From Flavobacteriales bacterium (GTDB lineage: Bacteria > Bacteroidota > Bacteroidia > Flavobacteriales > JANQLC01): DNA of 64,000 nt. The notes below the pieces were generated by a model. The model saw only the letters and a list, made by a program, of their open reading frames with translations, ran no database searches and was not told the origin of the DNA. Numbering within the stretch: position 1 is the first letter of the stretch; each line of letters opens with the position of its first letter. Positions 1 through 64,000 of this stretch are shown here, one piece after another. Position numbers and translations under genes: made by a program. Location of the stretch: positions 15,037-79,036 of the forward strand of contig JANQLC010000007.1 in NCBI GenBank assembly GCA_028280815.1, written 5' to 3'.

Positions 1-230
1 CGATCATCGAAAGCCAGTCAAACGCCCGCAAAAAGCGAAAGCCGACCCAAGAGAAATAACGAGCGCATGGAATCGTTTTTCACACCGGTAGATTCGAGGA
101 CGACGGAATTCGATTTTGAAAGCACCGCGCTCTGCCATCGAATTGAAAAACATACGGCGGGGCGTTGATCTCACCTTAAGCCTATGTTGTCAGTTTAGAA
201 AAAAGTTATAGCTTTATCGCTTTAAAACAG

Positions 231-1625
231 ATGAGCACGATCGAGAAAAACAACTGGGGGATATGGGCAGCTGCAGCACTTGTGGTATGCTTGTGCGCTT
301 GTAGTAGGACGGGTTATCAACGCACGCAGGGTGAGTTGGTGGGAGCGTCGAAGAAGAAAGGCTGGTCTCGGAAGAAACCCCGTGGCATGTCTTTGATTCC
401 AGCGGGCTCCTTCACCATGGGCAACTCGAGCTACGATCCCATTCACCCCTTAAGGACATCCGCCAAAACCGCTTCGGTCAACGGTTTCTATATGGATGAA
501 ACGGAAATCACAAATCGGGAATACCATCAGTTTGTCAATTGGGTTCGAGATTCTATCGTGCGGACCTGGTTGGCCGAGCGCGCTGGAAGTCCCGAGGCTG
601 GCAAAGCCGATGGGCTCGCTGCTTACGCATATCGAAAACCGCCTTATGAAAGCGATGAAAAAATGCTTGCTACCAATACGCAAAGGCGCGCAGATAGCGG
701 GCCTGACGCTGAAAAGACGCAAAAACAGTTGGATTGGTCGTCGGACATCATATGGGATAGAAAATCCTATCCCTCTAAAGCCTATGCAGCGGCTTTAGAA
801 CAGATATACCTACCGGCTGGCGAGCGCATGGGTGGAGAGCCCGTGATAGACGTGCGGAAATTAAATTACCGCTACCGCGAGCTGGATTCGAATGCAGCAC
901 CAAAAGAAGGAGAAAACCGAGAGGCTAATTTTATCGAGAAGGTGATCAATGTATATCCCGACACGGCGGTTTGGACTAAAGACTTTCATTTTTCCCATAA
1001 CGAACCCCTGCAAATGCAGTACTTCTCACACGAGTCTTATTCGGAATACCCCGTTGTCGGCGTAAGTTGGTATCAGGCCAACGCCTTTTGTGTATGGCGG
1101 ACGGACTACAAAAACAGATACCAAAAATCAAGGGGCAAGCCAGCTGTTTTTCCGTTTCGCTTGCCTACGGAAACCGAGTGGGAATATGCGGCGAGGGGCG
1201 GGATCGACAATGAAACCTACCCTTGGGGCGGGCCCTATCTCATGGATGAACGCGGTCGTTTCTTGGCAAACTTCAAACCCAGGCGCGGCGATTACCTGGC
1301 CGACGGCGCCATGTACACGGCCCAGGTGAAGTCGTATTACCCAAATGGATACGGTTTGTACAATATGGCGGGCAATGTGGCTGAGTGGACGAGCTCCTCG
1401 TATAATTCGGCTTCTTATCGCGCTTATAGCGCCTTGAATCCAACGCTGAAAGGGCAGGGTGAAAGCAACCCGAAAAAAGTGATTCGCGGTGGTTCCTGGA
1501 AGGACGTGGGTTATTATTTGAAAGTCTCCACCCGGGATTTTGAATACGCGGACTCCGCGCGCAGCTATATCGGTTTCCGAACGGTACAGGATTATCCCAA
1601 CCGACCCAAAATGAGGAGATACTAA
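231..1625 (+). CDS. gldK: Gliding motility / T9SS lipoprotein GldK (PorK family, SUMF1/FGE-like fold)
   Basis: 464-aa ORF. The N-terminus has a lipoprotein-type signal (..VVCLCAC|S). It carries FGE/SUMF1-type motifs (WEYAARGG, RGGSW, GFRTV). It is the first gene of a tightly spaced K-L-M-N series. Confidence 0.9.
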   Translation: MSTIEKNNWGIWAAAALVVCLCACSRTGYQRTQGELVGASKKKGWSRKKPRGMSLIPAGSFTMGNSSYDPIHPLRTSAKTASVNGFYMDETEITNREYHQFVNWVRDSIVRTWLAERAGSPEAGKADGLAAYAYRKPPYESDEKMLATNTQRRADSGPDAEKTQKQLDWSSDIIWDRKSYPSKAYAAALEQIYLPAGERMGGEPVIDVRKLNYRYRELDSNAAPKEGENREANFIEKVINVYPDTAVWTKDFHFSHNEPLQMQYFSHESYSEYPVVGVSWYQANAFCVWRTDYKNRYQKSRGKPAVFPFRLPTETEWEYAARGGIDNETYPWGGPYLMDERGRFLANFKPRRGDYLADGAMYTAQVKSYYPNGYGLYNMAGNVAEWTSSSYNSASYRAYSALNPTLKGQGESNPKKVIRGGSWKDVGYYLKVSTRDFEYADSARSYIGFRTVQDYPNRPKMRRY

Positions 1626-1648
1626 TTGCAAAGGAAAAAACTAGGGTT

Positions 1649-2143
1649 ATGAACAAGAGGGCATTTAACTTTTTCTACGGCATGGGGGCCGCCATAATCA
1701 TCGTCGGCGTGCTCTTTAAATTGATTCACCTCGGCGGTGCGCTGGCCAATTTGTTACTGGTGGTCGGCATGGGCGTAGAGGCGATCATCTTCGCCTTTTC
1801 GGCCTTTGACGCCCCTGAGCCCGAATACGATTGGACTAAGGTGTATCCCGAATTGGCGGATGGTAAGGCGCGACCTGAGAAATCCGTGCAGGCCGAGCAG
1901 TCCACACCGGCGCAGAAGCGGTATGAAGACCAGTTGAATTTGGCAGCTACCCATATGGAGTCGCTCAACGCCCTGTACAACATCCAATTGGAAAAGGGTC
2001 AGGCATTCACGGAAGCACTGGGCAGCACGGCTGAAAACGCTGCACATATGAAGGACGCATTTGGAAAACTCTCCGGCAACCTGTCGACGCTCAACCAGGT
2101 CTACGGCGGTATGCTGTCGGCTATGCGTATTAAAGATCGATAA
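1649..2143 (+). CDS. gldL: Gliding motility / T9SS motor protein GldL (PorL family)
   Basis: 164 aa. The N-terminal two-TM segment (FFYGMGAAIIIVGVLFKLIH..VGMGVEAIIFAFSAF) and the C-terminal LNQVYGGMLSAM match my recollection of GldL. It lies between gldK and gldM. Confidence 0.85.
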   Translation: MNKRAFNFFYGMGAAIIIVGVLFKLIHLGGALANLLLVVGMGVEAIIFAFSAFDAPEPEYDWTKVYPELADGKARPEKSVQAEQSTPAQKRYEDQLNLAATHMESLNALYNIQLEKGQAFTEALGSTAENAAHMKDAFGKLSGNLSTLNQVYGGMLSAMRIKDR

Positions 2144-2151
2144 GCGGTAAG

Positions 2152-3717
2152 ATGGCAAAGCCACTCAACCCCCGGCAGCGGATGATAAACTTGATGTACC
2201 TCATCTTTATCGCTATGCTGGCCTTAAACATATCCAAAAAGGTACTAACCGCTTTTGGTCTCACCAATGATGCGCTGAAAGAGTCGAATGAGATATCGAC
2301 CACGGAGAACCGGGGCCTCGTAGAGAACTTGGCGATCAAAAGTCGGGACCAGCCGACAAAATTCGATTCGCTTTACAAAAAAGCCCAAAAGGTGGTCGCT
2401 CTATCGAACAGACTGTACGACTACGTCGAGGGAATAAGGTCCGATTTGTACGCGAGTTATGGCTTTCCATTGGACAGCAAGGCATTTGAGAGCATGGATC
2501 AATCCGATGCGTTGGACGATATGCTCTTTGAAGGGGCGGGTCTATCGAAAGAGGGGAAAGCGTTTCAACGAGAGATGGAGACCTATAAGGGCGGTATGCT
2601 AGCCTTGTTGAGCCTTGAAAGGGATCGGCGTTTGATCAAGCGGATCGGGGAGCTGTTCAACACGGAACCGGAAATCGTAAACGGCATCAAAATGCCGTGG
2701 CTGAGCGCCCGCTTTGAAGGCTTCCCCATGATCGCATCCGCAACGACGCTTTCGGAAATCCAGTCGAATATCCGATCTATGGAATTCCAGGTGGTCAGCA
2801 ACTGGTTAGAAGGACAGTTGAGCCGAGAGACTTCCTATTTGAATTATTCGACGATTTTGCAGGCCGATAAAACCGCTTTTTTCAAGGGGCAGAATTTTCA
2901 GGGAAGCATTGTTCTCGGCAGAGCCGACAGTTCTACCCAACCCAAGGCGGTGGAACTAACCCTAGATGGCAAACCGCTCGCCGCATCGGACTACAAATTG
3001 AAAGGCGGCCGCGTGGTTTTAGACTTTCCGGTAAGCGATGTGGGCGAACACAGCATTAAGGGGAAACTCATCTTTGTTGAAAATGGAAAGCGCATAGGCG
3101 TTCCAGTAAACAGCTCGTTTGCCGTTATAGCAAGCCCCCATGCGGCGGTGATCTCCGCAGATAAGATGAATGTGCTGTATCGCGGTGTCGACAATCCGGT
3201 TTCCATCTCTATCCCCGGGTTGCCGGATAATAAGATTCGCGTTTCGACTCCTGGCTTTAGAGAAGTGGGAGCGGGCAAATATACGGCAAATGTCACCGCT
3301 CTCAAAGCCAGGACCTTGCGCGTGAATGTATCGGCTACCTTGCCCCGAGGTAAAGAGATCAATCCGAGCAAAGTCTTTCGCGTAAAAGACATTCCAGCGC
3401 CAGAAGGCACCATTAGGGGACAAGCTGAAGCGCGTATGCCGATCAGTAGCTTTGTCCGTTCAACCGTGGGTGCAGCACTACGAGATTTCCCCTTTGATTT
3501 GAGACTAGATGTGACGGGCTTCGTGGTGAAAATCCCCGGCCTTCCTTCCATCCCCGTATCTGGCAACCGTATGAATGAGCGCGTGCGACGCGCCGTCAGT
3601 CGCTTGGGCCCGGGCGATCAGGTCACCATTAACCGCATCAAGGCCAGCGTAGCCGGCATTTCAAACTATAAGGTAAAAAGTGTATCCCCTGTGGTGGTGA
3701 CCATCTCGGGCAGATAA
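2152..3717 (+). CDS. gldM: Gliding motility / T9SS protein GldM (PorM family)
   Basis: 521 aa. The N-terminus PRQRMINLMYLIFIAMLALN is the typical GldM TM helix. The gene starts 8 nt after gldL. Confidence 0.9.
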   Translation: MAKPLNPRQRMINLMYLIFIAMLALNISKKVLTAFGLTNDALKESNEISTTENRGLVENLAIKSRDQPTKFDSLYKKAQKVVALSNRLYDYVEGIRSDLYASYGFPLDSKAFESMDQSDALDDMLFEGAGLSKEGKAFQREMETYKGGMLALLSLERDRRLIKRIGELFNTEPEIVNGIKMPWLSARFEGFPMIASATTLSEIQSNIRSMEFQVVSNWLEGQLSRETSYLNYSTILQADKTAFFKGQNFQGSIVLGRADSSTQPKAVELTLDGKPLAASDYKLKGGRVVLDFPVSDVGEHSIKGKLIFVENGKRIGVPVNSSFAVIASPHAAVISADKMNVLYRGVDNPVSISIPGLPDNKIRVSTPGFREVGAGKYTANVTALKARTLRVNVSATLPRGKEINPSKVFRVKDIPAPEGTIRGQAEARMPISSFVRSTVGAALRDFPFDLRLDVTGFVVKIPGLPSIPVSGNRMNERVRRAVSRLGPGDQVTINRIKASVAGISNYKVKSVSPVVVTISGR

Positions 3718-3732
3718 TACAAAAGCAAACGC

Positions 3733-4635
3733 ATGAAAAAACCGTTCATCTCGCTGGTATACGTCATGGCTTTGGCCGGCATCTCCCAGGCTCAAAATAT
3801 ATTAAATGCGAAAATGCCGGCGGACATTCGAAAAGAGGAAGTGGCTGAAATCTACGATAGTACGAGCATTCACCACGATGGACCCCTGCCTTATGAACGC
3901 GTGGAGAGCCGCGATGTCATGTGGTCGCGGATGGTATGGGAGATGATTGACCTCAGTGAAAAAGTCAATTATCCCTATTATTACCCACTGGATGCGATGA
4001 CCACAGATCGGGGTCGTATGTCGCTTTTCGATGCCCTGATGACGGGGATCCAGAAGGGCGAAATCACAGCGGTATATGCGGATTCTTATTTCAGGCAAAA
4101 GCTCACAAAAGCTGATATAGAGCAAAACACGCAGCGCATCGATACCTTGGACCTAGGCATAGAGCAAGCCAACGCCGGCGAGGCGGTCAGTCCGGAATAC
4201 ATCGATAAAGTCCGGATAAGCGCTGCCGATATTCGCATGTTTAAAATCCGGGGGGTCTGGTATTTTGACAAACACTTGGGCGCCTTGCGCTATCGCTTGT
4301 TGGGCATCGCACCGGTGGCACCCGATATCTATCAACAAAACGATGGAGCAGATGCAGCCGATTGGGTCGAATTGTTTTGGGTTTGGTACCGAGACGCCCG
4401 AAAAACCTTGTACAGCTGCCAGGTTTCCAACCCCAACAACCGCATGGAATCCCTATCGTATGACGATTTGTTAAACGCGAGGCGATTCAGCAGCTCGATT
4501 TATAAGGTTTCAAATGCTTATGGAGACGAAGAAATCAAAGGCTTGTACCCAGGCGATACAGCCCGACAAATCGCAGAGTCGTTGCGACTAAAAGAACAAA
4601 TTCTGAATTTTGAAAACGATCAATGGTCGTATTGA
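3733..4635 (+). CDS. gldN: Gliding motility / T9SS periplasmic ring protein GldN (PorN family)
   Basis: 300 aa with a signal peptide (..ALAGISQA|Q). It is the fourth gene of the gldKLMN operon, 15 nt after gldM. Confidence 0.85.
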   Translation: MKKPFISLVYVMALAGISQAQNILNAKMPADIRKEEVAEIYDSTSIHHDGPLPYERVESRDVMWSRMVWEMIDLSEKVNYPYYYPLDAMTTDRGRMSLFDALMTGIQKGEITAVYADSYFRQKLTKADIEQNTQRIDTLDLGIEQANAGEAVSPEYIDKVRISAADIRMFKIRGVWYFDKHLGALRYRLLGIAPVAPDIYQQNDGADAADWVELFWVWYRDARKTLYSCQVSNPNNRMESLSYDDLLNARRFSSSIYKVSNAYGDEEIKGLYPGDTARQIAESLRLKEQILNFENDQWSY

Positions 4636-4965
4636 AATCCCCGCGCAGATCCGGCGCCGTATCGACTAAAGACCCAACACCCAAAAACTGCAATCGGATT
4701 GCAAAAAATGGCTGAGGGGTGAATCAAAAAGTGGAATGGGAAAATCACCGAGGGAAAAACGCGACAAATACACCGTGTCAAGGGCATGTAACCCTAGAAT
4801 AAATCCCAGAGAAGCGGAGAATCTTCAAACCGATACCCTATACCAGAAGACCCGATAAAAACAGCTGCCCCAAGCACAGCAGCTGTAAAAGCAAACCGGC
4901 TGAGAAAGACCGGGTTCTGATTTAAATCCATACCTTTACAAAAAACTTTAAAGTCCCTTTAAAAT

Positions 4966-6918
4966 ATGAAGTACAAAAGCCCCATCATATGCTTAGTCAT
5001 TCTCGTTTTCTCGGCTGGGTGTAGCAAGCGAGCAGACAAAGCCCAAACCTTAGACCTCGGCGCCCTGCAGCTATCGAGTCGCAGGGTAAAACCCGGCGCA
5101 GACATTCGGATCACCTATTTGCCCAACCGCAGCAACCTCAAGGGTGCCCAAGACATTCAAGGCGTTCTCTACCAGCTGACCGGGCGCGATATCCACGCAC
5201 AGACAGTCGCGATGAAGGAGAGGCAAAGCGACACGCTGGAAGCCCGCATTCACATCCCCGATTCGGCGCAAGCCCTGGTCTTCAACTTTAAGTCCAAATA
5301 CAAAACGGACAACAACGGTGATAAAGGCTATGCCATTCCCCTATACGGTAAAGACGGCGCGGTTTTACCCGGTGCCAAAGCGGCCATGGGGTACTTTTAT
5401 CTCCGAGGCAGGTCTCAGGTTGACGTAAACATCAGGCACGATGTATCCGATGCGCTGGCCCTGATCTGGTCGGATATGAAAAACCACCCCAAACTGCGGA
5501 GCGCACAGCGGGGAGCGTACCTCATCCAATACTATCGAAACAATCCCGAAAAGGGAAAGGGCTTGGTCGAATCCCAGATCGGTCAACTCGAATCCCAGGG
5601 GGACTTAGATGAAGACGAATTATCGACCTTGCAGCACTTTTATGCCGTTTTGAGCGACAAAGCGAAATCGGATTCCGTCAATCGAGTTCTCGTCTCGAAA
5701 TTTCCCCATGGCAAAGCCGCTTCTATTCAAGCGTTACAAAAAATTATGGGGACGAAAGACTTGACAAAAGCGACAGCGCTTTACGAGCAATACAAGACTG
5801 GGTTTGGCAGCGATATGAATGCCGATGGACACGACTACGTCGTTTCGAACTTAGCTCGGCGCTATTGTCGAAGGGGGAATTTAGATGCGGCCATGCAGCT
5901 GGCTCTGGAGCTGAACAGCAAAAGGGATGCGGGTAAGCTGTGCAATCGTATTGCCTTTCCCTTGGCCGAAAAGGGAGAAAAGCTGAAGCAAGCCCAAAAA
6001 ATTTCTAAAAAATCCCTGGAACTCCTCGAAGAAGTCAAAGCAGACCCCAAAGCAAAACCCACTTATCTAACTGCAGCAGAGTGGAAGGCGAGGATGGCAG
6101 ATGAGTATGCTGCGTATGCAGATACCTATGCCTTCATTCTATTCAAGCGGGGAAAAATAAAAGAAGCGATTGCATACCAATCGAAAATAGCCGGTATAGA
6201 AGCCGATCCTGAAATTAACGAGCACTACGTTCGGTTTTTACTGGCGGATAGACAATACGATCAGGCACTCGCGCATGCACGGGAATACATGGAATCCAAT
6301 GTGGGAACGCCAGAGATAGAGATCTATTTAAAGCAGGCATACCAAAAGGTACACCACTCGCTTAGGGGCTATAAAGCCTTTCTCACAAAGGTGAAGAAAA
6401 CCGAGAAGAAGCACGTGGTGGCTGTGCTCAAAAGAGAAATGATCGACAAACCCGCGCCCGACTTCAGCCTAAAAGACCTCAAAGGGAACGAAGTGTCACT
6501 GCGTTCGCTCAGGGGAAAAGTGGTGATATTAGACTTCTGGGCTACCTGGTGCGGTGTCTGTAGGGCCTCTTTTCCAGCCATGCAAAAGGCGGTTGATCAG
6601 TACAAAAATGACGATGGGGTAAAATTTCTCTTTGTAGATACCTGGGAAAATGGGGACAATGCGGAAGCCCGCAAAAAACGAGTATTGGACTTTATCGCAG
6701 CGCACCCATACCGCTTCCACATCCTAATGGATAAAGAGAAGCCCTTGAAAAGCAGGCGGTTTCAGGCGATAGATGCCTATGGCGTACGTGGCATTCCCAC
6801 CACATTTATCATCGACCCAGCAGGCCAGATCAAGTTTGAAACCGGATACAAAGGCAGCGAGTCGGCTTTGCTCCAAGAAATAGAAGCTATGGTCGCCCTG
6901 GCCCGAGGCAAGGCTTAG
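4966..6918 (+). CDS. Lipoprotein with an N-terminal helical/TPR-like region and a C-terminal TlpA/ResA-like thioredoxin domain
   Basis: 650 aa. It has a lipobox (VFSAGC|S). The C-terminal ~160 aa carry the thiol-disulfide oxidoreductase motif ILDFWATWCGVCR plus a GIPTTFIID element. Confidence 0.75.
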   Translation: MKYKSPIICLVILVFSAGCSKRADKAQTLDLGALQLSSRRVKPGADIRITYLPNRSNLKGAQDIQGVLYQLTGRDIHAQTVAMKERQSDTLEARIHIPDSAQALVFNFKSKYKTDNNGDKGYAIPLYGKDGAVLPGAKAAMGYFYLRGRSQVDVNIRHDVSDALALIWSDMKNHPKLRSAQRGAYLIQYYRNNPEKGKGLVESQIGQLESQGDLDEDELSTLQHFYAVLSDKAKSDSVNRVLVSKFPHGKAASIQALQKIMGTKDLTKATALYEQYKTGFGSDMNADGHDYVVSNLARRYCRRGNLDAAMQLALELNSKRDAGKLCNRIAFPLAEKGEKLKQAQKISKKSLELLEEVKADPKAKPTYLTAAEWKARMADEYAAYADTYAFILFKRGKIKEAIAYQSKIAGIEADPEINEHYVRFLLADRQYDQALAHAREYMESNVGTPEIEIYLKQAYQKVHHSLRGYKAFLTKVKKTEKKHVVAVLKREMIDKPAPDFSLKDLKGNEVSLRSLRGKVVILDFWATWCGVCRASFPAMQKAVDQYKNDDGVKFLFVDTWENGDNAEARKKRVLDFIAAHPYRFHILMDKEKPLKSRRFQAIDAYGVRGIPTTFIIDPAGQIKFETGYKGSESALLQEIEAMVALARGKA

Positions 6919-6934
6919 CCGATTCGGCAAAAAA

Positions 6935-6965
6935 CCCTTTCCAGTCATAGCAAGCTAAGAAAGGG
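6935..6965 (-). terminator. Weak intrinsic-terminator-like hairpin oriented for leftward (minus-strand) transcription
   Basis: CCCTTTC (6935-6941) pairs with GAAAGGG (6959-6965) across a 17-nt loop. On the minus strand the stem is followed by a U-run (complement of the A-run at 6929-6934). Confidence 0.3.
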
Positions 6966-7044
6966 GTTCCACGCTACCAGCCCTGTATGGATTGCGACAA
7001 TTTATAGGCGACATCGTCCCAATGCCAGCCTTTCTTATATCGAG

Positions 7045-7742
7045 CCGAGAAAAGTAAGCCCCGCTTTCAAATCGTCAAACGGAAATAAAAAAGGAATACC
7101 CATCTATAAAACCAACTCAAAAGGACAAAGACAAAGGATAAGCCTTTCAGACCGCCAACCGGAAACAAAGAATAAATCTCCTTTTTAAAGCATCATATGA
7201 GATAAAAAACCAATACCTGCCTTTCAGGCTGAGCTGCAGGATTAAATGCGAAAAAATACGACACCCCCTTTCGATCATCCCGTAGAGATAAAGGCCAAAG
7301 AAACAATTCCGCGCTTCTTAACCCGCCATGCACAGCAAAAAGCAAGCCCTTTTCCAAATCGATTTGCCGCCCTTGTAGCCATCACCCAAGATACTGTAAA
7401 ATATGCCCGAAGTAACTGCGCGACAAGGCTACCACAGCCTCAGACAAAACCAAAGAAATGTAGTCCCCCTTTCCCAATCAACAACCGAGAGCGAGAGGTG
7501 AGAAAAATGAGAGTCAAGCTGTAAACCCTCACAAAGGCGCAAAAGCAAGAGCACAAGGCTGAATTTGCAGCATGAACCTTAGAAACGACAAAAAATACGG
7601 TATGCGTTTAGACTCATTCCATAGAGATAAAACGAAGAAACAAGGCTTTTAAGTGATCTCACACAGCACAAACATAAAGAATGAGGCCAAGGCATCCAGA
7701 CTGATCCCAGTTTTCGTCTCTGAGCCCCATGCCGTACCGCAG
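7045..7742. repeat. Intergenic array of degenerate ~40-45-bp units (A-run / GC core / T-run / YAGACC tail), A+C-rich on the + strand
   Basis: Example units: CAAAGGATAAGCCTTTCAGACCGCCAACCGG (7132-7162) and AAACAAAGAATAAATCTCCTTTTT (7163-7186). It belongs to the same family as 24996-25480 and 56060-56510. There is no credible ORF. Confidence 0.6.
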
Positions 7743-7926
7743 TGCAGCTAAGGGTAAAGCGGGCCTAGCAAACCCAATCCTCAGATAAGCACTACCCTGT
7801 CCGAGGCCGATATGAAAAAAGCCCATACGCTACATGCAGCTAAGGGTAAAGAAGGGACATCAAATCCGACGTTCAGATAGGCACTACCCGACCCGACCTC
7901 AAATGATGTACCCCGCCGCGTATGGC
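7743..7926. repeat. Two tandem copies of a 92-bp segment; the right copy contains the 3' end of the carbonic anhydrase gene
   Basis: TGCAGCTAAGGGTAAAG starts both copies (7743 and 7835). The stop triplet TCA recurs at 7781 and 7873. The remnant reads ..SDRVVLI*, against the real C-terminus ..SGRVVPI*. Confidence 0.75.
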
Positions 7927-8502
7927 TATTTCGGCGTTTTGTTCCATCTCAGCCAATATGGGACTCTTGTCGCGGATGCGATCGATGGTCTGGTGTACGT
8001 GGTTCTCGACCACTGCGGCTACATAGGCCGCATTTTTCGCGTTTCGCGCATAGCCTTTTGTATCTGCTATCGCGGGTTCTATGTCACGCAAAAGACCCGT
8101 TATATGGCCCAGGGCTAGGCGATCGATCGCCGATTTTACCGCACCGCAATCCGTATGGCCCAAAACCAATAGCAGTGGGCTTCGCGCTACTCGGCAAGCG
8201 TACTCCAAACTGCCCAAAGCACAACTGTCCACAACGTGGCCAGCTACGCGAACCGCGAATACATCGCCGATACCCTGGTCAAAAATCAGCTCCACGGGTA
8301 CGCGGGAATCGATGCAAGCTAGGATTACGGCTTTGGGATATTGCCCGTCGGCACTGGATTCGGCTTGCTTTACATAGTCGCGCTGAATCATTTTTCGGCT
8401 TACAAAACGCGCATTGCCCACCATTAAATCCCGCAGTGCGGCATCGGGGGTCATGTCCGATTGCTGCTGTTTATCCATCACATGGGAAAGCCGTGTATCC
8501 AT
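7873..8502 (-). CDS. Beta-class carbonic anhydrase
   Basis: 209 aa. The zinc-ligand motifs CIDSRV and GHTDCGAV are typical of beta-CA. Confidence 0.85.
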   Translation of the reverse strand: MDTRLSHVMDKQQQSDMTPDAALRDLMVGNARFVSRKMIQRDYVKQAESSADGQYPKAVILACIDSRVPVELIFDQGIGDVFAVRVAGHVVDSCALGSLEYACRVARSPLLLVLGHTDCGAVKSAIDRLALGHITGLLRDIEPAIADTKGYARNAKNAAYVAAVVENHVHQTIDRIRDKSPILAEMEQNAEIAIRGGVHHLRSGRVVPI

Positions 8503-8575
8503 CGTTTCAAATTTAAACCACCGCCGCTATCAGCCCAGATGAGAAATCGCCGAGGCACTGCAACTGGCGAATGAG

Positions 8576-9208
8576 TTAAGACCTGAGTGACAATATATTT
8601 TCCAGCATAAAGACACAACCCTTTAACGCCACCTTCTTATGGCTTATCCATTCGAGATACATCCGTTTAAACCAATGCCGGGCAAAAAGTAAAACAGCTA
8701 CCAGAACAAAAATGTACACCAGAATCCAAAACCCATTGACGGCTATCGGATATAGATTTTTACGGTTATCATCATCCAAGGCGTTAATCCACAAAGCGAC
8801 CACAACGCTCAAAGAGGGAATGACAAAATACTTAAAAAACGAATCCACATATTTAAAAAGCGATTCAATATATGTAAACGGGTCAGACAGGGACTCTTTT
8901 ATCAGCTTAGTGGCTATGGCAATCCGCCCTTCAATTGTCGCGCTGGGCACTTCCTCATAGTATGCAAAGGCTTGGCGTATCCTTATATCGCTTAACGCTT
9001 GAGATTTCCACTTGCAAAAGCACTTGGGAACCGGCAATCCTTTCCGCTTTAGCTCCCTTCGCCTCTTATAGGTATCGAAAATGACGATACAAAATATGAA
9101 AATGACACTTAAAGCCACAAACCAAACCCACGATTTATCGTCGGCGACTAACACAAACCCTCTAGTTATAAAAGCTGCGATAGCTATAAGGACGAATACC
9201 CGTTTCAT
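8576..9208 (-). CDS. Hypothetical polytopic membrane protein (orphan, low GC)
   Basis: 210-aa ORF with about 4 hydrophobic helices and no family motif I recognise. Hand-counted 60-nt samples give 25-38% GC, against ~57% in the adjacent gene. Confidence 0.5.
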   Translation of the reverse strand: MKRVFVLIAIAAFITRGFVLVADDKSWVWFVALSVIFIFCIVIFDTYKRRRELKRKGLPVPKCFCKWKSQALSDIRIRQAFAYYEEVPSATIEGRIAIATKLIKESLSDPFTYIESLFKYVDSFFKYFVIPSLSVVVALWINALDDDNRKNLYPIAVNGFWILVYIFVLVAVLLFARHWFKRMYLEWISHKKVALKGCVFMLENILSLRS

Positions 9209-9481
9209 CCGTTTAAAAGAGATACCTGCAAAGAACAGCTTCTGAAAGGACAGCTCTTTTGGAAATGAGAAAAATCTTCGTCAAAGGTTTTCAGATGCAT
9301 TATTGCAGTCCGATTGTTATAGGTTAAACAGCATCCCAAATGCTGCCGATACAAAGGTAGAAAAGTTGTGCTGGAGTCCATACAACGGTCAAAGGGATGG
9401 GTTCAGTAGCCAGCACCTGGACCCGATGGGGTACAGAGTTGGAGATCGCCTGTAGAAATCGAGGTAGCAATCCAAATCGGG

Positions 9482-9555
9482 TGGAGGCGCCGAGCGGATT
9501 CGAACCGCTGTAGGCGGTTTTGCAGACCACTGCCTAGCCACTCGGCCACGGCGCC
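9482..9555 (-). tRNA. tRNA-Cys (anticodon GCA), CCA encoded
   Basis: The reverse complement folds as a cloverleaf. Acceptor stem is GGCGCCG/CGGCGCC. The anticodon stem is 5 bp with loop CTGCAAA. The T arm is AGCGG-TTCGAAT-CCGCT, followed by discriminator T and CCA. Confidence 0.9.
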
Positions 9556-9589
9556 TTAAGGATGGCAAAGGTAAACGATTTCAGCCGAA

Positions 9590-9949
9590 CTAAAAATACC
9601 GCTGCTCGAGGATTACCGATACGCGCTCCACATCTCCGCTGATGGGGGGCGCCAACTTTGAAACGCACACCTCAGCGCGCTGTACCGTCTTTAATTCCCG
9701 CCCGATGCGATCCAAAATCCGCTTTGCCACGTGTTCCAAGAGTCGGCTCTGCTGTGCCATTTCCGCCCTGGCGATCTGGTTTAATACACTGTAATCCACC
9801 GTATCGCTCAGGCGATCCGATCGCGCCCCCCGCTTTAAGTCCGCTTCCACGGTTATATCCACCCGATAATCGGAGCCTATGACGCGCTCTTCGTCCATGC
9901 AACCGTGATAGGCGTACAAACAGATATCGCGCAACACTATCTTTCCCAT
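9590..9949 (-). CDS. folB: Dihydroneopterin aldolase
   Basis: 119 aa. The N-terminus (L..CLYAYHGCMDEERVIG..Y.VD) is typical of FolB. Confidence 0.85.
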   Translation of the reverse strand: MGKIVLRDICLYAYHGCMDEERVIGSDYRVDITVEADLKRGARSDRLSDTVDYSVLNQIARAEMAQQSRLLEHVAKRILDRIGRELKTVQRAEVCVSKLAPPISGDVERVSVILEQRYF

Positions 9950-10419
9950 GGATACATTTTATCGAGTCCGCTATCGGTCGAACAAAAATACATCGAATTG
10001 AAAAACGCTGGGGGAAGTAAAGTGGGGCCGAGTGACCCATAAAGGGCAAGACGGCTCCTTACCCATCGATTACAGCTCAGTCATCATTTCCCAAGGCAGA
10101 TACAATCCTTTCTACAGCGCCTCGCAACAACCCTGCCGATAAACAAAAGGCTTCTGATCGATCAAGCTGAAAAAATAACAGCCTTGAAAAAGAGCCGCTT
10201 TAGGCCAAAAGCCGGGGTGGTTAATGATCAGTTCCCAATCGAAAAATACCCTTTGGACATCCAAAACAAAATGCCAAGTAGGGAGACAAGCCTACAGCGG
10301 CGTAACCGATGCGATTTCCACCGGGCCGATCGACTGAAGTTAGCGAAGTGTGGCCCCTGGCCCAAACCACCCCACAGGTATCGCTTTTTCCTTAGATTTG
10401 TCTCCTTTGGCTAAAACCT

Positions 10420-12108
10420 ATGAATGAAGGGAAAAAACCGTTGAACTGTATCGCGCAGATCATCGAAAGGGATTTGGCCGAGGGTTTTCCGAGGGCGGCG
10501 CTTCGATTTCGCTTTCCCCCCGAGCCCAACGGCTACTTGCACATCGGTCATGCCAAGGCGATCTGTTTGAATTTCGGTTTGGGAAAGGACTATGGCGCAG
10601 CGGTAAACCTGCGTTATGACGACACGGATCCAGGAAAAGCGAAAAGGGAATTCGTCGATTCCATTCAAAGGGACATCGCTTGGCTGGGTTTTCAATGGGA
10701 TCGGCTGGTCTTCGCGTCCGACCACTTTGAGCAGCTTTACGAATGGGCGATCGAAATGATCGAGAGGGGGAAAGCCTATGTGGATGATCAGGATCAACCC
10801 GCCATCCATGCGCAGCGAAAGACACCGACTGAACCCGGTATAGCGAGCCCCTATCGGGATCGCTCGGTATCGGAAAACCGCGTGCGATTCAAAGAGATGA
10901 GAGCGGGCGAATGGGCTCCGGGTAGCTGCGTCTTACGCGCCAAAATCGATATGCGGTCACCCAATATGCAGCTGCGAGACCCGATCCTATATCGCATTAT
11001 CGACAAACCGCACCACCGCACAGGGGATCAATGGCATATTTACCCGACGTACGACTGGGCGCATGGGCAATCGGATTACATCGAAGGGGTTTCCCACTCG
11101 TTTTGCACATCGGAATTTGAAAACCACCGGCCCCTTTACGACTACCTGATTGAGCGGCTCGGTGAATCCCGGTCGGCGCTTAGGCCCAAGCAACGGGAAT
11201 TCGCCCGTCTAAACCTGAGTTATACGGTTATGAGCAAGCGCAAACTGGCGCTTTTGGTGCAGCGGGGTGTGGTAAAGGCTTGGGACGACCCGCGCATGCC
11301 GACGATCAGCGGCTTGCGCCGTAGGGGCTATACGCCGGAGTCCATCCGCGATTTCTGCGACCGAATCGGCGTCTCCAAACGGGAAAACACCATCGATATC
11401 GCTGCACTGGAATACAGCATTCGCCATCACTTAAACCGGGCGGCCCCACGGGTGATGGTCGTCTTAAACCCGGTAAAACTCATCATCGACAACTATCCCG
11501 AGGATGAGACAGAGTGGTTGGAAACCGAAAACAATCCCGAACGAGAAAATGCTGGCGTACGAGAAATTCCCTTTACCAAAGCGCTCTACATTGAACGAGC
11601 AGATTTTCAGGAAATGGCCAGCCCCGAGTATTTTCGCTTGACCTTGGGGAGCGAAGTGCGCCTCAAGAGCGCCTATATCATCAAAGGCGTCGGCGTGGTA
11701 AAGGATGAGGATGGGAATATCTCGGAAATCCACGCGACTTGTGATCCCGATAGCCGCAGCGGAAGTGGAACAGCGGCGAGCCAGCGCCGGGTGAAAGGCA
11801 CGCTGCACTGGGTCAGCGCTGCGCACAGTGTAAAGATCGAAGTGCGCTTATACGATCGCCTCTTTGACGATCCCGAACCGGATGGGCACGAGGACAAGGA
11901 TTTTATGGATTTTATCAACCCCGATAGCCTCGCCGTCCGATCGGCCTATGCAGAGCCCAGCGTACAGTTTTTACCTACGGGTCACCGCGTTCAATTCCAA
12001 CGATTGGGTTACTTTTCAGTGGACCCCGATTCTACGGAAGAAAAAAAGGTGTTCAACCGCATCGTCACGCTTCGAGATACCTATGCAAGGATTCAAAGTA
12101 AAAGCTGA
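10420..12108 (+). CDS. glnS: Glutamine--tRNA ligase
   Basis: 562 aa. Class I signatures are HIGHAK and VMSKRKL, and the layout is GlnRS-like throughout. Confidence 0.95.
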   Translation: MNEGKKPLNCIAQIIERDLAEGFPRAALRFRFPPEPNGYLHIGHAKAICLNFGLGKDYGAAVNLRYDDTDPGKAKREFVDSIQRDIAWLGFQWDRLVFASDHFEQLYEWAIEMIERGKAYVDDQDQPAIHAQRKTPTEPGIASPYRDRSVSENRVRFKEMRAGEWAPGSCVLRAKIDMRSPNMQLRDPILYRIIDKPHHRTGDQWHIYPTYDWAHGQSDYIEGVSHSFCTSEFENHRPLYDYLIERLGESRSALRPKQREFARLNLSYTVMSKRKLALLVQRGVVKAWDDPRMPTISGLRRRGYTPESIRDFCDRIGVSKRENTIDIAALEYSIRHHLNRAAPRVMVVLNPVKLIIDNYPEDETEWLETENNPERENAGVREIPFTKALYIERADFQEMASPEYFRLTLGSEVRLKSAYIIKGVGVVKDEDGNISEIHATCDPDSRSGSGTAASQRRVKGTLHWVSAAHSVKIEVRLYDRLFDDPEPDGHEDKDFMDFINPDSLAVRSAYAEPSVQFLPTGHRVQFQRLGYFSVDPDSTEEKKVFNRIVTLRDTYARIQSKS

Positions 12109-12269
12109 GCGCCTTGGGAGAGGTTTGGCTGTGGTTTAAGGCGGATGTAAGATTGGGCAACAGACCGATTCCCTAGAAATAGAACGCTGTACCACACAAG
12201 CGCGGGCTGCTTAAGGAGGCTGAGGTGGAGGAGATGTATTCGAATCGGTTTTGAGAGATGGGATGGTGG

Positions 12270-12420
12270 CCTTTTTTGTATTCGCCTGCGCATGGCATGT
12301 GAAGAAAGGGCGTTATTTTTTTGTGCTCAACCTTTTGGCGTGGTTAAGAAAAGAGGCCTATCTTTTGGATTTGCCCTATATGTGGCGTTTTGAAAAGCCA
12401 GCCTTATTCTTTTGCGTTTA
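12270..12420. repeat. Copies of the intergenic unit in G+T orientation
   Basis: GAAAGGGCGTTATTTTTTTG (12304-12323), AAGAAAAGAGGCCTATCTTTTGG (12346-12368) and GAAAAGCCAGCCTTATTCTTTTG (12392-12414). Confidence 0.5.
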
Positions 12421-12545
12421 TCACTGCTGTGCTTCAATGTAGCTCAGTGCCGATGGCGTTTGGTGTACTTAGGCGTTGGCGTGGATTGTAAAAAATGGGA
12501 GGATCGATTGGGATTTTCGCAGCATCTAATATGGGGTAGGTCTAA

Positions 12546-13439
12546 CTAACCGCTATGGGCTTCTACGCTTTCTACGTAGGCCGGTAGCTCTTGTTTTAAG
12601 AGGGCTTCGATGCCTCGCTTTAGGGTATGGATGGAAGACGGGCAGCCGTTGCAGGCACCCTGCAACAATACGGTTACCTGCTTTTGCGCTGCATCGTATT
12701 GTAAAAATTCAATGTTTCCACCGTCTCTGACTACCGCTGGCTTTACCTGCTCATCCAGGATTTCTAAAATGCGCTTTTCCGTTTGGTTGAGCGCGATTCG
12801 TCGGGCCGGCTTTTGCCCTGCGCCTTGCTTTCCAGGGCTGTCGACTCCCTGGAGAATGGTTTTCCCCCTTCGTAGGTAGTCGGTTGCGAATTCGCGCAGC
12901 TCCAATACGATGTCTCGCCATTCAACCCAGCTGTGCTTGGTGATCGAAATGTAGTTTTCAGTCATAAAAACCTCTTTTACAAAGGGAAAGGCAAACAGTT
13001 CGGTAGCCAAAGGTGAGTCTTTGGCCCGATCGACGCTCGTAAACTCAAAAACACCTTTTACCAGCGGTGTATTGCTTATCAATTTCACCACAGCTGGATT
13101 GGGGGTCATCTCTGCGTAAACTGCAATGGGACGTTTTTTACCATTTTCCGTGTCATCGGCTACCACGACTGACAGCCCTTGGGTGAATGCCTCTAATCGA
13201 TCCCTAAGCCTTTCGGCTACAGCTGTCCATGCGACTGTTTCACGACGCTGTATGGCGATAAAATTGGCGGTGATATACACCTTTTTGACGAAGGGAAAGT
13301 GAAAGAGCTTTTGGACTACTTCAGATTTCTCCGCTTCTTCGATACGACTGTACTCGTAGCGCCCGCCCTTTACCAACATCTGGTCGGCGATAAATTTTAG
13401 TATGCTCGGGTCGTCGGTGGGAGCTATGCGAAATCTCAT
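12546..13439 (-). CDS. NifU/Nfu-family Fe-S cluster protein (two Nfu_N-like repeats plus a C-terminal NifU domain)
   Basis: 297 aa. Two internally similar N-terminal modules are present (..LFHFPFVKKVYI.. and ..LFAFPFVKEVFM..). The C-terminal motif is GACNGCPSS. Confidence 0.8.
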   Translation of the reverse strand: MRFRIAPTDDPSILKFIADQMLVKGGRYEYSRIEEAEKSEVVQKLFHFPFVKKVYITANFIAIQRRETVAWTAVAERLRDRLEAFTQGLSVVVADDTENGKKRPIAVYAEMTPNPAVVKLISNTPLVKGVFEFTSVDRAKDSPLATELFAFPFVKEVFMTENYISITKHSWVEWRDIVLELREFATDYLRRGKTILQGVDSPGKQGAGQKPARRIALNQTEKRILEILDEQVKPAVVRDGGNIEFLQYDAAQKQVTVLLQGACNGCPSSIHTLKRGIEALLKQELPAYVESVEAHSG

Positions 13440-13641
13440 TTTTTACCGAGAAAAAACCAGTCTACAAATATACGGTTTCAGGCGTATTGGGGATGGCGTT
13501 TTCATCGGTCGCAATGGATTTGCTCTCGGTTGCAGGCGAGGCGATAAATATTTGATCAGATGGGATCGCCTTTTGTCTCAAGCGCTTTTCCAGCTCGGCT
13601 TTCCGACTGCCATATACTTTTTTTAAAGCCGCCGGAAAAAT

Positions 13642-14433
13642 TCAGAAATCCGAGTATTCGATTTGGGTTTGTAGCGGCCGGAACCCTTGGATTAACCGTG
13701 CGATCACCCGGATGTCTCCATTGGTGAAAATCGAGTGTTCAGCTCGTTTGGAAGCGGTGTTGAGCCTTTTTTCCTGCACGAGGATCCGCCTGACCTGCTG
13801 TGCAACGGGTTTTCCGGCATCTAAGATTTTCATCTCGGGCCCCAGGATTTTCTCGATCTCTTCCTTTAAAAAGGGGTAATGGGTGCAGCCGAGCACCAAG
13901 GCGTCTATGGGTTGTTTCGCGAGCGACTTCAATTGGGCGTGTAGCAAGGCTTGCGTTTCTGCGGTGTGCAGTGCATTTTTTTCCACTTGTTCGACCAGGC
14001 CCTTTCCTTCTCGTATGAAAACCGCTGCGCTTTGACTAAAGCGTTGCGCGGTTTCCGCGAAAAGGGTGCTGTCCAGTGTGCCTCGTGTGGCCAACACGGC
14101 AATTTTACAGCTCTGCGTTTGTAGCGCTGCGGATTTGATCGCTGGCTCAATTCCGACGAATGGGACTTTATAGCGTGCGCGCAAGTGTTGAATGGCAGCA
14201 GTAGTAGCTGTGTTGCAAGCGACTACGATTAGTTTTGCATTTTTTTCTAAGAGCCTTTCCGTATTTTTTTGGGAGAGGAAGAGAATCTCTTTCCGACTTT
14301 TTTTGCCATAGGGTGCATGGGCGCTGTCGGCCAAGTAGATGGTATTTTCATCGGGCAGTAGCTCGACGACTTCTCTCCACACGGAAAGCCCACCCACCCC
14401 AGAGTCAAAAAAGCCGATTGCCTCCTCGTTCAT
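13642..14433 (-). CDS. murI: Glutamate racemase
   Basis: 263 aa. Motifs are GFFDSGVGGLSV, VVACNTA and LGCTHYP. Confidence 0.9.
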   Translation of the reverse strand: MNEEAIGFFDSGVGGLSVWREVVELLPDENTIYLADSAHAPYGKKSRKEILFLSQKNTERLLEKNAKLIVVACNTATTAAIQHLRARYKVPFVGIEPAIKSAALQTQSCKIAVLATRGTLDSTLFAETAQRFSQSAAVFIREGKGLVEQVEKNALHTAETQALLHAQLKSLAKQPIDALVLGCTHYPFLKEEIEKILGPEMKILDAGKPVAQQVRRILVQEKRLNTASKRAEHSIFTNGDIRVIARLIQGFRPLQTQIEYSDF

Positions 14434-14495
14434 GGTTTAAAAATAGAAAAATTCCGCCGCTGGCAGGATGCTCAGACGACCCATTGCGCGGGTCT

Positions 14496-15032
14496 CTATT
14501 TTTTGGGTTTTATGCCCAATCGTTTCATCGCTTTGGGAGCGAGGTCGTCTGCTCGATTCTTAAAATAGAGTACGGCTTGACTGTCCAATACGATATCGTA
14601 TCCCTCTTCCTCTGCTATGGCGTCGATGACTTTTTGCAATTTGTTTATAAGGGGCTGCATCAGATCTTTCTTTTTCTCTTGTACTTCTCGAGCTGTCTTT
14701 TCATCTTCGAGTCTTATTTTTTGTTGCAGCGCTTGCAACTCTTCACTGCGCTGTCGGTTGATGGCTTGCGTTTGCTCAGTCGCTTCTTTACTATATTTTT
14801 GACTTTTGGCCTGAAGGGCTTCAATTCGTTTTTGCCGCTCTTGTTCCTTGGTCTTGAAAAGGGTTTCGATTTGTTGATTTACGTGTTGCATATCGGGCAT
14901 TTGAGATGCTACAAATTGCCAATCGATGTATCCGATCTTCTGTTGTGCCTCGGCAAAAGCGACAGCTGTTGCGAACAAGGTCATCGTCAAAAAAAACTTT
15001 ACTCGTGATCTCATTTTTATAATATTATACAA
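14496..15032 (-). CDS. OmpH/Skp-family periplasmic chaperone
   Basis: 178 aa with a signal peptide and a K/E/Q-rich coiled-coil core. The C-terminus GYDIVLDSQAVLY is typical of OmpH. It lies downstream of bamA. The true start may be the Met at 15014. Confidence 0.8.
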   Translation of the reverse strand: MYNIIKMRSRVKFFLTMTLFATAVAFAEAQQKIGYIDWQFVASQMPDMQHVNQQIETLFKTKEQERQKRIEALQAKSQKYSKEATEQTQAINRQRSEELQALQQKIRLEDEKTAREVQEKKKDLMQPLINKLQKVIDAIAEEEGYDIVLDSQAVLYFKNRADDLAPKAMKRLGIKPKK

Positions 15033-15039
15033 TTGGTTT

Positions 15040-15337
15040 TTACCTGTGGGTTACAATCTGTAACACATCCGCACTGACATCCCATTTGCTGTCGCTATGC
15101 AGCATGATCAGATCGCTGCGCTTGTCGAAGGTAAGATCGCAATCCTTTTTTAGCCACTTGCTGGACAGCTTGACAAATGCGGTTTTGTATGGGGTTTACC
15201 AAAAATTTTTGCTGCTCAAATACCTCTCCATCCGGCCCGAATCGCTTCGCCTGTAGCTGTTCTATTTCTTTTTGCTGGGCATGGCTGCTGGCGGAAACGC
15301 TGAAAAATCCGAGGAGTAAGACAAACGCTTTCATCAC
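15040..15337 (-). pseudogene. Miniature, frameshifted OmpH-like gene
   Basis: The 80-aa ORF (15095-15337) has a signal peptide and ..AVQQVAKKG. The OmpH-like tail DLTFDKRSDLIMLHSDSKWDVSADVLQIV continues in another frame to a stop at 15040. The frame change maps to a homopolymer run at about 15146-15151. The total span of 298 nt is not a multiple of 3. Confidence 0.5.
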
Positions 15338-15367
15338 ATATTACCCAAGGTTGCAAATTTAGCTATT

Positions 15368-17947
15368 TTAGAACTGTCGATTAAAAATAAAATGGGTTTG
15401 CCAGCCCGATGGCTTGGTCTGACCGATAAACGGATCAAATCCATAACCGAAATCGATACCCAGTAGGCCGAACGGGTTCATAAAAATGCGAATTCCCAAG
15501 CCTGCCGAACGCTTCAGTTTGAAGGGGTACCAGTTGTCAAATTGGTCGGCAATGCTTCCCCCTTCCGCAAAGCCCAATACATAGACAGAGGCTCTTGGGT
15601 TAAGCGTTAGCGGATAGCGAAGCTCCAGTGAAAATTTGTCGTACAGTACGCCCCCATCAACAGGTGTAATGTCTTCGCCCTGTGTACCTGGATTTTGGTA
15701 ATCGTAATAAGTATCAGGGTCTGGATAGCCTCTTAAGGCCACGTTCTCACGGTTGTCAAAATACCAACTGTTCATACCGGTACCCCCCATGTAGAAACGC
15801 TCGAACGGCGAAACCTCTCTTTTTGAATTGTACGCGCCCAGCGTGCCGAATCCGGTGTTAAAGCGCAGGACCAAATCTTTGGCTATGCGGGTGTACCAAT
15901 CCCCCTTGAACTCGACTTTGTAAAACTCCAACCACTGGAAACGCGCCCGGTTGTAGGTTTGTTCAGCTTCGGTCTTTTGCTGTTGGGTTGCATGCGGCTT
16001 GGCTTCTATCTCGTCCATCTTTTTTTTGTATTTTTTGAAGTCGTTTAGACCCAGTAGCGAGTAGGGGGGCGTCGCCTTTAAAGAGAGGTTGAAATTAGAG
16101 CCTCGAATCGGATAAATGGGGTTGGGACCTGAGGCGTTCCGTCCGAAGATCACTTGGTAACTTACGTTGTTGGAATGCCCGGAATTAAATTTAAAAGCAT
16201 TTAAGTAGCACCTTTGAATGTCGTATCGCTCAAAGCTTAGATTCTGTTCCAAGGTGAAGTAATCGTCGGGCCAGGCTAAGCGTTTGGCCAGCCCGACAGA
16301 AAACCCGGTTGTCTTTATGCTCCCTTCATCGATTTGGCTCGATAGGGTGCTGCTTGGCGATCGGGTTTCTTCCTCATTTCTATATAGAGAAATAATGAGC
16401 GAATTGGGCTTGACACCACCCAGCCAAGGCTCGGTAAACGAAAAGCTGTATGATTTGTAAGTGTTACCGACTTGTAGGTGTAGGGATAGCTTTTCACCGT
16501 CTCCCATAGGTACGGGCCGCCAAGCCTTTCCGTTGAATAGATTTCGACTTGAAAAGTTGATGAGCGAAAACCCTAGGCCACCGACAAACCGGCCACCCCC
16601 GTATCCGCCTTGCAATTCGACTTGACTAGAACCCTTTTCTTCCAGTTTCATCAGTATATCCACGGTTCGGTCGGGATTGGGTATGGGTTCTATGCTGATT
16701 TTTTGGGGATCAAAGAGGCCCAGTTGGGAGATTTCGCGGGCGGAGCGTTGCAATTTCTCTTTGCTGAATAAGTCGCCCGGCTTGCTGCGGAGTTCCCGGT
16801 AAATCACATGGTCATGGGTTTGCTTATTTCCACTTATCTCTACGCGATTGATGTGGGCTGGATCATCCTCGTGAATGTGGATTTCCACATTCACCAAATC
16901 GCCGTTTACCGAGGTTTCAACTGGGTAAACATAGGAGAATAAATAGCCGTTGTTCAAATATAAGGAACGGACGTCATTCGTGGAATTTTTTTTCGGGTTG
17001 CCATTTAGTTTGTAGCCCAGACCCACTACGTCGTAAGGGTCTCCTTTCTCATATCCCAGGACGCGGTTGAGCAAGGTCGTCGGATAGGCGGTATTTCCGA
17101 TCCATTTGATATCTCCAAAATAGTATTTTTTGCCCTCGTAAACCTCGATGTCGATAATGGCGTTGTCCCCTGCAAAATGGACGCTGTCTCTTGTGATATG
17201 AGCATCTCGGAAACCATAGTGTTTGTATGTATCTACTATTTTTTGCAAGTCTTCTTCGAATCGCTTTTCCCGGAACCGGGAGGGACTGAAGATATGCCAA
17301 AAAGCCTTTTCTTTGGTGCCTTTCATCGCAGCTTTCAATTTGCCGGTGCGCAGCTGCGCATTTCCCCTGAGATGTATGCGTTTGATTTTAACCCGATTGC
17401 CGCGATCGATATCAATCAGCAACACTTCGCCATTCTGTACTGTATCCGGTTGAGTCGTCACGCTTACCTCTGCATTGTAATAACCCTTTTCCCTGTATGT
17501 ATTGCGTATTTTGCTGCGAGTCCTGAGAAGCAGATCTTCGGTTATGTGATCCCCTATTTTTAGGTCGTTTTCCTCGATGATATCCGATCGCTGGCTCTGC
17601 TTTGCGCCTCTAATCTCTATCCTGGAAATCTGAGACAGTGCGCTAAGAGAGATTTCCAGCCAGATTTTGTCGCCTTTGATCTTTGTGGCATAGATATCGA
17701 CATTTTTGAATAAACCACTGTCCCACAATTTGGCGATCGCATTTCGTATTTTGTCTCCCGGTACGATGATGGAAATGCCGGACCTTAAGTCCGTGTAGTT
17801 GAGGATGGTTTGCGGCGTGTATCGGACCGCGCCGCTCACGGTTATGCCCGCTACCGTGTACTTTTTTTCATTTCCGGTATATTGCGCCGCCATTTGGAAG
17901 GAAATGGCAAATAAAATAAGCGGCAGGCTTGTCTTTAATGCCCTCAT
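15368..17947 (-). CDS. bamA: Outer membrane protein assembly factor BamA
   Basis: 859 aa with a signal peptide, repeated POTRA-like modules and a C-terminal beta-barrel ending ..HFIFNRQF. It is followed by ompH genes. Confidence 0.9.
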   Translation of the reverse strand: MRALKTSLPLILFAISFQMAAQYTGNEKKYTVAGITVSGAVRYTPQTILNYTDLRSGISIIVPGDKIRNAIAKLWDSGLFKNVDIYATKIKGDKIWLEISLSALSQISRIEIRGAKQSQRSDIIEENDLKIGDHITEDLLLRTRSKIRNTYREKGYYNAEVSVTTQPDTVQNGEVLLIDIDRGNRVKIKRIHLRGNAQLRTGKLKAAMKGTKEKAFWHIFSPSRFREKRFEEDLQKIVDTYKHYGFRDAHITRDSVHFAGDNAIIDIEVYEGKKYYFGDIKWIGNTAYPTTLLNRVLGYEKGDPYDVVGLGYKLNGNPKKNSTNDVRSLYLNNGYLFSYVYPVETSVNGDLVNVEIHIHEDDPAHINRVEISGNKQTHDHVIYRELRSKPGDLFSKEKLQRSAREISQLGLFDPQKISIEPIPNPDRTVDILMKLEEKGSSQVELQGGYGGGRFVGGLGFSLINFSSRNLFNGKAWRPVPMGDGEKLSLHLQVGNTYKSYSFSFTEPWLGGVKPNSLIISLYRNEEETRSPSSTLSSQIDEGSIKTTGFSVGLAKRLAWPDDYFTLEQNLSFERYDIQRCYLNAFKFNSGHSNNVSYQVIFGRNASGPNPIYPIRGSNFNLSLKATPPYSLLGLNDFKKYKKKMDEIEAKPHATQQQKTEAEQTYNRARFQWLEFYKVEFKGDWYTRIAKDLVLRFNTGFGTLGAYNSKREVSPFERFYMGGTGMNSWYFDNRENVALRGYPDPDTYYDYQNPGTQGEDITPVDGGVLYDKFSLELRYPLTLNPRASVYVLGFAEGGSIADQFDNWYPFKLKRSAGLGIRIFMNPFGLLGIDFGYGFDPFIGQTKPSGWQTHFIFNRQF

Positions 17948-18696
17948 AAAAAGTCGCTGTTGCTCACTTGTTCACTGGTTCTGCCGAATCTTCGCTTCCT
18001 TTTTTGGTAGCTTACAATCGCTTTATAAAAGTGTTTTTTCCTCCAATCAGGCCATAGTACTTTGCTCAAATAGAGCTCTGCATAGGCGATTTGCCAAAGT
18101 AAAAAATTGCTGATTCGCTGCTCCTCACCCGTGCGGATGAGTAGATCCACAGCTGGCAGGCCTTGGGTATATAGGTGATCTTCAAGCAATTGCACATCGA
18201 TTTCGTCCGCCTGTAGGGTGGCGTTTTTTACTTTTTTTGCAATATTACGTATGGCGCGTATGATTTCTTGTTGTGAACCGTAATTTAACGCTAAGGTTAA
18301 CACATTTTCCCTTGACTGGGTATACTGCACCACTTCTCTGAGCGTTTGAAGTACTTTTGGTGCGAGGCTGTCAATCGCTCCGATTGCATTGAGGCGTATG
18401 TTGTTTTCAAATAGCTTTTCCTTATCCTTTCGCAAGGTTTTTACCATGAGACGCATCAGTCCTTCTACCTCTTCTCGCGGGCGTTTCCGGTTTTCGGTAG
18501 AAAAGCAATACAGGGTTAGGTATTTGATCCCCAACTCCCTGCAGGATTCCACCGAATCTCGTACCGATTTTATGCCATTTTGATGCCCAAAGCTGCGCAC
18601 CCTGCCTCTACTTTGCGCCCATCTGCCGTTCCCATCCATGATGATCGCCACGTGTTGGGGTAGTCTTTCCATATTGGTTTGATTGTGTAAAGCCAT
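17944..18696 (-). CDS. uppS: Isoprenyl transferase (undecaprenyl-diphosphate synthase)
   Basis: Motifs are HVAIIMDGNGRWA and RTGGE-like (IRTGEEQRISNFLLWQ). The start at 18696 was chosen to avoid overlap with the upstream ORF. Its stop overlaps the bamA start (ATGA). Confidence 0.9.
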   Translation of the reverse strand: MALHNQTNMERLPQHVAIIMDGNGRWAQSRGRVRSFGHQNGIKSVRDSVESCRELGIKYLTLYCFSTENRKRPREEVEGLMRLMVKTLRKDKEKLFENNIRLNAIGAIDSLAPKVLQTLREVVQYTQSRENVLTLALNYGSQQEIIRAIRNIAKKVKNATLQADEIDVQLLEDHLYTQGLPAVDLLIRTGEEQRISNFLLWQIAYAELYLSKVLWPDWRKKHFYKAIVSYQKRKRRFGRTSEQVSNSDFL

Positions 18697-18707
18697 GGGA
18701 TTGGGAC

Positions 18708-19298
18708 CTAGTAGATCAGGGATTTCTCTCTTCTTTGCTCGACGTCTCTGTTGCAGTAGCAAGGCCTGTGTCCGAAGTTGTAGGCGACTGTAAAGCCCCT
18801 ACATACGTGCCAATCGTCGGTTTTGGGATTGCCGTAGTCGCTTGGGTCGATGAGCGGTTTCACAAGGGCGTCTCCTTGCACTGTGGTACGGTTGGCTTTG
18901 GCGTATGTCGAACGCTCGTCTATAGGGCCGGTAAAAGTATGGCGTACACTCGATTCGGCCCCTAGGGTTAAGCGATGGCTCACCTCGTATGGGTAGCCTG
19001 CTCCAAAGGGAATGAAGTTAGAGAAATTAAACGCCGAGGCGAATGAACCTTCGGTAACTTTGTTTTTTGCCACTGCTGTAATCCGCACCCCTACTGAGTT
19101 AAGACGAGCGACTAAGCGATAATTGGGGTGGTATTTGTACAAAGTGCTGGCCCTTAGATCGATGGGAGGGATACAGTCCGGAAATGGGTCAGTCGAATGC
19201 CGATTCTCCATATGTCGCTGAAAGAATTGGGCGTGTGCAGCACCTAAGCGCCTGATCGCCATGAGATGAATCCCCGATTTATAAAAGGCTTGAGGCAC
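18708..19298 (-). CDS. DUF6089-like outer-membrane beta-barrel protein, possibly 5'-eroded
   Basis: 196 aa from a GTG start. The C-terminal two thirds resemble the barrel protein usually found upstream of uppS in Flavobacteriia (..IPFGAGYPYEV..RHTFTGPIDE..DDW..). There is no hydrophobic signal peptide, only a ..LGAAHAQ remnant. Confidence 0.45.
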   Translation of the reverse strand: MPQAFYKSGIHLMAIRRLGAAHAQFFQRHMENRHSTDPFPDCIPPIDLRASTLYKYHPNYRLVARLNSVGVRITAVAKNKVTEGSFASAFNFSNFIPFGAGYPYEVSHRLTLGAESSVRHTFTGPIDERSTYAKANRTTVQGDALVKPLIDPSDYGNPKTDDWHVCRGFTVAYNFGHRPCYCNRDVEQRREKSLIY

Positions 19299-19335
19299 AT
19301 ATCCTCATTTAAGAATTCCACAAATATAAGCAAAT

Positions 19336-20223
19336 TCAGCGCCATTGATTTCTGGGGTCCACGCCCCAATGCAATTTGCTGCGGAGTGTATTTAAAAATG
19401 AAGAATCTCGTGGATGGGCAATCTGTACTTTACAAGCTGCTTTTTTAATGCGCAGTTCGGTAGCTGTGTCCAGCAAAATCCGATGTGAGTCTAGGGTGAC
19501 TAAGAATTCAGGTGTACGGCTCATCACTTGGAGGTTGATTTCGCTTTCGTCTGAAAGGATGATCGGTCTTACGCTTAGGTTGTGCGGTGCGATGGGTGTG
19601 AGTGCGATGTTGTCGTTTTGTGGCATGAGGATCGGCCCGCCACAGCTCAACGAATAAGCTGTGCTGCCGGTGGGCGTGGAAATGATTAAGCCATCCGCCC
19701 AATACGTATTGAGAAATTCGCCGTTTAGCTCTGCCCGTATGTCGATCATCGAAGAAATCGCTTTGCGGCTTACGGTAACTTCGTTAAGGGCAAAATGAAC
19801 GGGAAGCCGTTCCGGGTTTTTGTCTAGGCTTACCGATAATAGGGTGCGCTCGCTGACTTGGTATTCTCCGTTGGCGATCGAATCCAAATGGTCGAGCAGC
19901 TCGTCGCTCTTGTAGCTCGCTAAGAAGCCCAGTTGTCCCATATTGACTCCAGCGAGGGGGATTCCAGTGTTGTACACCAAGCTGGCAGCGCGCAGGATGG
20001 TTCCGTCTCCCCCAAAAGTAAAGAGTAAGTCCAGATCGTTCGGGGGCTCTCCACCGCTGAAGACCCCCACCTTCTCACCGGGGCTCAAATGCGCTTGAAG
20101 TGCGGTATAAAGCTCCTCGTGCAGCTGGAAATCAATGTGTTTCTCTCCTAGCGTTTTGAGAAATGCTTTGATAAATGCGGCGGACTCAGCGGTGATTTTT
20201 TGTCCGTACAGACCTACTGTCAT
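19336..20223 (-). CDS. nadK: NAD kinase
   Basis: 295 aa. Motifs are GGDGT and a NadK-type TPTGSTAYSLS. Confidence 0.9.
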   Translation of the reverse strand: MTVGLYGQKITAESAAFIKAFLKTLGEKHIDFQLHEELYTALQAHLSPGEKVGVFSGGEPPNDLDLLFTFGGDGTILRAASLVYNTGIPLAGVNMGQLGFLASYKSDELLDHLDSIANGEYQVSERTLLSVSLDKNPERLPVHFALNEVTVSRKAISSMIDIRAELNGEFLNTYWADGLIISTPTGSTAYSLSCGGPILMPQNDNIALTPIAPHNLSVRPIILSDESEINLQVMSRTPEFLVTLDSHRILLDTATELRIKKAACKVQIAHPRDSSFLNTLRSKLHWGVDPRNQWR

Positions 20224-20354
20224 CTATACATCCAAGTATTTCATTGTATCGGAATGGAATCCCTTCTCGCCTTCATACACAAAGGGTAGGCATCACCGAC
20301 AAATGCGACTGCTTTAGCCACAAAGTTATATTTTTGTTTTTAAATCCGAGGGCG

Positions 20355-21077
20355 ATGACACGCCTGAGCGTAAATATCGATAAGATCGCTGTCTTGCGCA
20401 ATGCCCGTGGTGGGGACTTTCCCAATGTGGTCAGACTGGCACGGGACATACAGGATTTTGGCGCCGGGGGAATCACTGTGCATCCGCGTCCGGATGAGCG
20501 CCACATCCGCTATCAGGACGTACGTGACCTACGCGCTGCCGTGCATACCGAGCTCAATGTGGAGGGCAATCCCACGCAGCGGTTTATGGATTTGGTTTTG
20601 ACGGTGAAACCCGACCAGGTTACCCTGGTGCCCGATGCGCCGGATGTGATTACCTCCAATGCGGGTTGGGATGTGGTGACGCATTTGTCTTTTTTGCAGC
20701 GAGTCACCTCCGAGCTGAAGCAGCAGCGAATCCGCACTTCTATTTTTTTGGACCCCTGCCCGGAATACGTGGCGTATGCTGTCCAGACGGGGGGCGATTG
20801 CATTGAACTCTATACTGAAGGCTACGCTCGAGGCTTTGCCAAGGGCCGAGCTGATGCGGCGGTAAAACCTTATGTGGAAACGGCGCAGTTGGCTCACAAG
20901 CAGGGCTTGGACGTGCATGCTGGCCATGATTTGAACAGCGACAACCTATCCTTTTTTAAGGAGAAAATAGACTTCCTAGCAGAGGTCTCCATCGGCCATG
21001 CGCTGATTTCAGAAGCCCTTTATTCGGGTTTGGCGCGTACCGTACAGCGCTATTTGCGAAAACTCTCTCCAAGCTAG
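20355..21077 (+). CDS. pdxJ: Pyridoxine 5'-phosphate synthase
   Basis: The internal Met at 20355 gives MTRLSVNIDKIAVLRNARG.., the canonical PdxJ N-terminus. The track ORF begins 111 nt earlier with non-homologous sequence. Confidence 0.9.
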   Translation: MTRLSVNIDKIAVLRNARGGDFPNVVRLARDIQDFGAGGITVHPRPDERHIRYQDVRDLRAAVHTELNVEGNPTQRFMDLVLTVKPDQVTLVPDAPDVITSNAGWDVVTHLSFLQRVTSELKQQRIRTSIFLDPCPEYVAYAVQTGGDCIELYTEGYARGFAKGRADAAVKPYVETAQLAHKQGLDVHAGHDLNSDNLSFFKEKIDFLAEVSIGHALISEALYSGLARTVQRYLRKLSPS

Positions 21078-21569
21078 CGTACATTGTGAACGGGTTGTGG
21101 TGTTTGAATCGATAAAAGTTAAAAAAACGGTGAGAATAAAAAAGAATGCGCTCCCAGGGTTTTTCTCGTCCTCGATATATACAGATTGTTTAAGCGGCTG
21201 AGGTAAGCGTTTCAGCAATTGGGCAGAGGATTTAACACACGTGATGCCCAGTTGTGCAAAATGCGAAAGGGCTGATGAGTGGTGATAATTTTTTACTGGG
21301 AATTTTAGCGGTGGTGCCGTGTGCTAAGCCCTATTTTTTCTTCTACATGCGGCGCGCAAGACTGGAAATCGAAGCATGCGGCGGTTCTCGTATTTTTGAA
21401 AAATGTATGGTTCTATGGTAAAAAACCCTCTTCGTAAGGGGGTGGCTGACAGATCGAGCCGGGCCGCACCAAAAGAAAGGCAAAGTCCTCAAAATGAATA
21501 TTTTGACGAATTGGTAAAATATTTGACGCTCGATCCTTTGAGAGGGGTGGCATTGGGTTATACGAACGC

Positions 21570-22352
21570 ATGCGGCTTTTGCACTCCAATATTTTAGGCT
21601 CGGACAACAGCCCGGCCTTGCTGATCTTTCACGGCTTATTCGGCAGCGGTAGCAACTGGATGACCTTGGGCCGGCGCTTTGCCCGAGGCTATGCAGTACA
21701 CCTGATCGATTTGCGCAACCACGGCCGTAGCTTTCACAGTGCTGTGATGAGCCTCGATGCGATGCGTGAAGATGTGGCGTACTACGTCTCGCATTACCGC
21801 CTGCAGGACATCTGCCTTTTGGGGCATTCGTTGGGCGGAAAACTGGCGATGCACTATGCGGTGAATCATCCGGAAGTGGTTTCCAAGCTCGTGGTAGCGG
21901 ATATATCGCCTCGGAGATATGCGCCGCATCACCATCTGATTTTTCAAGCCTTAGCAGCGGTCGATCTGCGGCTGTTGCACAGCCGCTCGGAGGTGGAATC
22001 AAAGCTCGCCAATCGCTTGAGCGATCCGGTTCTTCGGCGGTTTTTGACCAAGAGCTTATACCGTCCCCAAGCGGATAAAAACCGTTTGGCATGGCGTTTT
22101 AACCCATCGGCTTTGGTCGAAAATTACGAGGCCTTGATCGCCGAGCTGCCCGAAGGGCAGCCCTTTGTCAAGCCCACACTTTTTATCCGGGGCGAAAAGT
22201 CCGACTACCTTACCGCAGCTGATGAGCCCTTGATACGGGCGCGGTTTCCCCATGCGTCTATCGAGACGCTCGGCGGTGCGGGTCATTGGTTGCACGCGGA
22301 GAAGCCAGCGGCATGTTACCAAAAAGTGATGTCTTTTTTGGGTGAAAAATAG
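21570..22352 (+). CDS. Alpha/beta-fold hydrolase (YbfF-like esterase)
   Basis: 260 aa. It has HGLFGSGSNW, the nucleophile elbow GHSLGG and a C-terminal GHW..E motif. Confidence 0.8.
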   Translation: MRLLHSNILGSDNSPALLIFHGLFGSGSNWMTLGRRFARGYAVHLIDLRNHGRSFHSAVMSLDAMREDVAYYVSHYRLQDICLLGHSLGGKLAMHYAVNHPEVVSKLVVADISPRRYAPHHHLIFQALAAVDLRLLHSRSEVESKLANRLSDPVLRRFLTKSLYRPQADKNRLAWRFNPSALVENYEALIAELPEGQPFVKPTLFIRGEKSDYLTAADEPLIRARFPHASIETLGGAGHWLHAEKPAACYQKVMSFLGEK

Positions 22353-22359
22353 GGGTCCC

Positions 22360-22960
22360 GGTTCCCTCTTTCACAGTGGGAGCGTGCAAAGGCCTTTTGA
22401 GTGGGTGTTTCAATCCGCCCTTTGAGCTGGGCGGCAACTGCGCTTTTCCAAACTGAGGTCCATGCGCGCCTCAGTTGTATCGGTTGTGACTTCCCCTTGC
22501 GTTTTTTCGGCTGTAATGGATTGGGGGATTCATGTTTTTTTCGTATAGGGTCATTTCTGCTGTAGCGCATGTATTGAGTTGAGGCGTCATTTGGCTGTGG
22601 TATGGAGCGCCAATACCTAACCTTTTGTGCCTTGAGAACGGCCGGCTTTTTGGATATGCTTGCTCCATAAACTGTGCGATCCCAAAGAGAATCCTACTTT
22701 CGGCTCGGTATTTCCGCGCTGTATCGCTCTTTCTATAGACCTTGTTTTTATGTGTTTTTATGGCGAGGATAGCAGTGGGAGTGGGTCGGGCAGCTGCTGT
22801 GCGACTTTGTTGCGCTTTTGGGTTTGCCGCAGGGTTACCGGGCTTTCTGTATCGGTTTGGGGGGTGCCCTTTCGATACATGCTTGGTCGTTGGAGCCACT
22901 GGGGTGCTCGGTGGAAGTCGGATTCTGCCTTTTTGGCAGAGATGGGATTTGAAATCCCTG
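22360..22960. repeat. Intergenic repeat-rich spacer in G+T orientation, upstream of dnaK
   Basis: Units include GCAAAGGCCTTTTGAG, CCGCCCTTTGAGCTGGG, GGCCGGCTTTTTGGATA and GGGCTTTCTGTATCGGTTTGG. The only ORFs are C/F/G/V-rich low-complexity ones. Confidence 0.45.
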
Positions 22961-22982
22961 TACGCTATGGCTGGCATAGTGC

Positions 22983-23010
22983 TTGACAGGATTTAGGTCG
23001 AGAATAATCT
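22983..23010 (+). promoter_or_regulatory. Candidate sigma70-like promoter (TTGACA-N16-TAATCT) upstream of dnaK
   Basis: TTGACA lies at 22983-22988 and TAATCT at 23005-23010, 20 nt before the dnaK ATG at 23030. This is not the Bacteroidota TTTG/TAnnTTTG type. Pattern match only. Confidence 0.3.
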
Positions 23011-23029
23011 TTGAGAAAACGAATGAATC

Positions 23030-24940
23030 ATGGCTAAGACAATTGGGATAGACTTGGGTACGACCAATTCAGTGGTATCGGTGATGGAGGGCAAGGAGCC
23101 TGCGGTAATCCCGAATTCGGAGGGCAAGCGCACAACCCCTTCCATCGTCGCCTTTGTCGAGGGTGGTGAGCGGAAGATCGGCGATCCGGCCAAACGGCAG
23201 GCGGTGACCAATCCGGTGAAGACCATCTTTTCGGTTAAACGCTTTATGGGCAATAAATTTTCCGAGGTAGGTGAAGAAGTCAAACGGGTGCCTTATAAGG
23301 TGGTAAAGGGCGACAACAACACCCCCCGTGTGGATATCGGTGGCCGTTTGTACACCCCCCAAGAGATATCGGCGATGATCTTGCAAAAGATGAAGAAAAC
23401 CGCCGAGGACTACCTCGGCCAAGATGTGGGTCATGCCGTCATTACCGTACCCGCCTACTTTAACGATGCGCAGCGCCAGGCGACCAAGGAGGCTGGAGAA
23501 ATCGCGGGTTTAAAAGTGGATCGAATCATCAATGAGCCTACGGCTGCCGCCTTGGCCTATGGCTTAGACAAAGAGGCGGGCGACAAGAAGATTGCGGTTT
23601 ACGATTTGGGTGGGGGTACCTTCGATATATCCATCTTGGAATTGGGCGACGGCGTATTCGAAGTGCTCGCTACCAATGGGGATACCCACCTCGGCGGCGA
23701 TGACTTCGATCAAAAGCTCATCAGTTGGTTGACGGCTGAATTTAAAAAGGAAGAGGGCGTGGACTTGTCCAGAGATCCGATGGCGCTTCAACGTTTGAAA
23801 GAGGCGGCTGAAAAGGCGAAGATCGAGCTCTCGTCCAGCTCGCAAACCGAGATCAACCTGCCTTACATCACAGCTACGGATTCAGGTCCCAAGCACTTGG
23901 TCAAAACCTTGACCCGTGCCAAATTCGACCAGTTGACCGAAGATTTGGTCAAGCGTTCCATGCAGCCGGTAGAGAAAGCCTTGGCCGATACGGACTTAAA
24001 AGCGTCCGACATCGATGAGGTGATTTTGGTGGGCGGTTCTACGCGCATCCCTAGAATTCAAGGAGAAGTGGAAAAATTCTTCGGTAAAAAGCCTTCCAAG
24101 GGGGTAAACCCCGATGAGGTGGTAGCGGTTGGTGCGGCTATTCAAGGTGCTGTACTGACTGGAGATGTCAAAGATGTGTTGCTCTTGGATGTGACACCCC
24201 TCTCGCTCGGCATCGAAACCTTGGGCGGGGTGTTTACCCAGTTGATCGAATCCAATACGACGATCCCGACTAAAAAATCTGAGGTCTTCTCTACTGCACA
24301 GGACAACCAAAGCGCGGTGACCATTCGCGTGGGACAAGGAGAAAGGCCCATGTTTAAAGACAACAAGGAAATCGGCCGCTTTGACTTGGTGGATATCCCA
24401 CCGGCGCCCCGTGGCGTGCCCCAAATTGAAGTGACGTTTGACATCGATGCCAATGGCATACTAAACGTTTCGGCCAAGGATAAAGACACGGGTAAAGAGC
24501 AATCGATTCGCATTGAAGCCTCTTCCGGTCTGAGTGAGGCCGAGATCCAAAAGATGAAGCGCGAGGCCGAGCAAAACGCAGAATCCGATAAGAAGAACAA
24601 GGAGAAGGTCGATAAGCTCAACCAAGCGGACAGCACGGTCTTTCAAACCGAAAAGCAATTAAAGGAGTTTGGCGATAAGCTCTCTGACGCCAAGAAAAAG
24701 CCGATTGAAGCGGCTTTGGCAGAGTTGAAAAAAGCACATGAGGGTCAGGATTTGAAGGCCATTGACCCGGCTATAGAAAGGCTCAATAAGGCTTGGAGCG
24801 AAGCCTCTCAGGAGATGTACGCCGCACAGCAAAAGGCCGGATCAAAAGATTCAGCCACTGAGGGTGCAGCGGGTTCAACCGATTCGGCTGCAGCAGCGGA
24901 TGATTCAGTGCAAGATGTGGATTTTGAAGAGGTGAAGTAA
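23030..24940 (+). CDS. dnaK: Molecular chaperone DnaK (Hsp70)
   Basis: 636 aa. Motifs are [18 protein letters not shown] and the Hsp70 signature regions throughout. The C-terminus is EEVK. Confidence 0.97.
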
Positions 24941-24995
24941 AGCGCTTCGATGGCCGAGGAGGTTGTCAGCGGTTGCCGAAGTTATTGAAACGGGG

Positions 24996-25480
24996 GAACG
25001 AAAAATAAAGCCGGTCTTCAGGCCGTCAAAGGAGAAAAATAACGCCTCTTTTTTAAATCCCCACGGACAAATGCAAAAGAATAAGGGCGGATTTTCACAA
25101 CAACCCCATAGGAGCAAAAGGCAAGCCTCCTTTTTTAGACCACCGACCGGGAAAAAACAACGCTCCCTTTTTTGATGAACTACAACGGGGAATACAGTGC
25201 GACGAGTACCTTTTTTAACCACTGCCCAGGATCGAACACCAAAGGATAAAGCCGATTTTTTGACGGCCACATACGTAAAAACCCGAGAGAAACAAGTCTC
25301 CTTTTCAAAACGACAAACAGGGAAAAATAAGGCTGGACTTTTGGCAAAGGCGGAGAAATGATATCTGTCTTTCAAACCGGCTCACACGAGATGAAAACAA
25401 AAGAGCCATTCCGGCTTTTCAGACCGTCTCTATATGGAAGTACAAGGGGATAAGCGCAGCTTTCAGATTCCCTCATCTCA
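24996..25480. repeat. Array of ~12 degenerate ~40-bp units (A-run / GC core / T-run / variable tail), A+C-rich on the + strand
   Basis: Unit cores lie at 25001-25020, 25034-25054, 25075-25095, 25116-25136, 25152-25173, 25241-25261, 25322-25342 and 25413-25430. There is no conserved exact repeat and no credible ORF. Confidence 0.65.
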
Positions 25481-25489
25481 AATAGGGGT

Positions 25490-26917
25490 CTAACTGAAAT
25501 GCGCAACGGGCTTCAATCCCATGCTTTCCCCTTTTTTAAGCATAAAATCGTAGGCGGCGCGGTATTCGTTGGGTATCTCGCCTTCCAGTATGGCCTCGCG
25601 GATGGCGGTTTTTAGGGTTCCGATCTCAGGTCCGGGGCTGAGGTTAAAAGCGCTCATGATCGTCCTTCCATCGATGGGCGGTTGCCAGTTTCGGATTCGA
25701 TCGCGCTGTTCTACCGCTTTAAAGCGTTGGCGCAGCCGCTCAAAATTGCTTTTGTATTGCTCGTAGCGCTTCTTATTTTTCGTAGTGATATCGGCATCGC
25801 AGAGCCGCATCAGATCTTCGATATCGGAACCCGCATCGAAGAGCAAGCGCCGAATGGCGGAGTCCGTCGCCTGGTCGCTCACCAGCGCGATGGGTCGCGA
25901 ACTCAGACTGACCAGCTTTCTGACGTATTTCAGGGGCCTGCCAAGGGGTAATTTTAAACGTCGAAAAATGCTGGCGACCATCTTGCCGCCGACGAGCTCG
26001 TGTCCGTGGAAGGTCCAACCGATTTTTTTATCGAATTTTTTGGTGGGTGTCTTGCCGATATCGTGCAACAAAGCAGCCCATCGCAGCCAGAGATCAGTCG
26101 TGTTTGGGCTGATGTTGTCCACCACTTCTAAGCTGTGGTAGAAATTGTCCTTGTGGCTTTGACCCTCCCTTTCATCCACGCCTTTGAGCGCCTGCAACTC
26201 GGGAAGTATGTAGGTCAGCAAGCCACTTTTTTCCAACAACAACAGGCCGTGTGAAGGTTTTTTGCTCAGCATGATTCGGTTGAACTCCTCTGCGATTCGT
26301 TGCATAGAGACAATCGCGATGCGCGCTTTGTTTTTGCTGAGCGCCTGAAAGGACGCTCGTTCGATGGAGAACTTGAGTTGTGCGGCAAAGCGAATGGCGC
26401 GCAACATGCGCAGGGGATCGTCCGAATAGGTGATATCCGGATTCAAAGGCGTGCGGATCAGTCGCTTTCTTAAATCCCTCAGCCCGTCAAAGGGATCGAC
26501 CAATACGCCGCGGTTTGCCCGGTTCAACCCGATGGCCAATGCATTGATGGTGAAATCGCGGCGGTTTTGATCGGCTCGCAAACTGCCTGTTTCCACGATG
26601 GGCTTGCGACTGTCAGGGCGGTAGGATTCCTTTCGTGCACCGACAAACTCGATTTTCAAACCCCGAAATTTGAGCATGGCCGTGCCGAAGTTTTTGAAGA
26701 CCGATACGCCGACCTGCCCCGGTAGCAACTGCGCTGTTTTTTTTGCCAAGTCAATCCCACTGCCGATGCAGACGATATCGATATCGCGCTTCTGATCGCG
26801 CTGTAGTAAGAAATCTCTGACGAACCCGCCGACCACATAGGTCTCTAAGTCTAAGGCTTCGGCGGCTCGAGAGAGGGTTCTAAAAATGGGCGCGTCTATG
26901 GCTTCGGGCAGTTGCAT
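25490..26917 (-). CDS. tRNA nucleotidyltransferase (CCA-adding / poly(A) polymerase family) with an HD domain
   Basis: 475 aa. It has an N-terminal GGFVRD..D.D nucleotidyltransferase motif and a central HD motif (LLHDIGK). Confidence 0.85.
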   Translation of the reverse strand: MQLPEAIDAPIFRTLSRAAEALDLETYVVGGFVRDFLLQRDQKRDIDIVCIGSGIDLAKKTAQLLPGQVGVSVFKNFGTAMLKFRGLKIEFVGARKESYRPDSRKPIVETGSLRADQNRRDFTINALAIGLNRANRGVLVDPFDGLRDLRKRLIRTPLNPDITYSDDPLRMLRAIRFAAQLKFSIERASFQALSKNKARIAIVSMQRIAEEFNRIMLSKKPSHGLLLLEKSGLLTYILPELQALKGVDEREGQSHKDNFYHSLEVVDNISPNTTDLWLRWAALLHDIGKTPTKKFDKKIGWTFHGHELVGGKMVASIFRRLKLPLGRPLKYVRKLVSLSSRPIALVSDQATDSAIRRLLFDAGSDIEDLMRLCDADITTKNKKRYEQYKSNFERLRQRFKAVEQRDRIRNWQPPIDGRTIMSAFNLSPGPEIGTLKTAIREAILEGEIPNEYRAAYDFMLKKGESMGLKPVAHFS

Positions 26918-26927
26918 GGATGAAACT

Positions 26928-27521
26928 TTAGGCCCTCAGGATTTTGAATTCTCCGTTGTGGCCCAATTTGATAATGGTAGAACCGGCAAACCGGGCTTTT
27001 TTTTCTCGCTGCAAAGCTACGGCATAGTCCACAGCCCCCAAAATGGCTGTGTCGATTTCGTCAAAGCACATGGGGGGTAGCAAGCCACTGCGGTTGGCCG
27101 AAGTGGATACCAGCGGACGGTTGAGTCGGCGGATTAATCGCTGTAGCCATTTGTCATGCGTCAGTCGGATGCCGAGGGAGCCATCTGCTGCCGGTAAGTT
27201 GGGGGCTACGCCTGCAGCGCCCTCGTAGATCAGGGTCAAGGGTTTTTGGGCGGAACGCATCAGACTCCAAGCCCGATCCGGAATTTGGGGGACGAGTCGC
27301 ATCAAACGCTGCGCATCCTCGACCAATACGATCAGGGACTTGCCTCGGGGGCGTTTCTTAATGGCATAGATCTTTTCTACTGCCCTTTCATCTGTCGCAT
27401 CGCAGCCCAGCCCCCAAATCGTGTCGGTGGGGTAGAGGATGACACCGCCACGCTTCAATGTGGAAACGGCTCGATCCACGATTTCATCCCCGCTCATCGC
27501 AGGCCTCTTTTTAAGAGCCAA
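26928..27521 (-). CDS. tsaC: L-threonylcarbamoyladenylate synthase (YrdC/TsaC family)
   Basis: 197 aa with YrdC-like motifs (ILYPTDTIWGLGCDA, SANRSG). Confidence 0.85.
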   Translation of the reverse strand: MALKKRPAMSGDEIVDRAVSTLKRGGVILYPTDTIWGLGCDATDERAVEKIYAIKKRPRGKSLIVLVEDAQRLMRLVPQIPDRAWSLMRSAQKPLTLIYEGAAGVAPNLPAADGSLGIRLTHDKWLQRLIRRLNRPLVSTSANRSGLLPPMCFDEIDTAILGAVDYAVALQREKKARFAGSTIIKLGHNGEFKILRA

Positions 27522-28249
27522 TAAGAGCCAATATTTACGTAGCGCGTAAAGACGCCGTGGGCTTGTAATATGGCGAGGATAAAGCCATGGGTTCCATCCA
27601 GAAATCCCAAACGGATGATGTAGTGGTGAAAGAAACGAAAGGCCGGCTTTACGGTGAAGTGAAAGAGGTTGAGCGATTTGCCCTTAGCGTGTAATTCCTT
27701 TGCCTGCAGCCATTTGTAATGGTTCATCTTTCGGATATAGTGGTCGAACGATCTGTGGCCGTAGTGCGCCATTTTGTTTTTTAAAAAGCCCACTGAGCCA
27801 TCTATGTGCATTTTTTCGTGCACCAAACCGGTGTAATGTGCTTTATCGCGCTGAAACAAGCGGATCGTTTTATCCGTTTGCCAGCCACTGTATTTGATTC
27901 TTCGACCCATAAAGTGGTAAGTGCGAAATATCCAATATCCTTCTTTCGCATCGGGTGCTTGCATGGTGCTTTGTATCTCCCGTTGTAGGTCCGGTGTGAC
28001 TTCTTCATCTGCGTCTAAGAGCAAAACCCAGGCGTGAGATGTCTGTCGAATGGCGAAATTTTTTTATGCCGAGAAATTGTCGAACTTTCGATGGATTATC
28101 CGAGTGCCCTGTCTTCTCGCTATGGCGACGGATTGATCGGTACTTTCCGAATCGATTAGTATGATTTCATCCGCAAAACGAACGGATTGTAAAGCGCGAT
28201 CGATCACAGCGGCTTCGTTTAGTGCAGGTATAATAGCTGTTAGTGGCAT
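27494..28249 (-). pseudogene. Family-2 glycosyltransferase (LPS-core type) interrupted by an in-frame TAA
   Basis: Track ORFs 28064-28336 and 27494-28024 are in the same frame, separated by a single TAA (28064-28066). The read-through sequence is ..FDNFSA*KNFAIRQTSHAWVLLLDADEEV... Homologues as I recall them have Gln (CAA) at that position. Confidence 0.7.
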
Positions 28250-28304
28250 AAACGGGCTAAAGAAAAGGGTATAAATTTGTCGCAATATAAAGTAATACAA
28301 CGAT

Positions 28305-29129
28305 ATGCAGTTAAAATTATCTGTTGTTATCAGCACGTATAATATGCCGGAGTGGCTGGAAAAGGTTTTGTACGGTTACGAAAACCAGTGCTTCAAGTCC
28401 TTTGAGCTGCTGATAGCAGACGATGGTTCTGCGGTGGAAACCGAGCTGCTAATAGACGGGTTTAAAAAACGGAGCACGCTCATCCTAAAGCACGTATGGC
28501 AACCCGATAAGGGATTCCGAAAATCTGAGATACTGAATAAGGCTATCGCAAAAGCGCAGTCCGACTACCTCGTCTTTTCAGATGGTGATTGTATTCCAAG
28601 ATCTGATTTTCTAAGGGTTCACTACGAGAAGCGCAGGGGAAATCACTTCGTGTCAGGCGGCTATTTCAAGTTGCCCTTGAACCTATCGAAATCCATTTCA
28701 AAAGCCGATATTGATGCACAGCGCTGCTTTGATTTGGCTTGGTTGAAACAGCGGGGTTTAAAGAAATCCTTTAAGAATAATAAGCTGAGTAAAAACCGTC
28801 GATGGACTCGCTTTTTAGATCAGGTAACTCCAACAGAGGCAACTTGGAACGGTCACAACGCCAGCGGTTGGAAGTCCGATATTGTAGCGGCCAATGGTTT
28901 TGATCAGCGAATGCGTTATGGTGGTCAAGACAGGGAGCTCGGAGAGCGGATGATGAATGGGGGGATAAAAGCCATTCAGGCTCGGTATTCGGCTATATGC
29001 CTACACTTAGACCACGCCAGGCCCTATGTTGACAAAACCGATCTCAGCAGCAATATGAAGATAAGGCGGGAAGTCAAAGCCGCGAGAAAGACCTTCACCC
29101 CCTACGGTATTGAAAAGCGCGACTCGTAG
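28305..29129 (+). CDS. Family-2 glycosyltransferase
   Basis: 274 aa. It has the GT-A N-terminus LSVVISTYNMPEWL..LLIADDGS and a DGD motif (VFSDGDCIP). It is divergent from the interrupted GT2. Confidence 0.8.
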   Translation: MQLKLSVVISTYNMPEWLEKVLYGYENQCFKSFELLIADDGSAVETELLIDGFKKRSTLILKHVWQPDKGFRKSEILNKAIAKAQSDYLVFSDGDCIPRSDFLRVHYEKRRGNHFVSGGYFKLPLNLSKSISKADIDAQRCFDLAWLKQRGLKKSFKNNKLSKNRRWTRFLDQVTPTEATWNGHNASGWKSDIVAANGFDQRMRYGGQDRELGERMMNGGIKAIQARYSAICLHLDHARPYVDKTDLSSNMKIRREVKAARKTFTPYGIEKRDS

Positions 29130-29267
29130 CTGTGGAATGTACGGTATTCGCGTGATTGGCGGATCGATGTATTGCGCGCCAGTTTCCATTATAAATTGAT
29201 TTGCCCTGGGTCAGGCTGTGATTCCATTTTGCAATTGCAATCGGTTCCCGATATATTTGCAGGCAGT

Positions 29268-29681
29268 ATGTCACGAATTATCGGGATAGATTTTGGTAGA
29301 AAGCGCGTGGGTCTGGCCATTACAGATCCCATGCAGCGCATCGCCTCGGGATTGACAAGTGTTTCTGCCGATGCGATTTTTTCGTATTTGGCATCCTATC
29401 TCCAGTCTGAAGCGGTGGCGTGCTTTGTCGTGGGTTTGCCGCGACAGATGAATTACGAGTGCTCTGAAAGCGAGCCGTATATTTTGGAATTTATCGAAGA
29501 CTTGAAAGCGCATTTTCCCGATATTCCCGTGCGGCGGGTCGATGAGCGTTTTACATCCAAAATCGCTGTGCAGAGCATGATAGCGGGCGGCCTGAAGAAG
29601 GAGAAGCGCCGCGACAAGGCCTTGGTCGACGAGATCAGTGCGACCTTGATTTTGCAGAATTATTTGGAACAGAGGAAGTAG
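29268..29681 (+). CDS. ruvX: Holliday junction resolvase-like / pre-16S rRNA nuclease RuvX (YqgF)
   Basis: The internal Met at 29268 gives MSRIIGIDFGRKRVGLAITD.., the canonical YqgF N-terminus. Confidence 0.85.
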   Translation: MSRIIGIDFGRKRVGLAITDPMQRIASGLTSVSADAIFSYLASYLQSEAVACFVVGLPRQMNYECSESEPYILEFIEDLKAHFPDIPVRRVDERFTSKIAVQSMIAGGLKKEKRRDKALVDEISATLILQNYLEQRK

Positions 29682-29683
29682 CG

Positions 29684-30262
29684 ATGATCATACCCATCGT
29701 AGCCTATGGAGACCCGATTTTAAGGGAGAAAGCCGTCCGAGTGCCCGCGGATTACCCGGACCTGAAAAACCTGATCGCCGATATGTTTGAGACCATGTAT
29801 CACGCCTGCGGTGTGGGTTTGGCAGCACCGCAAATCGGAAAGCCCATGCGCTTGTTCATCGTCGATTTGACACCTTTTGCCGATGATGAGGCCCATGCCC
29901 ATATGAAAGGTTTTAAGCGGGTTTTTATCAATGCCGAAAAAATCGAAGAAAGCGGTGAAGACTGGAAGTTTAACGAAGGCTGCCTCAGCTTACCCACCAT
30001 TCGCGAAGATGTCGTGAGACCGGCCTCGATAACGCTCGCATACGACGATGAAAACTTCAACCGAAAACGCGAAACTTTTGACGGCCTGATCGCCCGGGTG
30101 TCGCAACACGAATACGACCATACGGAGGGGGTGCTGTTTACGGATAAGCTGTCACCTTTGAAGCGGCATTTGCTAAAGGGTAAATTGAATGACATCGCTA
30201 AGGGAAGCGTAGAGGTAACCTATCCCATGCGATTTCCACTCGGTGTAAAGCTGAGGCGGTAA
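29684..30262 (+). CDS. def: Peptide deformylase
   Basis: 192 aa. Motifs are GVGLAAPQ, EGCLS and QHEYDH. Confidence 0.93.
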   Translation: MIIPIVAYGDPILREKAVRVPADYPDLKNLIADMFETMYHACGVGLAAPQIGKPMRLFIVDLTPFADDEAHAHMKGFKRVFINAEKIEESGEDWKFNEGCLSLPTIREDVVRPASITLAYDDENFNRKRETFDGLIARVSQHEYDHTEGVLFTDKLSPLKRHLLKGKLNDIAKGSVEVTYPMRFPLGVKLRR

Positions 30263-30459
30263 ATCTATGCCCATACATGCCGGGTATAGCCGCATTGTAT
30301 ATAGGTGTGGTGCAGTCGGGAGTAGAGCACTTGAAGGGTCCCTGTCCATGCAGTTGGAATGCCTGGAGCTCGACAGCTCGCAGCTGTGATTTCGGATGAG
30401 AAGGGCCTTAGAAGGTGTCGTTGCGTCATGGGCGAGCAAATACCCTGATTTAAATAATC

Positions 30460-31359
30460 ATGGGAATGATAAAACGTATCGTACAGCTTATGCGATTGCA
30501 ACAGTGGGTTAAAAACGCCTTTGTTTGGGTACCTGCTTTTTTTGCTGGGATTTTCTTTCAAAAGGGTGTTGTTATCGATCTGGGCTTGGGGTTTTTGGCT
30601 TTTGGCTTGGTGGCGAGCAGCATTTACATATTCAATGATTGTAGAGATGTGGTGCAAGACAGGCTACATCCGGTGAAAAAATACCGCCCGTTTGCAGCTG
30701 GGACCTTAGATGGGAAATTCGCTTGGGTTTTGTGCCCAGTCCTTTTGGCGCTGGGCTTGTCTATGGGCTATGGCCTATCTCGCTTCGGGTTTTATATCTT
30801 GGTGACCTATTTTATTTTAAACCTGCTCTACACCTTTTTGATAAAGAAAATCGCGATATTGGATGTAGTCCTCATCGCCTTTGGTTTTATTCTCCGCGTG
30901 CTCTTTGGTGGGCAGATCGTCGGAGTTGCTCCATCCAAGTGGCTGATTTTGGTGACGTTTTTATTGGCGCTGTTTTTGGGTCTGGCCAAGCGCCGGGATG
31001 AATTTATCGTTTTTACAAAAGGGGCTAAAACCCGTGATTCGATAACGGGCTACAACCTATCTTTTTTGGATATTTCACTGGTATTCACCGCTTCCGTTAC
31101 TGCGGTTTCCTATTTGATGTACGTTGTTTCCGATGAGGTAACGCATCGCTTTCAGACGGATTATCTGTATGTTACGGCTATTCCGGTAATCGTCGCTTTA
31201 ATGCGCTATTTGCAACTTTCAATGGTGTTTGAAAATACGGGCTCACTGATTCAAGTCTTGCTGCACGACCGGTTTACGCAATTCCTCGTCGTCATTTGGA
31301 TTGCCCTGTTTTTTCTCATTATTTATGTGGATGCTTTGAAAAAATGCCTTTTCGTATGA
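30460..31359 (+). CDS. UbiA-family prenyltransferase, decaprenyl-phosphate phosphoribosyltransferase-like
   Basis: 299 aa with about 8 TM helices. The N-terminus is LMRLQQWVKNAFVW. The Asp-rich motif is NDCRDVVQDRLHPVKKYRP (NDxxDxxxD). A second acidic region lies near KRRDEF. Confidence 0.8.
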   Translation: MGMIKRIVQLMRLQQWVKNAFVWVPAFFAGIFFQKGVVIDLGLGFLAFGLVASSIYIFNDCRDVVQDRLHPVKKYRPFAAGTLDGKFAWVLCPVLLALGLSMGYGLSRFGFYILVTYFILNLLYTFLIKKIAILDVVLIAFGFILRVLFGGQIVGVAPSKWLILVTFLLALFLGLAKRRDEFIVFTKGAKTRDSITGYNLSFLDISLVFTASVTAVSYLMYVVSDEVTHRFQTDYLYVTAIPVIVALMRYLQLSMVFENTGSLIQVLLHDRFTQFLVVIWIALFFLIIYVDALKKCLFV

Positions 31360-31499
31360 AAAGATGGCTTGTAAATCGGGGCAATCACTCGGTGGTAGCG
31401 ATGGAACAATCCGTAGAAACGGGGGTGTGTAAGGTGGATATGACGATGCGTTGTGTTGCTGATCAGACATATACCAGCGGGCATTTCTAAAAGATTGAA

Positions 31500-32090
31500 G
31501 TGGTGAAGCCCAATCTCGTCGTCTTTGATTTTGATGGCACCTTAACCCATGGGGATTCACTCTTGGCGTTTATCCGCTTTGTAAGGGGGGACCTCCCTTT
31601 TTATCTCGGGTTTTTGCAATTGTCTCCCTTTGTGCTGTGTTATTATCTGAGGTTGATCTCCAATCGCGATTTAAAGCAAAGGGTGCTCAGACACTTTTTT
31701 AAAGGGCTAAAGCAGGAGCGCCTTGAGGAAATGGGGATCGCCTTCTTTCAATCTGTTAGGGGCTTCTTCGTCAAGGAGAAAGTCGAGGAAAAACTGTTGA
31801 CTTACCAGACGAGAGGCGATGTAGTCGTCGTCGTTTCGGCCTCTTGTGCCGAATGGGTCAAGCCCTTTACCGATTATTGGCAGGTGCGTTTTATCGGTAC
31901 CCAACTCCAGTATAGGTCGGGTGCCTTTACCGGAAATATCCGGGGTAAAAATTGCTACGGTGCAGAAAAGCGCAAGCGGCTTGGCCAAAGCTATGACTTT
32001 GAAAAATTTGATAAAAAGATTGTCTTCGGCGACAGCCGCGGCGATCGAGCCTTGGCTGCCTGGGCAGATGAGTTTACTCGGGTGGGGTGA
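31500..32090 (+). CDS. HAD-IB family phosphatase
   Basis: 196 aa from a GTG start. HAD motif I is VVFDFDGTLT. The C-terminal motif is GDSRGD. Confidence 0.75.
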   Translation: MVKPNLVVFDFDGTLTHGDSLLAFIRFVRGDLPFYLGFLQLSPFVLCYYLRLISNRDLKQRVLRHFFKGLKQERLEEMGIAFFQSVRGFFVKEKVEEKLLTYQTRGDVVVVVSASCAEWVKPFTDYWQVRFIGTQLQYRSGAFTGNIRGKNCYGAEKRKRLGQSYDFEKFDKKIVFGDSRGDRALAAWADEFTRVG

Positions 32091-33585
32091 CCTTGTAAAC
32101 CCAATAGGTTTTCGGAATGGATAAGAGCGGTTTAAAAATATGCGGGTTCAGTTTGAACTTCTCCAGAAAATTTTTATCTGCAACCACATAGTCAAAGTGG
32201 TTTTGGATGCAGAATGCATTGATCCATTTGCGATCTGCTGGCCTTATCATGAGGGCTGCATTGAAAGTCGAAGCGACATCGTAGTCTGTAAGCCTGGGAT
32301 TGAAAGCAATCGAGGTGGGCGCTAAAACTCGGCTACCCTTGGGAATGGTTTGGTTTACCATCTTATAAACGCGGTATATATCGGTGTTTTTTTTGAAGAT
32401 AAAGTAAGTGCATTGGTAAATGGCCATGGAGAAGCTGCAACCTAAGACCAGGATGGCGATGTAGTGGGTGTAGTCTTTTCTGGAAAGCGCTATTGAAATT
32501 GCATAAGCGATTAAAACAAGGGCGTATGGATATAGGTAAATGTTGTAGAATAAGCCGCTTTTTGAAAGGAAAAAGAGCGCGAAGATCAGTATGGCCAAGT
32601 AGCGGACTTCAGCCTTTACAGCTGTAATATTATGGCGAACTAGAAAATACAAAGTCAAAATAAGGGGAATGCTGTAGGCCAGTTCACGGCTACTTCTAAA
32701 AAATAGGGTGTTTAACTTTCTCCATGTGATGTGGAAAGGAAGGGAATTTCTGATGTAGCCACTATTTACTGTAGCGGGATGTATGTTGAGCCTTTCCCAC
32801 CAGCTCAGGTAGGCGTGATCGTAAACCACGTCGACAAAATAGAACAGGCAGATCGAAGCCCCCAGGCCAAAGAGTAAAACAGACCTAAAATTCTTGTGGT
32901 ATAAAGCGATATAAATCACACCGGCTAGTATGAAGACCAGCGCGTTTAAGTGGAATAATACCGCTATGCCGGCAAAGAGCCCGGCGAGGAGGAATGATTT
33001 TTTCCCGCGTTGTACTTTCAAATGCCGGAACGATAGATAGCCGAAAAGCGCTACTGCGATTTCTGGCCGATAGGTGAAGGATATATAGATCAAATTGGGT
33101 AGCGCCAGAAAGTAAAACAACAGGATTAAAATCGATGTATGCTTATGCGGTAGTCGATTCCGATAATCGTATAAAACGATGCCGATTAGCGCGATGTAAG
33201 CAGCTAAGCTTATGGATTTTAAGAGATAGGGGTTGAAGTGGCCGATCAGGTAGATCAGCAAGCCGCCCAACCAGATGAATAGTTTGTGATATACGTAGAT
33301 TGGTGTTCCCCCCATGCCAAACTGCTGGTAGTAGAGCTCGAAGAGCCTGGTCTTTACCCTGCCACAGTTTGCCATGGCATGGGCTTGTTCGCCCAGCCAA
33401 CCGTCGTCTGCGTAGATAAACCGGTGGTACAAGCTCCATAGGAAGAAAATCGCCAATAGGTAGATCAGAATTTTTAAGGCGGTTTCACTATTTAGGGTGG
33501 GTCGTTTTGTCTTGCTCACAGCGCGCTGTTTTTGAATGGGCAAATATAAAAGGATTATGAATGCTTTAATCGCCTCGTATGACAT
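32074..33585 (-). CDS. Polytopic membrane glycosyltransferase, GT-C fold (ArnT/PMT-like)
   Basis: 503 aa with about 11-12 TM helices. An acidic motif (FIYADDGW) sits in the first extracytoplasmic loop, as in GT-C enzymes. A ~90-aa soluble tail follows. The gene is convergent with the HAD gene and overlaps it by 17 nt. Confidence 0.6.
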   Translation of the reverse strand: MSYEAIKAFIILLYLPIQKQRAVSKTKRPTLNSETALKILIYLLAIFFLWSLYHRFIYADDGWLGEQAHAMANCGRVKTRLFELYYQQFGMGGTPIYVYHKLFIWLGGLLIYLIGHFNPYLLKSISLAAYIALIGIVLYDYRNRLPHKHTSILILLFYFLALPNLIYISFTYRPEIAVALFGYLSFRHLKVQRGKKSFLLAGLFAGIAVLFHLNALVFILAGVIYIALYHKNFRSVLLFGLGASICLFYFVDVVYDHAYLSWWERLNIHPATVNSGYIRNSLPFHITWRKLNTLFFRSSRELAYSIPLILTLYFLVRHNITAVKAEVRYLAILIFALFFLSKSGLFYNIYLYPYALVLIAYAISIALSRKDYTHYIAILVLGCSFSMAIYQCTYFIFKKNTDIYRVYKMVNQTIPKGSRVLAPTSIAFNPRLTDYDVASTFNAALMIRPADRKWINAFCIQNHFDYVVADKNFLEKFKLNPHIFKPLLSIPKTYWVYKVTPPE

Positions 33586-33594
33586 GCGAGCGAA

Positions 33595-35469
33595 CTACTT
33601 CGCTATCAAAATCGGTATGGGGGTGATGTGGCGCAGGCGGTTCACCGTTTCCCCGAAAAAGTAGTCGCGCCAGCTGCGGTGGCCATGGCTGCCGACGACC
33701 AACAAATCGCAGCTTTCCCCCGTGGCGACTCGTCTGATAAAGTCGCAGCGATTGCCGTATCCCAGTCGGGTTTTAACGGCCATCCCCAACGCTTCGATTC
33801 GCGCCTTGTAATGCTGCAGGTACACCTCGTCTTCGCGAAATTCCAAATCGTCGGGTTTGGAATCGGAATACACCGCTGCTGCGCTCTCGGCTACGTGGAT
33901 GAGAATGAAGGTGGTGTCGGCTTGCGAAAACTGTAAAGCGGTTTGAATTACCTTTTCATCATGAGTTGAAAAGTCCAGCGCCAAGCCGATTTTTTGTAAG
34001 CGGGTTCTAGGTGTATTCAAGTTCAAATCCAGCGGTTTGGGATGGATGGGTCTGCCCGTTCTCGCCGCTTTTTTGGTCTGCAGCAGCGGCCAAAGGGTCA
34101 CGGCTGCCATCAGGCCGATAAAACCCAGACCCAAAGCGATAAAGAGACCCTTTAGTTCGATGGAATCGGTTTGGATGAAGTATCCCATCAGGGAATCGAC
34201 CACCAATTTTAAGTTTAACCCTGCGATAACGGCTATGATGATCCAGCCTATTGCCTTCCAAAAGGCGTGAAGGGTGAATTCGCCCATGGTTTTCCGATCG
34301 CTCACGAAGTGGAGCAGTGGAATGATGGCAAAGGAGAGCTGTAGGCTCAACACCACCTGGCTGAGTATCAATAAGCCGTTTAACGACCGATCGCCAAATA
34401 GCAGCAGTGCGATCACAGCGGGTATGATGGCCAGCCCCCTGGATAGCAACCGCCTGGCTACTGGGCTGATGCGCAGTTGCAAATAGCCCTCCATGACGAT
34501 TTGTCCGGCTAACGTGCCGGTAAGCGTAGAGCTCTGCCCGGCGGCGATCAGCGCGATGGCAAATAGGATGGAAGCCCATCGGGTGCCGAGCAATGGTGCG
34601 AGCAAGCGCTGTGCATCGGCCAACTCGGCTATGTGCATGTACTCGGTATTGAAAAACACGGCACCCGCGAGGATTAAAATCGCCGCGTTGACCAAAAAGG
34701 CTAAGTTTAGTGCAATGGTGCTGTCCAGTAGGTTGAAGCGCAGTGCCCTTCTGATGGCTTTCGGTTGGCGCAGTGTTTTTCGGGATTGCACCAGCGCGGA
34801 GTGCAGGTATAAATTGTGGGGCATGACCGTAGCGCCTATGATGCCAATGCTGATGTACAGCGCCGCTGCATTGGGAATGCTCGGTTTGAGCCCCGAGGCG
34901 ATGGCTGAGAAGCTCGGTTTGGCCCAAAACAACTCCAGAAAGAAACAAACGCCGATGACGAGAATCAAGGCGATGATGAAAGCCTCTATCGTTCGTATGC
35001 CCAGTTTTTGCAGGTAAAAGATGAACATGGTGTCCAGCAAGGTGATCAGCACGCCCCATAGGAGTGGTAAGCCAAAGAGCATATTCAAACCGATGGCTAC
35101 CCCCAGCACTTCAGCTAAATCGCATGCGATAATAGCCAGTTCGGCTAAACCGTAAAGGATGTAATTCATCCCCCTCGGGAAGGTGGCCCGGTTGGCCTGT
35201 GCCAAATCCAGACCGCGGACGATTCCCAGCCGCGCGCTCAGGCTCTGCAAGAACAGCGCCATGAGATTGCTCACCAACAAGACCCAAAGCAATTTGTATT
35301 CAAATTGTGCCCCCCCAGCGACATCGGTAGCCCAATTGCCCGGATCCATATATCCCACGCTGACCAGGTAAGCCGGACCAAACCATGCCAAAAGCCTTTG
35401 CCAACCCTTTTTTTGGGTTTCCGGGTCAATGCTGGCATGAAACTCACTGAGGGATTTGTCTAGCTTCAC
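33595..35469 (-). CDS. mntH: Nramp-family divalent metal transporter fused to a C-terminal universal stress protein (USP) domain
   Basis: 624 aa. The Nramp signature is GYMDPGNWATDVAGG. The last ~140 aa (..FILIHVAES..LLVVGSHGHRSW..GETVNRL..IPILI) look like UspA. Confidence 0.85.
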   Translation of the reverse strand: MKLDKSLSEFHASIDPETQKKGWQRLLAWFGPAYLVSVGYMDPGNWATDVAGGAQFEYKLLWVLLVSNLMALFLQSLSARLGIVRGLDLAQANRATFPRGMNYILYGLAELAIIACDLAEVLGVAIGLNMLFGLPLLWGVLITLLDTMFIFYLQKLGIRTIEAFIIALILVIGVCFFLELFWAKPSFSAIASGLKPSIPNAAALYISIGIIGATVMPHNLYLHSALVQSRKTLRQPKAIRRALRFNLLDSTIALNLAFLVNAAILILAGAVFFNTEYMHIAELADAQRLLAPLLGTRWASILFAIALIAAGQSSTLTGTLAGQIVMEGYLQLRISPVARRLLSRGLAIIPAVIALLLFGDRSLNGLLILSQVVLSLQLSFAIIPLLHFVSDRKTMGEFTLHAFWKAIGWIIIAVIAGLNLKLVVDSLMGYFIQTDSIELKGLFIALGLGFIGLMAAVTLWPLLQTKKAARTGRPIHPKPLDLNLNTPRTRLQKIGLALDFSTHDEKVIQTALQFSQADTTFILIHVAESAAAVYSDSKPDDLEFREDEVYLQHYKARIEALGMAVKTRLGYGNRCDFIRRVATGESCDLLVVGSHGHRSWRDYFFGETVNRLRHITPIPILIAK

Positions 35470-35580
35470 AGCGGCAAAGTTAAAATTTTGGAAACAAGAA
35501 TTTTAGGGTAGTCTAAAAATTTTTGTGCAATTTTCGTTTTTCGGTTTCGTCGGGAGGGGATTAGGGGGCAATTCCTGTGC

Positions 35581-37179
35581 TTAGATGCTGATTCGAGACC
35601 GAATCGCGTTTACCAGGGCGTAGAGGAATAAAAGCGCAGCGATAAAAACGGCGATTCGGGCGATGTAATCCCCATGCGTGGTGTAAAATGTCTGCCGGCT
35701 TTGGATGCTGATGACACCGCTCAAGCTGCCGCGTGTACGGTAGTCGAGTCGCTTCTCGATGATGCCCCGTTCCGAGATGAAGGCCGAGACGCCCGTATTG
35801 GCCGATCGCGCTACGCTGCGCCGGTTTTCAATGGCGCGAAGTCGGGCATAAGCCAGGTGTTGTCGATAGCCTTGTGATTCTCGCCACCAGCCATCGTTGG
35901 TCATGATGCAAAGCCAATTGGCACCTCGCTTCACGTAGTCGGTGACGAACTCGCCGAAGACCGATTCAAAACAGATGATGGGTGCAGCTATGAAATCATT
36001 GGCCGTGTTTTTAAATACCGAGCGCGTTTTTTGACCGGCGAGTGAAGTGGATGTACCCCCCAAATCGATCATGCGGCTTCCGAGTATCTTCTCGGTCAGC
36101 GACCGGTATGGGATCACCTCGACCTCTGCGACCAGCTTCGACTTGTGATAGACTTGTAGATCGTCTTGTGCGTCGATTTGCAAAGCGGAATTAAAGTGCT
36201 GAAATCCGCCCGATCCATCGACAAATGAGTCGGCATCGTCGGGCAATCGCTTGGCATCGCGGTAAGTTTTTTGAAATTCCGCCCCCGTGATAAAAGCGGT
36301 TTGGGGGTGCTGCCGCGCAAAATCTTTGATGAGTTGGAGCGATGGATAGCCCATGGGAGCAGATAGATCTATGGGTTTGTTCAGCGCGGTCTCGGGTGCG
36401 ACGATATAGTCGAATCGGCCTGTGTCAGCGGGCTGACTCAGCTTTATTAAGTCTCGGACAACCTGCACATTGCGCTGGTGGAATTTTTCGGTATAGGGAT
36501 CCCAGTTGGGTTGTAGTGCCAAGATCCGCGCGCTTTGTGTAGCTTCTCGGTAATGGGAGAAGCGGTAAGTGGAAACCGCAATGGGCAGGCCTATTTTTAA
36601 AACGCAAAAGCACAGCCCGTGCACGAGATGGGTTTTGTCTTTGGTTTTGGAGAATTGTAAAAGAACTGTGAATACACCGGTATTGACCCACCAAACCCAC
36701 AGCGAACCCCCAAAGGTACCGGTGTATTCGTACCATTGTATCCATTTGGGATGCGCTGCAAAGCCATTTCCCAAGTTGAGCCAGGGCCAGGCGAACTCCC
36801 ATACCAAGTGCAGCTTTTCAAAGGCCAGCCAAGCGCATACCAAGAAGAGCAGGGCTAAGGCTGGCTTGGTTTTTCGCTTGGTAAAAGCATATAGCCAAAA
36901 GACCAGACTCATCAGCCAGGCATTGGCCAGCACGGTGAATAGTGCACCCACTACCGTGGCGTAATGCAGCCACCAGCTCGCCAAAAAATTCCAGGTGAAA
37001 AATGCGATATAAGCGAGTAGAAACACCTGGTACAAAGCAGCCCGCCTCACATATAGCTGATGTTCCACCCACAGCAGGGGGACAAACCCGATGAAGAGCA
37101 GCGGTGTCCAGCCACCGACCGGCCAAGACAGGTAGAGCAGTAATCCGCTGAGTATAGCGAGTGGGATCTTTGTCCGCAT
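35581..37179 (-). CDS. lnt: Apolipoprotein N-acyltransferase
   Basis: 532 aa. The N-terminal part is polytopic. The CN-hydrolase domain contains ICFES and a terminal TM helix. Confidence 0.85.
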   Translation of the reverse strand: MRTKIPLAILSGLLLYLSWPVGGWTPLLFIGFVPLLWVEHQLYVRRAALYQVFLLAYIAFFTWNFLASWWLHYATVVGALFTVLANAWLMSLVFWLYAFTKRKTKPALALLFLVCAWLAFEKLHLVWEFAWPWLNLGNGFAAHPKWIQWYEYTGTFGGSLWVWWVNTGVFTVLLQFSKTKDKTHLVHGLCFCVLKIGLPIAVSTYRFSHYREATQSARILALQPNWDPYTEKFHQRNVQVVRDLIKLSQPADTGRFDYIVAPETALNKPIDLSAPMGYPSLQLIKDFARQHPQTAFITGAEFQKTYRDAKRLPDDADSFVDGSGGFQHFNSALQIDAQDDLQVYHKSKLVAEVEVIPYRSLTEKILGSRMIDLGGTSTSLAGQKTRSVFKNTANDFIAAPIICFESVFGEFVTDYVKRGANWLCIMTNDGWWRESQGYRQHLAYARLRAIENRRSVARSANTGVSAFISERGIIEKRLDYRTRGSLSGVISIQSRQTFYTTHGDYIARIAVFIAALLFLYALVNAIRSRISI

Positions 37180-37251
37180 CTATCGGTTTGGGTGCAAAAC
37201 TAAGGTGTCTTTTCTTACAATTTTTAGTAATTTTGAAAAAAATATAAAAGC

Positions 37252-37968
37252 GTGTTGGGAAAGGCTACGCTCCCCAGTTTGTTGACGCTGAGCAACTTGT
37301 TTTTCGGTTGCTTGGCCGCACAGGCGGCTTTCCGAGCTGCCTTTACAGATGCGGCTGCCTTTGTGGCTCTTGGCCTGCTCCTGGATTTTCTCGATGGCTG
37401 GGTAGCCCGAACGCTAGAGGTCGATGATACGATGGGCAGGCAGCTCGACTCCCTGGCCGACCTGGTCACCTTTGGCCTGGTACCCGGCATTTTTATGTGT
37501 GCCCTCATCGACCGAAGCTTAGATGGAACCCGACCATACCTGTCTTACCTCGGTTTTGTCATCACCTTGTCCGCTGCGGTTCGCCTCGCTAAGTTTAATG
37601 CGGATACGCGACAGACCGACTATTTTTTTGGCTTACCCACACCGGCTAATGCCCTATACGTCATTTCACTGATGATGATTTTGATTTTTCAAAATACACC
37701 GACGGTGGATAGGCTGCTCTCCAATACCTATTTTCTGTTGTTTAATGTCTTGATGATTAGTGTATTCATGCTTTTGGATGTCAAATTGTTTTCACTGAAG
37801 ATCAGATCCTTTAGCTGGCGGCAAAATGGGTTGCGCTATGCTTTCCTACTCGTTTCAGCCCTGTTGGTTTGGGAGCTGAAATTCCTGGCTGTACCCTTGA
37901 TCATCGCGCTCTACATCGCGGTGTCCGCCGCGACGGCTATCACCCGATTTAGCAGTTGGTTAGATTGA
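37252..37968 (+). CDS. pssA: CDP-diacylglycerol--serine O-phosphatidyltransferase
   Basis: 238 aa from a GTG start. The CDP-alcohol phosphatidyltransferase motif is DFLDGWVAR..G.QLDSLADLV. Confidence 0.85.
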   Translation: MLGKATLPSLLTLSNLFFGCLAAQAAFRAAFTDAAAFVALGLLLDFLDGWVARTLEVDDTMGRQLDSLADLVTFGLVPGIFMCALIDRSLDGTRPYLSYLGFVITLSAAVRLAKFNADTRQTDYFFGLPTPANALYVISLMMILIFQNTPTVDRLLSNTYFLLFNVLMISVFMLLDVKLFSLKIRSFSWRQNGLRYAFLLVSALLVWELKFLAVPLIIALYIAVSAATAITRFSSWLD

Positions 37969-39243
37969 TTCCAAAACGCGTTCCAAAACCATGCTGCGCG
38001 AGCCTTTGACGAGGATGAATCGGGCGTTTACAACCCGGCTTTCTAAGTTCTTGCGGAAGTCCCTGTACGTTTTGAATTTTTTTACGTTTTCAGCCCCTCG
38101 GGTATGGGTTTGATAAAATCGATTTCCGATGAGAAAGGCTTGTGCAAAACCCAGCGCTCGCAATAGGTCGACGATGGACTGATGGGCCTTGGGGCTGGCG
38201 TCTCCGAGCTCGGCCATATCGCCGAGAATGACCCATTTGCGCCCGCGCTGCGCTTTGAATGCGTTCAGGCTGGCACGCATGCTGGAGGGATTGGCGTTGT
38301 AAGCATCCAAAATGATTTGATACCCACCGCGATCCACGATTTCAGAGCGATTGGAATCAGGCACGTAGGCTTGAATCGCAGCCTGGATTTTGTCCAATTC
38401 CACATCGAAGAACAGCCCTATGGCTACCGCTGCTGCGATACTGGGTATGTTGTACTGCCCGACGAGTCGGGATGGGATCGCCATATCTCGATAGGCCAAT
38501 TCGGCGAATGCCTGGTTTTTTCTGTATCGGAAAACCACGTCAGCCCGGCTGTCTTGACCAAATGTAAAGCGCTTGAGCCCCTGGCTCTGTCGTACCTGTA
38601 ACGCGTCATCGAGATTCACAAAAGCCCTTTTATCCTCCGACCTGAGGAAGTCGTATAACTCGCTTTTGCCTTTTACCACGCCTTCAAATCCGCCAAAACC
38701 CTCGAGGTGTGCTTCTCCGAAATTGCTGATATAACCCAGATCGGGTGCTGCTATCGCGCAGAGCCGGCCGATTTCGCCTTGCCGATCAGCACCCATCTCG
38801 ACGACGGCCAATCGGTGTTTGACAGTTAAATTGAGCAGCGTGAGCGGGACGCCAACCGAGTTATTCCGGTTTCCAGCCGTCGCCAGGGTAGGGTATTTTT
38901 GGCTTAAAACGGCATGGATCAATTCCTTGGTGGTGGTCTTTCCGTTGCTCCCCGTCACGGCCAATAGGGTAGCCTTGGATTTCTGCCTGTGATATCGGGA
39001 CAAATCCTGTAAGGCTTGACGCGCATTGGGAGAGTGGATGAGCCGTGAATTTTCGCCTGATGTGGATCGGTCGTCCACCACAGCGGCTAAAGCCCCTTTT
39101 TCAAGTGCTTGTAAAGCGAATTGGTTGCCATTGAATGCAGGGCCTCGCAGGGCGAAGAAGAGTTGGCCCTTCTCTATTTTCCGCGTGTCGGTGGCGATGC
39201 CCTTGGATTTTAAAAATAAGTCGTGTAGGGCTTGGATTTCCAT
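37960..39243 (-). CDS. murF: UDP-N-acetylmuramoyl-tripeptide--D-alanyl-D-alanine ligase
   Basis: 427 aa. It has the Mur ligase P-loop GSNGKTTT and a MurF-like layout. The murF-gldJ adjacency is as in Flavobacterium. Confidence 0.9.
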   Translation of the reverse strand: MEIQALHDLFLKSKGIATDTRKIEKGQLFFALRGPAFNGNQFALQALEKGALAAVVDDRSTSGENSRLIHSPNARQALQDLSRYHRQKSKATLLAVTGSNGKTTTKELIHAVLSQKYPTLATAGNRNNSVGVPLTLLNLTVKHRLAVVEMGADRQGEIGRLCAIAAPDLGYISNFGEAHLEGFGGFEGVVKGKSELYDFLRSEDKRAFVNLDDALQVRQSQGLKRFTFGQDSRADVVFRYRKNQAFAELAYRDMAIPSRLVGQYNIPSIAAAVAIGLFFDVELDKIQAAIQAYVPDSNRSEIVDRGGYQIILDAYNANPSSMRASLNAFKAQRGRKWVILGDMAELGDASPKAHQSIVDLLRALGFAQAFLIGNRFYQTHTRGAENVKKFKTYRDFRKNLESRVVNARFILVKGSRSMVLERVLESI

Positions 39244-39283
39244 TTGGTAAAAGCAAAGGGGGGCCTGCCGTGCATTGGATCGA

Positions 39284-40792
39284 TCAATTCCTTCGCGTCC
39301 TGCCTCGTGTCTTGTATCCCACCCTGTCCATGGCGCATCGAAAGCCGATCCAGGAGGTGGCTTGATCCGCTCGCATAAACCGGCGCTTGGCTGGGTCTAA
39401 CCAGTAGGCGCGATCGCGCCAAGACCCCCCTTTGACGACCCGTAATTCACCATGCCTACTGGCGGCTTTGCCAGCGACTGGCGCGCGATCTGTGGGGGTG
39501 CCTTCATCGCGGTAGTCACCCGCTGGATATTCAGCTGTATCGCCTAACGCTTTGTAGCGCACTTGGCCGGGTAGGTTGTGGTAAACCAATTTGCCATTGG
39601 GTAAGGTATCGTAGGTAACCGTCTCGTTGATCACGGCTGTCTTTCCATCTTCGCGCATCACCTTTGTAAAAGTGCTGCCCCTATAGTAATTGAGGTCGCT
39701 GATCGATTCATCGATGATCGGCTTATATACATCGGCTACCCACTCTGCTACATTGCCTTCCATATCGTATAACCCCGTGTCATTGGGCGGAAATGCCTTG
39801 GTTTCTGACGGGGTTATAGCCCCGTCATTGGGCCAACCCGCTACACCGCTGTAATCGCCGGTCCGCCGCTTGAAATTGGCGAGGAAGTCACCGCTTTTGC
39901 TGATGCGTCGACTTCGCAGCTGCTCGATGGGTGATTTCCTTCCCTTTCGCGTATTGTAAACGCGCCCTTGACTGGGAACCACAGCTGCATATTCCCACTC
40001 CACTTCAGTGGGGAGGCGGTAAGCGGGGAGCAATATCCCATCTTCTCGCCCGACCACGTCGCTTTTCCGCTTCTTGCCGCGCTTAACCGCTCTGCCTGAC
40101 GAGGTGCCACGAGCTGTGGAGTCGCTTGCCACCGGATTCGAGGCATCGGATTCATTTAAATAGGCTTCGGTGGAAAAGTGGTCGGCACCATAAGCCTCAG
40201 CTGCATCTCTCTCGTTTATATAGCCCGATTTGATCAGGATTCGTTCGTTTACGCGATCGGTTCGCCAGGCTGCATAACGCTTGGCCTGAAGCCAGTTCAC
40301 GCCCACTACGGGGTAGTAGTTGTAAGCGGGATGCCAAAGGTAATTTTTTACGTACACCTCGTTGTATGAAAGCGCATGGCGCCATACGGTGGTATCCGGT
40401 AAAGCGCTCGACCATATTTTGGAAAACCGCTCATCAGTGGGTGGAAAAACCTTTTTGAGCCAGCTGAGGTATTCCCGATAGGCGATGTTGGTCACTTCCG
40501 TTTCGTCCATATAGAATGAATGCACCTGTTGCCGTGTCGGTGCATTATTCCAGTCGTGCATGACGTCTTCTCGGGTGCGTCCCATCACGAAAGTCCCCCC
40601 CTCGATAAAGACCAATCCCGGCCCGGCTTTTTGGTGATTGCGACGGATTTTGACTTGAGATACGCCCGCTGGACCGCTGAGGTCCCAACCCGTGGTTTCG
40701 GATCTGCCATTCCTGCCTCTGCCGCCGAAAAAAAGACTGCAACTCGAAAGGAATAGGGAGGGTACGATGCGGATTAAAGCGCTTTTCATCAT
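39284..40792 (-). CDS. gldJ: Gliding motility lipoprotein GldJ (SUMF1/FGE-like, GldK paralogue)
   Basis: 502 aa with a lipobox (LFLSSC|S). FGE-type motifs are VEWEYAA, KGGSW and GFRC. It sits next to murF. Confidence 0.85.
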   Translation of the reverse strand: MMKSALIRIVPSLFLSSCSLFFGGRGRNGRSETTGWDLSGPAGVSQVKIRRNHQKAGPGLVFIEGGTFVMGRTREDVMHDWNNAPTRQQVHSFYMDETEVTNIAYREYLSWLKKVFPPTDERFSKIWSSALPDTTVWRHALSYNEVYVKNYLWHPAYNYYPVVGVNWLQAKRYAAWRTDRVNERILIKSGYINERDAAEAYGADHFSTEAYLNESDASNPVASDSTARGTSSGRAVKRGKKRKSDVVGREDGILLPAYRLPTEVEWEYAAVVPSQGRVYNTRKGRKSPIEQLRSRRISKSGDFLANFKRRTGDYSGVAGWPNDGAITPSETKAFPPNDTGLYDMEGNVAEWVADVYKPIIDESISDLNYYRGSTFTKVMREDGKTAVINETVTYDTLPNGKLVYHNLPGQVRYKALGDTAEYPAGDYRDEGTPTDRAPVAGKAASRHGELRVVKGGSWRDRAYWLDPAKRRFMRADQATSWIGFRCAMDRVGYKTRGRTRRN

Positions 40793-40824
40793 GATCTACA
40801 GCCGGTTTGATTAGACTTGTACCC

Positions 40825-40845
40825 TGCAAATTAAATACATTTGCA
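40825..40845. promoter_or_regulatory. Perfect 7-bp inverted repeat TGCAAAT-N7-ATTTGCA, 33-53 nt upstream of gldJ
   Basis: Seen directly at 40825-40831 and 40839-40845. It is a possible operator. No known consensus is assigned. Confidence 0.3.
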
Positions 40846-41066
40846 TAAATTTACCTAATTTTAAAGGTAGGCAAGTGCAAAGGCTTGCGCAGGAAATGTA
40901 TCGTTCAGCTGGCTTGGGTTTTAATCCTATGTGATTGGGCTATCACTGTGAAGGTGAAGGCTTCGGATGTAAAAATCTCGCTATCCTTGGATTGGGTTTT
41001 AAGTATATGTGATGTCGCAAGTGGGTGGGATTCGATTCGCTTTTCCACAGTGCTTTAAACCGAGAT

Positions 41067-41549
41067 ATGAAGCGGCGTCAGGTCATTACCTATACCGAAT
41101 ACCGATCTCTTTCAGAATTGGGTGAAAACATGCAGCGTCTCTTTAAGCGTGCCTTAAAGGTACAACGGGATGCTTATGCGCCTTATTCCAAATTTAAGGT
41201 AGGCGCTGCAGTCCGCCTCGAAGGCGGTCAGATCCTGTGCGGGAGTAACCAGGAGAACGCCGTTTATCCGGTGGGGCTATGCGCAGAGCGCGTAGCCATT
41301 TTTCAGGCTGGTGCGCTGTACCCCGATGTGCGCATATGCGATCTGGTCATACTGGCCGGCGGTGAACGCGCCGCGAACAATCGGCCTGTACCCCCTTGTG
41401 GAAGTTGTAGACAAGCCATAGCTGAATACGAGTGCCGGCAGGGATATCCCATTCGGATCGCCTTTGGTGGAGCGGATGGGGGGGCCATAATAGAAGTGAG
41501 GACGGTTGCGGGTCTGCTGCCCTTTGGCTTTTCAAAAGCCTTCTTGTAA
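41067..41549 (+). CDS. cdd: Cytidine deaminase
   Basis: Zinc motifs are CAERVA and PCGSCRQ. The start at the internal Met (41067) is preferred. Confidence 0.85.
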   Translation: MKRRQVITYTEYRSLSELGENMQRLFKRALKVQRDAYAPYSKFKVGAAVRLEGGQILCGSNQENAVYPVGLCAERVAIFQAGALYPDVRICDLVILAGGERAANNRPVPPCGSCRQAIAEYECRQGYPIRIAFGGADGGAIIEVRTVAGLLPFGFSKAFL

Positions 41550-41629
41550 TCCGCACCATATAGTTTGTAATTAATTTGTAATTAAAGTGTAAATTTGCTG
41601 GGCGGAAACCCTACAATTCCTATTGTTTT

Positions 41630-42628
41630 ATGCGTAAAGTCGGGAAGGAAACCTATCTCGGGTGGTATGCGGATATGCTCTTTTGGCGAAAGTTTGAAGA
41701 CAGGTGTGCCGCTTTGTATATACAGCAAAAGATCAGGGGCTTTTTGCACCTCTACAGCGGGCAGGAGGCGATCTTGGCGGGTGCTTTGCACGCGATGGAT
41801 CTGGCTCAGGATCGAATGATTACGGCGTATCGGAATCACGTTCAGCCCATGGGTATGGGGGTGGATCCCAAACGCGTCATGGCAGAGTTAATGGGACGGG
41901 TTACCGGTACCTCAAAGGGTTTTGGAGGTTCGATGCACATCTTTTCAAAAGCGCATCGATTCTATGGTGGTCATGGCATTGTAGGCGGTCAAATCCCCTT
42001 GGGGGCCGGCATCGCTTTTGCCGATAAGTATTTCGGCCGCCAAGCGGTGACCCTCTGCTTTATGGGTGATGGCGCGGTGCGCCAGGGCTCCTTTCACGAA
42101 ACCCTAAACATGGCTATGAACTGGAAGTTACCCGTGGTTTTCGTCTGTGAAAACAACCACTATGCGATGGGTACCTCGGTAGCCCGTACGGCCAGTCAAA
42201 CGGATATCTATAAACTGGGCTTGGGCTGCGGAATGCCTTCGGCCCCCGTCGATGGAATGAATCCCATACGCGTGGCAGAGTCGGTCTATGAAGCCATTGA
42301 GCGCGCCAGGCGTGGAGGTGGCCCTAGTTTTTTGGAGGCCAAAGCCTATCGCTATCGCGGGCATTCGATGAGTGATGCACAGACTTACCGCACCAAGGGG
42401 GAGGTGGCGGAATACAAGAAAATCGATCCGATTACCCAGGTATTGCAGATCATTCAGGAGCGCGGCTACGCTTCTGAAAAACAAATCGATGCCATCCGTG
42501 ACCAGGTGGCGGAACAGGTGGCAGCCTGTGTGGAATTTGCTGAGGAATCGGCGTTTCCGCCAGCGGATTTGTTGTACCGAGAAGTGTATGAACAAGCGGA
42601 TTATCCCTTTGTAGATCAAATCGACTGA
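41630..42628 (+). CDS. pdhA: Pyruvate dehydrogenase E1 component, alpha subunit
   Basis: 332 aa. The TPP-binding region is GDGA..QG...E..N. The family motif is YRYRGHSMSD. Confidence 0.9.
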   Translation: MRKVGKETYLGWYADMLFWRKFEDRCAALYIQQKIRGFLHLYSGQEAILAGALHAMDLAQDRMITAYRNHVQPMGMGVDPKRVMAELMGRVTGTSKGFGGSMHIFSKAHRFYGGHGIVGGQIPLGAGIAFADKYFGRQAVTLCFMGDGAVRQGSFHETLNMAMNWKLPVVFVCENNHYAMGTSVARTASQTDIYKLGLGCGMPSAPVDGMNPIRVAESVYEAIERARRGGGPSFLEAKAYRYRGHSMSDAQTYRTKGEVAEYKKIDPITQVLQIIQERGYASEKQIDAIRDQVAEQVAACVEFAEESAFPPADLLYREVYEQADYPFVDQID

Positions 42629-42647
42629 GCCGAAAAGGAAAATTGCT

Positions 42648-43946
42648 ATGGCAGAAGTGATTAGAATGCCCCGCCTGAGCGACACGATGGAAGAAGGCGT
42701 ATTGATCCAATGGCATAAGCGGGTGGGCGACCCGGTTGAAGCGGGTGATATATTGGCCGAAATCGAGACGGATAAAGCCGTTCAGGAGTTTGAATCCTTT
42801 TATGACGGGACGCTGCTCTACGTGGGCTTGAAGGAGGGGGAACGCGCGCCCGTAGATGCTGTTTTGGCGATTATTGGCGAGGCGGATGAAGATGTTAAAG
42901 TGCTTATCGCTAAGGGTGAAGATGCCAGTTCAGCTGCTGGAGCGGCGAGCGATGGGTCTGCTTCCAAAGAGGCGAACGATGGGACTGTTTCCAAACAGAT
43001 GGCTGAAGAGAAAGCGGTGAAACCCGTAGCGGCTGCTGGAGAGGCGGCCGATGGGACTGTTTCCAAACAGCTTGAAGAAAAAGCGGGGCAGTCCGTTACC
43101 CATCGAATTTTGGCTTCCCCGCTGGCGAAAAAGCTGGCCCGAGAAAGCGGGATTGACTTGCGTCAGGTACGGGGGACTGGCGACAACGGCAGGATCGTAA
43201 AAAGCGATGTGGAGGGATTTGAACCCCCGATTCGGCAAACGCCGGAGGCGCGTATTCCCCAGTCGGCTGAATCGGCGGAAATCCCCGTATCCCAGCTGCG
43301 AAAAACCATCGCTGAGCGCCTGACTGAGTCGAAGTCTACGGCGCCGCATTACTACCTGAGTGTAACGGTCGATATGGAAAACGCCTGGATCTCGCGCAAA
43401 CGGATCAATGCCATGCCCAATGTTGCGATCTCCTTCAACGATATGATCACCAAAGCCACGGCTATGGCCTTGCGCCGGCATCCCGAGGTAAACAGCAGCT
43501 GGGCAGGTGATAAGATCATCCAACACGCCGATATCCATATCGGCATGGCCGTGGCAGTAGAAGCGGGCTTGTTGGTACCGGTCATTAAACATGCAGATCA
43601 CAAGGGCATGATTCAAATTTCGGCTGAGGCGGAAGACTTGGCCGAGAAGGCCAGAAGGCGTAAAATTGCCGCAGCTGAAATGGCCGACAGTACCTTTACC
43701 GTCTCCAACCTCGGCATGTTCGGTATCGAATCCTTTACATCGATTATCAACCAGCCGAACGCTTGTATTTTGTCGGTGGGCGCTATCGCTGAGAAGCCCT
43801 TAGTCAGAGACGGTCAAATTGCGGTGGGACACATCCTGCAGTTGACCCTGGCTTGCGACCACCGCACGGTGGATGGTGCTACGGGCGCGGCTTTTCTGCA
43901 AACGCTGAAGTCCATGCTGGAAACCCCTTGGGCGATGCTGATGTAA
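42648..43946 (+). CDS. pdhC: Dihydrolipoamide acetyltransferase (E2) of the pyruvate dehydrogenase complex
   Basis: 432 aa. It has a lipoyl domain (EIETDKA), an E3/E1-binding domain (ASPLAKKLARESGIDL) and the catalytic motif DHRTVDG. Confidence 0.9.
   Translation: MAEVIRMPRLSDTMEEGVLIQWHKRVGDPVEAGDILAEIETDKAVQEFESFYDGTLLYVGLKEGERAPVDAVLAIIGEADEDVKVLIAKGEDASSAAGAASDGSASKEANDGTVSKQMAEEKAVKPVAAAGEAADGTVSKQLEEKAGQSVTHRILASPLAKKLARESGIDLRQVRGTGDNGRIVKSDVEGFEPPIRQTPEARIPQSAESAEIPVSQLRKTIAERLTESKSTAPHYYLSVTVDMENAWISRKRINAMPNVAISFNDMITKATAMALRRHPEVNSSWAGDKIIQHADIHIGMAVAVEAGLLVPVIKHADHKGMIQISAEAEDLAEKARRRKIAAAEMADSTFTVSNLGMFGIESFTSIINQPNACILSVGAIAEKPLVRDGQIAVGHILQLTLACDHRTVDGATGAAFLQTLKSMLETPWAMLM
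42951..43070 (+). repeat. In-frame tandem repeat inside the E2 linker (DGSASKE / DGTVSKQ / DGTVSKQ)
   Basis: The perfect 21-nt repeat GATGGGACTGTTTCCAAACAG lies at 42978-42998 and 43050-43070, 72 bp apart. A degenerate copy lies at 42951-42971. Confidence 0.8.
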
Positions 43947-44067
43947 GCTGTTGCTTTTCAAGCTAATGATGGATAAGCCTACCGATGAGTTGGCGCAATG
44001 CTGTGATTTTTTTTTAAATTTAAAGAAAAAAAGCTGCTTTGTGCCGAATAATTCTTACCTTTCCCAC

Positions 44068-44259
44068 ATGAATACAGGTACAGTAAAATTCTTTAACAAG
44101 ACCAAAGGTTTTGGTTTTATTAAAGATCAGGAGTCCGATCAAGAGTACTTTGTCCATGTTACCGGCCTGATAGATGAGATCGGTGATGGGGATGAGGTGA
44201 CTTTTGAGCTTCAAGAAGGAAAAAAAGGATTGAATGCAGTAAATGTTCGCCAAGCGTGA
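44068..44259 (+). CDS. Cold-shock protein (CspA family)
   Basis: 63 aa from the internal Met: MNTGTVKFFNKTKGFGFI..YFVHV (RNP1/RNP2 motifs). Confidence 0.9.
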   Translation: MNTGTVKFFNKTKGFGFIKDQESDQEYFVHVTGLIDEIGDGDEVTFELQEGKKGLNAVNVRQA

Positions 44260-44284
44260 TCGCTTGCTGCAGCAATGAATTTTT

Positions 44285-44310
44285 GGGCCTCGCTTAGCGA
44301 GGCTTTTTTT
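44285..44310 (+). terminator. Rho-independent terminator of the csp gene
   Basis: GCCTCGC (44287-44293), a TTA loop and GCGAGGC (44297-44303), followed by T7 (44304-44310). Confidence 0.65.
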
Positions 44311-46140
44311 GTCCTTGCCCCCTTGTGCAGGCTTGAGCGCTCGGTCTCGTTTTCTCAGCCTTGGGTTTTTTACGTTTGTCTCTCATTCAATTGGCTTGGG
44401 GGATTTGGGGTGCTTGCACGGATGCATTATTGCGTTGGTTGGCGGTGACGTGGCTGGGTTGAGTTGCTGCGTTGGCGGTTGGTTAGCTGTGCTGGCTTGA
44501 ATGGGGTTGATCGGGTTGCGCTGTTGGGTTATTAAGTTGGTTTTTTGACGCTGTTGGTGTGCTTGGGTTGCTTTCTCGGCTTTGTCTTTTTGTGCGCGCT
44601 TCAAGGCTTGGGCCTGCTCTCCAATGCTGTTTGGCAGTTGAAAAGGAACTGTTTTTTCCGCTGGGCTGATCGGCTTTGTCGTGTATTTGTCTCGGCAGGC
44701 CTTTTTACCGTGATCGGTGGGGCAGCAGCTGTAATGCGCTGATTTGAGGGGCGTCCCCGTTTTTTGGTGCCCTCTCTTTGTGGCGGTTAAAAAGAGGGGT
44801 TTGTCCTTTTAAGCTCCGTCTTCTCGCGATCGTTGGAAAGCGGAAATTGCTTTTTGTTTTGGCTTTGCGTGTGTGGGTTCTCAGCGGGTTTGGGCTGCTT
44901 GGGTAGCGGTTGCTTCGACGACTGAGTAGGGCTGGATCGTCGAATGGGTTGGAGCGGTTGGTCTGTCCAGTGAATTGGCTTGTCGCTGTGATGGATTGAG
45001 TGCGTGGATGGATTGGGACTACTCGATTGATTCAGTGAGCTGCTGCGTGGGCCTGTGGGTTGGATTGAGCAGCTCGGATGGGTTTGTCCTTCGTCGAGCG
45101 CCTTGCATGGGATCTTTCTACAGTTGATGTAGGTGGCTTTTGGACTGCGTTGTTTTCCCCCTTCCTTATGCCGGGTTTTTTGCATTTGTCTTTTCTGTGA
45201 TGGGCGTATGCGGGTTTGTCGGTTGGGGGCTGTCATTCCGCTGCGTTTGCATAGGAGGTGCTTTGGTATTGTTCCTGTCGGGATTTTGCATTTGTCTTTT
45301 CTGCGATGGGTGTAAGTGGCTTTTGGGCTTCTCGTTTTTTGTCCCTTGTCCCCATTCGGGCTTTTCGCATGGTTTCGTACAATTTGTGTAGGCAGATTTT
45401 GGTTTCCCTGGCTTGGATTGGGTGCGCGGATGGGTTGGTGGGTTCAGTGAGTCGGTTTGTCGTTGTGGTTGATTGGGCGGGTGAAGGGGTTGACTTATTC
45501 AGTGGGTTGGATTGTTTGAGCTGCTTGGTTTGGTGGGTTGTTGTGATGGGTTCATCGGTGCATGGGTTTGGAAAAGGCGGTTTCTCTTTTGGTCTTTCCC
45601 TTTTGTGACTGTTTGGGATGCTGCACGTATTTCCCCCTTCTCGTTTGAGTTGGTTTGAAATCGCAAAAGCACGACTGTGTCCTCACCATTGAATGGGGGT
45701 TGAAAAAGTGGACGTTGTTTTTTATTTTGTCTTGTGTGGTGTCTTGAGAAGAGGGTGTGACTCTTTTGTCTCTGCCTTGCATGAGACATCTGATCCCTTA
45801 TTCTTTTGTCCTTGTTATCGATCACCAATTTAAAGGAGGAGGAGGTTTGTTTTTATCTCTCGGAGCGGGCCAAAGCTCATGAGCGTTTTTGTCTTTGCCT
45901 CTATGAGACCGTTTGAAAGCGCTGTTTTGTCTTTTGGTGTTCATCGTTGAGACCTTGAAAGGTAGGAGTTATCCTTTGCTTTTGTCCTTTTTTGGGGTGA
46001 GAAGAGCTGTTTTTCTGCGCTCGTCCTTTGTTGGTACTCATCCTGTCTCGCAGTTTAAAAAGCGCGTGCTATCCTTTGTTTTTATCCTTTTTGAGTCGGC
46101 GATCGGCTTTTCGCTCGTCTGGAGTCGACATCTCAGGCGA
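44311..46140. repeat. 1.8-kb gene-free, G+T-skewed tract of nested degenerate repeats
   Basis: TTTGTC occurs 18 times on the + strand, and I saw no GACAAA on the + strand. Near-identical ~37-nt copies lie at 45172-45208 and 45278-45314. There are three GGNTTG-rich blocks. Reverse-complement copies of the ~40-bp unit lie at 45880-46100. Confidence 0.7.
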
Positions 46141-46509
46141 TCAGTTTGCAAAGGCTACTTTGTAGACCGTAGCCACGGCCGACCTTTCACACATTTGAAC
46201 CATTACGTAAAGCGAATCTTGTGCTATTCTATAAGTTTTACAAGGTGCTTTTCGCGGCTCGCTCTGGGAGAAGTCCACCCTACCCCGGTGCAAGATTTGT
46301 TGGACGCGAACCCGGTCTAACCCCAGTGCGCGCATCTGTAGCTCGGCTTCTCGGCTGTAGCGGATTTTTCGTTCGCTCAAGTGTTGCAGCACCCGAGCAT
46401 TGGGAAAGTAAGCACAACGCATAGGGCGATCGCCGAAAAATAGGAATACGAGAACGCATCCCAGGCTTAAGCCCAGGGTGTAAAACCCGAGTCTTTTTGA
46501 GAATCGCAT
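46141..46509 (-). CDS. DUF4258-like small membrane-anchored protein
   Basis: 122 aa with an N-terminal TM helix. The C-terminal part resembles DUF4258 (..SERKIRYS..ILHRGRV..CKTYRI..LYVMV..VATVYKV). Its ATG abuts the ald stop, which suggests operon coupling. Confidence 0.6.
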   Translation of the reverse strand: MRFSKRLGFYTLGLSLGCVLVFLFFGDRPMRCAYFPNARVLQHLSERKIRYSREAELQMRALGLDRVRVQQILHRGRVDFSQSEPRKAPCKTYRIAQDSLYVMVQMCERSAVATVYKVAFAN

Positions 46510-47709
46510 TTAAGGGATCGGTAAATTGATGTCGGTAAAAGCTAGTTGAAACCATTGACTGACTTCGCGTTTGGTCATTACGCCCTTGTATAGATAAACC
46601 CCTTCTCGCAGTCCTGTATTGCATTTTAGTGCGTTTTCAAGGCCACCTTTCTCGCCCATTTCCATTGCGCAATTTAAGAGGTAATGGCTCATGGCCATGC
46701 TGGCTGTACGCGATACGCGCGATGCGATATTGGTCACACCGTAGTGAATGACATCGTGTTTGACAAAGGTGGGGTAGTCGTGTGTGGTCACTTCTGAGGT
46801 CTCAAATGTACCCCCGTGGTCCATGCTCACATCTATGGTAACCGCGCCGGCTTTCATTTTCTTAACGGTGTCTTCACCGACTAGAACGGGTGTCCTCTCA
46901 CCGCCTGTGCCTATGGCTCCGATGGCTGCATCGCAGTGCTGCAGCGCCTTTGTCAGGCGGTTGGGGTCGATCAGTGAAGTGAAGATGCGGTGATTTAGGT
47001 TGCTTTGCAGCTTTCTCAGATTGGCTGTGGAGTGGTCGAAAACCTTAATTGAAGCTCCTAAGCCCAAAGCGGATTTGGCGGCGAATTCGCCTACTGTACC
47101 CGCACCGAGGATGACCACTTCAGCCGGTGCGATGCCCGCTGCGCTTCCCAACAAGATTCCGTTTCCCTCGTTGATGTTACTCATCAGCTCTCCAGCGATT
47201 AGCGTGGATGTGGTACCGACTACCTCACCGATCGTTCGGACGATGGATAAGTCACCTGTTTCATCCGCGATGAAATCCATTGCGGTAGCCGTAGTTTTTT
47301 TCTGTGCCAATCCTTTAAAATACGCTTGGGTACAGGTGCTGATTTGCAATGCGGATAGCAAGGTGCTCCGCTCCGCCAGCATTTGAATTTCCGCTTCTGC
47401 AGGGGGGTCGATTTTTAAGACGACGGGTTGTGAAAAGACTGCTGCGGTTTCGTGTGATATCTCTGCGCCGGCTTCGGCGTACTCGTGATCGGAATAGCGC
47501 GCCCCGGACCCAGCTCCGGATTCTACCAAGACTCCGTGGCCGTTGGCTGTTAAAACGGATACGGCATCGGGTGTCAGGCCGATGCGCTTCTCTTGGAAGT
47601 GCGATTCCCTGGGGAGGCCTATGCGGATCTTCTCTTTGCTATGGCCGACTTCAAGCCTCTCGGCCTGGGGTATCAGTTCTTTCTCAGAAAAGGGTAAAGC
47701 TGCTACCAT
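46510..47709 (-). CDS. Alanine dehydrogenase / PNT-family NAD(P)-dependent dehydrogenase
   Basis: 399 aa. It has the AlaDH/PNT N-terminal pattern (RIGLPRE..EKRIGLTP) and the Rossmann motif VVILGAGTVG. Confidence 0.75.
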   Translation of the reverse strand: MVAALPFSEKELIPQAERLEVGHSKEKIRIGLPRESHFQEKRIGLTPDAVSVLTANGHGVLVESGAGSGARYSDHEYAEAGAEISHETAAVFSQPVVLKIDPPAEAEIQMLAERSTLLSALQISTCTQAYFKGLAQKKTTATAMDFIADETGDLSIVRTIGEVVGTTSTLIAGELMSNINEGNGILLGSAAGIAPAEVVILGAGTVGEFAAKSALGLGASIKVFDHSTANLRKLQSNLNHRIFTSLIDPNRLTKALQHCDAAIGAIGTGGERTPVLVGEDTVKKMKAGAVTIDVSMDHGGTFETSEVTTHDYPTFVKHDVIHYGVTNIASRVSRTASMAMSHYLLNCAMEMGEKGGLENALKCNTGLREGVYLYKGVMTKREVSQWFQLAFTDINLPIP

Positions 47710-47711
47710 GG

Positions 47712-48125
47712 CTAGTCCTCAATGATTACTGTGCGCTGGTCTCGGTGGGTCGAGATGCGAATTTTTAAGCTGTTTTCGGGTAAGAGATCGGGTATTTTTT
47801 CAGGCCATTCCACCAAGCAAAATCCATCGCTGTAAAAATAGTCCTCGTATCCGATATCCAAAATCTCTCCTTCGGATTCAATGCGGTAGAAATCAAAGTG
47901 AAAAACCGGCCCTATCTCGGCTGAAAAGTACTCGTTTACCATTGAAAATGTAGGGCTACTGACCGAGTCTTCTACGTCGAGCAGCTGCAGTAAGGCCTTG
48001 ATAAAAGTCGTTTTCCCCGCACCCATTTCACCGTAAAAAAGCCATACTTTCCGAGCTGAAAAACGATCGATTAACCGCTTTCCGATGGCCTTTAAATCAG
48101 AGCGTGTTACATTTCTGTACTCCAA
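47712..48125 (-). CDS. tsaE: tRNA t6A37 biosynthesis ATPase TsaE
   Basis: 137 aa. It has the P-loop GEMGAGKTTF and SPTF..YHFDFYR motifs. Confidence 0.88.
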   Translation of the reverse strand: MEYRNVTRSDLKAIGKRLIDRFSARKVWLFYGEMGAGKTTFIKALLQLLDVEDSVSSPTFSMVNEYFSAEIGPVFHFDFYRIESEGEILDIGYEDYFYSDGFCLVEWPEKIPDLLPENSLKIRISTHRDQRTVIIED

Positions 48126-48276
48126 GCCGATTTTATTTAGGCGCTAATTTAACAAAAGCGACGATCATTTCCCCTAGGGAGATATCCGCCCTGTGTCCAA
48201 GCGTTTTTATAGTGTTTTGCACAATGCCGGTATGGGTTTGGGAGGGGACATCGCCCTTTCTCTAATGTAAATTTTG

Positions 48277-48299
48277 AGCCTCCAGGAGGCTGGTTTTTT
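48277..48299 (+). terminator. Orphan terminator-like hairpin with T-run on the + strand
   Basis: AGCCT (48277-48281), a CCAGG loop and AGGCT (48287-48291), followed by GGTTTTTT. No + strand gene lies upstream. It sits ~200 nt before the HD gene. Confidence 0.4.
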
Positions 48300-48500
48300 G
48301 TCAGTGCTGTATCCATCCGAAGGCTGCGTGCATTCGATGCGTCCATGGTGATGTTTGCAGGATTCTCACCGGTCAGAAGTGATGGGCCTTGGGTCGATCA
48401 GGCGCCTGACTTCCAGATTTTTTGATCGATATCGAATTTTTTGGCCAATGGGGCTTTTATCATTACTTTTGCGTGGGCTCTAAACCCTGGCTGATAGACC

Positions 48501-49730
48501 TTGTATAAAACCGATAGACTCAAAATATTTAACGACCCCGTTTACGGCTTTGTTTCAATTCCGAGTGAAACCATTTTTGAGCTTATTGAGCATCCGTATT
48601 TTCAACGTTTGAGGCGAATCAAACAACTGGGGCTCGGTTCATTGGTATATCCAGGCGCTAACCATACGCGTTTTCACCACGCCTTGGGCTGCTTGCATTT
48701 GATGACAAAGGCCATTCGCAGCCTGCGTCAAAAAGGACATGAGATCAGGCCGGCGGAAGAAGAAGGGGCACAAATCGCCATTTTGCTTCACGATATGGGT
48801 CACGGCCCTTTTTCACATGCCTTGGAGGGCGCTGTTTTATCGGTTTCTCACGAGCGGCTCACACTTCGGCTTATGCACGCCTTAAATGCCGAGTTCAGTG
48901 GTAAATTGGATTTGGCTATTCAAATATTTACCGATTCATATCCCAAAAGATTTTTGCATAGATTGGTCAGCGGCCAGTTGGATATCGATCGTTTGGATTA
49001 TTTGAAAAGAGATAGTTTTTACACCGGTGTAAATGAAGGCGCTATTAATTCTGACCGCTTGATCTATATGATGAACATAAGCGATGGGGAATTGGTAGTC
49101 GATCAGAAGGGCATATATTCCGTTGAAAAATTTTTGATCGCCCGCCGTTTGATGTATTGGCAGGTGTATCTGCACAAGACCTCTTTTGCCGCTGAGCGGA
49201 TGCTCATGGGAATTGTGCAAAGGGCTAGGGAAATCGTGTCTGAGATAAGGGACCGCTGCCCGGAGCGCTTGTTGTATTTCCTCCAAAAGGAGACGACAGA
49301 AGAGAATTTTAAGCCCGCTGATCTAAGGCATTTTGTCGCGCTAGACGATTTCGACATCGCGTATGCTTTGAAGCAATGGCAAGCCGCAGAAGACGTTTCG
49401 ATCTCCCTGCTCTCGAAGAAACTGCTCAGCCGGAACCTCTTAAAAATCGCGGTCAGCGCAGCTGCCTTTGATGGGGAGGCAGTCGACCGGATCAAGGGCC
49501 TGGTGAAAGACAAATTGGGTTTGTCGCCGCGCTACTTTGTCTATGAGGGTGAAATCGAGAACCGCGCCTATCGGGATGAGATCGACTCGATTGATATCTT
49601 GTACAAAGACGGGTCCTTAGCGGACATCAGCATCGCCTCAGATCAATTGAATATATCAGCCCTGGCTCAGCCGGTCGTTAAAAATTACCTCTGCTATCCC
49701 AAGGAACTAACCCGTTTTATCGATGTATAA
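48501..49730 (+). CDS. HD-domain phosphohydrolase (dNTPase-like), conserved upstream of lpxD
   Basis: 409 aa from a TTG start (uncertain). Motifs are FQRLRRIKQLG, RFHHALG and LLHDMGHGPFSH. Confidence 0.8.
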   Translation: MYKTDRLKIFNDPVYGFVSIPSETIFELIEHPYFQRLRRIKQLGLGSLVYPGANHTRFHHALGCLHLMTKAIRSLRQKGHEIRPAEEEGAQIAILLHDMGHGPFSHALEGAVLSVSHERLTLRLMHALNAEFSGKLDLAIQIFTDSYPKRFLHRLVSGQLDIDRLDYLKRDSFYTGVNEGAINSDRLIYMMNISDGELVVDQKGIYSVEKFLIARRLMYWQVYLHKTSFAAERMLMGIVQRAREIVSEIRDRCPERLLYFLQKETTEENFKPADLRHFVALDDFDIAYALKQWQAAEDVSISLLSKKLLSRNLLKIAVSAAAFDGEAVDRIKGLVKDKLGLSPRYFVYEGEIENRAYRDEIDSIDILYKDGSLADISIASDQLNISALAQPVVKNYLCYPKELTRFIDV

Positions 49731-49751
49731 AAATGACTACTTTTGCCGTTG

Positions 49752-50798
49752 ATGGAGTTTTCAGCGATCGAAATAGCGGGGATTTTGCATGGGGAAGTGC
49801 AGGGAGACCCAAATGTGCGGATAGATAAGCTGACCAAGATAGAGGAAGCCCAAACCGGGAGCCTCTCTTTTTTGGCCAACCCGAAGTACAGTCATTACCT
49901 CTACCATACCCGCGCATCAGCGGTAATTGTAAACCGGACTTTTGTCCCTGAGAAGGCGGTTACACCTACCTTAATTCGCGTGGATGATGCATACCGGGCC
50001 TTTTCCGAACTGTTGAAATGCTACGATCGGTCTGCGGCTGATCGAGTGGGAATTGAAAAGCACAGTTTCATAGCCCGATCCGCTCGTCTCGGCGACTCGG
50101 TTTACATCGGTGCTTTTTCCTATGTCGGTGCGCATGTAAAGCTAGCCGATCGCGTGCGGATTTACCCCCATGTTTACGTAGGCAATGGGGTTGAGATCGG
50201 TTCCGATACGGTGATTTTTCCTGGGGTTAGAATCTATTTTAACACCCGAATCGGAAAGCGGTGCACCCTGCACAGCAATGCGGTGATAGGTGCAGATGGC
50301 TTTGGTTTTGCGCCCAACGGCGAGAACCATTACGACAAAATTCCGCAGACGGGCAACGTCGTTGTCGAAGACTTTGTCGAGATCGGTTCGGGAACTACCA
50401 TAGATCGCGCCACGTTGGGATCTACCGTGATTCGAACCGGGGTCAAACTCGACAACCAGATACAAATCGCCCACAATGTCGACCTCGGTTCGCATACCGT
50501 GATTGCGGCGCAAACCGGTATAGCCGGCTCCACCAAGGTCGGTGAGAACTGTATGATCGGCGGACAGGTGGGTATTGTCGGTCACCTCAACATCGGCGAC
50601 CGCGTAAGGATTGCAGCCCAGTCTGGCGTTACATCCGATTTGCCCGATGATACGACTTGGTTTGGTTCGCCCGCCATGGCGGCCAAGGCGTATAGAAAAT
50701 CTTTTGTCTATTTCAGAAAGCTGCCCGAGGTGGTGAAGTGTTTGGAGTCTTTGGAGAAGCGAGTGGGAGAGATGGAGAGGGGTAAAGATGTCCGATAA
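49752..50798 (+). CDS. lpxD: UDP-3-O-acylglucosamine N-acyltransferase
   Basis: Hexapeptide-repeat protein. The N-terminus MEFSAIEIAGILHGEVQGD is typical of LpxD. I prefer the ATG at 49752 over the track's TTG at 49743. Confidence 0.9.
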   Translation: MEFSAIEIAGILHGEVQGDPNVRIDKLTKIEEAQTGSLSFLANPKYSHYLYHTRASAVIVNRTFVPEKAVTPTLIRVDDAYRAFSELLKCYDRSAADRVGIEKHSFIARSARLGDSVYIGAFSYVGAHVKLADRVRIYPHVYVGNGVEIGSDTVIFPGVRIYFNTRIGKRCTLHSNAVIGADGFGFAPNGENHYDKIPQTGNVVVEDFVEIGSGTTIDRATLGSTVIRTGVKLDNQIQIAHNVDLGSHTVIAAQTGIAGSTKVGENCMIGGQVGIVGHLNIGDRVRIAAQSGVTSDLPDDTTWFGSPAMAAKAYRKSFVYFRKLPEVVKCLESLEKRVGEMERGKDVR

Positions 50799-52179
50799 CC
50801 AAAAAACCTTAGCGAGGGCAAAAACCTTATCCGGCATTGGATTGCACATGGGCAGGCGAGTCGAGGTAAGCCTTAAGCCCGCCAAGCCCAATACGGGCTT
50901 TGTCTTTGTCAGAACCGACTTAGAGGGCAACCCGAGGGTCGAGGCGTTGGCCAACTACGTCTGCGACACGGAGCGTGGAACGAGCTTGGAGAAAAGGGGC
51001 GTTCGCGTACATACGACGGAACACATCTTGGCTGCGCTCGTCGGCATGGATTTGGATAATGTCTGCGTTGAATTAGACGGTCCTGAGCTGCCCATCATGG
51101 ATGGCTCCGCCAAGTACTTCACCCAAGCCATTGAATCGGTCGGCTTGCGGAAACAGGAGGCGGAAAGGGAATACCATACGATCGAAGAGGTCGTCTCTTA
51201 TACCCATCCTGAAACGGGTAGTGAAATGATCGCCATGCCCTTCGACCGGTATCAGGTGACGGCTCTGGTCGATTTCGGCACAAAGGTTTTGGGCACCCAA
51301 AATGCAACGCTCAAAGATTTGCGAGATTTTAAGACCGAGATTTCCAATGCGCGAACCTTTAGTTTTTTACATGAGTTGGAGAGGCTATTGGACGCGGGTT
51401 TGATCAAAGGCGGGGATTTGAACAACGCCATTATTTATGTCGATGCGGAAATCTCGTCCGAAACGAAAGACAAGCTCAAAAAGGCATTTCAAAAGGATTC
51501 CATTTCCATCAAGCCCAATGGCATTTTAGACAACCTCAGTCTGCGCTATCCCAATGAGGCGGCACGTCACAAATTGTTAGATGTATTGGGGGATTTGGCA
51601 TTGGCCGGAACGCGTATCAAGGGAAAGGTGATCGCCACCAAGCCCGGCCACTTTGTCAATACGCAGTTTGCCAGAAAACTGCAGAAGCACATTGAAATGG
51701 CCAAGCACAGGCTGGTGCCGAAGTACGACCGCGCTATGCCTCCTCTTATGGATATCGGAGATATCATGGCGAGATTGCCCCATCGCCCGCCTTTCCTACT
51801 CGTAGATCGGATAATTGAGATGAGCGATAACCATATCGTCGGCCTTAAGAATGTAACCATGAACGAGCCTTTCTTCAGCGGTCACTTTCCCGGTGTGCCG
51901 CTGATGCCCGGCGTCTTGCAGATCGAGGCCATGGCTCAGGTGGGGGGTATTTTAGCCCTATCACAGGTCGAAGACCCCGAAAACTACCTCACTTATTTTA
52001 TGCGGATCAAAAACGCTCGCTTCAAGCAAAAGGTTTTTCCAGGTGATACATTGATCTTTAAATTGCAGCTGGTCTCCCCGATCCGCCGGGGGATATGCCA
52101 TATGCAAGGCCGCGGTTACGTCGGCGAAAAACAGGTCGTGGAAGCAGAGCTCATGGCCCAGATAACCAAGGAAAGGTAA
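50788..52179 (+). CDS. lpxC/fabZ: Bifunctional UDP-3-O-acyl-GlcNAc deacetylase / 3-hydroxyacyl-ACP dehydratase
   Basis: 463 aa. The N-terminal LpxC part includes HTTEHILAAL. The C-terminal FabZ hot-dog part includes LPHRPPFLLVD and FFSGHFPG. Confidence 0.92.
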   Translation: MSDNQKTLARAKTLSGIGLHMGRRVEVSLKPAKPNTGFVFVRTDLEGNPRVEALANYVCDTERGTSLEKRGVRVHTTEHILAALVGMDLDNVCVELDGPELPIMDGSAKYFTQAIESVGLRKQEAEREYHTIEEVVSYTHPETGSEMIAMPFDRYQVTALVDFGTKVLGTQNATLKDLRDFKTEISNARTFSFLHELERLLDAGLIKGGDLNNAIIYVDAEISSETKDKLKKAFQKDSISIKPNGILDNLSLRYPNEAARHKLLDVLGDLALAGTRIKGKVIATKPGHFVNTQFARKLQKHIEMAKHRLVPKYDRAMPPLMDIGDIMARLPHRPPFLLVDRIIEMSDNHIVGLKNVTMNEPFFSGHFPGVPLMPGVLQIEAMAQVGGILALSQVEDPENYLTYFMRIKNARFKQKVFPGDTLIFKLQLVSPIRRGICHMQGRGYVGEKQVVEAELMAQITKER

Positions 52180-52187
52180 TGGCGTAG

Positions 52188-52982
52188 ATGATTCAACCCT
52201 TAGCGTCTATAGACCCCGGTGCCAAAATCGCAAAAAATGTTGTGATACAACCCTTTGCGACAATTCAAGCCGATGTGGAAATCGGTGAAGGTACCCGGAT
52301 AGGCTCGAACGCGATCATCATGGAAGGGGCGCGTATCGGGAAGAACTGCCATATCTTTCCCGGCGCGGTCATAGCTGCTGTCCCTCAGGATTTGAAGTTT
52401 AACGGTGAAAAGACTACAGTCGAGATCGGTGACCACACCGCCATTCGCGAATGCGTGACCATCAATCGCGGTACGCTGCGCAGGCTCAAAACCAAAATTG
52501 GGAAGCGCAACTTGATTATGGCCTATAGCCATATCGCACATGATTGCATCGTGGGGGATCATTGCATTTTCTCCAATAACAGCACCTTAGCCGGTCACAT
52601 CACGGTGGGCGACTACGTCATTTTGGCGGGGATGACCGCTGTGCATCAATTCTGTACCATAGGGCGCCACGCCTTTGTCACCGGCGGCTCGCTGGTTCGA
52701 AAAGATGTGCCGCCCTATGTAAAAGCCGCGCGCGAACCCCTTTCCTATGTCGGAATCAATTCCATCGGTTTGCGCAGAAGGGGATTTACCGCTGAAAAGA
52801 TCAGGGAAATACAGAACATCTACCGCGTTTTATATCAAAAAAATTACAATACCTCTCAGGCGGTCGATGTCATTGAAGCCGAGATGGAGGCTACCTCAGA
52901 GCGCGATGAGATCCTGACATTTATCAAGGATTCCAGGCGGGGAATTATGAAGGGGTATTTTATGAACAACTCATTGAAATAG
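52188..52982 (+). CDS. lpxA: Acyl-ACP--UDP-GlcNAc O-acyltransferase
   Basis: 264 aa with left-handed beta-helix hexapeptide repeats and LpxA order within the lpx cluster. Confidence 0.92.
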   Translation: MIQPLASIDPGAKIAKNVVIQPFATIQADVEIGEGTRIGSNAIIMEGARIGKNCHIFPGAVIAAVPQDLKFNGEKTTVEIGDHTAIRECVTINRGTLRRLKTKIGKRNLIMAYSHIAHDCIVGDHCIFSNNSTLAGHITVGDYVILAGMTAVHQFCTIGRHAFVTGGSLVRKDVPPYVKAAREPLSYVGINSIGLRRRGFTAEKIREIQNIYRVLYQKNYNTSQAVDVIEAEMEATSERDEILTFIKDSRRGIMKGYFMNNSLK

Positions 52983-52987
52983 GGAAT

Positions 52988-53557
52988 ATGGCTACCACTG
53001 CGAACATCAGAAAGGGTTTGTGTATCGCTCACGACAACGATATTTTTAAAGTCCTCGAATTTCTACATGTGAAGCCCGGTAAGGGACCTGCTTTTGTGCG
53101 GACAAAACTCAAGAGCTTGACCACTGGAAAGGTGCTGGAGAGCACTTTTTCAGCCGGCCGCAAGATCGATGAAGTACGCGTAGAAACCCGCGATTACCAG
53201 TATCTATACGCCGACGACTACGGATTTCACTTTATGAACGCGAGCGATTACACCCAGGTTCACATCGATAAAAAACAGCTGAAACGCGCCGATCTGCTGA
53301 GCGGTGGAGAGCGGGTGACCATCACTTTTAATGCAGCAGATGAAACGCCGCTTTCGGTGGTGCTGCCCCCCACTGTAAGGCTCAAAGTGACGCAGAGCGC
53401 CCCCGGTGTGAGGGGCAATACAGCCACCCATGCCACCAAGCCCGCCATTTTGGAAACCGGCGCTGAGGTACAGGTGCCACTCTTCATTGAAGCCGGTGAT
53501 CGCATCGAAGTCGACACGGCAAGCGGCTCCTATTTGGAACGCGTCAACAAGGGCTGA
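52988..53557 (+). CDS. efp: Translation elongation factor P
   Basis: 189 aa with an EF-P pattern throughout (..FLHVKPGKG.AFVRTKLK..). Confidence 0.95.
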   Translation: MATTANIRKGLCIAHDNDIFKVLEFLHVKPGKGPAFVRTKLKSLTTGKVLESTFSAGRKIDEVRVETRDYQYLYADDYGFHFMNASDYTQVHIDKKQLKRADLLSGGERVTITFNAADETPLSVVLPPTVRLKVTQSAPGVRGNTATHATKPAILETGAEVQVPLFIEAGDRIEVDTASGSYLERVNKG

Positions 53558-53687
53558 TGCGGATTCCATGGGCTGATGCACCCCGATGCGTGGCGGGCTC
53601 ACTCGGTTCGGTCAAAGAGATGAAACCTGAGTATTACCCGAAAATGGGCACATTTCGACTTGTAATCTGAAATAAAAGATCGAGCAG

Positions 53688-54557
53688 ATGAGTATATTGG
53701 TCAATGCGGACTCCCGCATAATCGTACAGGGCTTTACCGGCTCGGAAGGGCGTTTTCATTCAGAACAGATGATCGCTTACGGCAGCCGTATAGTGGGGGG
53801 TGTTACCCCTGGGAAAGAGGGGACACGACAGCTCGACAGACCGGTTTTTAATACCGTAGATGAGGCTGTGAAAGCCACCGCTGCGGATGTGAGTGCCGTC
53901 TTTGTTCCACCGCCCTTTGCTGCCGATGCCATCATGGAGGCTGCTGAATCGGGGATCCGAGTCATCGTAGCCATCACCGAGGGAATTCCAGTGTCGGATA
54001 TGGTAAGGGTAAAGCAATACTTGAGGGATCGCCCGGCTCGTTTGATCGGGCCCAATTGTCCGGGCATCATCAGCGCAGGGAAAACCAAGGTGGGAATCAT
54101 GCCCGGTTTTGTGTTTAAGCCCGGCCGGGTCGGCGTGGTATCCAAGTCGGGTACCCTGACCTACGAAGCCGCTGACCAGGTGGTTCGGTCTGGCTATGGC
54201 ATTTCTACAGCCATCGGTATCGGTGGCGATCCGGTTATCGGTACGACCACTCGAGGAGCCCTGGCGCTCTTTATGGATGATGGTGAGACGGATTGTGTGG
54301 TTGTGATCGGCGAGATCGGCGGCCAACTCGAAGCAGATGCTGCGCGTTGGTATGGCCAGAATCCAAAAAAACCGGTCGTTGCATTCATCGCTGGGCAAAC
54401 CGCACCCAAAGGGCGAACGATGGGACATGCGGGCGCGATCGTAGGTGGTGCAGCTGATACCGCAAGGGCCAAAATGGAGATTATGGCCGAAAACGGTATT
54501 CACGTAGTCGCATCCCCAGCCGATATCGGAAAAAGGGTAGCCGAGATTCTAGGCTAG
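53688..54557 (+). CDS. sucD: Succinate--CoA ligase subunit alpha
   Basis: 289 aa. Motifs are [16 protein letters not shown] and the phosphohistidine loop MGHAGAI. Confidence 0.95.
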
Positions 54558-54733
54558 TGCATTGCTTGGAGAAGTACGGGGATTACAGCTCGATCATCGA
54601 CCGCCTCACTCGGGCCGCTCATGGCATTTGAAATGACAGCAGCAAATTGCCGGCCCAAGGGTTGTGCGCACTTCCATACGCGGCTGGTGCACAGGCGGTT
54701 TTTTGTCGGTATTTTTCCGATGCGCGATTGGAG

Positions 54734-55825
54734 CTACAAATTTTTGGAGATGTACTGGACGATTCGAAATTCGGAGAAAAACTCCTTTAAAATCACTTTG
54801 AAAGCGGTGTAAGCGGGGATGGCGATGATCATTCCGAAGACGCCAAAAAGCGTCCCACTGATTAAAATGACCAGAAAGATCTCCAAGGGGTGTGATTTGA
54901 CGCTGCTGGCGTAAATCAAGGGCTGGCTGACAAAATTATCGAATAATTGCGCCAGGGAATAACCGCTCAAGATGTAGAGGGCTGTGGGAAGCGCATCGCT
55001 CATGAAGTTTTCCCCGATCCGGCTAGAGAGCGCCAATAGGGTCATCAGAATCCCCCCGATAAAGGGCCCCAGGTAGGGGATTATATTGAGCAGTGCAGCG
55101 AGGAAAGCGATGACCACGGCATTGGGGATTTCAAATAGCAATAGGATCAGGGTGTAAAATACGAATAGGATGCTGAGCTGTAGGAAAAGACCCAGAAAAT
55201 ATCGGGAGAGCAGGCGGTGTATTTCGGTAAAAACCCGCTTCACGCGGGGTGTGTATTTCTGGGGGAGGATTGCGTAGATCGGATCGCTCATGTTTTTGTC
55301 ATCCCGCATAAAGAAAAAAGATATGAACAGCACCGAAAGCAGGCCTAGGGTAAAATTTCCTATGGCACCGAACAGCGGATTTAGGAGCTCGGGTATGATT
55401 TGCAGGTTTTTGGAGTCGAAGAGCCCGTAATCCGTTAAACCGCTCAAAATGTGAATGTGGTATTGAGATAGAAATGCATCCCACTCATCCAACCACTCGT
55501 CAACCTGCAGCTGAAATTCCTGTATGTTGAGCAGAGAGAGGTTTTGCGCCTGACTCGATATGAGTGGAACGAGCAGACTTACCACTGTAGATACCACCGT
55601 TACAAAGATGAATAGGGTCAGGATCACGCTGATGACATTTGGGATTTTGAGCCGCTCCAAAAGCCTGACCAGCCTAGAACCGATGAGGGATACCACCGCT
55701 GCGATGGCTACGTAGGCGATGACTACGCGGATCGCATAGAGAAGCCAAACGGATATACAGGCGAAGAGGGTGAGCGCGCAGGCTTGTAAAATGCCCTTCG
55801 CCGTCTCATTGGGCTTCCACTTCAT
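54734..55825 (-). CDS. AI-2E family transporter (PerM-like permease)
   Basis: 363 aa with about 8 TM helices. The conserved C-terminal region is NIIPYLGPFIGG. Confidence 0.8.
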   Translation of the reverse strand: MKWKPNETAKGILQACALTLFACISVWLLYAIRVVIAYVAIAAVVSLIGSRLVRLLERLKIPNVISVILTLFIFVTVVSTVVSLLVPLISSQAQNLSLLNIQEFQLQVDEWLDEWDAFLSQYHIHILSGLTDYGLFDSKNLQIIPELLNPLFGAIGNFTLGLLSVLFISFFFMRDDKNMSDPIYAILPQKYTPRVKRVFTEIHRLLSRYFLGLFLQLSILFVFYTLILLLFEIPNAVVIAFLAALLNIIPYLGPFIGGILMTLLALSSRIGENFMSDALPTALYILSGYSLAQLFDNFVSQPLIYASSVKSHPLEIFLVILISGTLFGVFGMIIAIPAYTAFKVILKEFFSEFRIVQYISKNL

Positions 55826-56059
55826 AGCACAAAGATAAGAAAATGGGGTTCGCCCATCAGGTGCTCGGTGTCGCGTTGGTAGAAAGGTACAAAAAATGAC
55901 GTTCGTATGGTGAATGGCATCAATTTTTTTGCACTGTTGGTAAAAGTGGTGGGAAAAAGACCGTTATATCCTATCGATAACCAGCTTGTCTGCTGTTCTT
56001 CTTCCCCTGGTTGCGAAGCCTGAGCGAATCGCTTCAGCCGTTGAATCCATCTCAGGAAG

Positions 56060-56510
56060 AAGGCTTTGTCTATTCAGGCTAAAACAAAGGGTCAAAAGTG
56101 AAAAAAATAGGTCAAATTTTAAGTTGACCCTTAGAGGCGAGCGCCAAAAATAGGCTCCCCTTTTTCAAGTGTCAACCGGAGGTAAAAGCGTAAGACCAAC
56201 TTCTAAACCCGCACGAGAGGACAGAGACAAAGAATGGGGTTGGGTCTTAGCCGTTCCATGGATCAAAGAAATGAGTTTCTCTCTTTAAAATGTCAAATAG
56301 GAGTCAAAAAACACCCCCTTTTTTCAAACTGTCGAACTGGACGAAAGCGTAAAGGCTGGCTTTTAGACCGCAACCGGGGAGGAGATACAATCCGAAAGAC
56401 GAGACGTCCTTTGTTGCGCACCTGGCTTGCTTCTCGTTTTTATCAACTTCAGAGCGTTTTTCAAGCGCTTGAAAGGATACCCTTTTGCCTTTGTCAATCC
56501 GAGTGCTTGA
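56060..56510. repeat. Intergenic array of the ~40-bp unit family, A+C-rich on the + strand
   Basis: Units include GCCAAAAATAGGCTCCCCTTTTTCAAGTGTCAACCGG (starts 56144), AAAAAACACCCCCTTTTTTCAAACTGTCGAACTGG and TAAAGGCTGGCTTTTAGACCGCAACCGGGG (56350-56379). Confidence 0.6.
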
Positions 56511-56540
56511 GAAAAAGTAAGGCTGACCTTTCGGCCAGCC
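56511..56540 (-). terminator. Intrinsic terminator of the TonB-dependent receptor gene
   Basis: GGCTGACC (56521-56528), a TTTC loop and GGCCAGCC (56533-56540). On the minus strand the hairpin is followed by TTACTTTTTC. It lies 29 nt past the stop. Confidence 0.5.
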
Positions 56541-56568
56541 TTTGGTGTTTTAAAAAATGGAATCGCAC

Positions 56569-58968
56569 TTATCCATTGAGCTGGAACGGCACGATCAGTT
56601 TGAATGAGATGTTTCTTCCCATTTGATAGATGCCGGTTTGGCCGGTTGCTGGATTTTCACCTATGTATTTCAGCCGGCTCATATGGTCCTGGTAGGCTTT
56701 GTCAAATAGGTTGTCGCCGATCACGTAAAGACGTGCCAAGCTGTTTCCGCTTTTGTTCTTAAGTGTACAGCCCACACTCGCGTTGAATAAGGTGTAGTCC
56801 GGTGTCGCGCTTTCCGTATCGTAGCGCGTGTAGACGTGGTCTTGTTTAAAGCTGTAATCTATACCCCAGGCTAAAAATACAGACTGGAACAGGGTTTTGG
56901 GTTTAAACACCGCCTTTATTTTAGAGTGCAGTGCTGGTGCGGGTATGAAGGGCAGGTATTTTGACGCTTTGCTCGCGTAGTCCTGGAATTCTCCATTGAC
57001 AAAGGAAAAGTCGTTGTGCCAATGCAACCAGGACAGCTCTTTTGGGTGTACCTCAAAGCTGGCTTCGGCGCCCCAAAGCTGTGCGTCTTGCTGTTCGTAT
57101 TCGAACAATTCCGCACCTTCTATCATTCTCGCTTGGGCGTCCTTATGAATGTAAATGTAGTCGGCTATGGCATTGTAGAATCCCGATAGGCTAAGCGTCA
57201 GCGCATCGTTATTCCAGATCAAACCCAGGTCGAGCTCCGTATCAGTTTCTGGGTCTAGGTTTCGATTTCCCAATTCATAGCGATTGGTGCCTTCGTGAAT
57301 CCCATTTGCGGAGAGTTCCTGTGAGTTGGGTGCTCTAAAGCCGCGTGCTGCATTGAACTTCACAGTTAGGTAGTCGTCGATCAGATAGCTGAGCCCCAGG
57401 CTGGGGCTCAGATTCGAGAAATCCGCTTTGAAGGCGTTAAAGCCGGGTTTGATGCCGCCTTGAGCGGGTTCGTTCACTTGTAAGGCCTTGCTGTTTATAT
57501 GGCGTAGATCAAATCGAAGCCCGCCAGCTAAATTCCATTTGTCGTTGATGGTTTTGCTCACATAGCTGTAGCCGCCGAAGTCGAATAAATCGTAATTGGG
57601 GATTAGGAATTCCTCACCCTCGTTTTCATTGGTTTGATACATGCCATTGGTCCCGACTGTGATTTTCCAACCGCCGATAGGGCTCAGCTGGTATCGCGCA
57701 CCGTAGTCGTAGGTTCGCAGTAGCAGGTCCAGGGCTGCCCCGCTTTCCTCTGTCTCTGCTTCCGCCGCATTTGCCCCCTCCGTTTCCTCGGGTTCCGGCC
57801 CTTCAAACTCCTGTCTTTTGTTCTGTTGGTAAGCCAGATCGAGTTGCAGCCGATCGGAGCCGAGAAATAGGTCTTGTCGGAGTTGCACGCGATAATGCTT
57901 AATTCTTTGGTAGGGTAGATCGATGGTATAACTATCCAACTCCCTTTGTGATACGGCTCGAACCTTTCCCGCCTCGAATTTGGTAAAGGCTCCTGATTCG
58001 TTCCGCTCCCCTTCAGTCATGCCGAGTTTTTGACCAAATGAACTGAAGAACAGCTGCGTATTGCCCCAGTTGTAATCCCAATCCAGATCACCGGAGAATT
58101 CGAGGTTTTCAAATCCAGAATTGTAGACGGTGCCATCCTTATCATTTTTGTAATTACCGGCTTGCTTGCGGTCTAAATCGATGTGCCAAGAAAGGGCGTC
58201 GAGCTTTCCGGCGTTGCTCAAGCCGTATTCCTGCATGTCGTTGTTGGCCTGGTATTGCGATTGTAAATGCCCATTTACCGCTCCGTCTTTCAGCTGTTTT
58301 TCGGTGATGAAGTTGATCACACTGCCCTGGGCATCCGAGCCGTATAGCAAACTGCTGGGTCCCTTGATAACCTCTGTGCGCTGTATGCCGAGCTCCCCGA
58401 TCTGGATGCCGTGTTCGGCGCCCCACTGTTGTTCCTCTTGCCGCACCCCGTTGTATAGGGTTACCACGTGGTTGCTTCCCAGCCCGCGAATGACGGGTTT
58501 GGAGATAGAGGGCCCGGTTTGCCAGGCGTCGACGCCGGGTATTTGGGTGATGGCATCGACGATATTGGAACTGGCCTGCGCCTCCATGTCCGCCGCGTGA
58601 ATGACGGATGTGCTTATGGGTGAACGGCGCTGGTCGGTGGAATGGGTAACGCCGGTCACGATGACCTCATCCAACTCGCCATACTGCTCGCTCAAGTGGA
58701 TGGTATAGTTTGACTGGTCTTCTCTGAAAGAGACGCACTTCGGCTGATAACCCACACGATTGACGACAAAGGTGAATTGCCCCTTTGGGATTTGCATTGA
58801 AAATTTTCCACTTGCGTTCGTTGCGGTTCCCTTGTGGAGGGCTTCGCTGTATAGATTGGCCTCGGAAAGCGGATTTCCCGAAACATCGGTGACCGTTCCG
58901 GATATCTCGTGTTGTGCCATAAGACTAACGCTCGCCAGAAAGGCGAGACATGTGATTGATTTTTTCAT
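56569..58968 (-). CDS. TonB-dependent outer-membrane receptor with an N-terminal carboxypeptidase-regulatory-like domain
   Basis: 799 aa. It has a signal peptide, an ISGTVTD..G.PL..A.. CarbopepD_reg pattern, a plug region (VIRGLGSN..) and a long barrel. Confidence 0.88.
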   Translation of the reverse strand: MKKSITCLAFLASVSLMAQHEISGTVTDVSGNPLSEANLYSEALHKGTATNASGKFSMQIPKGQFTFVVNRVGYQPKCVSFREDQSNYTIHLSEQYGELDEVIVTGVTHSTDQRRSPISTSVIHAADMEAQASSNIVDAITQIPGVDAWQTGPSISKPVIRGLGSNHVVTLYNGVRQEEQQWGAEHGIQIGELGIQRTEVIKGPSSLLYGSDAQGSVINFITEKQLKDGAVNGHLQSQYQANNDMQEYGLSNAGKLDALSWHIDLDRKQAGNYKNDKDGTVYNSGFENLEFSGDLDWDYNWGNTQLFFSSFGQKLGMTEGERNESGAFTKFEAGKVRAVSQRELDSYTIDLPYQRIKHYRVQLRQDLFLGSDRLQLDLAYQQNKRQEFEGPEPEETEGANAAEAETEESGAALDLLLRTYDYGARYQLSPIGGWKITVGTNGMYQTNENEGEEFLIPNYDLFDFGGYSYVSKTINDKWNLAGGLRFDLRHINSKALQVNEPAQGGIKPGFNAFKADFSNLSPSLGLSYLIDDYLTVKFNAARGFRAPNSQELSANGIHEGTNRYELGNRNLDPETDTELDLGLIWNNDALTLSLSGFYNAIADYIYIHKDAQARMIEGAELFEYEQQDAQLWGAEASFEVHPKELSWLHWHNDFSFVNGEFQDYASKASKYLPFIPAPALHSKIKAVFKPKTLFQSVFLAWGIDYSFKQDHVYTRYDTESATPDYTLFNASVGCTLKNKSGNSLARLYVIGDNLFDKAYQDHMSRLKYIGENPATGQTGIYQMGRNISFKLIVPFQLNG

Positions 58969-59707
58969 AATATTGGATGGTTTTGTAAGTGATAGATCGA
59001 TTTTGTTTTCGCGGTATTAAATCGAGGGAGGAGGCGCCTTGTTGGGGTTATTTGTCCAGCATAGCGCGAGGCGTGTACGCTGTGGTTTTAAGTCGGTGCA
59101 TTTTGCTCGGATTGCTGCGAAGTATGGCCGGGCGCAAGAAAATGCGAGCCGCTGTCGGATTCAGGGTTGCTATGCCGTGTTGAATCAGGCAAACCACACA
59201 GGGTCTGCCAACCGATTTCCCTTGAGAACCGTGCTTGTGCGATGTGACAAAATCCTGAAAAAGCCTGAGCGAAAACAGGCTGGACAAACCGATTTGGACT
59301 CCTTTTTTCACCTGTTTCGTCCTTTTCATGCGACAAAGGTAAAGGTTTGAAAATACCTCACAAGGAATTTTGTCGCAGGGCTGCCTTTCCGTTACAGGCG
59401 GTTTGGAATTTGGTTCCCATTGCGGCTTTTCGCCTTTTTATCCGCGCTGCGGTTGCTATTTTTAGTCTGCTTTCCCCGTGTTTTTGGGTTGGAAGGGCTT
59501 TGCCCCTTTTCTACTCGTCTTTGCACAGGGTATAGGCTGGTGGCTTGTAAGGGCTGTAAGCCCGTCGTTCGCCTTTTTCTCGTGATTGTATTCTAGCGCA
59601 TTTGACCACAGCTGTCCCCCCATCAACTCAATTGATGCGATGAGTAGGCCTGAAAAGGCGGATAGTTTGTATTTTCGTGGGCTGGAAAGAGAGATGAGCC
59701 CTAGCTT

Positions 59708-62194
59708 ATGAGTGAAGGAGAGAAGTTGATTCCCATCAACATAGAAGATGAGATGAAGTCTTCTTATATCGACTATTCCATGTCGGTAATCGTATCCCGT
59801 GCGCTGCCCGATGTGCGAGACGGGTTGAAGCCGGTGCATCGCCGTGTGCTTTACGGCATGTACGAGTTGGGCGTTTTATCCAATCGCGCGCACAAGAAAT
59901 CGGCTCGTATCGTGGGGGAGGTCTTGGGTAAGTATCACCCCCATGGGGATGCTTCTGTGTATGATGCCACAGTTCGGATGGCGCAGGATTGGTCCTTGCG
60001 TTATCCCTTGGTCGACGGCCAGGGTAACTTTGGCTCCATTGACGGCGATCCCCCTGCGGCCATGCGCTATACGGAGGCTCGGTTGCAGAAAATGGCTGAA
60101 GACCTGTTGTTGGATATCGATAAAGAAACCATAGATTTTCAATTGAACTTCGACGATTCGCTCACCGAGCCCAAAGTCTTACCCGCTCAGGTGCCCAACC
60201 TAATCGCCAACGGTGCTTCGGGTATTGCGGTTGGCATGGCTACCAATATGCCGCCGCACAACCTATCGGAAACCGTCGATGCGATAAGGGCTTATATCGA
60301 CAACCGGGATATAGAGGTAGCGGAATTGATGCAGTACATCAAGGCACCCGATTTCCCAACCGGTGGGGTGATTTACGGCTATGATGGGGTACGGGAAGCC
60401 TTTGAAACCGGCCGGGGGCGGATAGTCGTCCGGGCAAAGCCCAAATTTGAGGTGGTAAACGGTCGGGACTGCATCGTCGTTTCAGAAATTCCCTATCAAG
60501 TAAACAAAGCGGATTTGATAAAGCGAACCGCTGACTTGGTCAGCGAAAAGAAATTGGAGGGTATCTCGTCCATTCGCGATGAATCCGACCGCAAAGGAAT
60601 GCGCATCCTTTACGTGTTGAAGCAGGACGCCATTCCAAATGTCGTTTTAAACCAGCTCTTCAAGTATACCGCCCTACAGACTTTCTTTAGCGTGAACAAC
60701 ATCGCTTTGGTGAATGGCCGGCCGCAGACGCTGAATATCAAAGATATGATTGAGTGCTTTGTCGATCACCGCCACGATGTGGTCACGCGCCGCGCGCAGT
60801 ACGACTTGGATAAGGCGGAGGAGCGCGCCCACATTCTCGCGGGTTTGCTCATCGCTTTGGATCAGCTGGACGGGGTGATCGCATTGATTCGCGCTTCGCA
60901 AACAGTAGGGGAAGCCCATGCGGGTTTGCAGGCGCGGTTCAGCCTGAGCGAAGCCCAAGCCCGTGCGATTCTGGATATGCGCCTGCAAAAGTTAACCGGG
61001 CTCGAGCGCGACAAGCTAAGAGCAGAACACGAACAGCTGCAGGAGACCATTGCTCATCTGAGGGAAATTTTGGCCTCCGAATTCCTGCGAATGGCGGTCA
61101 TCCGAGAAGAGCTCTTCGAGGTTAAAGAAAAATATGGGGATGAGCGACGCACGGCGATCGACTATGCAGGAGGAGCCGTAACCCTAGAGGATATGATCCC
61201 CGATGAAAGGGTAGTGGTGACCGTTTCGCATTTGGGGTACATCAAGCGCACGCCCCTCTCCGAGTATCGCGCCCAGCACCGAGGCGGTGTCGGATACCGG
61301 GGGGCTACCACGCGAGAGGCGGACTTCTTAGAACGCATTTTCGTAGCGACCAACCACCAGTATTTGCTCTTGTTTACCGAGATGGGTAAGTGCTATTGGC
61401 TGCGCGTGTATGAGATACCCGAGGGCTCTAAAATGTCAAAGGGACGCGCCGCTCAGAATTTGATAAGCATGGATAAAGGCGACAAGGTAAGAGCCTTTGT
61501 ACACACGCATGATTTGAGGGAATCGGATTACACAAACAGCCACTACGTCATGATGGTTACCCAAAAGGGGCAGGTAAAGAAAACCCTTTTGGAGCAGTAT
61601 TCGAGGCCGCGATCAAGCGGTATTAACGCCATTGCCATCAAAGATGGCGATACCCTTATCGAGGCTAAATTGACCACTGGAAACAGCGAGGTACTGCTCG
61701 CGGTGAAAAGCGGTAAAGCCGTCCGTTTTAAAGAGGGTAAAACCCGTCCCATGGGTCGGATGGCCTCTGGCGTACGAGGCATTACGCTCGCCGATGATAG
61801 GGATGAGGTGGTGGGGATGATATGCATTGATGATTTGCAGTCTGAGGTTTTGGTAGTCAGTGAAAACGGATATGGAAAGCGCTCGTGTCTCGCAGACTAC
61901 CGACTGACCAACCGGGGGGGAAAAGGGGTCAAGACCATTCACATCACCGAGAAAACGGGTAGTCTGGTCGCCGTTAAAAACGTGACTGACTCGGATGACT
62001 TGATCATAATCAATCGCTCGGGTGTGATGATTCGCGTCCGCGTATCCGATTTGCGCGTCATGGGAAGGAATACGCAGGGGGTCAGGCTGATCAATTTGAA
62101 GGATGGCGGTCGAATTGCAGCGGTGGCTAAGGTGGAGTTGAGCTCTGATGAAGGCGGCGATCGCGCCTTAGATCCCAGCCTGGACTCACAGTGA
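59708..62194 (+). CDS. gyrA: DNA gyrase subunit A
   Basis: 828 aa. Motifs are [27 protein letters not shown], the active-site region AAMRYTE and C-terminal beta-pinwheel repeats. Confidence 0.97.
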
Positions 62195-62238
62195 AATCAG
62201 AAGGGAGCCGGATCATGCCGGTACAAGTATAATTTAAT

Positions 62239-63684
62239 ATGAATGGAATGAAAAAGGCGAGTTTGTTTTTAACGGGTGTATGTCTATCGGGGCTGAGTAT
62301 TTTTGCCCAACGAGCAGAGATTGACGCGGCGGAGCACGCCCTCGGTGAAAGAGATTGGAAAGCCGCCCAGACGTATATCGACCGGGCTGGAGACTTGCTG
62401 ATGCAGAATCGCAACCGGTTGAAAGATGATGTAGTAGCTGCGTATTATTACACCAAGGGAAATGTGTATAGGGGGATTGCCAAGGGGGCACCGGCTCTCA
62501 GCGCCGGTGAGAATCCGATGATCATTGCAGCAAAAGCCTATATTCGATTGCGGGATTTTGAATCCGGGAAATCGTATCAGGCCAAGAATTCGACGACCGG
62601 TGACTGGGCGTACTTCGATTCGGAGGGCGATATGAAAAGTGCTGTGGCGAGCGGGAATTACAAGAAGACGCGTGTGCGCGACCGCCGTGCAAAGTACAGT
62701 CTCCAACTCGGCACAGCCTTGCAGCCGGTGATCAGCAGTTTGGACAAAGCGGCAAGGGGTGCTTACGAGGCGAAGAAATTTCGGGAGTCCAGCGGGGATT
62801 ACGTCGCTTTGTATTATCTGAACGCTGCGGCAACTAAGCAGAAACGGCCTGTGTATTTGTACCATGCAGCTACCGCTGCTGCGCAGGGAAAAGACTTTGA
62901 AAAGGCTGCAGCGTACTATCAGACTGTGTTGCGCATGGGTTACACCGGTATGGATAAGCGCTATACCTTGATGAACAAAGAAACCGGTAAGCGCGAGCCG
63001 GTTTTAAGTGAAAAGGTGGGTAAGTTAATGGAAAAGACGGGTAAGTATTCCGATTTGCAGGTGGAGCAATCGCCTAATAAGCAACCTGAAATATATCGGT
63101 TTGCCGCCTATTCCTGCGAGCAATTGGGCGATACGGCTCAAGCGCTTGCACTGTTGAAAAAAGGTGTATCCGCATTTCCCCAGGATGAAAACCTGACGAG
63201 CGACCTGGGCGCTCTATACATGCGGCAAGGGGATATTGATTCGTATATCGAAATTTTGCAGAATCAGATTGCCCGCGATCCAAACAATGCGCAGTTGCAT
63301 TACAATATGGGCGTTGTAGCGTATCGAAAAGCCGATTATAAGGAAGCTGAAAAACATTATAGAAAAGCTATTGCATTAAAACCGGATGGGGGAGATGCCT
63401 ATTTCAATCTGGCAGTTGTCAAACTAGCCCCCGAGAGGGAGATCATCGCCGAGATGAATCGGTTGGGAAACTCCAAGGCTGATAACGCCCGCTATAAGGT
63501 GCTCCAAAAACAGCGTTCAGCCCTTTATAAAAGTGTTATACCCCTATTGAAACAGGCTCGAAAGTACAGCCCCAGAAACCGGGTTGTGCTGCAAACCTTA
63601 AAAAAGATTTATGCCGATCAGAGCATGCACGCCCAATACGAAGAGATTCAGGCTGATCTGAAAGCCTTAGACAGCGGTCGATAG
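62239..63684 (+). CDS. TPR-repeat protein with signal peptide
   Basis: 481 aa with an N-terminal signal (..LSIFAQ). It carries several TPR-like repeats (..AYFNLAVV.., ..HYNMGVVAY..). It lies downstream of gyrA, as is common in Flavobacteriia. Confidence 0.7.
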   Translation: MNGMKKASLFLTGVCLSGLSIFAQRAEIDAAEHALGERDWKAAQTYIDRAGDLLMQNRNRLKDDVVAAYYYTKGNVYRGIAKGAPALSAGENPMIIAAKAYIRLRDFESGKSYQAKNSTTGDWAYFDSEGDMKSAVASGNYKKTRVRDRRAKYSLQLGTALQPVISSLDKAARGAYEAKKFRESSGDYVALYYLNAAATKQKRPVYLYHAATAAAQGKDFEKAAAYYQTVLRMGYTGMDKRYTLMNKETGKREPVLSEKVGKLMEKTGKYSDLQVEQSPNKQPEIYRFAAYSCEQLGDTAQALALLKKGVSAFPQDENLTSDLGALYMRQGDIDSYIEILQNQIARDPNNAQLHYNMGVVAYRKADYKEAEKHYRKAIALKPDGGDAYFNLAVVKLAPEREIIAEMNRLGNSKADNARYKVLQKQRSALYKSVIPLLKQARKYSPRNRVVLQTLKKIYADQSMHAQYEEIQADLKALDSGR

Positions 63685-63875
63685 CATTTCTCTTCGCAGG
63701 GTGGCGAGCGGTTTATCCGAATAAGGCTTGTGATGGGGATGGGTTTCAGTGGTCAGGTCCCAATCCCAAGGCTTTTCTGAGGCGGTTTGAAAATGGAGGC
63801 TTAGGCTTTGTTCGCGTGCTGGGTTTCAGTGACCAAACTCCAATCACCGTCGTCAATCTCCTCAATTTTTCCGCC

Positions 63876-64000
<125 letters not shown>

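What the first reader, a model, noticed from the sequence alone, without database searches (positions are those of the whole stretch)
24941..25489. Array of ~12 degenerate ~40-bp units downstream of dnaK: type locus of a dispersed intergenic repeat family
The 549-bp convergent spacer between dnaK and the CCA-enzyme gene is not random sequence. It reads as about 12 consecutive units of 33-50 bp. Each unit has an A-run (often AAAAATAA), a 5-10-nt G/C-rich core, a T4-6 run, and then a ~12-20-nt tail that often begins YAGACC/YAAAC.

Examples:
- AAAAATAAAGCCGGTCTTCA (25001-25020)
- GAAAAATAACGCCTCTTTTTT (25034-25054)
- AAAAGAATAAGGGCGGATTTT (25075-25095)
- AAAAGGCAAGCCTCCTTTTTT (25116-25136)
- AAAAAACAACGCTCCCTTTTTT (25152-25173)
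- AAAGGATAAAGCCGATTTTTT (25241-25261)
- GAAAAATAAGGCTGGACTTTT (25322-25342)
- GGCTTTTCAGACCGTCTC (25413-25430)

The + strand is A>T and C>G throughout. The same unit type fills other long spacers:
- A+C orientation: 7045-7742, about 10169-10280, and 56060-56510
- G+T orientation: 12270-12420, 22360-22960, 44311-46140, and about 59340-59600

Polarity therefore flips between loci. It does not track the orientation of flanking genes, because convergent, divergent and co-directional spacers all occur.

Eleven spacers in this window are at least 330 bp. The period of ~40 bp is about four helical turns, and the paired A- and T-tracts would be compatible with phased DNA bending. The A+C-rich strand would also resemble a Rho-utilisation (C-rich, G-poor) RNA. 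Both ideas are speculation.
Basis: seen in the sequence. Interest (0 to 1): 0.62.

Follow-up and report, generated by a model that had tools for sequence, protein, structure and literature searches.

The report
Degenerate 42-bp intergenic repeat arrays
The gap between dnaK and the CCA-enzyme gene really is a run of twelve loosely similar ~42-bp units, part of a previously undescribed repeat family that fills promoter-free gaps between genes in one small, partly coral-associated Flavobacteriales lineage; what it does is not known.

Summary
Window 24990-25474 is 12 head-to-tail units. T-run spacing is 31-46 bp (CV 0.115, against 0.79±0.21 in 2000 shuffles, none as low).

The consensus is loose: A-rich tract, C-rich core, C-TTTT, CAAAC. 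A matrix trained only on another genome finds 23 sites in the window. All are intergenic and none lie in 53.6 kb of coding DNA. Members are 6919-7872, 12290-12430, 44640-44840, 45560-46140 and 56150-56450. The listed spacers 22360-22960 and 59340-59600 are not supported.

The family also occurs in three related MAGs, but not in more distant relatives or in 1.49 Mb of other Flavobacteriales.

- No excess RNA structure, no terminator hairpins, no Bacteroidetes promoter motifs, no Rfam match, no helical phasing.
- Arrays favour convergent spacers (7/20 against 5/97).
- Units within an array are no more alike than units from different genomes, so this is not a classical VNTR.
- Arrays are unchanged between MAGs 99.93% identical. 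At 94% gene identity only the array edges still align.

Best reading: non-coding, satellite-like filler made of terminator-flank-like modules. It changes by whole-unit loss or gain, and its pattern, not its sequence, persists. Function is unproven.

The parts
24990..25474 (+). Array of 12 degenerate units, read on the A-rich strand. Unit starts: 24990, 25028, 25063, 25108, 25145, 25182, 25228, 25271, 25315, 25354, 25384, 25431.
   Evidence: Segmentation tiles the sequence exactly. Periodicity statistics are (z 5.1). Six sites score >=10 bits with a matrix trained on another genome.
24944..24982 (+). Hairpin just after the dnaK stop codon, followed by UUAUU. It is a possible dnaK terminator and marks the left edge of the array. 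It is not a unit.
   Evidence: -16.1 kcal/mol, but z is only -0.8 against shuffles, so this is tentative.
7020..7720 (+). Array of the same family between the thioredoxin-like gene and the carbonic anhydrase gene (convergent spacer 6919-7872).
   Evidence: Matrix sites at 7065, 7145, 7182 and 7470. Periodicity z 3.7-4.6. An HMM built only from the dnaK array hits 7041-7076, E 4.7e-3. The orthologous spacer in SANT21-1 holds an array in the same orientation.
12290..12430 (-). About three units 3' of the NifU-like gene (convergent spacer 12109-12545).
   Evidence: HMM hit 12422-12384, E 1.6e-4. 9-mer sharing z 12.6. Matrix site at 12396 scores 21.8 bits. Periodicity z 2.8.
45560..46140 (-). Array of about 10 units 3' of the DUF4258 gene. 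It is the right-hand part of the 1.9-kb spacer 44260-46140.
   Evidence: Matrix sites at 45575, 45707, 45918, 45960 and 46061. Periodicity z 3.6. 9-mer sharing z 6.5 for the whole spacer. The orthologous spacer in MAG2-Ocu2016 is an 879-nt array.
44640..44840 (-). Three more unit-like sites inside the strongly skewed part of the same spacer.
   Evidence: Matrix sites at 44644, 44793 and 44839. HMM hit 44818-44782.
56150..56450 (+). Units between the TonB-receptor terminator and the AI-2E transporter promoter motif (co-directional spacer). They are antisense to both genes.
   Evidence: Matrix sites at 56161 and 56319. Periodicity z 2.4. Terminator at 56542-56519. -7 motif at 55837-55830.
10169..10280 (+). 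A single unit-like site upstream of the GlnRS promoter motif. It is weak and is not an array.
   Evidence: One matrix site at 10199, 11.5 bits. 9-mer sharing z 3.3. No periodicity, z 0.0.

Best explanation
**What it is.** These are non-coding tandem arrays of a lineage-specific module of about 42 bp. Each module has an A-rich tract of about 15 nt, a C-rich core of about 5 nt, C-TTTT(T), then CAAAC and a C-rich tail.

**Where it sits.** The arrays occupy DNA outside transcription units, chiefly the gap between two convergent genes. They lie beyond candidate terminators and lack promoter motifs.

**How it behaves.** I read them as satellite-like filler DNA, not as a gene, an RNA or a sequence-specific site. 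The module looks like the A-tract / stem-arm / T-tract flank of a bidirectional intrinsic terminator without a usable stem.
- Arrays change by in-register loss (and presumably gain) of whole units between neighbouring modules.
- Substitution runs at about the neutral rate or faster.
- So arrays are stable between near-identical strains, but sequence orthology is largely lost between species.

**What is inferred.** The modular pattern, the location and usually the orientation persist across species whose coding DNA is only ~83% identical. From this I infer weak selection on the pattern, not on the sequence. The most plausible role is a buffer that absorbs read-through from either side and keeps neighbouring transcription units apart.

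**Shown:** existence, periodicity, family membership, location bias, absence of RNA structure, promoters and phasing, the unit-size indel, and turnover.
**Inferred:** the link to terminators, the buffer role, and selection on pattern.
For: - **Periodic array:**
- **Family is real across genomes.** A matrix trained on SANT21-1 units finds 23 window sites >=10 bits. All are intergenic (2.2 per kb), none lie in 53.6 kb of coding DNA, and the density is 0.07 per kb in 1.49 Mb of other Flavobacteriales. With leave-one-genome-out training, 73 sites score >=9 bits and only 2 are in coding DNA.
- **Location.** Arrays occur in 7/20 convergent, 1/19 divergent and 4/78 co-directional spacers, Fisher p 7e-4. 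They sit beyond the Csp terminator (44285-44305) and the TonB-receptor terminator (56542-56519). The Bacteroidetes -7 motif TAnnTTTG lies 20-35 nt before many start codons and is almost absent from arrays.
- **Not an RNA.** Folding z is +0.28 and +1.11 on the two strands. Rfam finds nothing.
- **Unit-size change.** Two exact words shared by L082 and L001, a 17-mer and an 18-mer, lie on diagonals 41 nt apart. The L001 unit looks like a hybrid of two adjacent L082 units.
- **Turnover.** The L082 and L001 genes are 94% identical and ordinary spacers 80-91%. The array interior is 65% identical, no better than against non-orthologous arrays (66-70%), and the lengths are 842 against 441 nt.
- **Short-term stability.** Two MAGs 99.93% identical over 15.7 kb differ at 10 positions. 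One of these is in the 879-nt array, and there is no unit indel.
- **Persistence of place.** Arrays are present 3' of CCA, 3' of carbonic anhydrase and between Csp and DUF4258 in both the window and its relatives, in the same relative orientation.
- **Terminator link.** The + strand of the TonB-receptor terminator reads GAGAAAAAGTAAGGCTGACC, nearly the left half of unit 25322-25342. The Csp terminator's T-tail plus GTCCTT is the reverse complement of the unit's AAGGACAAAAA.
Against: - Nothing tests function directly.
- Units do not have terminator hairpins. The energy of the 28 nt upstream of T tracts equals shuffles on the A-rich strand (p 0.59). It is only 0.4 kcal/mol lower on the other strand (p 0.005). 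Terminator-like sites are not enriched.
- Units in one array are no more alike than units from other arrays or genomes: mean score 0.43 against 0.53 and 0.95, and the best partner is in the same array 9 times against 9.1 expected. Adjacent units are only slightly more alike (1.87). So there is no trace of recent local duplication, which a slippage-driven satellite should leave.
- The source of new units, and what keeps the consensus, remain unexplained.
- The convergent-spacer bias is also what any harmless insertion would show, and orthologous spacers were counted more than once.
- The evidence for turnover rests on one pair of metagenome assemblies at one locus.
Confidence: 0.42

Rival explanations
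1. The arrays are functional stacks of weak bidirectional intrinsic terminators. Each unit (A tract, short G+C element, T tract) stops a fraction of polymerases coming from either side, and many in series give tight insulation between convergent genes.
For: - The unit layout mirrors a bidirectional terminator.
- Arrays are enriched in convergent spacers.
- One canonical terminator is built on a unit-like half.
- Hairpins upstream of T tracts on the G+T strand are slightly more stable.
- The CCA gene has no canonical terminator apart from the small hairpin plus T tract inside the array at 25416-25404.
Against: - There is no hairpin excess on the A-rich strand, and only 0.4 kcal/mol on the other.
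- Whole-array folding is not better than shuffles.
- Terminator-like sites are 2 against 1.7 expected in the region.
- Several arrays lie behind a strong terminator that would already have stopped transcription.
- Arrays also occur in divergent and co-directional spacers.
Confidence: 0.2
2. The arrays are DNA-level binding platforms for a lineage-specific or nucleoid-associated protein. One protein binds per ~42 bp, marking or insulating boundaries between transcription units. Selection acts on a loose binding motif (C-TTTT-CAAAC with an upstream A tract), which would explain a conserved pattern without conserved sequence.
For: - The pattern, place and usually orientation persist across species while the sequence does not.
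- Spacing is regular at 42.4±6.7 bp.
- Arrays lie in apparently untranscribed DNA.
- The family is confined to one small clade.
- The best-conserved positions form a short motif, C at -1, the T run, then C-A-A.
Against: - No candidate protein was identified; all genes in the window are housekeeping.
- Information content outside C-TTTT-CAA is very low.
- Spacing shows no helical phasing, which cooperative binding on one face would favour.
- Strong strand asymmetry is not needed for a duplex-binding site.
Confidence: 0.15
3. The arrays are remnants of a small mobile element (MITE-like or minisatellite-bearing, like BrickBuilt) that spread to many spacers and has since decayed.
For: - It is a dispersed family in both orientations, confined to one lineage, and placed where insertions are harmless.
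- Synteny breaks between the window and its relatives fall at arrays.
- Bacteroidota has a precedent: the BrickBuilt minisatellite inside a MITE in Porphyromonas gingivalis (PMC4596501).
Against: - No terminal inverted repeats or conserved leader and tail were found around arrays.
- No near-identical copies occur between loci; the best same-genome inter-array unit pair scores 22 of 46.
- No transposase or other mobile-element gene is present in 64 kb.
- Arrays sit at the same orthologous positions in different species, so they are old there.
- Old decayed copies should have lost the shared pattern.
Confidence: 0.1
4. The arrays work as RNA. The A+C-rich strand would act as an unstructured Rho-loading (rut) region, or as a protein sponge carrying repeated GGA / A-rich motifs (CsrB-like).
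For: - The A-rich strand is unstructured.
- C exceeds G in several arrays, for example 0.31 against 0.18 in 44260-46140 read on the - strand.
- Many units begin with GGA/GGG followed by an A run.
Against: - The dnaK array has C = G.
- Orientation relative to the incoming gene is inconsistent: sense twice and antisense twice in unambiguous spacers, and the GlnRS 3' array is flipped between species.
- Arrays lack Bacteroidetes promoter motifs and lie behind terminators.
- There is no Rfam match.
- No CsrA-type gene was seen in the window.
Confidence: 0.08
5. The arrays cause intrinsic DNA curvature through A and T tracts phased at four helical turns.
For: The mean period of 42 bp is close to 4 x 10.5, and each unit has an A tract and a T tract about 16 bp apart.
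Against: Spacings range from 28 to 49 bp with SD 6.7. Their remainders modulo 10, 10.5 or 11 bp are uniform (Rayleigh R 0.09-0.14, p 0.36-0.69, n 53). The bends would therefore not add up.
Confidence: 0.03

Closest known systems
MIRU / VNTR-type dispersed minisatellites (Mycobacterium tuberculosis; from my own knowledge)
   Same: Tandem direct repeats of 40-100 bp, at many intergenic loci of one genome, oriented, non-palindromic. Arrays change by whole-unit gain or loss.
   Different: - MIRU copies are highly similar, and copy number varies between close strains. Here units are only about 60-70% alike, with no within-array homogenisation. Two MAGs 99.93% identical show no copy-number change.
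- MIRUs sit inside operons and overlap stop and start codons. These arrays favour convergent, promoter-free gaps.
REP / BIME elements of enterobacteria and pseudomonads (from my own knowledge)
   Same: A short extragenic family, clustered, concentrated after gene 3' ends and between convergent genes, lineage-specific, with proposed roles in termination, insulation and mRNA protection.
   Different: - REPs are strong G+C-rich palindromes, and clusters alternate in orientation.
- These units have no hairpin excess, and all point the same way within an array.
BrickBuilt minisatellite within a MITE, Porphyromonas gingivalis (PMC4596501)
   Same: A member of Bacteroidota, strictly intergenic, a tandem unit array at many loci, species-restricted.
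   Different: - BrickBuilt has a 23-nt well-conserved unit, leader and tail segments with inverted-repeat ends, and promoter activity.
- Here the unit is about 42 bp and degenerate, no ends or inverted repeats were found, and promoter motifs are absent.
Bidirectional intrinsic terminators
   Same: The same order of elements (A tract, G+C element, T tract) and the same place (between convergent genes). One real terminator in the window shares a half with a unit.
   Different: The G+C element is too short and not self-complementary. There is no hairpin excess, and terminator-like sites are not enriched.
CRISPR arrays
   Same: Regular spacing of a recognisable element separated by variable sequence, non-coding, with content that differs between related genomes while the flanks are conserved.
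   Different: The period is about 42 bp, not about 60-72. The 'repeat' part is degenerate, not near-identical. There are no cas genes in the window. Arrays occur at many loci, in most of the long convergent spacers.

Membership tests
MIRU/VNTR-type minisatellite | Tandem direct repeats of about 40-100 bp in intergenic DNA at several loci | tested here: met
   12 units of 30-47 nt at 24990-25474. Further arrays are present in other window spacers and in relatives.
MIRU/VNTR-type minisatellite | Copies within an array are highly similar (recent duplication or homogenisation) | tested here: not met
   Mean unit score is 0.43 within an array, 0.53 between arrays and 0.95 between genomes. The best partner lies in the same array 9 times against 9.1 expected. 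TRF finds nothing.
MIRU/VNTR-type minisatellite | Copy number varies between closely related strains | tested here: not met
   L210 and L211 are 99.93% identical over 15.7 kb and their 879-nt arrays have the same length, with 1 substitution. Copy number does differ at 94% gene identity. This rests on a single pair.
REP/BIME | The unit is an imperfect palindrome that forms a stable stem-loop | tested here: not met
   Folding z is +0.28 and +1.11. Local hairpin energies equal shuffles.
REP/BIME | Extragenic, mainly after 3' ends and between convergent genes | tested here: met
   7/20 convergent spacers against 5/97 others, p 7e-4.
REP/BIME | Association with a RAYT (REP-associated tyrosine transposase) in the genome | not testable with these tools
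   Only 64 kb of this genome is available, and no transposase-like gene was seen in it.
MITE (including BrickBuilt) | Terminal inverted repeats, defined ends, target-site duplication | tested here: not met
   No meaningful inverted repeats bracket the arrays. Arrays fade into the flanks.
MITE (including BrickBuilt) | Multiple near-identical copies in one genome | tested here: not met
   The best inter-array unit pair in one genome scores 22 of 46. Only part of each genome was sampled.
Intrinsic (Rho-independent) terminator | G+C-rich hairpin immediately followed by a U tract | tested here: not met
   (p 0.59; the other strand is lower by only 0.4 kcal/mol). (2 sites against 1.7 expected).
Rho utilisation (rut) region | C-rich, G-poor, unstructured RNA downstream of the gene to be terminated, on the transcribed strand | tested here: inconclusive
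   The RNA is unstructured. However, C = G at this locus, and array orientation relative to the upstream gene is inconsistent. There are no transcription data.
CRISPR array | Near-identical repeats of 23-50 nt alternating with unique spacers of similar length; cas genes nearby | tested here: not met
   The period is 42 bp, the conserved part is only C-TTTT-CAA, and there are no cas genes in the window.
Known RNA family (Rfam 15) | Match to a curated covariance model | tested here: not met
   The only hit is tRNA-Cys at gathering threshold. Nothing better than E 0.2 is found in the arrays with permissive settings.
CsrB/RsmZ-type protein-sponge RNA | Own promoter and terminator; GGA motifs presented in hairpin loops | tested here: not met
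   There is no Bacteroidetes promoter motif in or before the dnaK array and no hairpins. GGA is frequent at unit starts, but that is composition-level evidence only.

The most novel reading that the evidence does not exclude
The ~42-bp modules may be kept by selection as a loose, polar DNA signal read by a lineage-specific protein. That protein would mark or insulate the boundaries of transcription units, a bacterial 'boundary element'. Alternatively, the modules may be continually rewritten by an unknown process that lays down noisy copies of one template. Either would explain why pattern, place and orientation survive across species while the sequence is replaced and neighbouring units show no kinship.
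Probability: 0.15. Interest if true: 0.75.

Novelty: new variant of a known kind. Interest (0 to 1): 0.5.

Why it matters
- **Rarity.** Dispersed non-coding tandem-repeat families are rare in prokaryotes. A survey of 261 reference genomes found transposed long-unit satellite families in only two species (PMC6749651).
- **Unusual behaviour.** This family is degenerate, polar, non-palindromic and not locally homogenised, yet its pattern and positions outlast its sequence.
- **If the pattern is selected,** it would point to a sequence-tolerant way of separating transcription units in Bacteroidota, whose promoters and translation signals already differ from the textbook model.
- **If the pattern is not selected,** the family is a clean case of how junk DNA accumulates and turns over in a bacterial genome.
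- **Practical consequences.** The A-poor strand of these arrays yields long false ORFs that gene callers annotate. Arrays also coincide with assembly breaks and synteny breaks.

Tried and rejected
- **Tandem Repeats Finder:** no array reported. The units are too diverged.
- **Iterated nhmmer:** collapsed to a narrow model. I replaced it with a T-run-anchored matrix with cross-genome training.
- **Structured RNA:** rejected.
- **Coding:** rejected. Unit lengths are not multiples of 3, and TAA occurs in most units. The 156-aa ORF at 24905-25375(-) and similar ORFs are artefacts of an A-poor strand.
- **Promoter arrays:** rejected. TAnnTTTG is nearly absent from arrays, and the TTTG-to-TA spacing inside units is about 12 nt, not about 19-21.
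- **Intrinsic terminator stacks:** not supported.
- **Helical phasing:** rejected.
- **Hypermutable or contingency locus:** rejected for short time scales.
- **Catalogued element:** no match in plasmid or phage collections or in Rfam.
- **More distant relatives** (CCA 75-78% identical): they have a tRNA gene and a short spacer in place of the array.
- **Literature searches:** found no description of such arrays.
Full report
**Setting.** The window comes from a ~50% G+C member of Flavobacteriales.
- Its genes are ordinary housekeeping genes: gldL/M/N, GlnRS, NifU-like, BamA, DnaK, CCA-adding enzyme, Nramp, LpxC/D, GyrA and others.
- Two Logan assemblies carry the same sequence (SRR20820734 and SRR20820732).
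- The nearest relatives found are:
  - MAG2-Ocu2016, a MAG from the coral Oculina patagonica (CCA enzyme 86% identical; loci L001 and L210);
  - a second MAG, GCA_044670265.1, almost identical to MAG2-Ocu2016 (L211);
  - the SANT21-1 assembly of ERZ23496374 (CCA 84%, GlnRS 82%; L082 and L087).
- The next relatives are 73-78% identical, and all others about 65%.

- The spacer 24941-25489 lies between dnaK (23030-24940, +) and the CCA-enzyme gene (25490-26917, -).
- After a hairpin at 24944-24982, the sequence divides into 12 head-to-tail units of 30-47 nt covering 24990-25474.
- T-run spacings are 31-46 bp. CV is 0.115 against 0.79±0.21 in 2000 dinucleotide shuffles, none as low.
- Autocorrelation peaks at lags 41 and 80, z 4.2 and 3.8.
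- The + strand is A>T but not C>G at this locus.

**The unit.** I anchored 88 units from the window and relatives on their T runs.
- The consensus is an A-rich stretch (positions -23 to -7, 50-68% A), a C-rich core (-5 to -1; 82% C at -1), T3-7, then C-A-A-a-C and a C-rich tail.
- Only C-TTTT-CAA carries much information.
- Spacing is 42.4±6.7 bp.

**Is it a family?** Yes.
- An HMM built only from the 12 dnaK units finds sites in three other spacers, E 1.6e-4 to 8.9e-3.
- 9-mer sharing with the dnaK array exceeds shuffles for four spacers, in the matching orientation only:

| Spacer | z |
|---|---|
| 12109-12545 | 12.6 |
| 44260-46140 | 6.5 |
| 10050-10419 | 3.3 |
| 6919-7872 | 2.3 |

- A matrix trained only on SANT21-1 units finds 23 window sites >=10 bits. 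All are in the 16% of the window that is intergenic. None lie in 53.6 kb of coding DNA, and the density in 1.49 Mb of other Flavobacteriales loci is 0.07 per kb.
- With leave-one-genome-out training, 73 sites score >=9 bits and only 2 are in coding DNA. Within a spacer nearly all sites share one strand.
- The ~42-bp periodicity is significant in these arrays:

| Region | z |
|---|---|
| window 6919-7872 | 4.6 |
| window 12109-12545 | 2.8 |
| window 45560-46140 | 3.6 |
| window 55826-56568 | 2.4 |
| L001 array | 6.0 |
| L082 array | 4.4 |
| three of the four L087 arrays | 2.4-3.5 |

- The fourth L087 array, 9265-10000, is weaker (z 1.9; 9 of 300 shuffles reach it).
- There is no periodicity in 22353-23029, 48126-48500, 58969-59707, 4636-4965, 10050-10419 or 44311-45560.

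**Where the arrays lie.**
- Across 117 spacers in five loci, arrays occupy 7 of 20 convergent, 1 of 19 divergent and 4 of 78 co-directional spacers. Fisher p is 7e-4, but orthologous spacers are counted more than once.
- The Bacteroidetes -7 promoter motif TAnnTTTG lies 20-35 nt upstream of many start codons. It is almost absent from arrays.
- Arrays lie distal to the strong terminators of the Csp gene (44285-44305) and the TonB-receptor gene (56542-56519).
- The arrays therefore appear to sit outside transcription units.
- Orientation does not follow the neighbouring genes. In co-directional spacers the A-rich strand is sense in L087 621-994 and L210 1859-2208. It is antisense in L087 6279-7199 and window 55826-56568.
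- Orientation also flips within the window, although cumulative GC skew rises monotonically. It therefore does not follow replication direction either.

**What the arrays are not.**
- Not coding: unit lengths are not multiples of three, TAA is common, and the long ORFs on the A-poor strand translate to nonsense.
- Not structured RNA: z +0.28 and +1.11, and no Rfam match.
- Not canonical terminators.
- Not promoter arrays.
- Not helically phased.
- Not similar to anything in the plasmid or phage collections.

**How the arrays evolve.**
- *Very close pair.* L210 and L211 are 99.93% identical over 15.7 kb. They differ at 10 positions, one of them in the 879-nt array, and have no length change. 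The arrays are therefore not contingency loci.
- *Moderately close pair.* L082 and L001 have CCA genes 94% identical and third codon positions 88% identical.
  - Ordinary spacers are 80-91% identical.
  - The first ~60 nt and last ~100 nt of the CCA-LysR spacer are ~95% identical.
  - The array interiors are 699 and 288 nt long. They align at 65%, no better than L001 aligns to non-orthologous arrays (66-70%).
  - Near the CCA end, two shared exact words (17 and 18 nt) lie on diagonals 41 nt apart. One whole unit is present in L082 and absent from L001, and the L001 unit looks like a hybrid of two adjacent L082 units. That is the signature of in-register deletion between neighbouring units.
- *Between species.* At ~83% coding identity, arrays persist in the same spacers: 3' of CCA, 3' of carbonic anhydrase and between Csp and DUF4258. 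The relative orientation is the same even where the other neighbour has changed (dnaK against LysR). The GlnRS 3' array is flipped.
- *No local kinship.* Units of one array are no more alike than units from other arrays or genomes. Adjacent units score 1.87, non-adjacent units 0.43, other arrays 0.53, other genomes 0.95, and the shuffled null -3.8.

**Interpretation.** The facts fit non-coding, satellite-like filler built from a module that resembles the flank of a bidirectional terminator.
- One real terminator shares its left half with a unit.
- The Csp terminator's T-tail plus GTCCTT is the reverse complement of the unit's A-rich start.
- The filler is tolerated mainly where there are no promoters, and it changes by whole-unit loss or gain and by roughly neutral substitution.
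- What this does not explain is why the pattern persists when the sequence does not, and why there is no sign of recent local duplication. That gap leaves room for weak selection on the pattern (a read-through buffer, or a loose protein-binding signal) or for an unknown regenerating process.
- I therefore give the filler/buffer reading 0.42. The terminator-stack, protein-platform, decayed-mobile-element and RNA readings score lower.

**Comparison with known elements.** The nearest classes are MIRU/VNTR minisatellites, REP/BIME, BrickBuilt (PMC4596501), bidirectional terminators and CRISPR. The arrays fail at least one defining feature of each (see the membership table). Dispersed non-coding satellite families are reported as rare in prokaryotes (PMC6749651). 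I found no description of this family, and it is absent from more distant Flavobacteriales. I class it as a new variant of the known kind 'interspersed intergenic repeat family'.

**Limits.**
- All relatives are metagenome assemblies.
- The turnover result rests on one locus pair.
- Only parts of each genome were sampled.
- There are no expression or binding data.
- The one metagenome-wide pattern scan was swamped by chance matches.

Noticed in passing
window 44311-45560: This is 1.25 kb of extremely skewed DNA. A is only about 12% across the whole 44260-46140 spacer, with GC skew +0.27 to +0.29 and AT skew -0.36 to -0.50. It is not periodic at ~42 bp and has few unit sites. It contains a 40-nt direct repeat, 45178-45217 / 45284-45323, at 88% identity. 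In MAG2-Ocu2016 the orthologous Csp/DUF4258 spacer is half as long and is all unit array. It may be a decayed array or something else.
   Followed up: partly
window 7743-7804 and 7835-7896: A 62-nt direct repeat (76% identical) lies at the 3' end of the carbonic anhydrase gene, and the second copy overlaps the end of the coding region. It is unrelated to the ~42-bp units.
   Followed up: no
window, e.g. 8515-8508(-), 10393-10400(+), 13472-13465(-), 35482-35475(-), 37228-37235(+), 48464-48471(+), 55837-55830(-): The Bacteroidetes -7 promoter motif TAnnTTTG sits 20-35 nt upstream of many start codons, which implies very short 5' leaders. None was found in the 677-nt spacer upstream of dnaK.
   Followed up: partly
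window 24941-25489, 12109-12545, 6919-7872 against L082 11438-12279, L087 11669-12170, L087 6279-7199: Gene-order differences between the window genome and its relatives fall exactly at arrays: CCA|dnaK against CCA|LysR, GlnRS|NifU against GlnRS|DMRL synthase, and Trx-like|CA against polysaccharide-synthesis gene|CA. Arrays may be rearrangement junctions, or they may simply mark operon borders.
   Followed up: partly
L083 (ends 126 nt past the CCA stop codon), L088 (both ends): Short-read Logan contigs of the SANT21-1-like organism stop inside arrays, although the arrays contain no long exact repeats. Low coverage or population heterogeneity could explain this.
   Followed up: no
window 24905-25375(-), 22471-22977(-), 44787-45236(-); L081 13941-14447; L211 11734-12240: Some skewed spacers give long open frames with nonsense, low-complexity translations. 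On an A-poor strand stop codons are rare. Two of these frames were called as genes in public annotations and have no Pfam match.
   Followed up: partly
window 56519-56542(-) against 25322-25342(+): The TonB-receptor terminator hairpin reads GAGAAAAAGTAAGGCTGACC on the + strand. This is nearly identical to the left half of a dnaK-array unit (GAAAAATAAGGCTGGAC) and of units at about 12400 and in L082. So a real terminator shares descent or design with the units.
   Followed up: partly
L084 11650-11715, L085 10545-10609, L086 4880-4938: In relatives 75-78% identical, three independent contigs all end in the same conserved sequence about 130-275 nt downstream of the CCA gene, where the window has the array. 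It looks like a tRNA gene, but I did not run a tRNA search on it.
   Followed up: no
L001 3866-4594: MAG2-Ocu2016 has a 729-nt A+T-rich insert between two genes that are 9 nt apart in the window (33586-33594). It is not a unit array and may be a gene remnant.
   Followed up: no

Follow-up and report, generated by a model that had tools for sequence, protein, structure and literature searches.

Gene content and setting of the locus

The stretch of DNA analysed here (the window; 64,000 nucleotides from an uncultured Flavobacteriales bacterium) carries, between positions 30,460 and 33,585, the three open reading frames that the initial annotation had described, all of them present. The first (30460..31359, plus strand) is assigned from profiles, similarity to Rv3806c and conserved residues to the UbiA-superfamily polyprenyl-phosphate 5-phosphoribosyltransferases (PPPRS, or DPPR-synthase homologues). 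It is followed by the relic of a dprE2 3' end (31429..31503, plus strand) and by the gene of a HAD-IB phosphatase (31500..32090, plus strand), recognised from Pfam, TIGR01488 and motifs and a candidate polyprenyl-P-ribose-5-phosphate 5-phosphatase. The last gene (32074..33585, minus strand) encodes a membrane glycosyltransferase of predicted GT-C fold that resembles ArnT and PMT_2 proteins and carries a small C-terminal periplasmic alpha/beta domain, as judged from a family alignment, AlphaFold and Foldseek. The motifs quoted earlier are found as NDCRDVVQD in the UbiA-type protein (residues 59-67), DFDGT in the HAD protein (10-14) and YADDGW in the 503-aa reading frame (58-63). One correction concerns orientation, as the GT-C gene lies on the minus strand and is convergent with the UbiA-HAD pair. 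This arrangement is kept in the related loci L003 and L006, and the 3' ends of the GT-C and HAD genes overlap by 17 bp in the window, L003, L004, L005 and L006.

The surroundings of the cassette are housekeeping genes (def, ruvX, Nramp, lnt), with no recognisable glycan gene cluster around the locus. Two GT2 genes, one inactivated, had been noted upstream, and both are indeed found: GT2a (28305-29129) is intact and GT2b (27497-28249, minus strand) contains a single in-frame stop at 28064-28066. A low GC content had also been noted and was thought to allow a foreign origin. The UbiA and GT-C genes do lie below the average of 50.4% (sd 3.6%) for genes of the window, at 44.0% and 44.2% rather than the 37-40% first estimated, while the HAD gene is at 49.1%. 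GC3 is normal in all three (51, 57 and 56% for UbiA, HAD and GT-C, against a window mean of 57%, sd 6%); the dip lies in codon positions 1 and 2 and therefore reflects amino-acid composition, which lends no support to a foreign origin.

All three genes are under purifying selection. Their dN/dS values of 0.10-0.24 (0.15 for UbiA, 0.10 for HAD) match the range of def, GT2a and Nramp, as an average over the whole divergence in which a very recent loss of constraint would stay hidden.

The UbiA-type and HAD-IB genes and the dprE2 relic

The probable start of the UbiA-type gene is the ATG at 30466, giving a protein of 297 aa, as in the database protein P0010. The protein matches Pfam UbiA. In NCBIfam it reaches 227, 197 and 145 bits with the DPPRS models and 178 bits with the fused HAD-UbiA model NF006088, compared with at most 53 bits for the best other prenyltransferase model. 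It falls below the NCBI equivalog cutoffs (227.4 vs 234 for NF008977; 197.1 vs 207 for NF008978), a narrow miss of the kind expected for a divergent phylum. Mycobacterium tuberculosis Rv3806c (8j8j) matches residues 3-283 (E 4.7e-33), and Rv3806c chains are the only matches in a sequence search of the PDB. The resemblance to Rv3806c-type enzymes suggested earlier is therefore borne out, as the protein groups with DPPR synthases and apart from the MenA, heme O and UbiA enzymes. In Rv3806c, the residues binding Mg2+ and PRPP are N73 and D77 of the NDxxDxxxD motif, K28, Q135, K143 and K208 (PMC10994848). Residues K18, N59, D60, D63, D67 and K129 of the UbiA-type protein correspond to Rv3806c K28, N73, D74, D77, D81 and K143, the position of Q135 is occupied by Asn (N121), and the equivalent of K208 is ambiguous, falling in a gapped loop of the alignment. 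With the PPPRS half of a fused Rhizobium enzyme (PMC11127046), the protein shares 31% identity (E 2e-29). By its sequence, then, the UbiA-type gene encodes a homologue of decaprenyl- or polyprenyl-phosphate 5-phosphoribosyltransferases that keeps most of the PRPP- and Mg-binding residues.

The HAD gene probably starts at the GTG at 31503. Its product matches Pfam PF12710 (E 4.6e-28) and scores above the TIGR01488 cutoff (61.9 vs 45 bits) and below that of TIGR01490 (87.8 vs 98.3 bits). The motifs are complete, with D10xD12GT as motif I, S113 as motif II and GD178SxxD182 as motif IV, and K156 does not vary across the family alignment (A4). Motifs I-IV, together with the TIGR01488 score, place the protein in the HAD-IB family, as had been proposed. 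The closest solved structures are phosphoserine phosphatases. A HAD-type 5-phosphatase is a proven partner of PPPRS in Citrobacter youngae ORF15 (PMC11127046). Profile comparison by hhalign aligns the HAD family with the phosphoribose 5-phosphatase (PRP) domain of the fused Rhizobium enzyme at a probability of 94.8%, and pairwise BLAST between the two covers motifs I and IV only (E 0.018). HAD orthologues or family members adjoin DPPRS-like UbiA homologues in four other taxa (Segatella, Prevotella, Parvicella and Thiomicrospira); orthologues of 35-37% identity do so at loci L010, L011 and L012, and a member of the A4 family at L024. In addition, the HAD gene directly follows DprE2 in every epimerase-bearing cassette examined. 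Its substrate would presumably be polyprenyl-P-ribose-5-phosphate.

The full cassette is found in the relative L006, where it occupies the same chromosomal slot between Nramp and def and reads UbiA-DprE1-DprE2-HAD with two GT-C paralogues. Its two extra genes match DprE1 (E 9e-120) and DprE2 (E 2e-37). The initial annotation saw no DprE1/DprE2-type epimerase in the window, and tblastn with the L006 proteins agrees, returning only the short relic, which spans 25 codons with an in-frame stop in place of Trp. The relic translation VRWI*RCVVLLIRHIPAGISKRLKW aligns to VKWIWRYIMWLIKQLPEGVFKRIKW* of L006 with a score of 77, compared with 23.9 +/- 4.9 for shuffled sequences, and 0 of 2000 shuffles scored as high. 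Further matches of the relic are to the C-terminal ends of DprE2 in L011 and L022 (0/2000 shuffles each) and, less strongly, in L012 (p = 0.003). Across the junction of relic and HAD gene, the window and L006 are 79% identical over 96 nt, and the relic end overlaps the HAD start exactly as dprE2 does in L006. The relic and the full cassette at the same site indicate that the epimerase pair was deleted in the window lineage. The predicted donor is consequently polyprenyl-P-ribofuranose, which strengthens the earlier suggestion of a polyprenyl-P-ribose rather than an arabinose donor. Such a switch has a precedent in C. youngae, where epimerase loss between O2 and O1 changes the sugar and the GT-C accepts the new donor (PMC11127046).

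An arabinofuranose donor could still be made if epimerases of the DprE1/DprE2 type were encoded elsewhere in the genome, as the search covered 64 kb out of a contig that is at least 154 kb long. This is very improbable, given that the cognate pair has been deleted from the cassette with a relic left behind, that the tblastn search found nothing else in the window, and that the epimerases lie inside the cassette wherever they are present among the cassettes examined.

Comparison of relatives at this slot reveals a graded loss. L003 has lost dprE1-dprE2 through a different deletion that left 44 dprE1 codons, with UbiA, HAD and GT-C intact. L002 and L004/L005, the nearest relatives of the window by flanking genes (dS about 0.5), have both lost UbiA and kept an intact GT-C gene; half of the HAD gene is left in L004/L005 and only a fragment (43% identical) in L002. 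The trio is thus co-located in both other UbiA-bearing relatives (L003 and L006), and the UbiA-HAD pair recurs across phyla. Gene co-conservation, the grouping of the UbiA-type protein and the fold of the GT-C protein, on which the initial annotation had made its reading depend, all favour that reading.

The same series from L006 through the window and L003 to L004/L005 and L002 could also be read as decay, the pathway being dead since the loss of the epimerases, with UbiA and HAD merely not yet degraded and the GT-C serving another role or also being lost. The closest relatives of the window are precisely those without UbiA and HAD, one of the GT2 genes nearby is interrupted by a nonsense codon, and a flippase gene was not found in the 64 kb. 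Set against this, the three reading frames are intact with all catalytic motifs conserved, and UbiA and HAD evolve at the dN/dS of their housekeeping neighbours, averaged as above. Two independent deletions, moreover, took exactly dprE1-dprE2 and spared UbiA, HAD and GT-C, a precision that looks more like selection for a sugar switch than random decay, and a dead pathway is unlikely.

The GT-C membrane protein and its partners

More than 90% of homologues of the GT-C protein begin at the column of the GTG at 33519, the likely start, which gives a protein of 481 aa. A candidate Bacteroidota -7 promoter element, TATATTTG, was located by pattern search at 33541..33548 (minus strand), 22 nt upstream of this start. 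Many other genes of the window also have this motif shortly before their start (e.g., at 28272, 35475, 37195, 37228, 41590 and 48464), and its total in the window is not significantly over chance (48 observed, 38.5 expected).

Sequence searches of Pfam, NCBIfam and the PDB gave no match for the protein itself, nor does PMT_2 (PF13231) match it at the gathering threshold. It belongs to a family of 377 clusters, and PF13231 is matched at E <= 0.01 by 55 of the 88 aligned relatives (best E 1.1e-12) and at E 0.0014 by the paralogue P0006. D60 and R173 are invariant in 88 sequences, and E66, H100, K101, P174, E175, H212 and N214 are nearly so; one close relative has Gly in place of D61. D60 is positioned at the start of the helix that follows TM1 (residues 33-52), and the basic residues predict a cytoplasmic N-terminus, so that D60 would fall in the first extracytoplasmic loop. 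With a deeper alignment, AlphaFold gave a model with a pLDDT of 92.1 and a pTM of 0.91, whose top Foldseek match in the PDB is ArnT (5ezm; E 7.7e-7, TM 0.54), followed by AglB, STT3, DPY19, ALG9, AftA, PglB, Emb and AftD. All 20 of the 20 PDB matches at E <= 0.001 are GT-C enzymes. The model therefore predicts a GT-C fold for the product of the 503-aa reading frame with high confidence, as the initial annotation had supposed.

The tie between this enzyme and the UbiA and HAD genes is less direct. Retention of the GT-C without UbiA and HAD in the nearest relatives suggests either that it does not depend on them or that the cassette is decaying in that subclade; in view of this loss, both a functional link of the GT-C to UbiA and HAD and the present functionality of the cassette are presumed. 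The GT-C might instead use another polyprenyl-phosphate sugar made elsewhere, such as a hexose supplied by a GT2-type synthase, its adjacency being historical and the UbiA/HAD product going to another transferase elsewhere. Consistent with this, the intact GT-C genes of L002 and L004/L005 show a dN/dS of 0.25 between them, the gene is encoded on the other strand and has a candidate promoter of its own, and distant family members adjoin a 364-aa GT2 or another PMT_2 protein instead of UbiA genes. The family also lacks detectable sequence similarity to the 658-aa candidate GT136-type protein of Rhizobium CCGE531, a reference system in PMC11127046 (hhalign probability of 0.2% with the A2 family profile). 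Against such independence, any UbiA, HAD or HAD remnant in the clade has the GT-C as its immediate convergent neighbour, and the 17-bp overlap is the same in the window, L003, L004, L005 and L006. The L006 cassette holds no candidate transferase besides its two GT-C paralogues, and the donor module of other DPPRS cassettes invariably has a large polytopic protein, of varying family, as its partner. GT-C enzymes of such systems can be promiscuous for donors (PMC11127046), which could explain retention after donor loss. Independence of the GT-C from UbiA and HAD is rather improbable.

No flippase gene (MATE, SMR or GtrA) is found in the cassette or in the whole 64 kb. Two GtrA proteins had no tblastn match in the window, and no small reading frame with at least three TM segments lies near the cassette. 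The remaining multi-TM reading frames of the window are AI-2E, a CDP-OH transferase, Lnt, Nramp and an unassigned one of 210 aa (8576-9208) about 21 kb away. The Segatella, Thiomicrospira and Rhizobium cassettes do carry a flippase gene.

Proposed pathway and related pentofuranose systems

On balance, the three genes probably constitute a reduced Bacteroidota version of an extracytoplasmic pentofuranose glycosylation pathway whose donor would now be ribofuranose. This reading builds on what is directly seen: the synteny and the epimerase relic, the assignment of families and folds, the conservation of catalytic residues, and purifying selection on the genes. In the first step, at the cytoplasmic face of the membrane, a polyprenyl phosphate (presumably undecaprenyl-P) would receive 5-phosphoribose from PRPP through the UbiA-type enzyme, and the HAD-IB enzyme would remove the 5-phosphate to yield polyprenyl-P-ribofuranose. 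The lipid-linked pentose would then be flipped across the membrane by some protein, and on the periplasmic side the ArnT-like GT-C may hand the pentofuranose to an acceptor by means of the invariant D60 just after TM1. The HAD substrate, action of the GT-C on the UbiA/HAD product, the flipping step, an acceptor and activity of the pathway today are what we infer from this scheme. The ancestral cassette would have encoded DprE1 and DprE2 as well and made an arabinofuranose donor, and their deletion in the window lineage would have put ribofuranose in its place.

This logic has already been published, as the pentofuranose 'three-component systems' whose prototype in C. youngae O1/O2 consists of ORF15 (PRP-PPPRS), ORF14 (flippase) and ORF12 (GT-C, GT136), with optional epimerases (Kelly et al., PNAS 2024, PMC11127046). 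The two systems share a PRPP-using UbiA-type PPPRS, a HAD-superfamily 5-phosphatase (a candidate in the window) and a GT-C-fold transferase with an Asp after TM1 that is counted as essential. In both, the presence or absence of epimerases sets the pentose added (a prediction for the window), and epimerase remnants persist, as orf13 in C. youngae O1 and as the dprE2 relic in the window. New at the present locus are the Bacteroidota host, the split HAD, a GT-C unlike the candidate GT136-type protein and the absence of a linked flippase. The HAD is a separate gene rather than an N-terminal domain, an arrangement mentioned for one phage genome only (PMC11127046). The GT-C is PMT_2/ArnT-like and lacks a C-terminal CBM. 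Unlike the C. youngae type, the window has no linked MATE or SMR flippase and its locus lies among housekeeping genes instead of in an O-antigen cluster. Bacteroidota are unmentioned in the main text and in the supplement text searched of PMC11127046.

The mycobacterial decaprenyl-phospho-arabinose (DPA) pathway comprises the Rv3806c DPPR synthase, the Rv3807c phosphatase, DprE1/DprE2, Rv3789 and the Emb/Aft GT-C arabinosyltransferases. It resembles the window in its Rv3806c homologue with catalytic residues, reaction order and final GT-C fold, and L006 adds homologues of DprE1 and DprE2. It differs in a phosphatase of the Rv3807c type instead of HAD-IB, in DprE1/DprE2, which are deleted in the window, and in the GtrA-family Rv3789, which has no homologue there. 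At 481 aa the window GT-C is small, and it stands nearer to ArnT than to the Emb and Aft enzymes; the carrier lipid is presumably undecaprenyl-P, unlike that of the DPA pathway.

Pilin D-arabinofuranosylation in Pseudomonas aeruginosa Pa5196/PA7 likewise joins, in a Gram-negative host, a PPPRS (DPPRS homologue) to a GT-C enzyme, TfpW. Epimerases (DprE1/E2 homologues) are present there, and the phosphatase is of another family than the window HAD (PMC11127046). TfpW polymerises Araf on pilin, whereas no pilin gene lies near the window cassette. A role of TfpW itself in translocation is raised as a possibility in its preprint (10.1101/2020.04.19.049825), which would set a precedent for cassettes that lack a flippase gene.

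It is conceivable, though doubtful, that the locus is a recombination-prone, serotype-like site of uncultured Flavobacteriales at which a surface glycan is switched among arabinofuranose, ribofuranose and no pentose, with an ArnT-like GT-C that tolerates different donors. If so, switching would proceed through recurrent, independent losses of either dprE1/dprE2 or the entire donor module, together with exchange of divergent HAD and GT-C alleles, and the transferase would belong to a previously unrecognised ArnT-like GT-C family, perhaps one without need for a dedicated flippase. The structure that matches the window GT-C best is that of ArnT itself (GT83), the undecaprenyl-P-L-Ara4N:lipid A transferase, an enzyme of similar size and also with a small C-terminal periplasmic domain. 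The two differ in sequence (10-12% identity), in the arnBCADEF-type donor genes, which the window does not contain, and in their donors, a PRPP-derived pentofuranose being predicted for the window and nucleotide-sugar-derived Ara4N serving ArnT.

The three genes and their protein families

All three open reading frames proposed in the initial annotation, with every motif it quoted, are present in the window. A UbiA-type protein is encoded at 30460-31359 on the + strand (299-aa ORF; likely start ATG 30466), followed on the same strand by a HAD protein at 31500-32090 (196-aa ORF; likely start GTG 31503). A polytopic membrane protein is encoded at 32074-33585 on the - strand (503-aa ORF), convergent with the other two genes and sharing a 17 bp 3' overlap with the HAD gene. 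Its likely start is GTG 33519, as this column is the start in >90% of homologues and a candidate -7 motif of the Bacteroidota type, TATATTTG, precedes it by 22 nt. Scanning the cassette for sigma-70 promoters and terminators yielded nothing informative. Directly upstream of the membrane protein gene, on the same strand, lies an MntH-type Nramp gene (33595-35469, -) fused to a C-terminal universal stress protein (Usp) domain (624 aa), a fusion kept in all relatives.

A drop in GC content had been reported here, with membrane-protein composition or foreign origin as possible reasons. The dip is real and smaller than first stated, with 44.0% for UbiA, 49.1% for HAD and 44.2% for the membrane protein gene against a window gene mean of 50.4% (sd 3.6%). 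The GC3 values of 51, 57 and 56%, respectively, are normal relative to the mean of 57% (sd 6%), so the dip reflects amino acid composition rather than foreign DNA, and the suggestion of foreign origin is rejected.

On the three NCBIfam models for decaprenyl-phosphate phosphoribosyltransferases the UbiA protein reaches 227, 197 and 145 bits, and on NF006088, a fused HAD-UbiA model, 178 bits; no other prenyltransferase model gives more than 53 bits. Its sole PDB sequence match is Mycobacterium tuberculosis Rv3806c (E 4.7e-33, residues 3-283), in which Mg2+, ribose, the 5-phosphate and pyrophosphate are bound by K28, N73, D77, Q135, K143 and K208 (PMC10994848). The counterparts of the first five residues are K18, N59, D63, N121 and K129, and the position of K208 is ambiguous. 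The HAD protein belongs to subfamily IB (PF12710, E 5e-28; TIGR01488 score above the cutoff), with motifs I to IV intact.

Searches of Pfam, NCBIfam and PDB sequences with the 503-aa protein, alone or in profile form, gave no match. Close relatives number only nine among 5.8 billion clustered proteins, and a word-indexed homology search with the profile of an 88-sequence alignment returned the same nine; an exhaustive profile search widens the family to 377 clusters at about 25% identity. A locus search with the nine-sequence alignment found one close locus among genomes, in a Flavobacteriales MAG, and none among metagenomes. Of the named relatives, the MAG 'Flavobacteriales bacterium MAG2-Ocu2016' is the closest. 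Among the 88 aligned family members, 55 match Pfam PMT_2. D60 and R173 are invariant in the family, and E66, H100, K101, P174, E175, H212 and N214 are nearly so. An AlphaFold model built from the nine-sequence alignment was unusable and was discarded (pLDDT 43.5), and that from the 88-sequence alignment reached a pLDDT of 92.1 and a pTM of 0.91. In a Foldseek search of the PDB with the predicted fold, all 20 matches with E <= 0.001 are GT-C enzymes, led by ArnT (E 7.7e-7, TM 0.54) and followed by AglB/STT3, DPY19, ALG9, AftA, PglB, EmbA/B/C and AftD, which bears out the earlier GT-C assignment. The D60-D61 pair is predicted to lie where the first extracytoplasmic helix after TM1 begins, the site of the GT-C catalytic Asp.

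Gene loss and probable allele exchange in one chromosomal slot

The close relatives of the locus all occupy one chromosomal slot, between Nramp-Usp and def-ruvX-GT2. The fullest cassette (L006) encodes UbiA, homologues of the epimerases DprE1 (NF053785, E 9e-120) and DprE2 (NF053786, E 2e-37), which turn a ribose donor into an arabinose donor, HAD, two tandem GT-C paralogues and an FkbM methyltransferase. The paralogues (L006 1975-4957) are 66% identical, and the FkbM-family gene lies at L006 1114-1854; methyltransferase remnants persist in L004 and L005, with none in the window. The window and L003 retain UbiA, HAD and one GT-C.

In the window, a relic of dprE2 remains at 31429-31503, reading VRWI*RCVVLLIRHIPAGISKRLKW compared to VKWIWRYIMWLIKQLPEGVFKRIKW* in L006. 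The alignment score of 77 was reached by 0 of 2000 shuffles (24 +/- 5), DNA identity is 79% across 96 nt, and the end of the relic overlaps the HAD start codon exactly as in L006. The dprE1-dprE2 pair is missing from L003 as well, by another deletion, which spared the first 44 codons of dprE1. Together, these two observations mean that the epimerase pair was lost on at least two independent occasions, each of which left UbiA, HAD and GT-C intact. It is quite improbable that the epimerases are encoded elsewhere and the donor is still arabinose.

Further loss is seen in L004 and L005, where UbiA is gone and HAD is reduced to its C-terminal half, and in L002, which has only a HAD fragment (43% identical). 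GT-C is intact in every one of these relatives. Judged by divergence of the flanks, L002 and L004 (dS ~0.5), the lineages that lost UbiA and HAD, are nearest to the window. It is conceivable, though fairly unlikely, that the window cassette is itself a decaying relic; beside the losses among its relatives stand dN/dS values of 0.15 for UbiA, 0.10 for HAD and 0.11-0.24 for GT-C, in the company of 0.10-0.23 for def, GT2a and Nramp.

The dS of HAD and GT-C is far above that of the flanks. Between L003 and L006, dS is 0.00 for def, 0.07 for GT2a, 0.22 for UbiA, 1.15 for HAD and ~1.0 for GT-C. Amino acid identity is 100% for def and DUF5606, 98% for GT2a, 96% for UbiA and 97% for the FkbM methyltransferase, then 75% for HAD and 65-71% for GT-C. 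With a dS of ~1 in the HAD/GT-C segment against 0-0.07 in the flanks, the mosaic indicates allelic replacement of this segment, an exchange of old alleles like that at surface-antigen loci.

The two upstream GT2 genes are as previously described, with GT2a intact and GT2b (248 aa; 27497-28249, -) carrying one in-frame stop, the nonsense codon at 28064-28066. GT2b is disabled in exactly the two dprE1/dprE2-deleted lineages that keep UbiA, HAD and GT-C, L003 (8019-8315) lacking the N-terminal 146 codons, and is intact in L006, L002, L004 and L005. This coincidence (n = 2) could be due to chance or to GT2b acting on the same glycan. A role for GT2b as a polyprenyl-P-sugar synthase feeding GT-C was considered and is unsupported, as it has generic GT2 matches only and none near a curated cutoff. 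Another disrupted version of the locus is found on the metagenomic contig L020 (925-1782, 2360-4572). There, a shortened GT-C homologue (393 aa, plus an ORF of 58 aa) adjoins a DDE transposase, and the HAD ORF convergent with it is lengthened to 260 aa.

Relation to published pentofuranose systems

In Citrobacter youngae, alpha-ribofuranose side chains are added by three components, a fused HAD(PRP)-UbiA polyprenyl phosphoribose synthase (PPPRS), in which PRP is the HAD-type 5-phosphatase, a small flippase and a GT-C that founded GT136 (Kelly et al., PNAS 2024, PMC11127046). An SDR epimerase turns the donor into xylofuranose, and the GT-C takes either donor; serotype O1 was derived from O2 via loss of the epimerase, of which remnants remain (PMC11127046). 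Systems containing Araf carry DprE1/E2 homologues (PMC11127046). In membrane assays with PRPP and farnesyl-P, that study reports a farnesyl-P-Ribf species (m/z 435) and a 5-phosphate species (m/z 513). The strategy is described as widespread, with examples from Proteobacteria, Gram-positives and one phage, and among the examples given, only the phage has a split PRP (PMC11127046). The main text and the supplement text searched make no mention of Bacteroidota, and a literature search found no other paper on a pentofuranose system in this phylum.

A plasmid system of Rhizobium sp. CCGE531, among those named in that study, served for comparison. Its PPPRS half aligns end to end with the window UbiA (31% identity, E 2e-29). 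The standalone HAD family matches its PRP domain at the profile level only (hhalign 94.8%, E 5e-8), with BLAST of the window HAD recovering only motifs I and IV, and the GT-C family shows no similarity to its 658-aa GT-C candidate (hhalign 0.2%). No MATE, SMR or GtrA flippase genes were found in the 64-kb window. The concept is already published, and the window locus is a new variant of it: unlike three-component systems of the C. youngae type, it is found in Bacteroidota, has a split HAD-IB and a GT-C from an apparently different sequence family, lacks a linked flippase and lies among housekeeping genes.

The earlier interpretation of the three genes as a polyprenyl-phospho-pentose pathway is supported. 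Of the readings compared, the likeliest, at somewhat better than even odds, is that the genes operate as a three-component pentofuranose system now supplied with polyprenyl-P-ribofuranose as donor. UbiA would convert PRPP and polyprenyl-P, the HAD would take off the 5-phosphate, some protein would flip the lipid-linked product, and the ArnT-like GT-C would pass the sugar to an acceptor. The strongest support comes from the two independent, precise epimerase deletions that spared the other three genes, along with the constant adjacency of GT-C to HAD or its remnants. The strongest counterpoint, however, is that the nearest relatives retain GT-C after losing the donor genes. Distant members of the GT-C family are likewise not linked to UbiA genes. 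A GT-C independent of UbiA and HAD is an unlikely alternative, favoured by these two observations and opposed by the constant adjacency.

If the proposed ribofuranose pathway is correct, the 2024 three-component concept extends to Bacteroidota, and a new GT-C family invisible to Pfam (~377 clusters) is tied to a defined donor. With a full cassette, epimerase-deleted forms and forms without donor genes at one site, the relatives make up a natural comparison set that could reveal how gene loss changes the pentose on a bacterial surface glycan.

Wider distribution and other features of the window

The UbiA+HAD module appears widespread in Bacteroidota, including human oral Segatella and Prevotella, and is still uncharacterised. 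Segatella oris (L010, 8001-9842) encodes UbiA-HAD-GtrA, and Prevotella sp. oral taxon 299 (L024, 8001-9654) encodes UbiA and then the same HAD, which the HAD family profile matches at E 5e-66. Parvicella encodes UbiA, a 564-aa 10-TM protein, DprE1, DprE2 and HAD, and Thiomicrospira encodes UbiA, GtrA, a 560-aa 11-TM protein, DprE1, DprE2 and HAD. The Segatella, Parvicella and Thiomicrospira HADs are 35-37% identical to that of the window. Two Cytophagales plasmids carry UbiA-DprE1-DprE2 without the window-type HAD, and several GT39-annotated proteins lie near UbiA-DprE1-DprE2 on the Chondrinema plasmid. The large polytopic partners have no sequence relation to one another or to the window GT-C family. 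In genomes whose GT-C partner is labelled just hypothetical, the UbiA+HAD pair is a useful bioinformatic marker for glycosylation with lipid-linked ribose or arabinose.

The operons of the oral Bacteroidota lack DprE1/E2 and a recognisable GT-C. That of Segatella, whose UbiA protein is found on >24 contigs, adjoins a membrane Sulfatase-family protein and two Acyl_transf_3 genes. None of the window's close relatives is in culture, and these operons could offer a culturable Bacteroidota model for a pathway based on lipid-linked ribose. Many phyla are rich in UbiA homologues at 45-49% identity to the window protein. Another homologue (41% identity, E 3e-54) is found at 4874-5749 of MT837543.1, an unannotated 6.6-kb 'Bacteriophage sp.' fragment from human faeces, which recalls the published phage-borne pentofuranose system (PMC11127046).

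Elsewhere in the window, FGE-sulfatase-domain proteins, a GldL N-terminal-domain protein, an LpxC-FabZ fusion and LpxA (231-3717, 39284-40792, 50788-52982) place the organism in Bacteroidota with LPS. A 1.9-kb ORF-poor stretch at 44260-46140 shows extreme strand bias, the + strand being 38% T, 31.5% G, 18% C and 12% A, and harbours degenerate direct repeats of 30-44 nt. No Rfam family matches it, and conservation in L002 is limited to its first ~50 nt. Its minus strand holds a 218-codon stop-free frame of low complexity, rich in P/Q/S/K.

Follow-up and report, generated by a model that had tools for sequence, protein, structure and literature searches.

A strand-polar, repeat-built non-coding tract between convergent genes of a marine flavobacterium, with a possible role in Rho-dependent termination

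In the genome of an uncultured marine flavobacterium, two transcription units that face each other, csp (plus strand) and the tsaE-ald-DUF4258 operon (minus strand), are separated by a non-coding tract of 1.83 kb. The tract is built from a superfamily of A+C-rich repeats that are strand-polar, non-palindromic and specific to the clade. On the grounds of composition, predicted folding and genomic setting we tentatively propose that it is an untranslated 3' extension that may act as a Rho-dependent termination or insulation zone. All positions refer to the window, i.e. the whole 64,000-nucleotide stretch of DNA that was analysed, and the features discussed are collected in Table 1.

Table 1. Positions of the tract, its internal repeats, the flanking genes and related arrays in the window
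Feature	Position	Strand	Remarks
Sister array, ~7 units	7041..7353	+	between AhpC/TSA-domain gene (+) and carbonic anhydrase gene (-)
Sister array, 3 units	12300..12426	-	between GlnRS (+) and NifU (-)
Sister array, ~12 units	24997..25464	+	between dnaK (+) and CCA-adding enzyme gene (-)
csp	44068-44259	+	Pfam CSD
csp intrinsic terminator	44285..44305	+	strong; 9-bp stem, T7
Whole non-coding tract	44311..46140	(-) taken as sense	A+C-rich; composition, no coding signal, no Rfam family, reproduced in assemblies
C-rich, G-poor block 3	44382..44582	-	C about 0.40, G 0.11-0.15
Three further A-rich units	44641-44667, 44787-44817, 44834-44859 (within 44641..44859)	-	
C-rich, G-poor block 2	44867..45086	-	degenerate duplicate of block 1
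~106-nt modules with 40-nt pair	45129..45353	-	also present at second locus (L040/L041)
C-rich, G-poor block 1	45375..45597	-	C 0.40-0.46, G 0.07-0.11, C/G up to 5.8-7
Tandem array, ~8 A-rich units of ~40-47 nt	45569..46094	-	HMM hits; same core as the other units
tsaE-ald-DUF4258 operon	46141..48125	-	DUF4258 stop = 46141; tract directly downstream

Results

Composition, coding potential and authenticity

On the plus strand G+T makes up 70% of the tract, and the stretch 44290-46051, with a plus-strand A+C content of 0.30, is the largest skewed segment in the window; the informative strand is the minus, which is sense for the tsaE-ald-DUF4258 operon. A first-pass annotation had described the gap between csp and DUF4258 as gene-free, and indeed it holds short ORFs only, none with a Pfam match. 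All 18 plus-strand positions at which that annotation had counted TTTGTC by hand are exact, with no minus-strand copy inside the tract, and the enrichment test it had proposed gave 18 occurrences against 2.4 ± 1.5 (maximum 9) when the tract was shuffled 2000 times with its dinucleotides preserved. The accompanying claim of absolute polarity holds in so far as GACAAA is absent from the plus strand, but this is uninformative, since the composition itself gives the absence, which recurs in 92% of shuffles.

An assembly artefact is excluded, as the tract reappears with 99.5-100% identity in independent assemblies from Tara and Logan (2076 nt at 99.5% in Tara contig L017; 1316 nt at 100% in Logan contigs L015/L016), this coverage extending left to position 44525 and the final ~215 nt resting on the window alone. 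The Logan contigs end within the tract; such tracts break short-read assemblies.

The minus-strand frames are rich in P, T, Q, N and K, with ORFs of up to 149 aa, as would be expected of a decayed minus-strand gene for a Pro/Thr/Gln-rich low-complexity protein. This origin is nevertheless very improbable: there are stops in all frames and no Pfam match, relatives have no gene at that position, the T-poor composition accounts for the ORF lengths, and phmmer searches against 1.84 billion representatives returned only ORFs over homologous repeat tracts and one low-complexity match. A protein-coding gene or pseudogene, which should show as an intact or frame-shifted ORF with homologues, was likewise rejected after the Pfam and exhaustive phmmer searches. 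The earlier suggestion that the tract is debris from duplication of a lost gene is thus right as to tandem duplication, which is evident, but not as to the gene; the duplicated sequence is that of a dispersed family of non-coding repeats, over which phmmer found spurious ORFs only.

Annotation, Rfam and repeat searches agree with the original view that the tract is not a CRISPR array, rRNA, tRNA, IS element or Rfam family. Rfam 15, searched at gathering thresholds and at E up to 10 with the tract, the dnaK 3' array and the L001 tract, gave nothing relevant; Rfam intron domains are absent from the tract, and the idea of group II intron remains behind terminators was dropped. The tract does not look like a MITE or IS element either (no inverted repeats, no transposase domain). 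CRISPR arrays share a regular repeat spacing of ~40-47 nt in non-coding DNA, but the units here are contiguous and 50-88% alike, without unique spacers or repeat-spacer structure, with no Rfam CRISPR repeat at threshold and no cas genes nearby.

Repeat architecture

The nested degenerate repeats proposed initially do build the tract, in the form of ~45-nt units, ~106-nt modules and three C-rich blocks. At least 11 A-rich units of ~45 nt are present, regularly spaced at ~40-45 bp and sharing the core G..AA.ACAAAAGAYAAG.CC...CTTTTCAA. Hits to the unit HMM in the right-hand array start at 46056, 46000, 45955, 45913, 45837, 45744, 45703 and 45569, and one profile HMM matches both this array on the minus strand and the dnaK 3' array on the plus strand, in keeping with the description of the right end as reverse-complement copies of the unit at 24996-25480. 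The three units further left interleave with the sole moderately folded stretch of minus-strand RNA. What had been seen as near-identical ~37-nt copies is a pair of 40 nt, 88% identical (45178-45217 and 45284-45323), and the three GGNTTG-rich blocks correspond to the C-rich, G-poor blocks of the minus strand, in which CCAAYCCA-like words abound.

Two further claims survive in part. Behind the supposed ~430-bp period stands one significant degenerate duplication, 44956-45062 against 45433-45540 (offset 477; Smith-Waterman score 47, shuffles 22 ± 3), but there is no single period, other repeat pairs being spaced at 106, 183, 352 and more. The motif GGKTTCAGTG is exact at 45440, 63742 and 63822 (3 found, 0.84 expected), but its reported copies at 45041 and 45498 are partial (TTCAGTG). 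TRF found one 20-bp, 2-copy repeat in the tract and nothing else.

Nor is the tract unique within the window: the ~45-nt units also occupy three other convergent gaps (Table 1), so that every one of the window's four arrays has a convergent setting (P = 3e-4). Tandem arrays of the units are found in two related genomes too. The 106-nt modules recur with 85-95% identity at a second locus (L041/L040). Here the strand rich in A+C runs antisense to each of the two flanking genes, and a terminator-like hairpin on that same strand (L040 994-1013) marks its end. A strict rule placing arrays sense-downstream of a gene therefore does not hold, and weak antisense hits in L039 contradict it as well.

The convergent-gap location and the regular unit spacing would suit a DNA-level element, i.e. 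an array of nucleoid-protein or gyrase sites, gyrase-binding arrays being known from BIMEs, or curved DNA absorbing supercoiling between convergent genes. We regard this as decidedly unlikely. Neither in the tract nor in any array does the AA/TT power at 10-11 bp reach the shuffle maximum, contrary to the curved-DNA array suggested at first; inverted repeats are absent, G-quadruplexes, also considered as a candidate on the plus strand, are not enriched, and double-stranded binding sites do not need strict strand polarity.

Properties of the minus-strand RNA

The minus-strand RNA is predicted to fold at -12.7 kcal/mol per 100 nt, against -24.9 for nine coding mRNAs (p = 6e-17) and -24.2 for the plus-strand RNA; the RNA of block 1 (-15.7 kcal/mol over 221 nt) is essentially unfolded and resembles a Rho loading site. 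The sense strand of the syntenic ald-csp gaps of two relatives is also unfolded (-11.4 and -11.9). For the units, RNAalifold gave no consensus structure, the mean MFE z-score was -0.23 over 52 units, and a column-pair scan of 60 aligned units found no nested covarying pairs; a structured unit, suspected from GGAG/CTCC-type stems before the T-run, was rejected on these three counts. Two other candidates fell on inspection of the units: an array of weak intrinsic terminators (T-run, no stem) and a mimic of the 16S rRNA 3' end or anti-Shine-Dalgarno sequence (ahead of the T-run the consensus reads AAG.CC... instead of CCUCC). Amongst the three explanations first offered, a structured or C/A-rich minus-strand transcript such as a 3' UTR of the ald operon fits best, but the low folding energy and the lack of fold or covariation in the units contradict the word structured.

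Published criteria for a Rho loading site (PMC6407284) ask for a 78-nt window in which C/G exceeds 1 and cytosines recur every 11-13 nt. Such windows make up 40% of the minus strand of the tract and 0% of the plus strand, and those with C/G of at least 3 account for 16% of the minus strand (maximum 7.0) against 0.01-0.3% in the rest of the window. The corresponding proportions in the ald-csp gaps of relatives are 21-22% of sense windows and 0-3% of antisense windows, and the 45-nt unit arrays on their own score weakly, the dnaK 3' array reaching 8%.

No intrinsic terminator was found on the minus strand anywhere in the tract or after the tsaE-ald-DUF4258 operon, and the csp terminator, which lies at the far end of the tract, reads on that strand as a G+C hairpin without a U-run. 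In this genome canonical terminators show no enrichment (31, 26 and 32 found; 24.5, 25.4 and 26.5 in shuffles), and within the window such hairpins do not exceed chance frequency. The Bacteroidota -7 promoter motif TAnnTTTG, which elsewhere in the window lies just 5' of many genes, has a single match in the tract, at 44371 on the plus strand, and none on the minus strand; the tract is therefore most likely transcribed from its flanks. The idea of Bacteroidota promoters on the G+T-rich strand was rejected on the same count, the spacing within units being unsuitable as well. Given the absence of coding signal, the RNA of the tract is probably free of ribosomes. A Rho-dependent terminator should also have a polymerase pause site, as a hairpin or pause consensus, within ~150 nt downstream; the candidates are the moderately folded stretch 44690-44850 (z = -1.1) and the reversed csp hairpin, neither being statistically distinctive.

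A linear motif repeated in unstructured RNA is also what would be expected of an independently transcribed long non-coding RNA, or of a sponge of repeated single-stranded sites for an RNA-binding protein, with the A-rich core plus UUUUCAA as the site and an RRM protein, S1 or Csp as candidate binders. Read-through from a flanking gene cannot account for the A+C-rich strand of the second locus, and that strand has a terminator-like hairpin of its own. We nonetheless think this explanation unlikely for the tract, whose minus strand has no promoter motif, whose conservation does not exceed the neutral rate and which matches no Rfam family.

Evolution of the tract

In two relatives the ald-csp gap is syntenic, measures 0.85-1.0 kb, contains no C-rich blocks and cannot be aligned with the tract. 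Scans of JGI metagenomes with DUF4258 and with ald revealed no close relative. Between L001 and L032 the tract is 78% identical overall and ~88-90% identical in well-aligned blocks, compared with 82-92% at 4-fold sites of the flanking genes; its rate of evolution is thus near neutral, with unit-sized indels, and the repeats expand and contract through unit-scale duplication and deletion. The repeat family is confined to a narrow clade. Relatives with a 75-78% identical CCA-adding enzyme have a tRNA in that gap instead, and searches of distant Bacteroidota loci with the unit HMM gave chance-level matches only.

These observations, together with the unstructured, non-covarying units and the presence of 85-95% identical modules at two loci whose flanking genes differ in orientation, argue for functionless satellite-like DNA, a close rival that we regard as possible, if somewhat doubtful. 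Polar tandem repeats would arise by slippage and unequal exchange, spread between loci by ectopic recombination and persist where insertion is harmless, e.g. in convergent gaps and behind terminators, their Rho-friendly composition being incidental. Against this, all three genomes have retained an array between ald and csp although its sequence has turned over completely, and core positions are 85-93% conserved in arrays otherwise ~50% diverged, a figure inflated by HMM ascertainment. Between orthologous units, 1 of 51 sites in the TTTCAA core is substituted, compared with ~11% elsewhere (post hoc, p about 0.03). Coding sequence fills 84% of the window and the tract alone takes up 19% of what is intergenic, which would be costly for pure junk.

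Discussion

Taking the minus strand to be transcribed, RNA polymerase would run past the ald operon into the tract, because the operon has no intrinsic terminator. The RNA made there would be untranslated and almost free of structure, with C well above G, and Rho could load on it along a long, redundant zone, stopping transcription from the ald operon before it reaches csp in antisense. C-rich, unfolded RNA suits Rho, and the tract would therefore serve as a termination or insulation zone. Transcription of the opposite strand would yield a G+U-rich RNA without a Rho site and would be shielded by the strong csp terminator. This Rho-dependent reading, our preferred though still tentative one, draws on the Rho loading-site features and low folding of the minus strand, the missing terminator, the single promoter motif, the gaps of relatives, the lack of enrichment of canonical terminators and the convergent placement of all four arrays. 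Weighing against it, 1.8 kb far exceeds what Rho needs, relatives cope with 0.85-1.0 kb and no C-rich blocks, the unit arrays alone are weak as loading sites, evolution is near neutral, the orientation at L041/L040 is antisense, and enrichment in convergent gaps is equally expected of harmless junk.

Several known systems bear comparison. The REP and BIME sequences of enterobacteria are short, lineage-specific extragenic repeats, often clustered, that lie 3' of genes or between convergent genes, and the arrays described here are likewise extragenic, 3' of genes and in convergent gaps. REPs, however, are imperfect palindromes that form stable hairpins, whereas the units here have 0 inverted repeats (44200-46200), no significant fold and strict strand polarity. 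The tract resembles Rho loading regions in that it would offer untranslated RNA after a stop codon, with C well above G, regular cytosines and little structure (PMC6407284), and differs in being ~20 times the size of one loading site, in being made of recognisable repeat families and in having C-rich blocks that the relatives lack; its Rho dependence is putative. Cyanobacterial STRR, e.g. CCCCAAT heptamers, are intergenic, strand-asymmetric, C/A-rich tandem repeats of no known function (PMC2670836). The tract shares these traits, down to the CCAAYCCA-like words of its C-rich blocks, but has no regular 7-bp tandem period, has longer units (45 and 106 nt) and comes from another phylum.

It is improbable, if worth stating, that the polar A+C-rich repeats are not junk but a genetic system peculiar to this clade and new to science. 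They could be a dedicated, modular Rho-loading cassette multiplied behind operons and insulating convergent genes in a lineage with few intrinsic terminators, or they could be a non-autonomous element that travels from one intergenic site to another and has neither inverted repeats nor hairpins. The latter version builds on the 85-95% identical copies at two loci, an RNA intermediate being one conceivable route. A reverse-transcriptase gene adjoins groEL, just upstream of the window.

To our knowledge, transcription ending in Bacteroidota is poorly mapped. Should Rho load on the arrays, these would be the first termination zones for Rho that are made of repeats and can be recognised from sequence, and they would help to annotate the ends of operons in uncultured marine Flavobacteriales. 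Should they be junk, a fairly compact marine genome would be seen to tolerate kilobase-scale satellite-like DNA. Spurious ORFs called on such tracts are already present in public protein databases (P0124, P0125, P0127 and P0128).

Structure of the ald-csp tract

The interval separating csp from the tsaE-ald-DUF4258 operon contains only short open reading frames in its six frames, with no Pfam matches, no match to any Rfam family either at gathering scores or with E relaxed to 10, and no inverted repeats; the sole tandem repeat returned by TRF is a 20-bp unit in 2 copies (44457-44496). Over 1.76 kb of the tract the + strand consists of T 38%, G 32%, C 18% and A 12%; no other skewed segment of the window comes near it in size. 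An assembly artefact is excluded, since the sequence is reproduced independently in a Tara Oceans contig (2076 nt at 99.5%) and in two Logan contigs (1316 nt at 100%). The latter (L015 and L016, independent assemblies) both end at window ~45285, within a copy of a 40-nt repeat, and contigs of related genomes often end just past the genes bordering arrays; these repeats break short-read assemblies. The 18 + strand positions that the first-pass annotation listed for TTTGTC are all exact; 2000 shuffled versions of the tract with dinucleotide counts preserved held 2.4 ± 1.5 copies. The absence of GACAAA from that strand, although true, is predicted by composition alone. TTTGTC is also in excess window-wide (103 vs 38 ± 7 expected, both strands summed), and remains so after removal of the tract's 18 copies.

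Read on the minus strand, the more informative one and the sense strand of the ald operon, the tract is built from A-rich units of 40-47 nt, ~106-nt modules and C-rich, G-poor blocks (see table). The unit core obtained by iterated profile HMM is aGgtgAAcACAAAAAGAcAAGcCCctCTTTTCA, in which ~15 positions of 60-93% A are followed by G, CC, a 3-4-nt spacer, TTTT (83-88%) and CAA. A near-identical repeat pair reported in the first pass was recovered as a 40-nt pair of 88% identity within the modules. The three C-rich blocks (C 0.40-0.46, G 0.07-0.15) carry many CCAAYCCA-like words, and the hexamers AACCCA and CAACCC rank with the most over-represented. Block 2 is a degenerate duplicate of block 1 (44956-45062 vs 45433-45540; Smith-Waterman 47 vs 22 ± 3). 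The repeats follow no single higher-order period of the kind proposed earlier.

Features of the tract, its flanks and related repeat loci (window coordinates unless a contig is named)
Feature	Position	Strand	Remarks
Tract	44311-46140		between csp and DUF4258 gene stop codon
csp	44068-44259	+	Pfam CSD
csp intrinsic terminator, strong	44285-44305		3' of csp
DUF4258-domain gene		-	last gene in tsaE-ald-DUF4258 operon
A-rich units, about eight	46094-45569	-	profile HMM
A-rich units, three	44859-44641	-	profile HMM
~106-nt modules	45353-45129	-	include 40-nt pair
C-rich, G-poor block 1	45597-45375	-	
C-rich, G-poor block 2	45086-44867	-	
C-rich, G-poor block 3	44582-44382	-	
Sister array	24997-25464	+	dnaK / CCA-adding enzyme gene gap
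Sister array	7041-7353	+	AhpC/TSA-domain gene / carbonic anhydrase gene gap
Sister array	12300-12426	-	GlnRS / NifU gap
Second locus repeat tract	L041 1200-2095; L040 1-960		Tara contigs

The units show no propensity to fold (mean MFE z-score -0.23 over 52 units), RNAalifold gives no consensus structure for them, and no nested covarying pairs emerged when the columns of 60 aligned units were compared pairwise. They were rejected as intrinsic terminators, none of which occurs on the minus strand of the tract, and as promoters, the Bacteroidota -7 motif being absent save for one + strand instance at 44371. The tract is not enriched for G-quadruplexes, lacks the 10-11 bp A/T phasing of curved DNA, and was rejected as a CRISPR array, MITE, IS element, known RNA or gene.

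Distribution and evolution of the repeats

Matches to the unit HMM (unit ~45 nt) cluster at three further sites in the window, all of them gaps between convergent genes. With the tract included, arrays in the window lie in convergent gaps in 4/4 cases, 8 of the 50 junctions being of this type (P = 3e-4), and the tract alone makes up 19% of the window's intergenic DNA. This preference is equally expected of tolerated junk, and satellite-like repeats finding a "safe haven" in gene gaps are a rival explanation only slightly less likely than the Rho-dependent zone discussed below. A small G+T-rich patch 3' of a TPR-protein gene (63700-63860) holds two copies of GGTTTCAGTG and, at 63787-63811, one weak reverse-strand unit match (HMM score ~4-5, E ~32), and may belong to the margin of a further array extending past the window.

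Judged by the proteins flanking the tract, the host can be assigned to an uncultured lineage of marine Flavobacteriales that has few relatives indeed in public data. The nearest GTDB representative is the MAG JBAJNK01 (locus L001, ald identity 85%), and a second relative (L032) was reached via the DUF4258 protein. Both keep the order ald-DUF4258-gap-csp, with gaps of 0.85 kb and 1.04 kb that contain no called genes and share the skew of the window tract, and BLASTN of the window tract against either detected no similarity beyond the flanking genes. The L001 and L032 tracts are alignable with one another (78% overall, ~88-90% in good blocks, with indels of 26-45 nt between) and, set against four-fold degenerate sites (92% identical in ald, 82% in DUF4258), argue for a roughly neutral substitution rate with turnover by unit-sized gains and losses. 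The TTTTCAA columns of orthologous units show 1 substitution in 51 sites vs ~11% elsewhere, a post hoc and low-powered comparison that provides the sole hint of constraint on the units. Two insertions in L001 relative to L032 (11822-11848 and 12027-12056), each with a small palindrome (GGCACTGCGCTGCC, GTCAGCTGCGCTGAC) inside the repeat tract, may represent a separate small hairpin element.

Unit arrays of the relatives occupy the ald-csp gap, a co-directional gap 3' of an acyl-CoA dehydrogenase gene, and the gap between the CCA-adding enzyme and LysR genes; in more distant relatives, whose CCA-adding enzyme is 75-78% identical, a tRNA gene takes the place of the array, and on distant Bacteroidota loci the unit HMM gave chance-level matches only. 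An exhaustive phmmer search with a 149-aa minus-strand ORF matched only ORFs called over homologous tracts, and led to a second locus, where a ~1 kb A+C-rich tract is flanked on one side by a Sua5/YciO-like gene and on the other by a gene for methylpurine-DNA glycosylase. This second tract has modules of 150-226 nt in common with window 45009-45353 (85-95% identity), and the A+C-rich strand runs antisense to both genes, which indicates that the ~106-nt modules are dispersed and obey no strict orientation rule, and suggests that recombination or mobility has carried them from one locus to another. Public database "proteins" of 149-241 aa (P0124, P0125, P0127, P0128) are translated repeat tracts, and probably spurious entries from gene callers.

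A possible role in Rho-dependent termination

We tentatively favour a reading of the tract as a Rho-dependent termination or insulation zone shielding csp from antisense transcription, because no intrinsic terminator follows the ald operon, the predicted RNA is unstructured and rich in candidate loading sites, and the relatives' tracts are alike. Canonical terminators show no enrichment in the window over shuffled sequence; the top-scoring hairpins with a T-run include those at 44285 (csp), 56542 (TonB-dependent receptor, minus strand) and 41275 (+ strand), the last within ORF 41025-41549. Predicted minus-strand tract RNA has a folding energy of -12.7 kcal/mol per 100 nt vs -24.9 in nine mRNAs (p = 6e-17), with -0 to -4 in the C-rich blocks, whilst + strand RNA (-24.2) resembles ordinary mRNA. 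By the loading-site definition of PMC6407284, 40% of 78-nt minus-strand windows pass, 16% with C/G of at least 3 (at most 0.3% in the rest of the window); the + strand gives 0%. The relatives' tracts are milder (21-22% of sense windows vs 0-3% antisense), with sense RNA folding at -11 to -12 kcal/mol.

Transcription of the ald operon would thus enter the tract and end there without an intrinsic terminator, Rho would load on the untranslated, strikingly unstructured RNA, and termination within the tract would keep antisense transcription off csp. Our confidence in this Rho-dependent zone stays below even because minus-strand transcription is presumed, the tract is well beyond the length that Rho requires, its evolution appears near-neutral, the second locus does not fit the orientation argument, and the convergent-gap bias is ambiguous. 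In function the closest likeness would be a Rho-dependent terminator's loading region, which the tract matches in composition and predicted structure. REP/BIME elements are distributed similarly, but their defining palindrome is absent here; cyanobacterial STRR repeats resemble the C-rich blocks, but the STRR heptamer period is lacking. Lineage-specific intergenic repeats are a known kind, to which the tract belongs; what is new is that these are non-palindromic, strand-polar and unstructured.

Other observations in and near the window

A gene for a reverse transcriptase (518 aa, Pfam RVT_1; positions 1-931 of L039, ~9-10 kb before the window begins) shares the strand of the groES-groEL terminator and lies immediately 3' of it, a position typical of class C group II introns. 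In the gap between gldN and the AhpC-like gene, both on the + strand, the minus strand carries a 9-bp terminator-like hairpin (4861-4886), possibly the sign of a small transcript that is antisense or independent.

Follow-up and report, generated by a model that had tools for sequence, protein, structure and literature searches.

Bacterial genomes are normally compact, and the dispersed repeats known to us from bacteria are palindromic (REP), derived from transposons (MITE) or tandem and near-identical (VNTR). MIRUs lie in the same orientation as the genes on either side and contain small overlapping ORFs (Supply et al.). Minisatellites of the MIRU/VNTR type consist of units of 40-100 bp joined head to tail at many intergenic loci, have no transposase, and gain and lose units (PMC3635867); within a MIRU locus the copies are nearly identical, and their number varies between strains (PMC3635867). 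The REP, BIME and REPIN repeats are very abundant, lineage-specific extragenic sequences of 20-40 bp that are enriched at the 3' ends of genes and where two genes converge, and REPs and BIMEs have been proposed to act in supercoiling, in the binding of IHF and in the stability of mRNA (PMC3116915, PMC3337134, PMC3733652). Each REP is an imperfect palindrome able to fold into a hairpin, with a GTAG or CGTC tag at one end (PMC3733652); inside BIMEs the orientation of the REPs alternates, and a RAYT gene is linked to them.

In a 64,000-nt stretch of DNA from a Flavobacteriales bacterium (GCA_028280815.1 JANQLC010000007.1:15037-79036; hereafter the window) we find a repeat family that resembles each of these systems in part. 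It shares with the MIRU/VNTR minisatellites the unit size, the head-to-tail arrangement and the many intergenic loci, and probably also a change by gain and loss of units without a transposase. In contrast to the near-identical and variable copies of a MIRU locus, however, its units are ~50-60% alike, and no unit-sized insertion or deletion separates two strains of a relative (L040 and L041, 99.93% identical). The arrays also differ from MIRUs in showing no orientation with the flanking genes and no small overlapping ORFs, and in reaching 1.8 kb and ~6-8% of the sequence. Abundance, placement and occasional clustering recall REPs and BIMEs, whereas the unit is not an imperfect palindrome, lacks GTAG or CGTC in both its profile and its HMM consensus, and is repeated head to tail with strong strand asymmetry. 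As in the MITEs (Correia/NEMIS, RUP, BOX) the sequences are non-coding, dispersed, intergenic and divided into sub-families, but they are tandem, without terminal inverted repeats or a visible target-site duplication, and the period of 38-47 nt makes the unit several times too small for a MITE (~80-500 bp). CRISPR arrays have near-identical repeats and unique spacers, unlike units that are only half to three-fifths alike. Eukaryotic satellites and minisatellites offer a further parallel in their degenerate tandem units, their 'library' of variants across arrays and species, their turnover in excess of point substitution and their location at tolerated sites; the present arrays differ in lying on a bacterial chromosome, between closely spaced genes, and in measuring at most ~2 kb. 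Of all these systems, MIRU-type minisatellites and the satellite DNA of eukaryotes come closest to the behaviour of the arrays.

The window was analysed together with two loci from relatives (L034 and L040, 42 kb), making ~106 kb of clade sequence, all from metagenome assemblies. Its source is an uncultured Flavobacteriales bacterium, with an LpxC-FabZ fusion, a TonB receptor carrying a CarboxypepD_reg domain, gldN, and TAnnTTTG boxes before genes. The CCA-adding enzyme of the window is ~65% identical to its counterparts in named Flavobacteriaceae; closer relatives, at 84%, 78% and 75% identity, all come from metagenome assemblies. A scan of the genome collection with the AI-2E transporter as query returned no close relative, a look-up with EF-P gave no match, and those with SucD and a TPR protein recovered the same organism only. 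Phage and plasmid collections gave no match to the repeats, and a literature search on intergenic tandem repeats of Flavobacteria found nothing relevant. The genes adjoining the arrays are, by the gene calls of the window, ordinary housekeeping genes.

On the A/C-rich strand the ~44-nt unit reads, in order, an A-run of ~10 nt that frequently ends in ATAA, a C-rich core of ~5 nt, T3-6, CA(A/G)AC, a C-rich tail (with variants such as CCGCCAACCGG or CCGTCAAACGG) and a purine block, GGA or GGAG. In a profile built by anchoring on the T-runs, the A-run occupies positions -16 to -7 (~70% A), the C-rich core -5 to -1 and the purine block +14 to +17, after which the next A-run begins; the element following the T-run appears there as C/A-A-A-n-C. 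The iterated HMM consensus of the unit is AAAAAAAAAACCCCCTTTTCAAACCGTCAAAC. Base autocorrelation peaks at 38-47 nt with a maximum at 44-45, the spacing of T-runs has its mode at 40-49 nt together with multiples of this value, and the C signal has a weak sub-period of 13-14 nt; autocorrelation revealed no 10.5-bp phasing, which would be a sign of curvature or wrapping. Composition is skewed on the A/C-rich strand (C 0.27, G 0.19), and the information per position of the profile is very low. Units of this kind are joined in strand-asymmetric arrays of 0.1-1.8 kb. The initial annotation had drawn attention to a ~20-mer shared by unlinked spacers, and this is a mere part of the periodic unit. Every string quoted there, including that at 7132-7153, was found in the sequence at its position; the three 'tails' of the 56-kb spacer are likewise present, though ~2 nt to the left of where they had been placed. 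The features are collected in Table 1.

Table 1. Repeat arrays and neighbouring features. Coordinates are those of the window unless L034 or L040 is named.
Feature	Position	Strand	Remarks
A/C-skewed spacer after gldN	4636-4900	+	no clear units, no HMM hit; membership doubtful
Array A	6973-7700	+	~12-15 units; 9 HMM hits; convergent spacer, AhpC/TSA-domain gene / carbonic anhydrase gene
Initially annotated copy in array A	7143-7162	+	CCTTTCAGACCGCCAACCGG
A/C-skewed spacer upstream of GlnRS promoter	10050-10390	+	no clear units; -7 box at 10393-10400; membership doubtful
Array between GlnRS and NifU-like genes	12109-12545	-	convergent spacer; HMM hits
Core AAGGCTGG(C)	~12396-12405	-	within a unit
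Array B	24990-25489	+	~11-12 units; 8 HMM hits; convergent spacer, dnaK / CCA-adding enzyme gene
Initially annotated copies in array B	25129-25150 and 25413-25430	+	first copy CCTTTTTTAGACCACCGACCGG
Core AAGGCTGG(C)	25330-25337		within a unit
Core forming a 4-bp mini-hairpin	25404-25418
Cold-shock gene terminator	44285-44305		to the left of array C
Array C	44310-46140	-	1.8 kb; between cold-shock gene terminator and DUF4258-like gene downstream of ald
149-aa ORF inside array C	44787-45236		no Pfam match; very probably spurious
Initially annotated copies in array C	45905-45922 and 45949-45978		reverse-complement
AI-2E family transporter gene	54734-55825	-	left-hand neighbour of array-D spacer
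Array-D spacer	55826-56568		flanked by two - strand genes
-7 box, AI-2E transporter promoter region	55830-55837		TATCTTTG; from box scan
Array D, main part	56060-56400	+	~6-8 head-to-tail units, antisense to both flanking genes
Second hairpin, then T7	56109-56130	-	MFE -8.2 kcal/mol, z = -2.9; left boundary of array D
HMM hits in array D	56141-56182, 56264-56303, 56300-56341, 56340-56374
Core AAGGCTGG(C)	56353-56362		within a unit
Initially annotated copy in array D	56359-56377	+	GCTTTTAGACCGCAACCGG
Array D, inverted part	56400-56510	-	two or three units, A/C-rich on - strand
Head-to-head junction in array D	~56460-56475		TTTCAAGC abutting GCTTGAAA
TonB receptor gene terminator	56519-56542	-	canonical hairpin + T-run; 10-bp stem, 6 G-C pairs, tail ACTTTTTCTC; kept in L040; right boundary of array D
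TonB-dependent receptor gene	56569-58968	-	right-hand neighbour of array-D spacer
A/C-skewed insert, TonB-receptor/gyrA divergent spacer	59240-59660	-	~300-420 extra nt vs L040; membership doubtful
Solo unit	63779-63813	-	GCCTAAGCCTCCATTTTCAAACCGCC; short convergent spacer, ~60 nt past thiolase gene stop
Array in L034	L034 11438-12279
Arrays in L040	L040 3400-4020, 9651-10000, 19362-20200

The clear arrays and the solo unit make up ~6% of the window, or ~8% when the three doubtful A/C-skewed spacers are counted. The divergence between units is too great for Tandem Repeats Finder, which reported no array in the spacers that carry them. No candidate exact pattern recovered even the arrays already known, each being too degenerate, and the (A+C)-(G+T) skew was discarded as an objective detector of arrays, being so unspecific that coding regions pass the threshold too. 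Searching for the 19-mer at up to three mismatches gives four hits where 0.21 are expected, a circular result in that the pattern was derived from three of these hits, and independent tests were therefore used. Different spacers have 108 12-mers in common where shuffling yields 13.4, and 39 14-mers where it yields 1.6. A profile HMM of the unit finds 41 hits in the 106 kb of window, L034 and L040, compared with 2 in reversed decoys and only 3 in 80 kb of other Flavobacteriia loci, from which the family is absent; this is an enrichment of ~15-20x over controls and decoys.

The units also resemble one another in a structured way. We compared the 20 nt of tail following the T-run between units of different arrays, counting pairs that match at 11 or more of 14 positions and using column shuffling as the null. 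There are 26 such pairs against 4.0 +/- 2.0 (none of 200 shuffles reaches 26), and three mutually similar triples against 0.01 expected; a single pair at 12 of 14 positions is reached in 69 of the 200 shuffles. The similarity thus goes beyond a position-independent profile, and the family is divided into sub-families, for example CAGACCGCCAACCGG and CAAAYCGKCAAACGG, that are common to several loci and to both species. The group AGACCGCCAACCGG picked out by the initial annotation is one of them. Its argument for common descent rather than shared composition holds up, since k-mer sharing, HMM hits and the excess of pairs and triples all lie above chance.

The same family is present in a related species at 84% amino-acid identity (L034 and L040), and two of the L040 arrays occupy positions orthologous to arrays C and D. 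Loci from relatives at 72-78% protein identity (L036, L037, L042, L045) have short spacers containing no units. The restriction of units to the window and the 84% relative therefore indicates that the family arose or expanded in a narrow lineage.

Comparison of orthologous arrays shows how quickly they change. Between the window and L040, proteins are 84% identical and 1208 four-fold sites are 70% identical, corresponding to ~0.38 substitutions per site. Ordinary orthologous spacers still align at this distance, with 72% identity over 160-270 nt (E 1e-19 to 1e-31), whereas array C (1831 nt) and its L040 counterpart (829 nt) yield one 51-nt hit only, and array D gives no alignment to L040 3420-4254. 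Since orthologous arrays cannot be aligned while ordinary spacers can, the arrays change faster than neutral substitution. An ancient burst followed by neutral decay was rejected on these grounds, and a turnover faster than neutral also rules out a static selected sequence.

Traces of copying are visible within single genomes. Two L040 arrays, on opposite strands and separated by 16 kb, have in common one block of 87 nt at 90% and another of 172 nt at 76%; the blocks extend over several units, and their ends are ragged. In the window, array C includes a 40-nt duplicate at 88%, and array B matches the array next to the GlnRS gene over 36 nt at 83%. Sub-families and shared multi-unit blocks together imply that copies have been duplicated and spread between loci, and in this the earlier suggestion of a duplicating family with a conserved core was correct. 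The mean likeness of units is the same for adjacent units (20 adjacent pairs only), units of the same array, of other arrays and of the other species, and shuffled units are clearly less alike. Simple local slippage predicts that neighbours resemble each other, and the lack of any greater likeness between adjacent units argues against it. Nor do the strains L040 and L041 differ in unit number, which is a further point against such slippage. No near-identical (>95%) copies were seen, and current activity is therefore not demonstrated. Both synteny breakpoints seen against the relatives coincide with arrays. At the first, the window has dnaK beside cca, whereas L034 has a LysR gene in this place and the more distant relatives a tRNA. 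At the second, precisely at array D, the window lacks a fatty-acid oxidation operon, which in the relatives separates the TonB receptor gene from the AI-2E gene.

We propose, with a probability of roughly 0.45, that the arrays are a lineage-specific, non-coding, minisatellite-like repeat family with fast turnover. To the anatomy, distribution and turnover observed here, this proposal adds, as inferences, a mechanism of copying and a lack of function. The arrays would grow, shrink and exchange material as single units and multi-unit blocks are copied within and between them, and the likely routes would be ectopic recombination and, in the long A-runs and T-runs, slippage or template switching, with no dedicated transposase. 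They would persist and accumulate where insertions are tolerated, past terminators, before promoters and at convergent junctions, in DNA that is probably not transcribed. The main consequence would probably be genomic, in the form of inflated spacers and of dispersed homology at rearrangement breakpoints. It counts against this proposal that the persistence of ~6-8% of non-functional DNA in a free-living bacterium is unusual. Moreover, the turnover has left the consensus, the period and the strand asymmetry in place in two species, and selection for function would also yield such retention.

This retention is what the main rival explanation would account for. Each unit of ~44 bp, about four helical turns, might belong to a DNA platform for a nucleoid-associated, insulating or topology protein (IHF/HU-like, gyrase) that separates transcription units, a role of the kind suggested for REPs and BIMEs, with selection keeping the unit consensus while copies turn over. 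Such a platform would explain why features of the unit survive in both species when the orthologous arrays are unalignable, and arrays indeed stand at the same two positions in both. A role at the level of DNA also expects no fixed orientation to genes, as is found, and would suit the location of arrays at convergent junctions and beside kinds of genes that are often highly expressed (dnaK, the cold-shock gene, the TonB receptor gene). We nevertheless consider it unlikely, given the very low information per position, the absence of 10.5-bp phasing and of a palindromic or fixed-spacing site, array lengths that vary more than two-fold between orthologs (1831 and 829 nt), and arrays that can be present or absent; sister lineages do without them, and no candidate binding protein was found. 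A wider version, in which the arrays are a functional, lineage-specific feature whose strand-polar ~44-bp platforms load a DNA- or RNA-binding factor (nucleoid protein, gyrase, Rho) and insulate transcription units, seems to us to have a similarly small chance of being right; here selection may keep the consensus while copies are constantly replaced.

Placement and orientation bear more directly on a role at the level of RNA. Arrays are found at four of the ~8 convergent gene junctions, and these spacers are uninformative on orientation because, whichever way it lies, an array runs in the sense of one of the converging genes. Among the co-directional cases, the spacer after gldN and L040 9651-10000 are sense to the upstream gene; array D is antisense to it, as is the ortholog of array D (L040 3400-4020). 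With this split of two to two there is no fixed orientation relative to transcription, and the rule that the upstream gene always has the A/C-rich strand as its sense strand was rejected. At array D, where the neighbouring signals could be placed, the units sit between the terminator of the upstream gene and the promoter of the next.

Sponge RNAs such as CsrB and RsmZ carry GGA repeats, and rut sites serve Rho utilisation. The arrays resemble both in repeating GGA or AGGAG in an unstructured, G-poor context and in having more C than G on the A/C-rich strand; CsrA is not known in Flavobacteriia. The A/C-rich strand could accordingly be imagined as a Rho-loading (rut-like) or single-strand RNA-binding platform that stops read-through or antisense transcription in one direction. 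The base composition, the absence of secondary structure and the weak 13-14-nt sub-period of C are consistent with this, as is the finding that, in convergent spacers, two genes that read the G/T-rich strand have a hairpin terminator of their own. However, the convergent spacers say nothing on direction, the two antisense co-directional arrays (orthologous to each other) offset the two sense ones, and array D lies antisense behind a strong terminator. A-runs, T-runs and a 44-nt period are moreover foreign to sponge RNAs and rut sites alike, and a role in RNA is less probable than one in DNA.

A mobile origin would make the units a miniature transposable element, or its footprints or ends, possibly within a system of the REP/RAYT kind. 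Copies are dispersed over many loci, sub-families are common to several of them, blocks have been copied between opposite-strand arrays, and a solo unit exists. The MITE proposed in the initial annotation finds no counterpart in the sequence, with a unit of only ~44 nt, no terminal inverted repeats and no transposase nearby: inverted repeats of at least 14 nt within 400 nt occur in none of the arrays A, B and C, the two weak pairs of array D each include a flanking terminator region, and at the scale of the window no terminal inverted repeats flank the arrays. No transposase or RAYT gene was found in the 64-kb window or among the called genes of L034 and L040 (42 kb). The units form no palindromic hairpin, stand head to tail rather than singly, and are shared in multi-unit, ragged blocks with no duplicated flank visible at their ends, the unit boundaries there being very degenerate. 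We therefore regard a mobile element as improbable.

Equally improbable is a descent of the units from bidirectional intrinsic terminators that decayed and were multiplied by duplication. The succession of A-run, GC core and T-run does mimic such a terminator, the core AAGGCTGG(C) is also the left arm of the true TonB receptor terminator hairpin, and one core in array B forms a mini-hairpin (Table 1). Most cores, however, are C-rich runs of 5-8 nt that are unable to pair, the local minimum free energy of the units averages only -2 kcal/mol, and the conserved CA(A/G)AC, the tail and the purine block have no terminator counterpart. Folding of the arrays shows no excess over shuffles on either strand (z = -0.19 and +1.33), and neither the purine block with the C-rich core nor the A-run with the T-run is more complementary to its own partner than to permuted partners. 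The AAAGG-N5-CCTTT inverted repeats noted initially do exist in the copies described, but they do not characterise the family and, by the same permutation of partners, are incidental; the accompanying interpretation as hairpins or relic terminators is not supported by these results. The T-run of a unit is preceded by no stem, in contrast to the G+C-rich hairpin directly followed by a U-tract of an intrinsic terminator, and the true terminators of the TonB receptor and cold-shock genes are unlike the units.

Other signals of transcription were sought as well. Full Bacteroidetes promoters (TTTG at -33, a spacing of 17-23 nt and TAnnTTTG at -7) occur six times in the window and never in the arrays, and arrays of such -33/-7 promoters on the G/T-rich strand were rejected for this reason. 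TAnnTTTG boxes precede real genes, and 3 of 48 fall in arrays. Scans for sigma-70 promoters and for terminators gave counts equal to those in shuffles; a lone TTGACA-17-TATTTT match lies at 56147-56175 on the - strand. Among Rfam covariance models only a tRNA at 9485-9555 reaches its gathering score, with no match to an array up to E = 5. The arrays are thus probably neither structured RNA transcripts nor promoters or terminators.

That the similarity is a chance outcome of A/C-rich, low-complexity sequence is scarcely credible, for although the information per position is low and a lone 12/14 pair is within the range of column shuffling, such an origin would leave the k-mer sharing, the HMM enrichment, the surplus of similar pairs and triples, the defined period and the presence of the same family in an independent assembly of another species unaccounted for.

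The family described here falls outside REP, MITE and VNTR: it is degenerate, strand-asymmetric and arranged in arrays, occupies ~6-8% of the sampled sequence and turns over faster than synonymous sites, and it appears to post-date the divergence from the relatives at 72-78% protein identity. Our claim is a modest one whichever way the question of function falls, and is drawn from the sequence of ~106 kb of metagenome assemblies. If the arrays are merely tolerated, they would be a clear example, in bacteria, of DNA with satellite-like dynamics, and would give rise to spurious ORF calls and to rearrangement breakpoints in these metagenome-assembled genomes. Arrays that are functional would point to a new system of DNA or RNA recognition and would represent a bacterial counterpart of functional satellite DNA.

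Comparison with related loci places two of the arrays of degenerate repeat units at sites where gene order differs. Between the genes for the TonB receptor and the AI-2E transporter, the relatives carry an operon for beta-oxidation of fatty acids, with FadB-like, thiolase and acyl-CoA dehydrogenase genes; the version in L042, a locus from a relative whose spacers lack units, additionally carries a MarR gene and a gene for a 566-aa protein. Compared with L042 and with L040, a locus from an array-bearing related species, the operon is missing from the window, and a 743-nt spacer with array D is all that remains. The array adjoining the gene for the CCA-adding enzyme (cca) is likewise a synteny breakpoint, with a different neighbour across the array or spacer in the window, in the array-bearing locus L034 and in the array-free relatives.

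Positions of the features described, with associated genes
Feature	Locus	Coordinates	Strand	Associated gene
Spacer with array D	window	55826-56568		
Region compared, with beta-oxidation operon	L040	3356-10000		
Region compared, with beta-oxidation operon	L042	1889-10000		
Breakpoint at array beside cca	window	24941-25489		dnaK across array
Array beside cca	L034	11438-12279		LysR-type regulator gene across array
Array-free spacer	L036, L037, L045	downstream of cca		tRNA gene across spacer
ORF in array C	window	44787-45236	-	
87-nt block, two copies	L040	3690-3760; 19612-19690		
62-nt repeat, copy 1	window	7743-7804		
62-nt repeat, copy 2	window	7835-7896		carbonic anhydrase gene (7873-8502, -)
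CACTGAAACCCA pair and solo unit	window	63740-63829	-	TPR-protein and thiolase genes
Tandem copies	window	42941-43079		2-oxoacid dehydrogenase E2 gene
Hairpin 1	window	6935-6966		AhpC/TSA-domain gene (+), upstream
Hairpin 2	window	4861-4886		gldN (+), upstream
TACCTTTG box	window	59334-59341	-	TonB receptor gene
Box to start codon	window	58969-59341	-	TonB receptor gene

The 149-aa ORF wholly within array C is very probably a spurious gene call. Its product is of low complexity and rich in Q, K, P, T and S, and it has no Pfam match; gene callers have placed small ORFs in the array-bearing spacers of relatives too. Two L040 arrays share an 87-nt block at 90% identity, which is not unit-like and contains GGCACTGCGCTGCC and CCCCAGGGG elements; it is possibly a small element in its own right, lodged within the arrays.

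Other repeats lie in spacers or within genes. The two copies of a 62-nt direct repeat are 76% identical and 92 nt apart. Since the second extends into the 3' end of the carbonic anhydrase gene, the first has the appearance of a gene end that was duplicated and stayed in the spacer. Two copies of the 12-mer CACTGAAACCCA, separated by 78 nt, flank the solo unit that lies between the TPR-protein and thiolase genes. Internal tandem copies in the E2 gene (27-40 nt, 73-88% identical) probably fall in the flexible linker region of the protein.

Two hairpins border A/C-rich spacers, each shortly after the end of a + strand gene. On the + strand an A-run comes before each of them, so a T-run follows on the - strand only; they would be predicted to act as - strand terminators, despite the orientation of the genes just upstream.

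Ahead of the TonB receptor gene, the sole TAnnTTTG box (TACCTTTG) lies 366 nt upstream of the start codon. The intervening stretch, 72% conserved in L040, points to a long conserved 5' leader. Across eight orthologous genes, the window and L040 share 84% protein identity and retain 70% identity at four-fold degenerate sites. For housekeeping genes, the ratio of amino-acid to synonymous change is rather high; relaxed selection in this lineage may be the reason.
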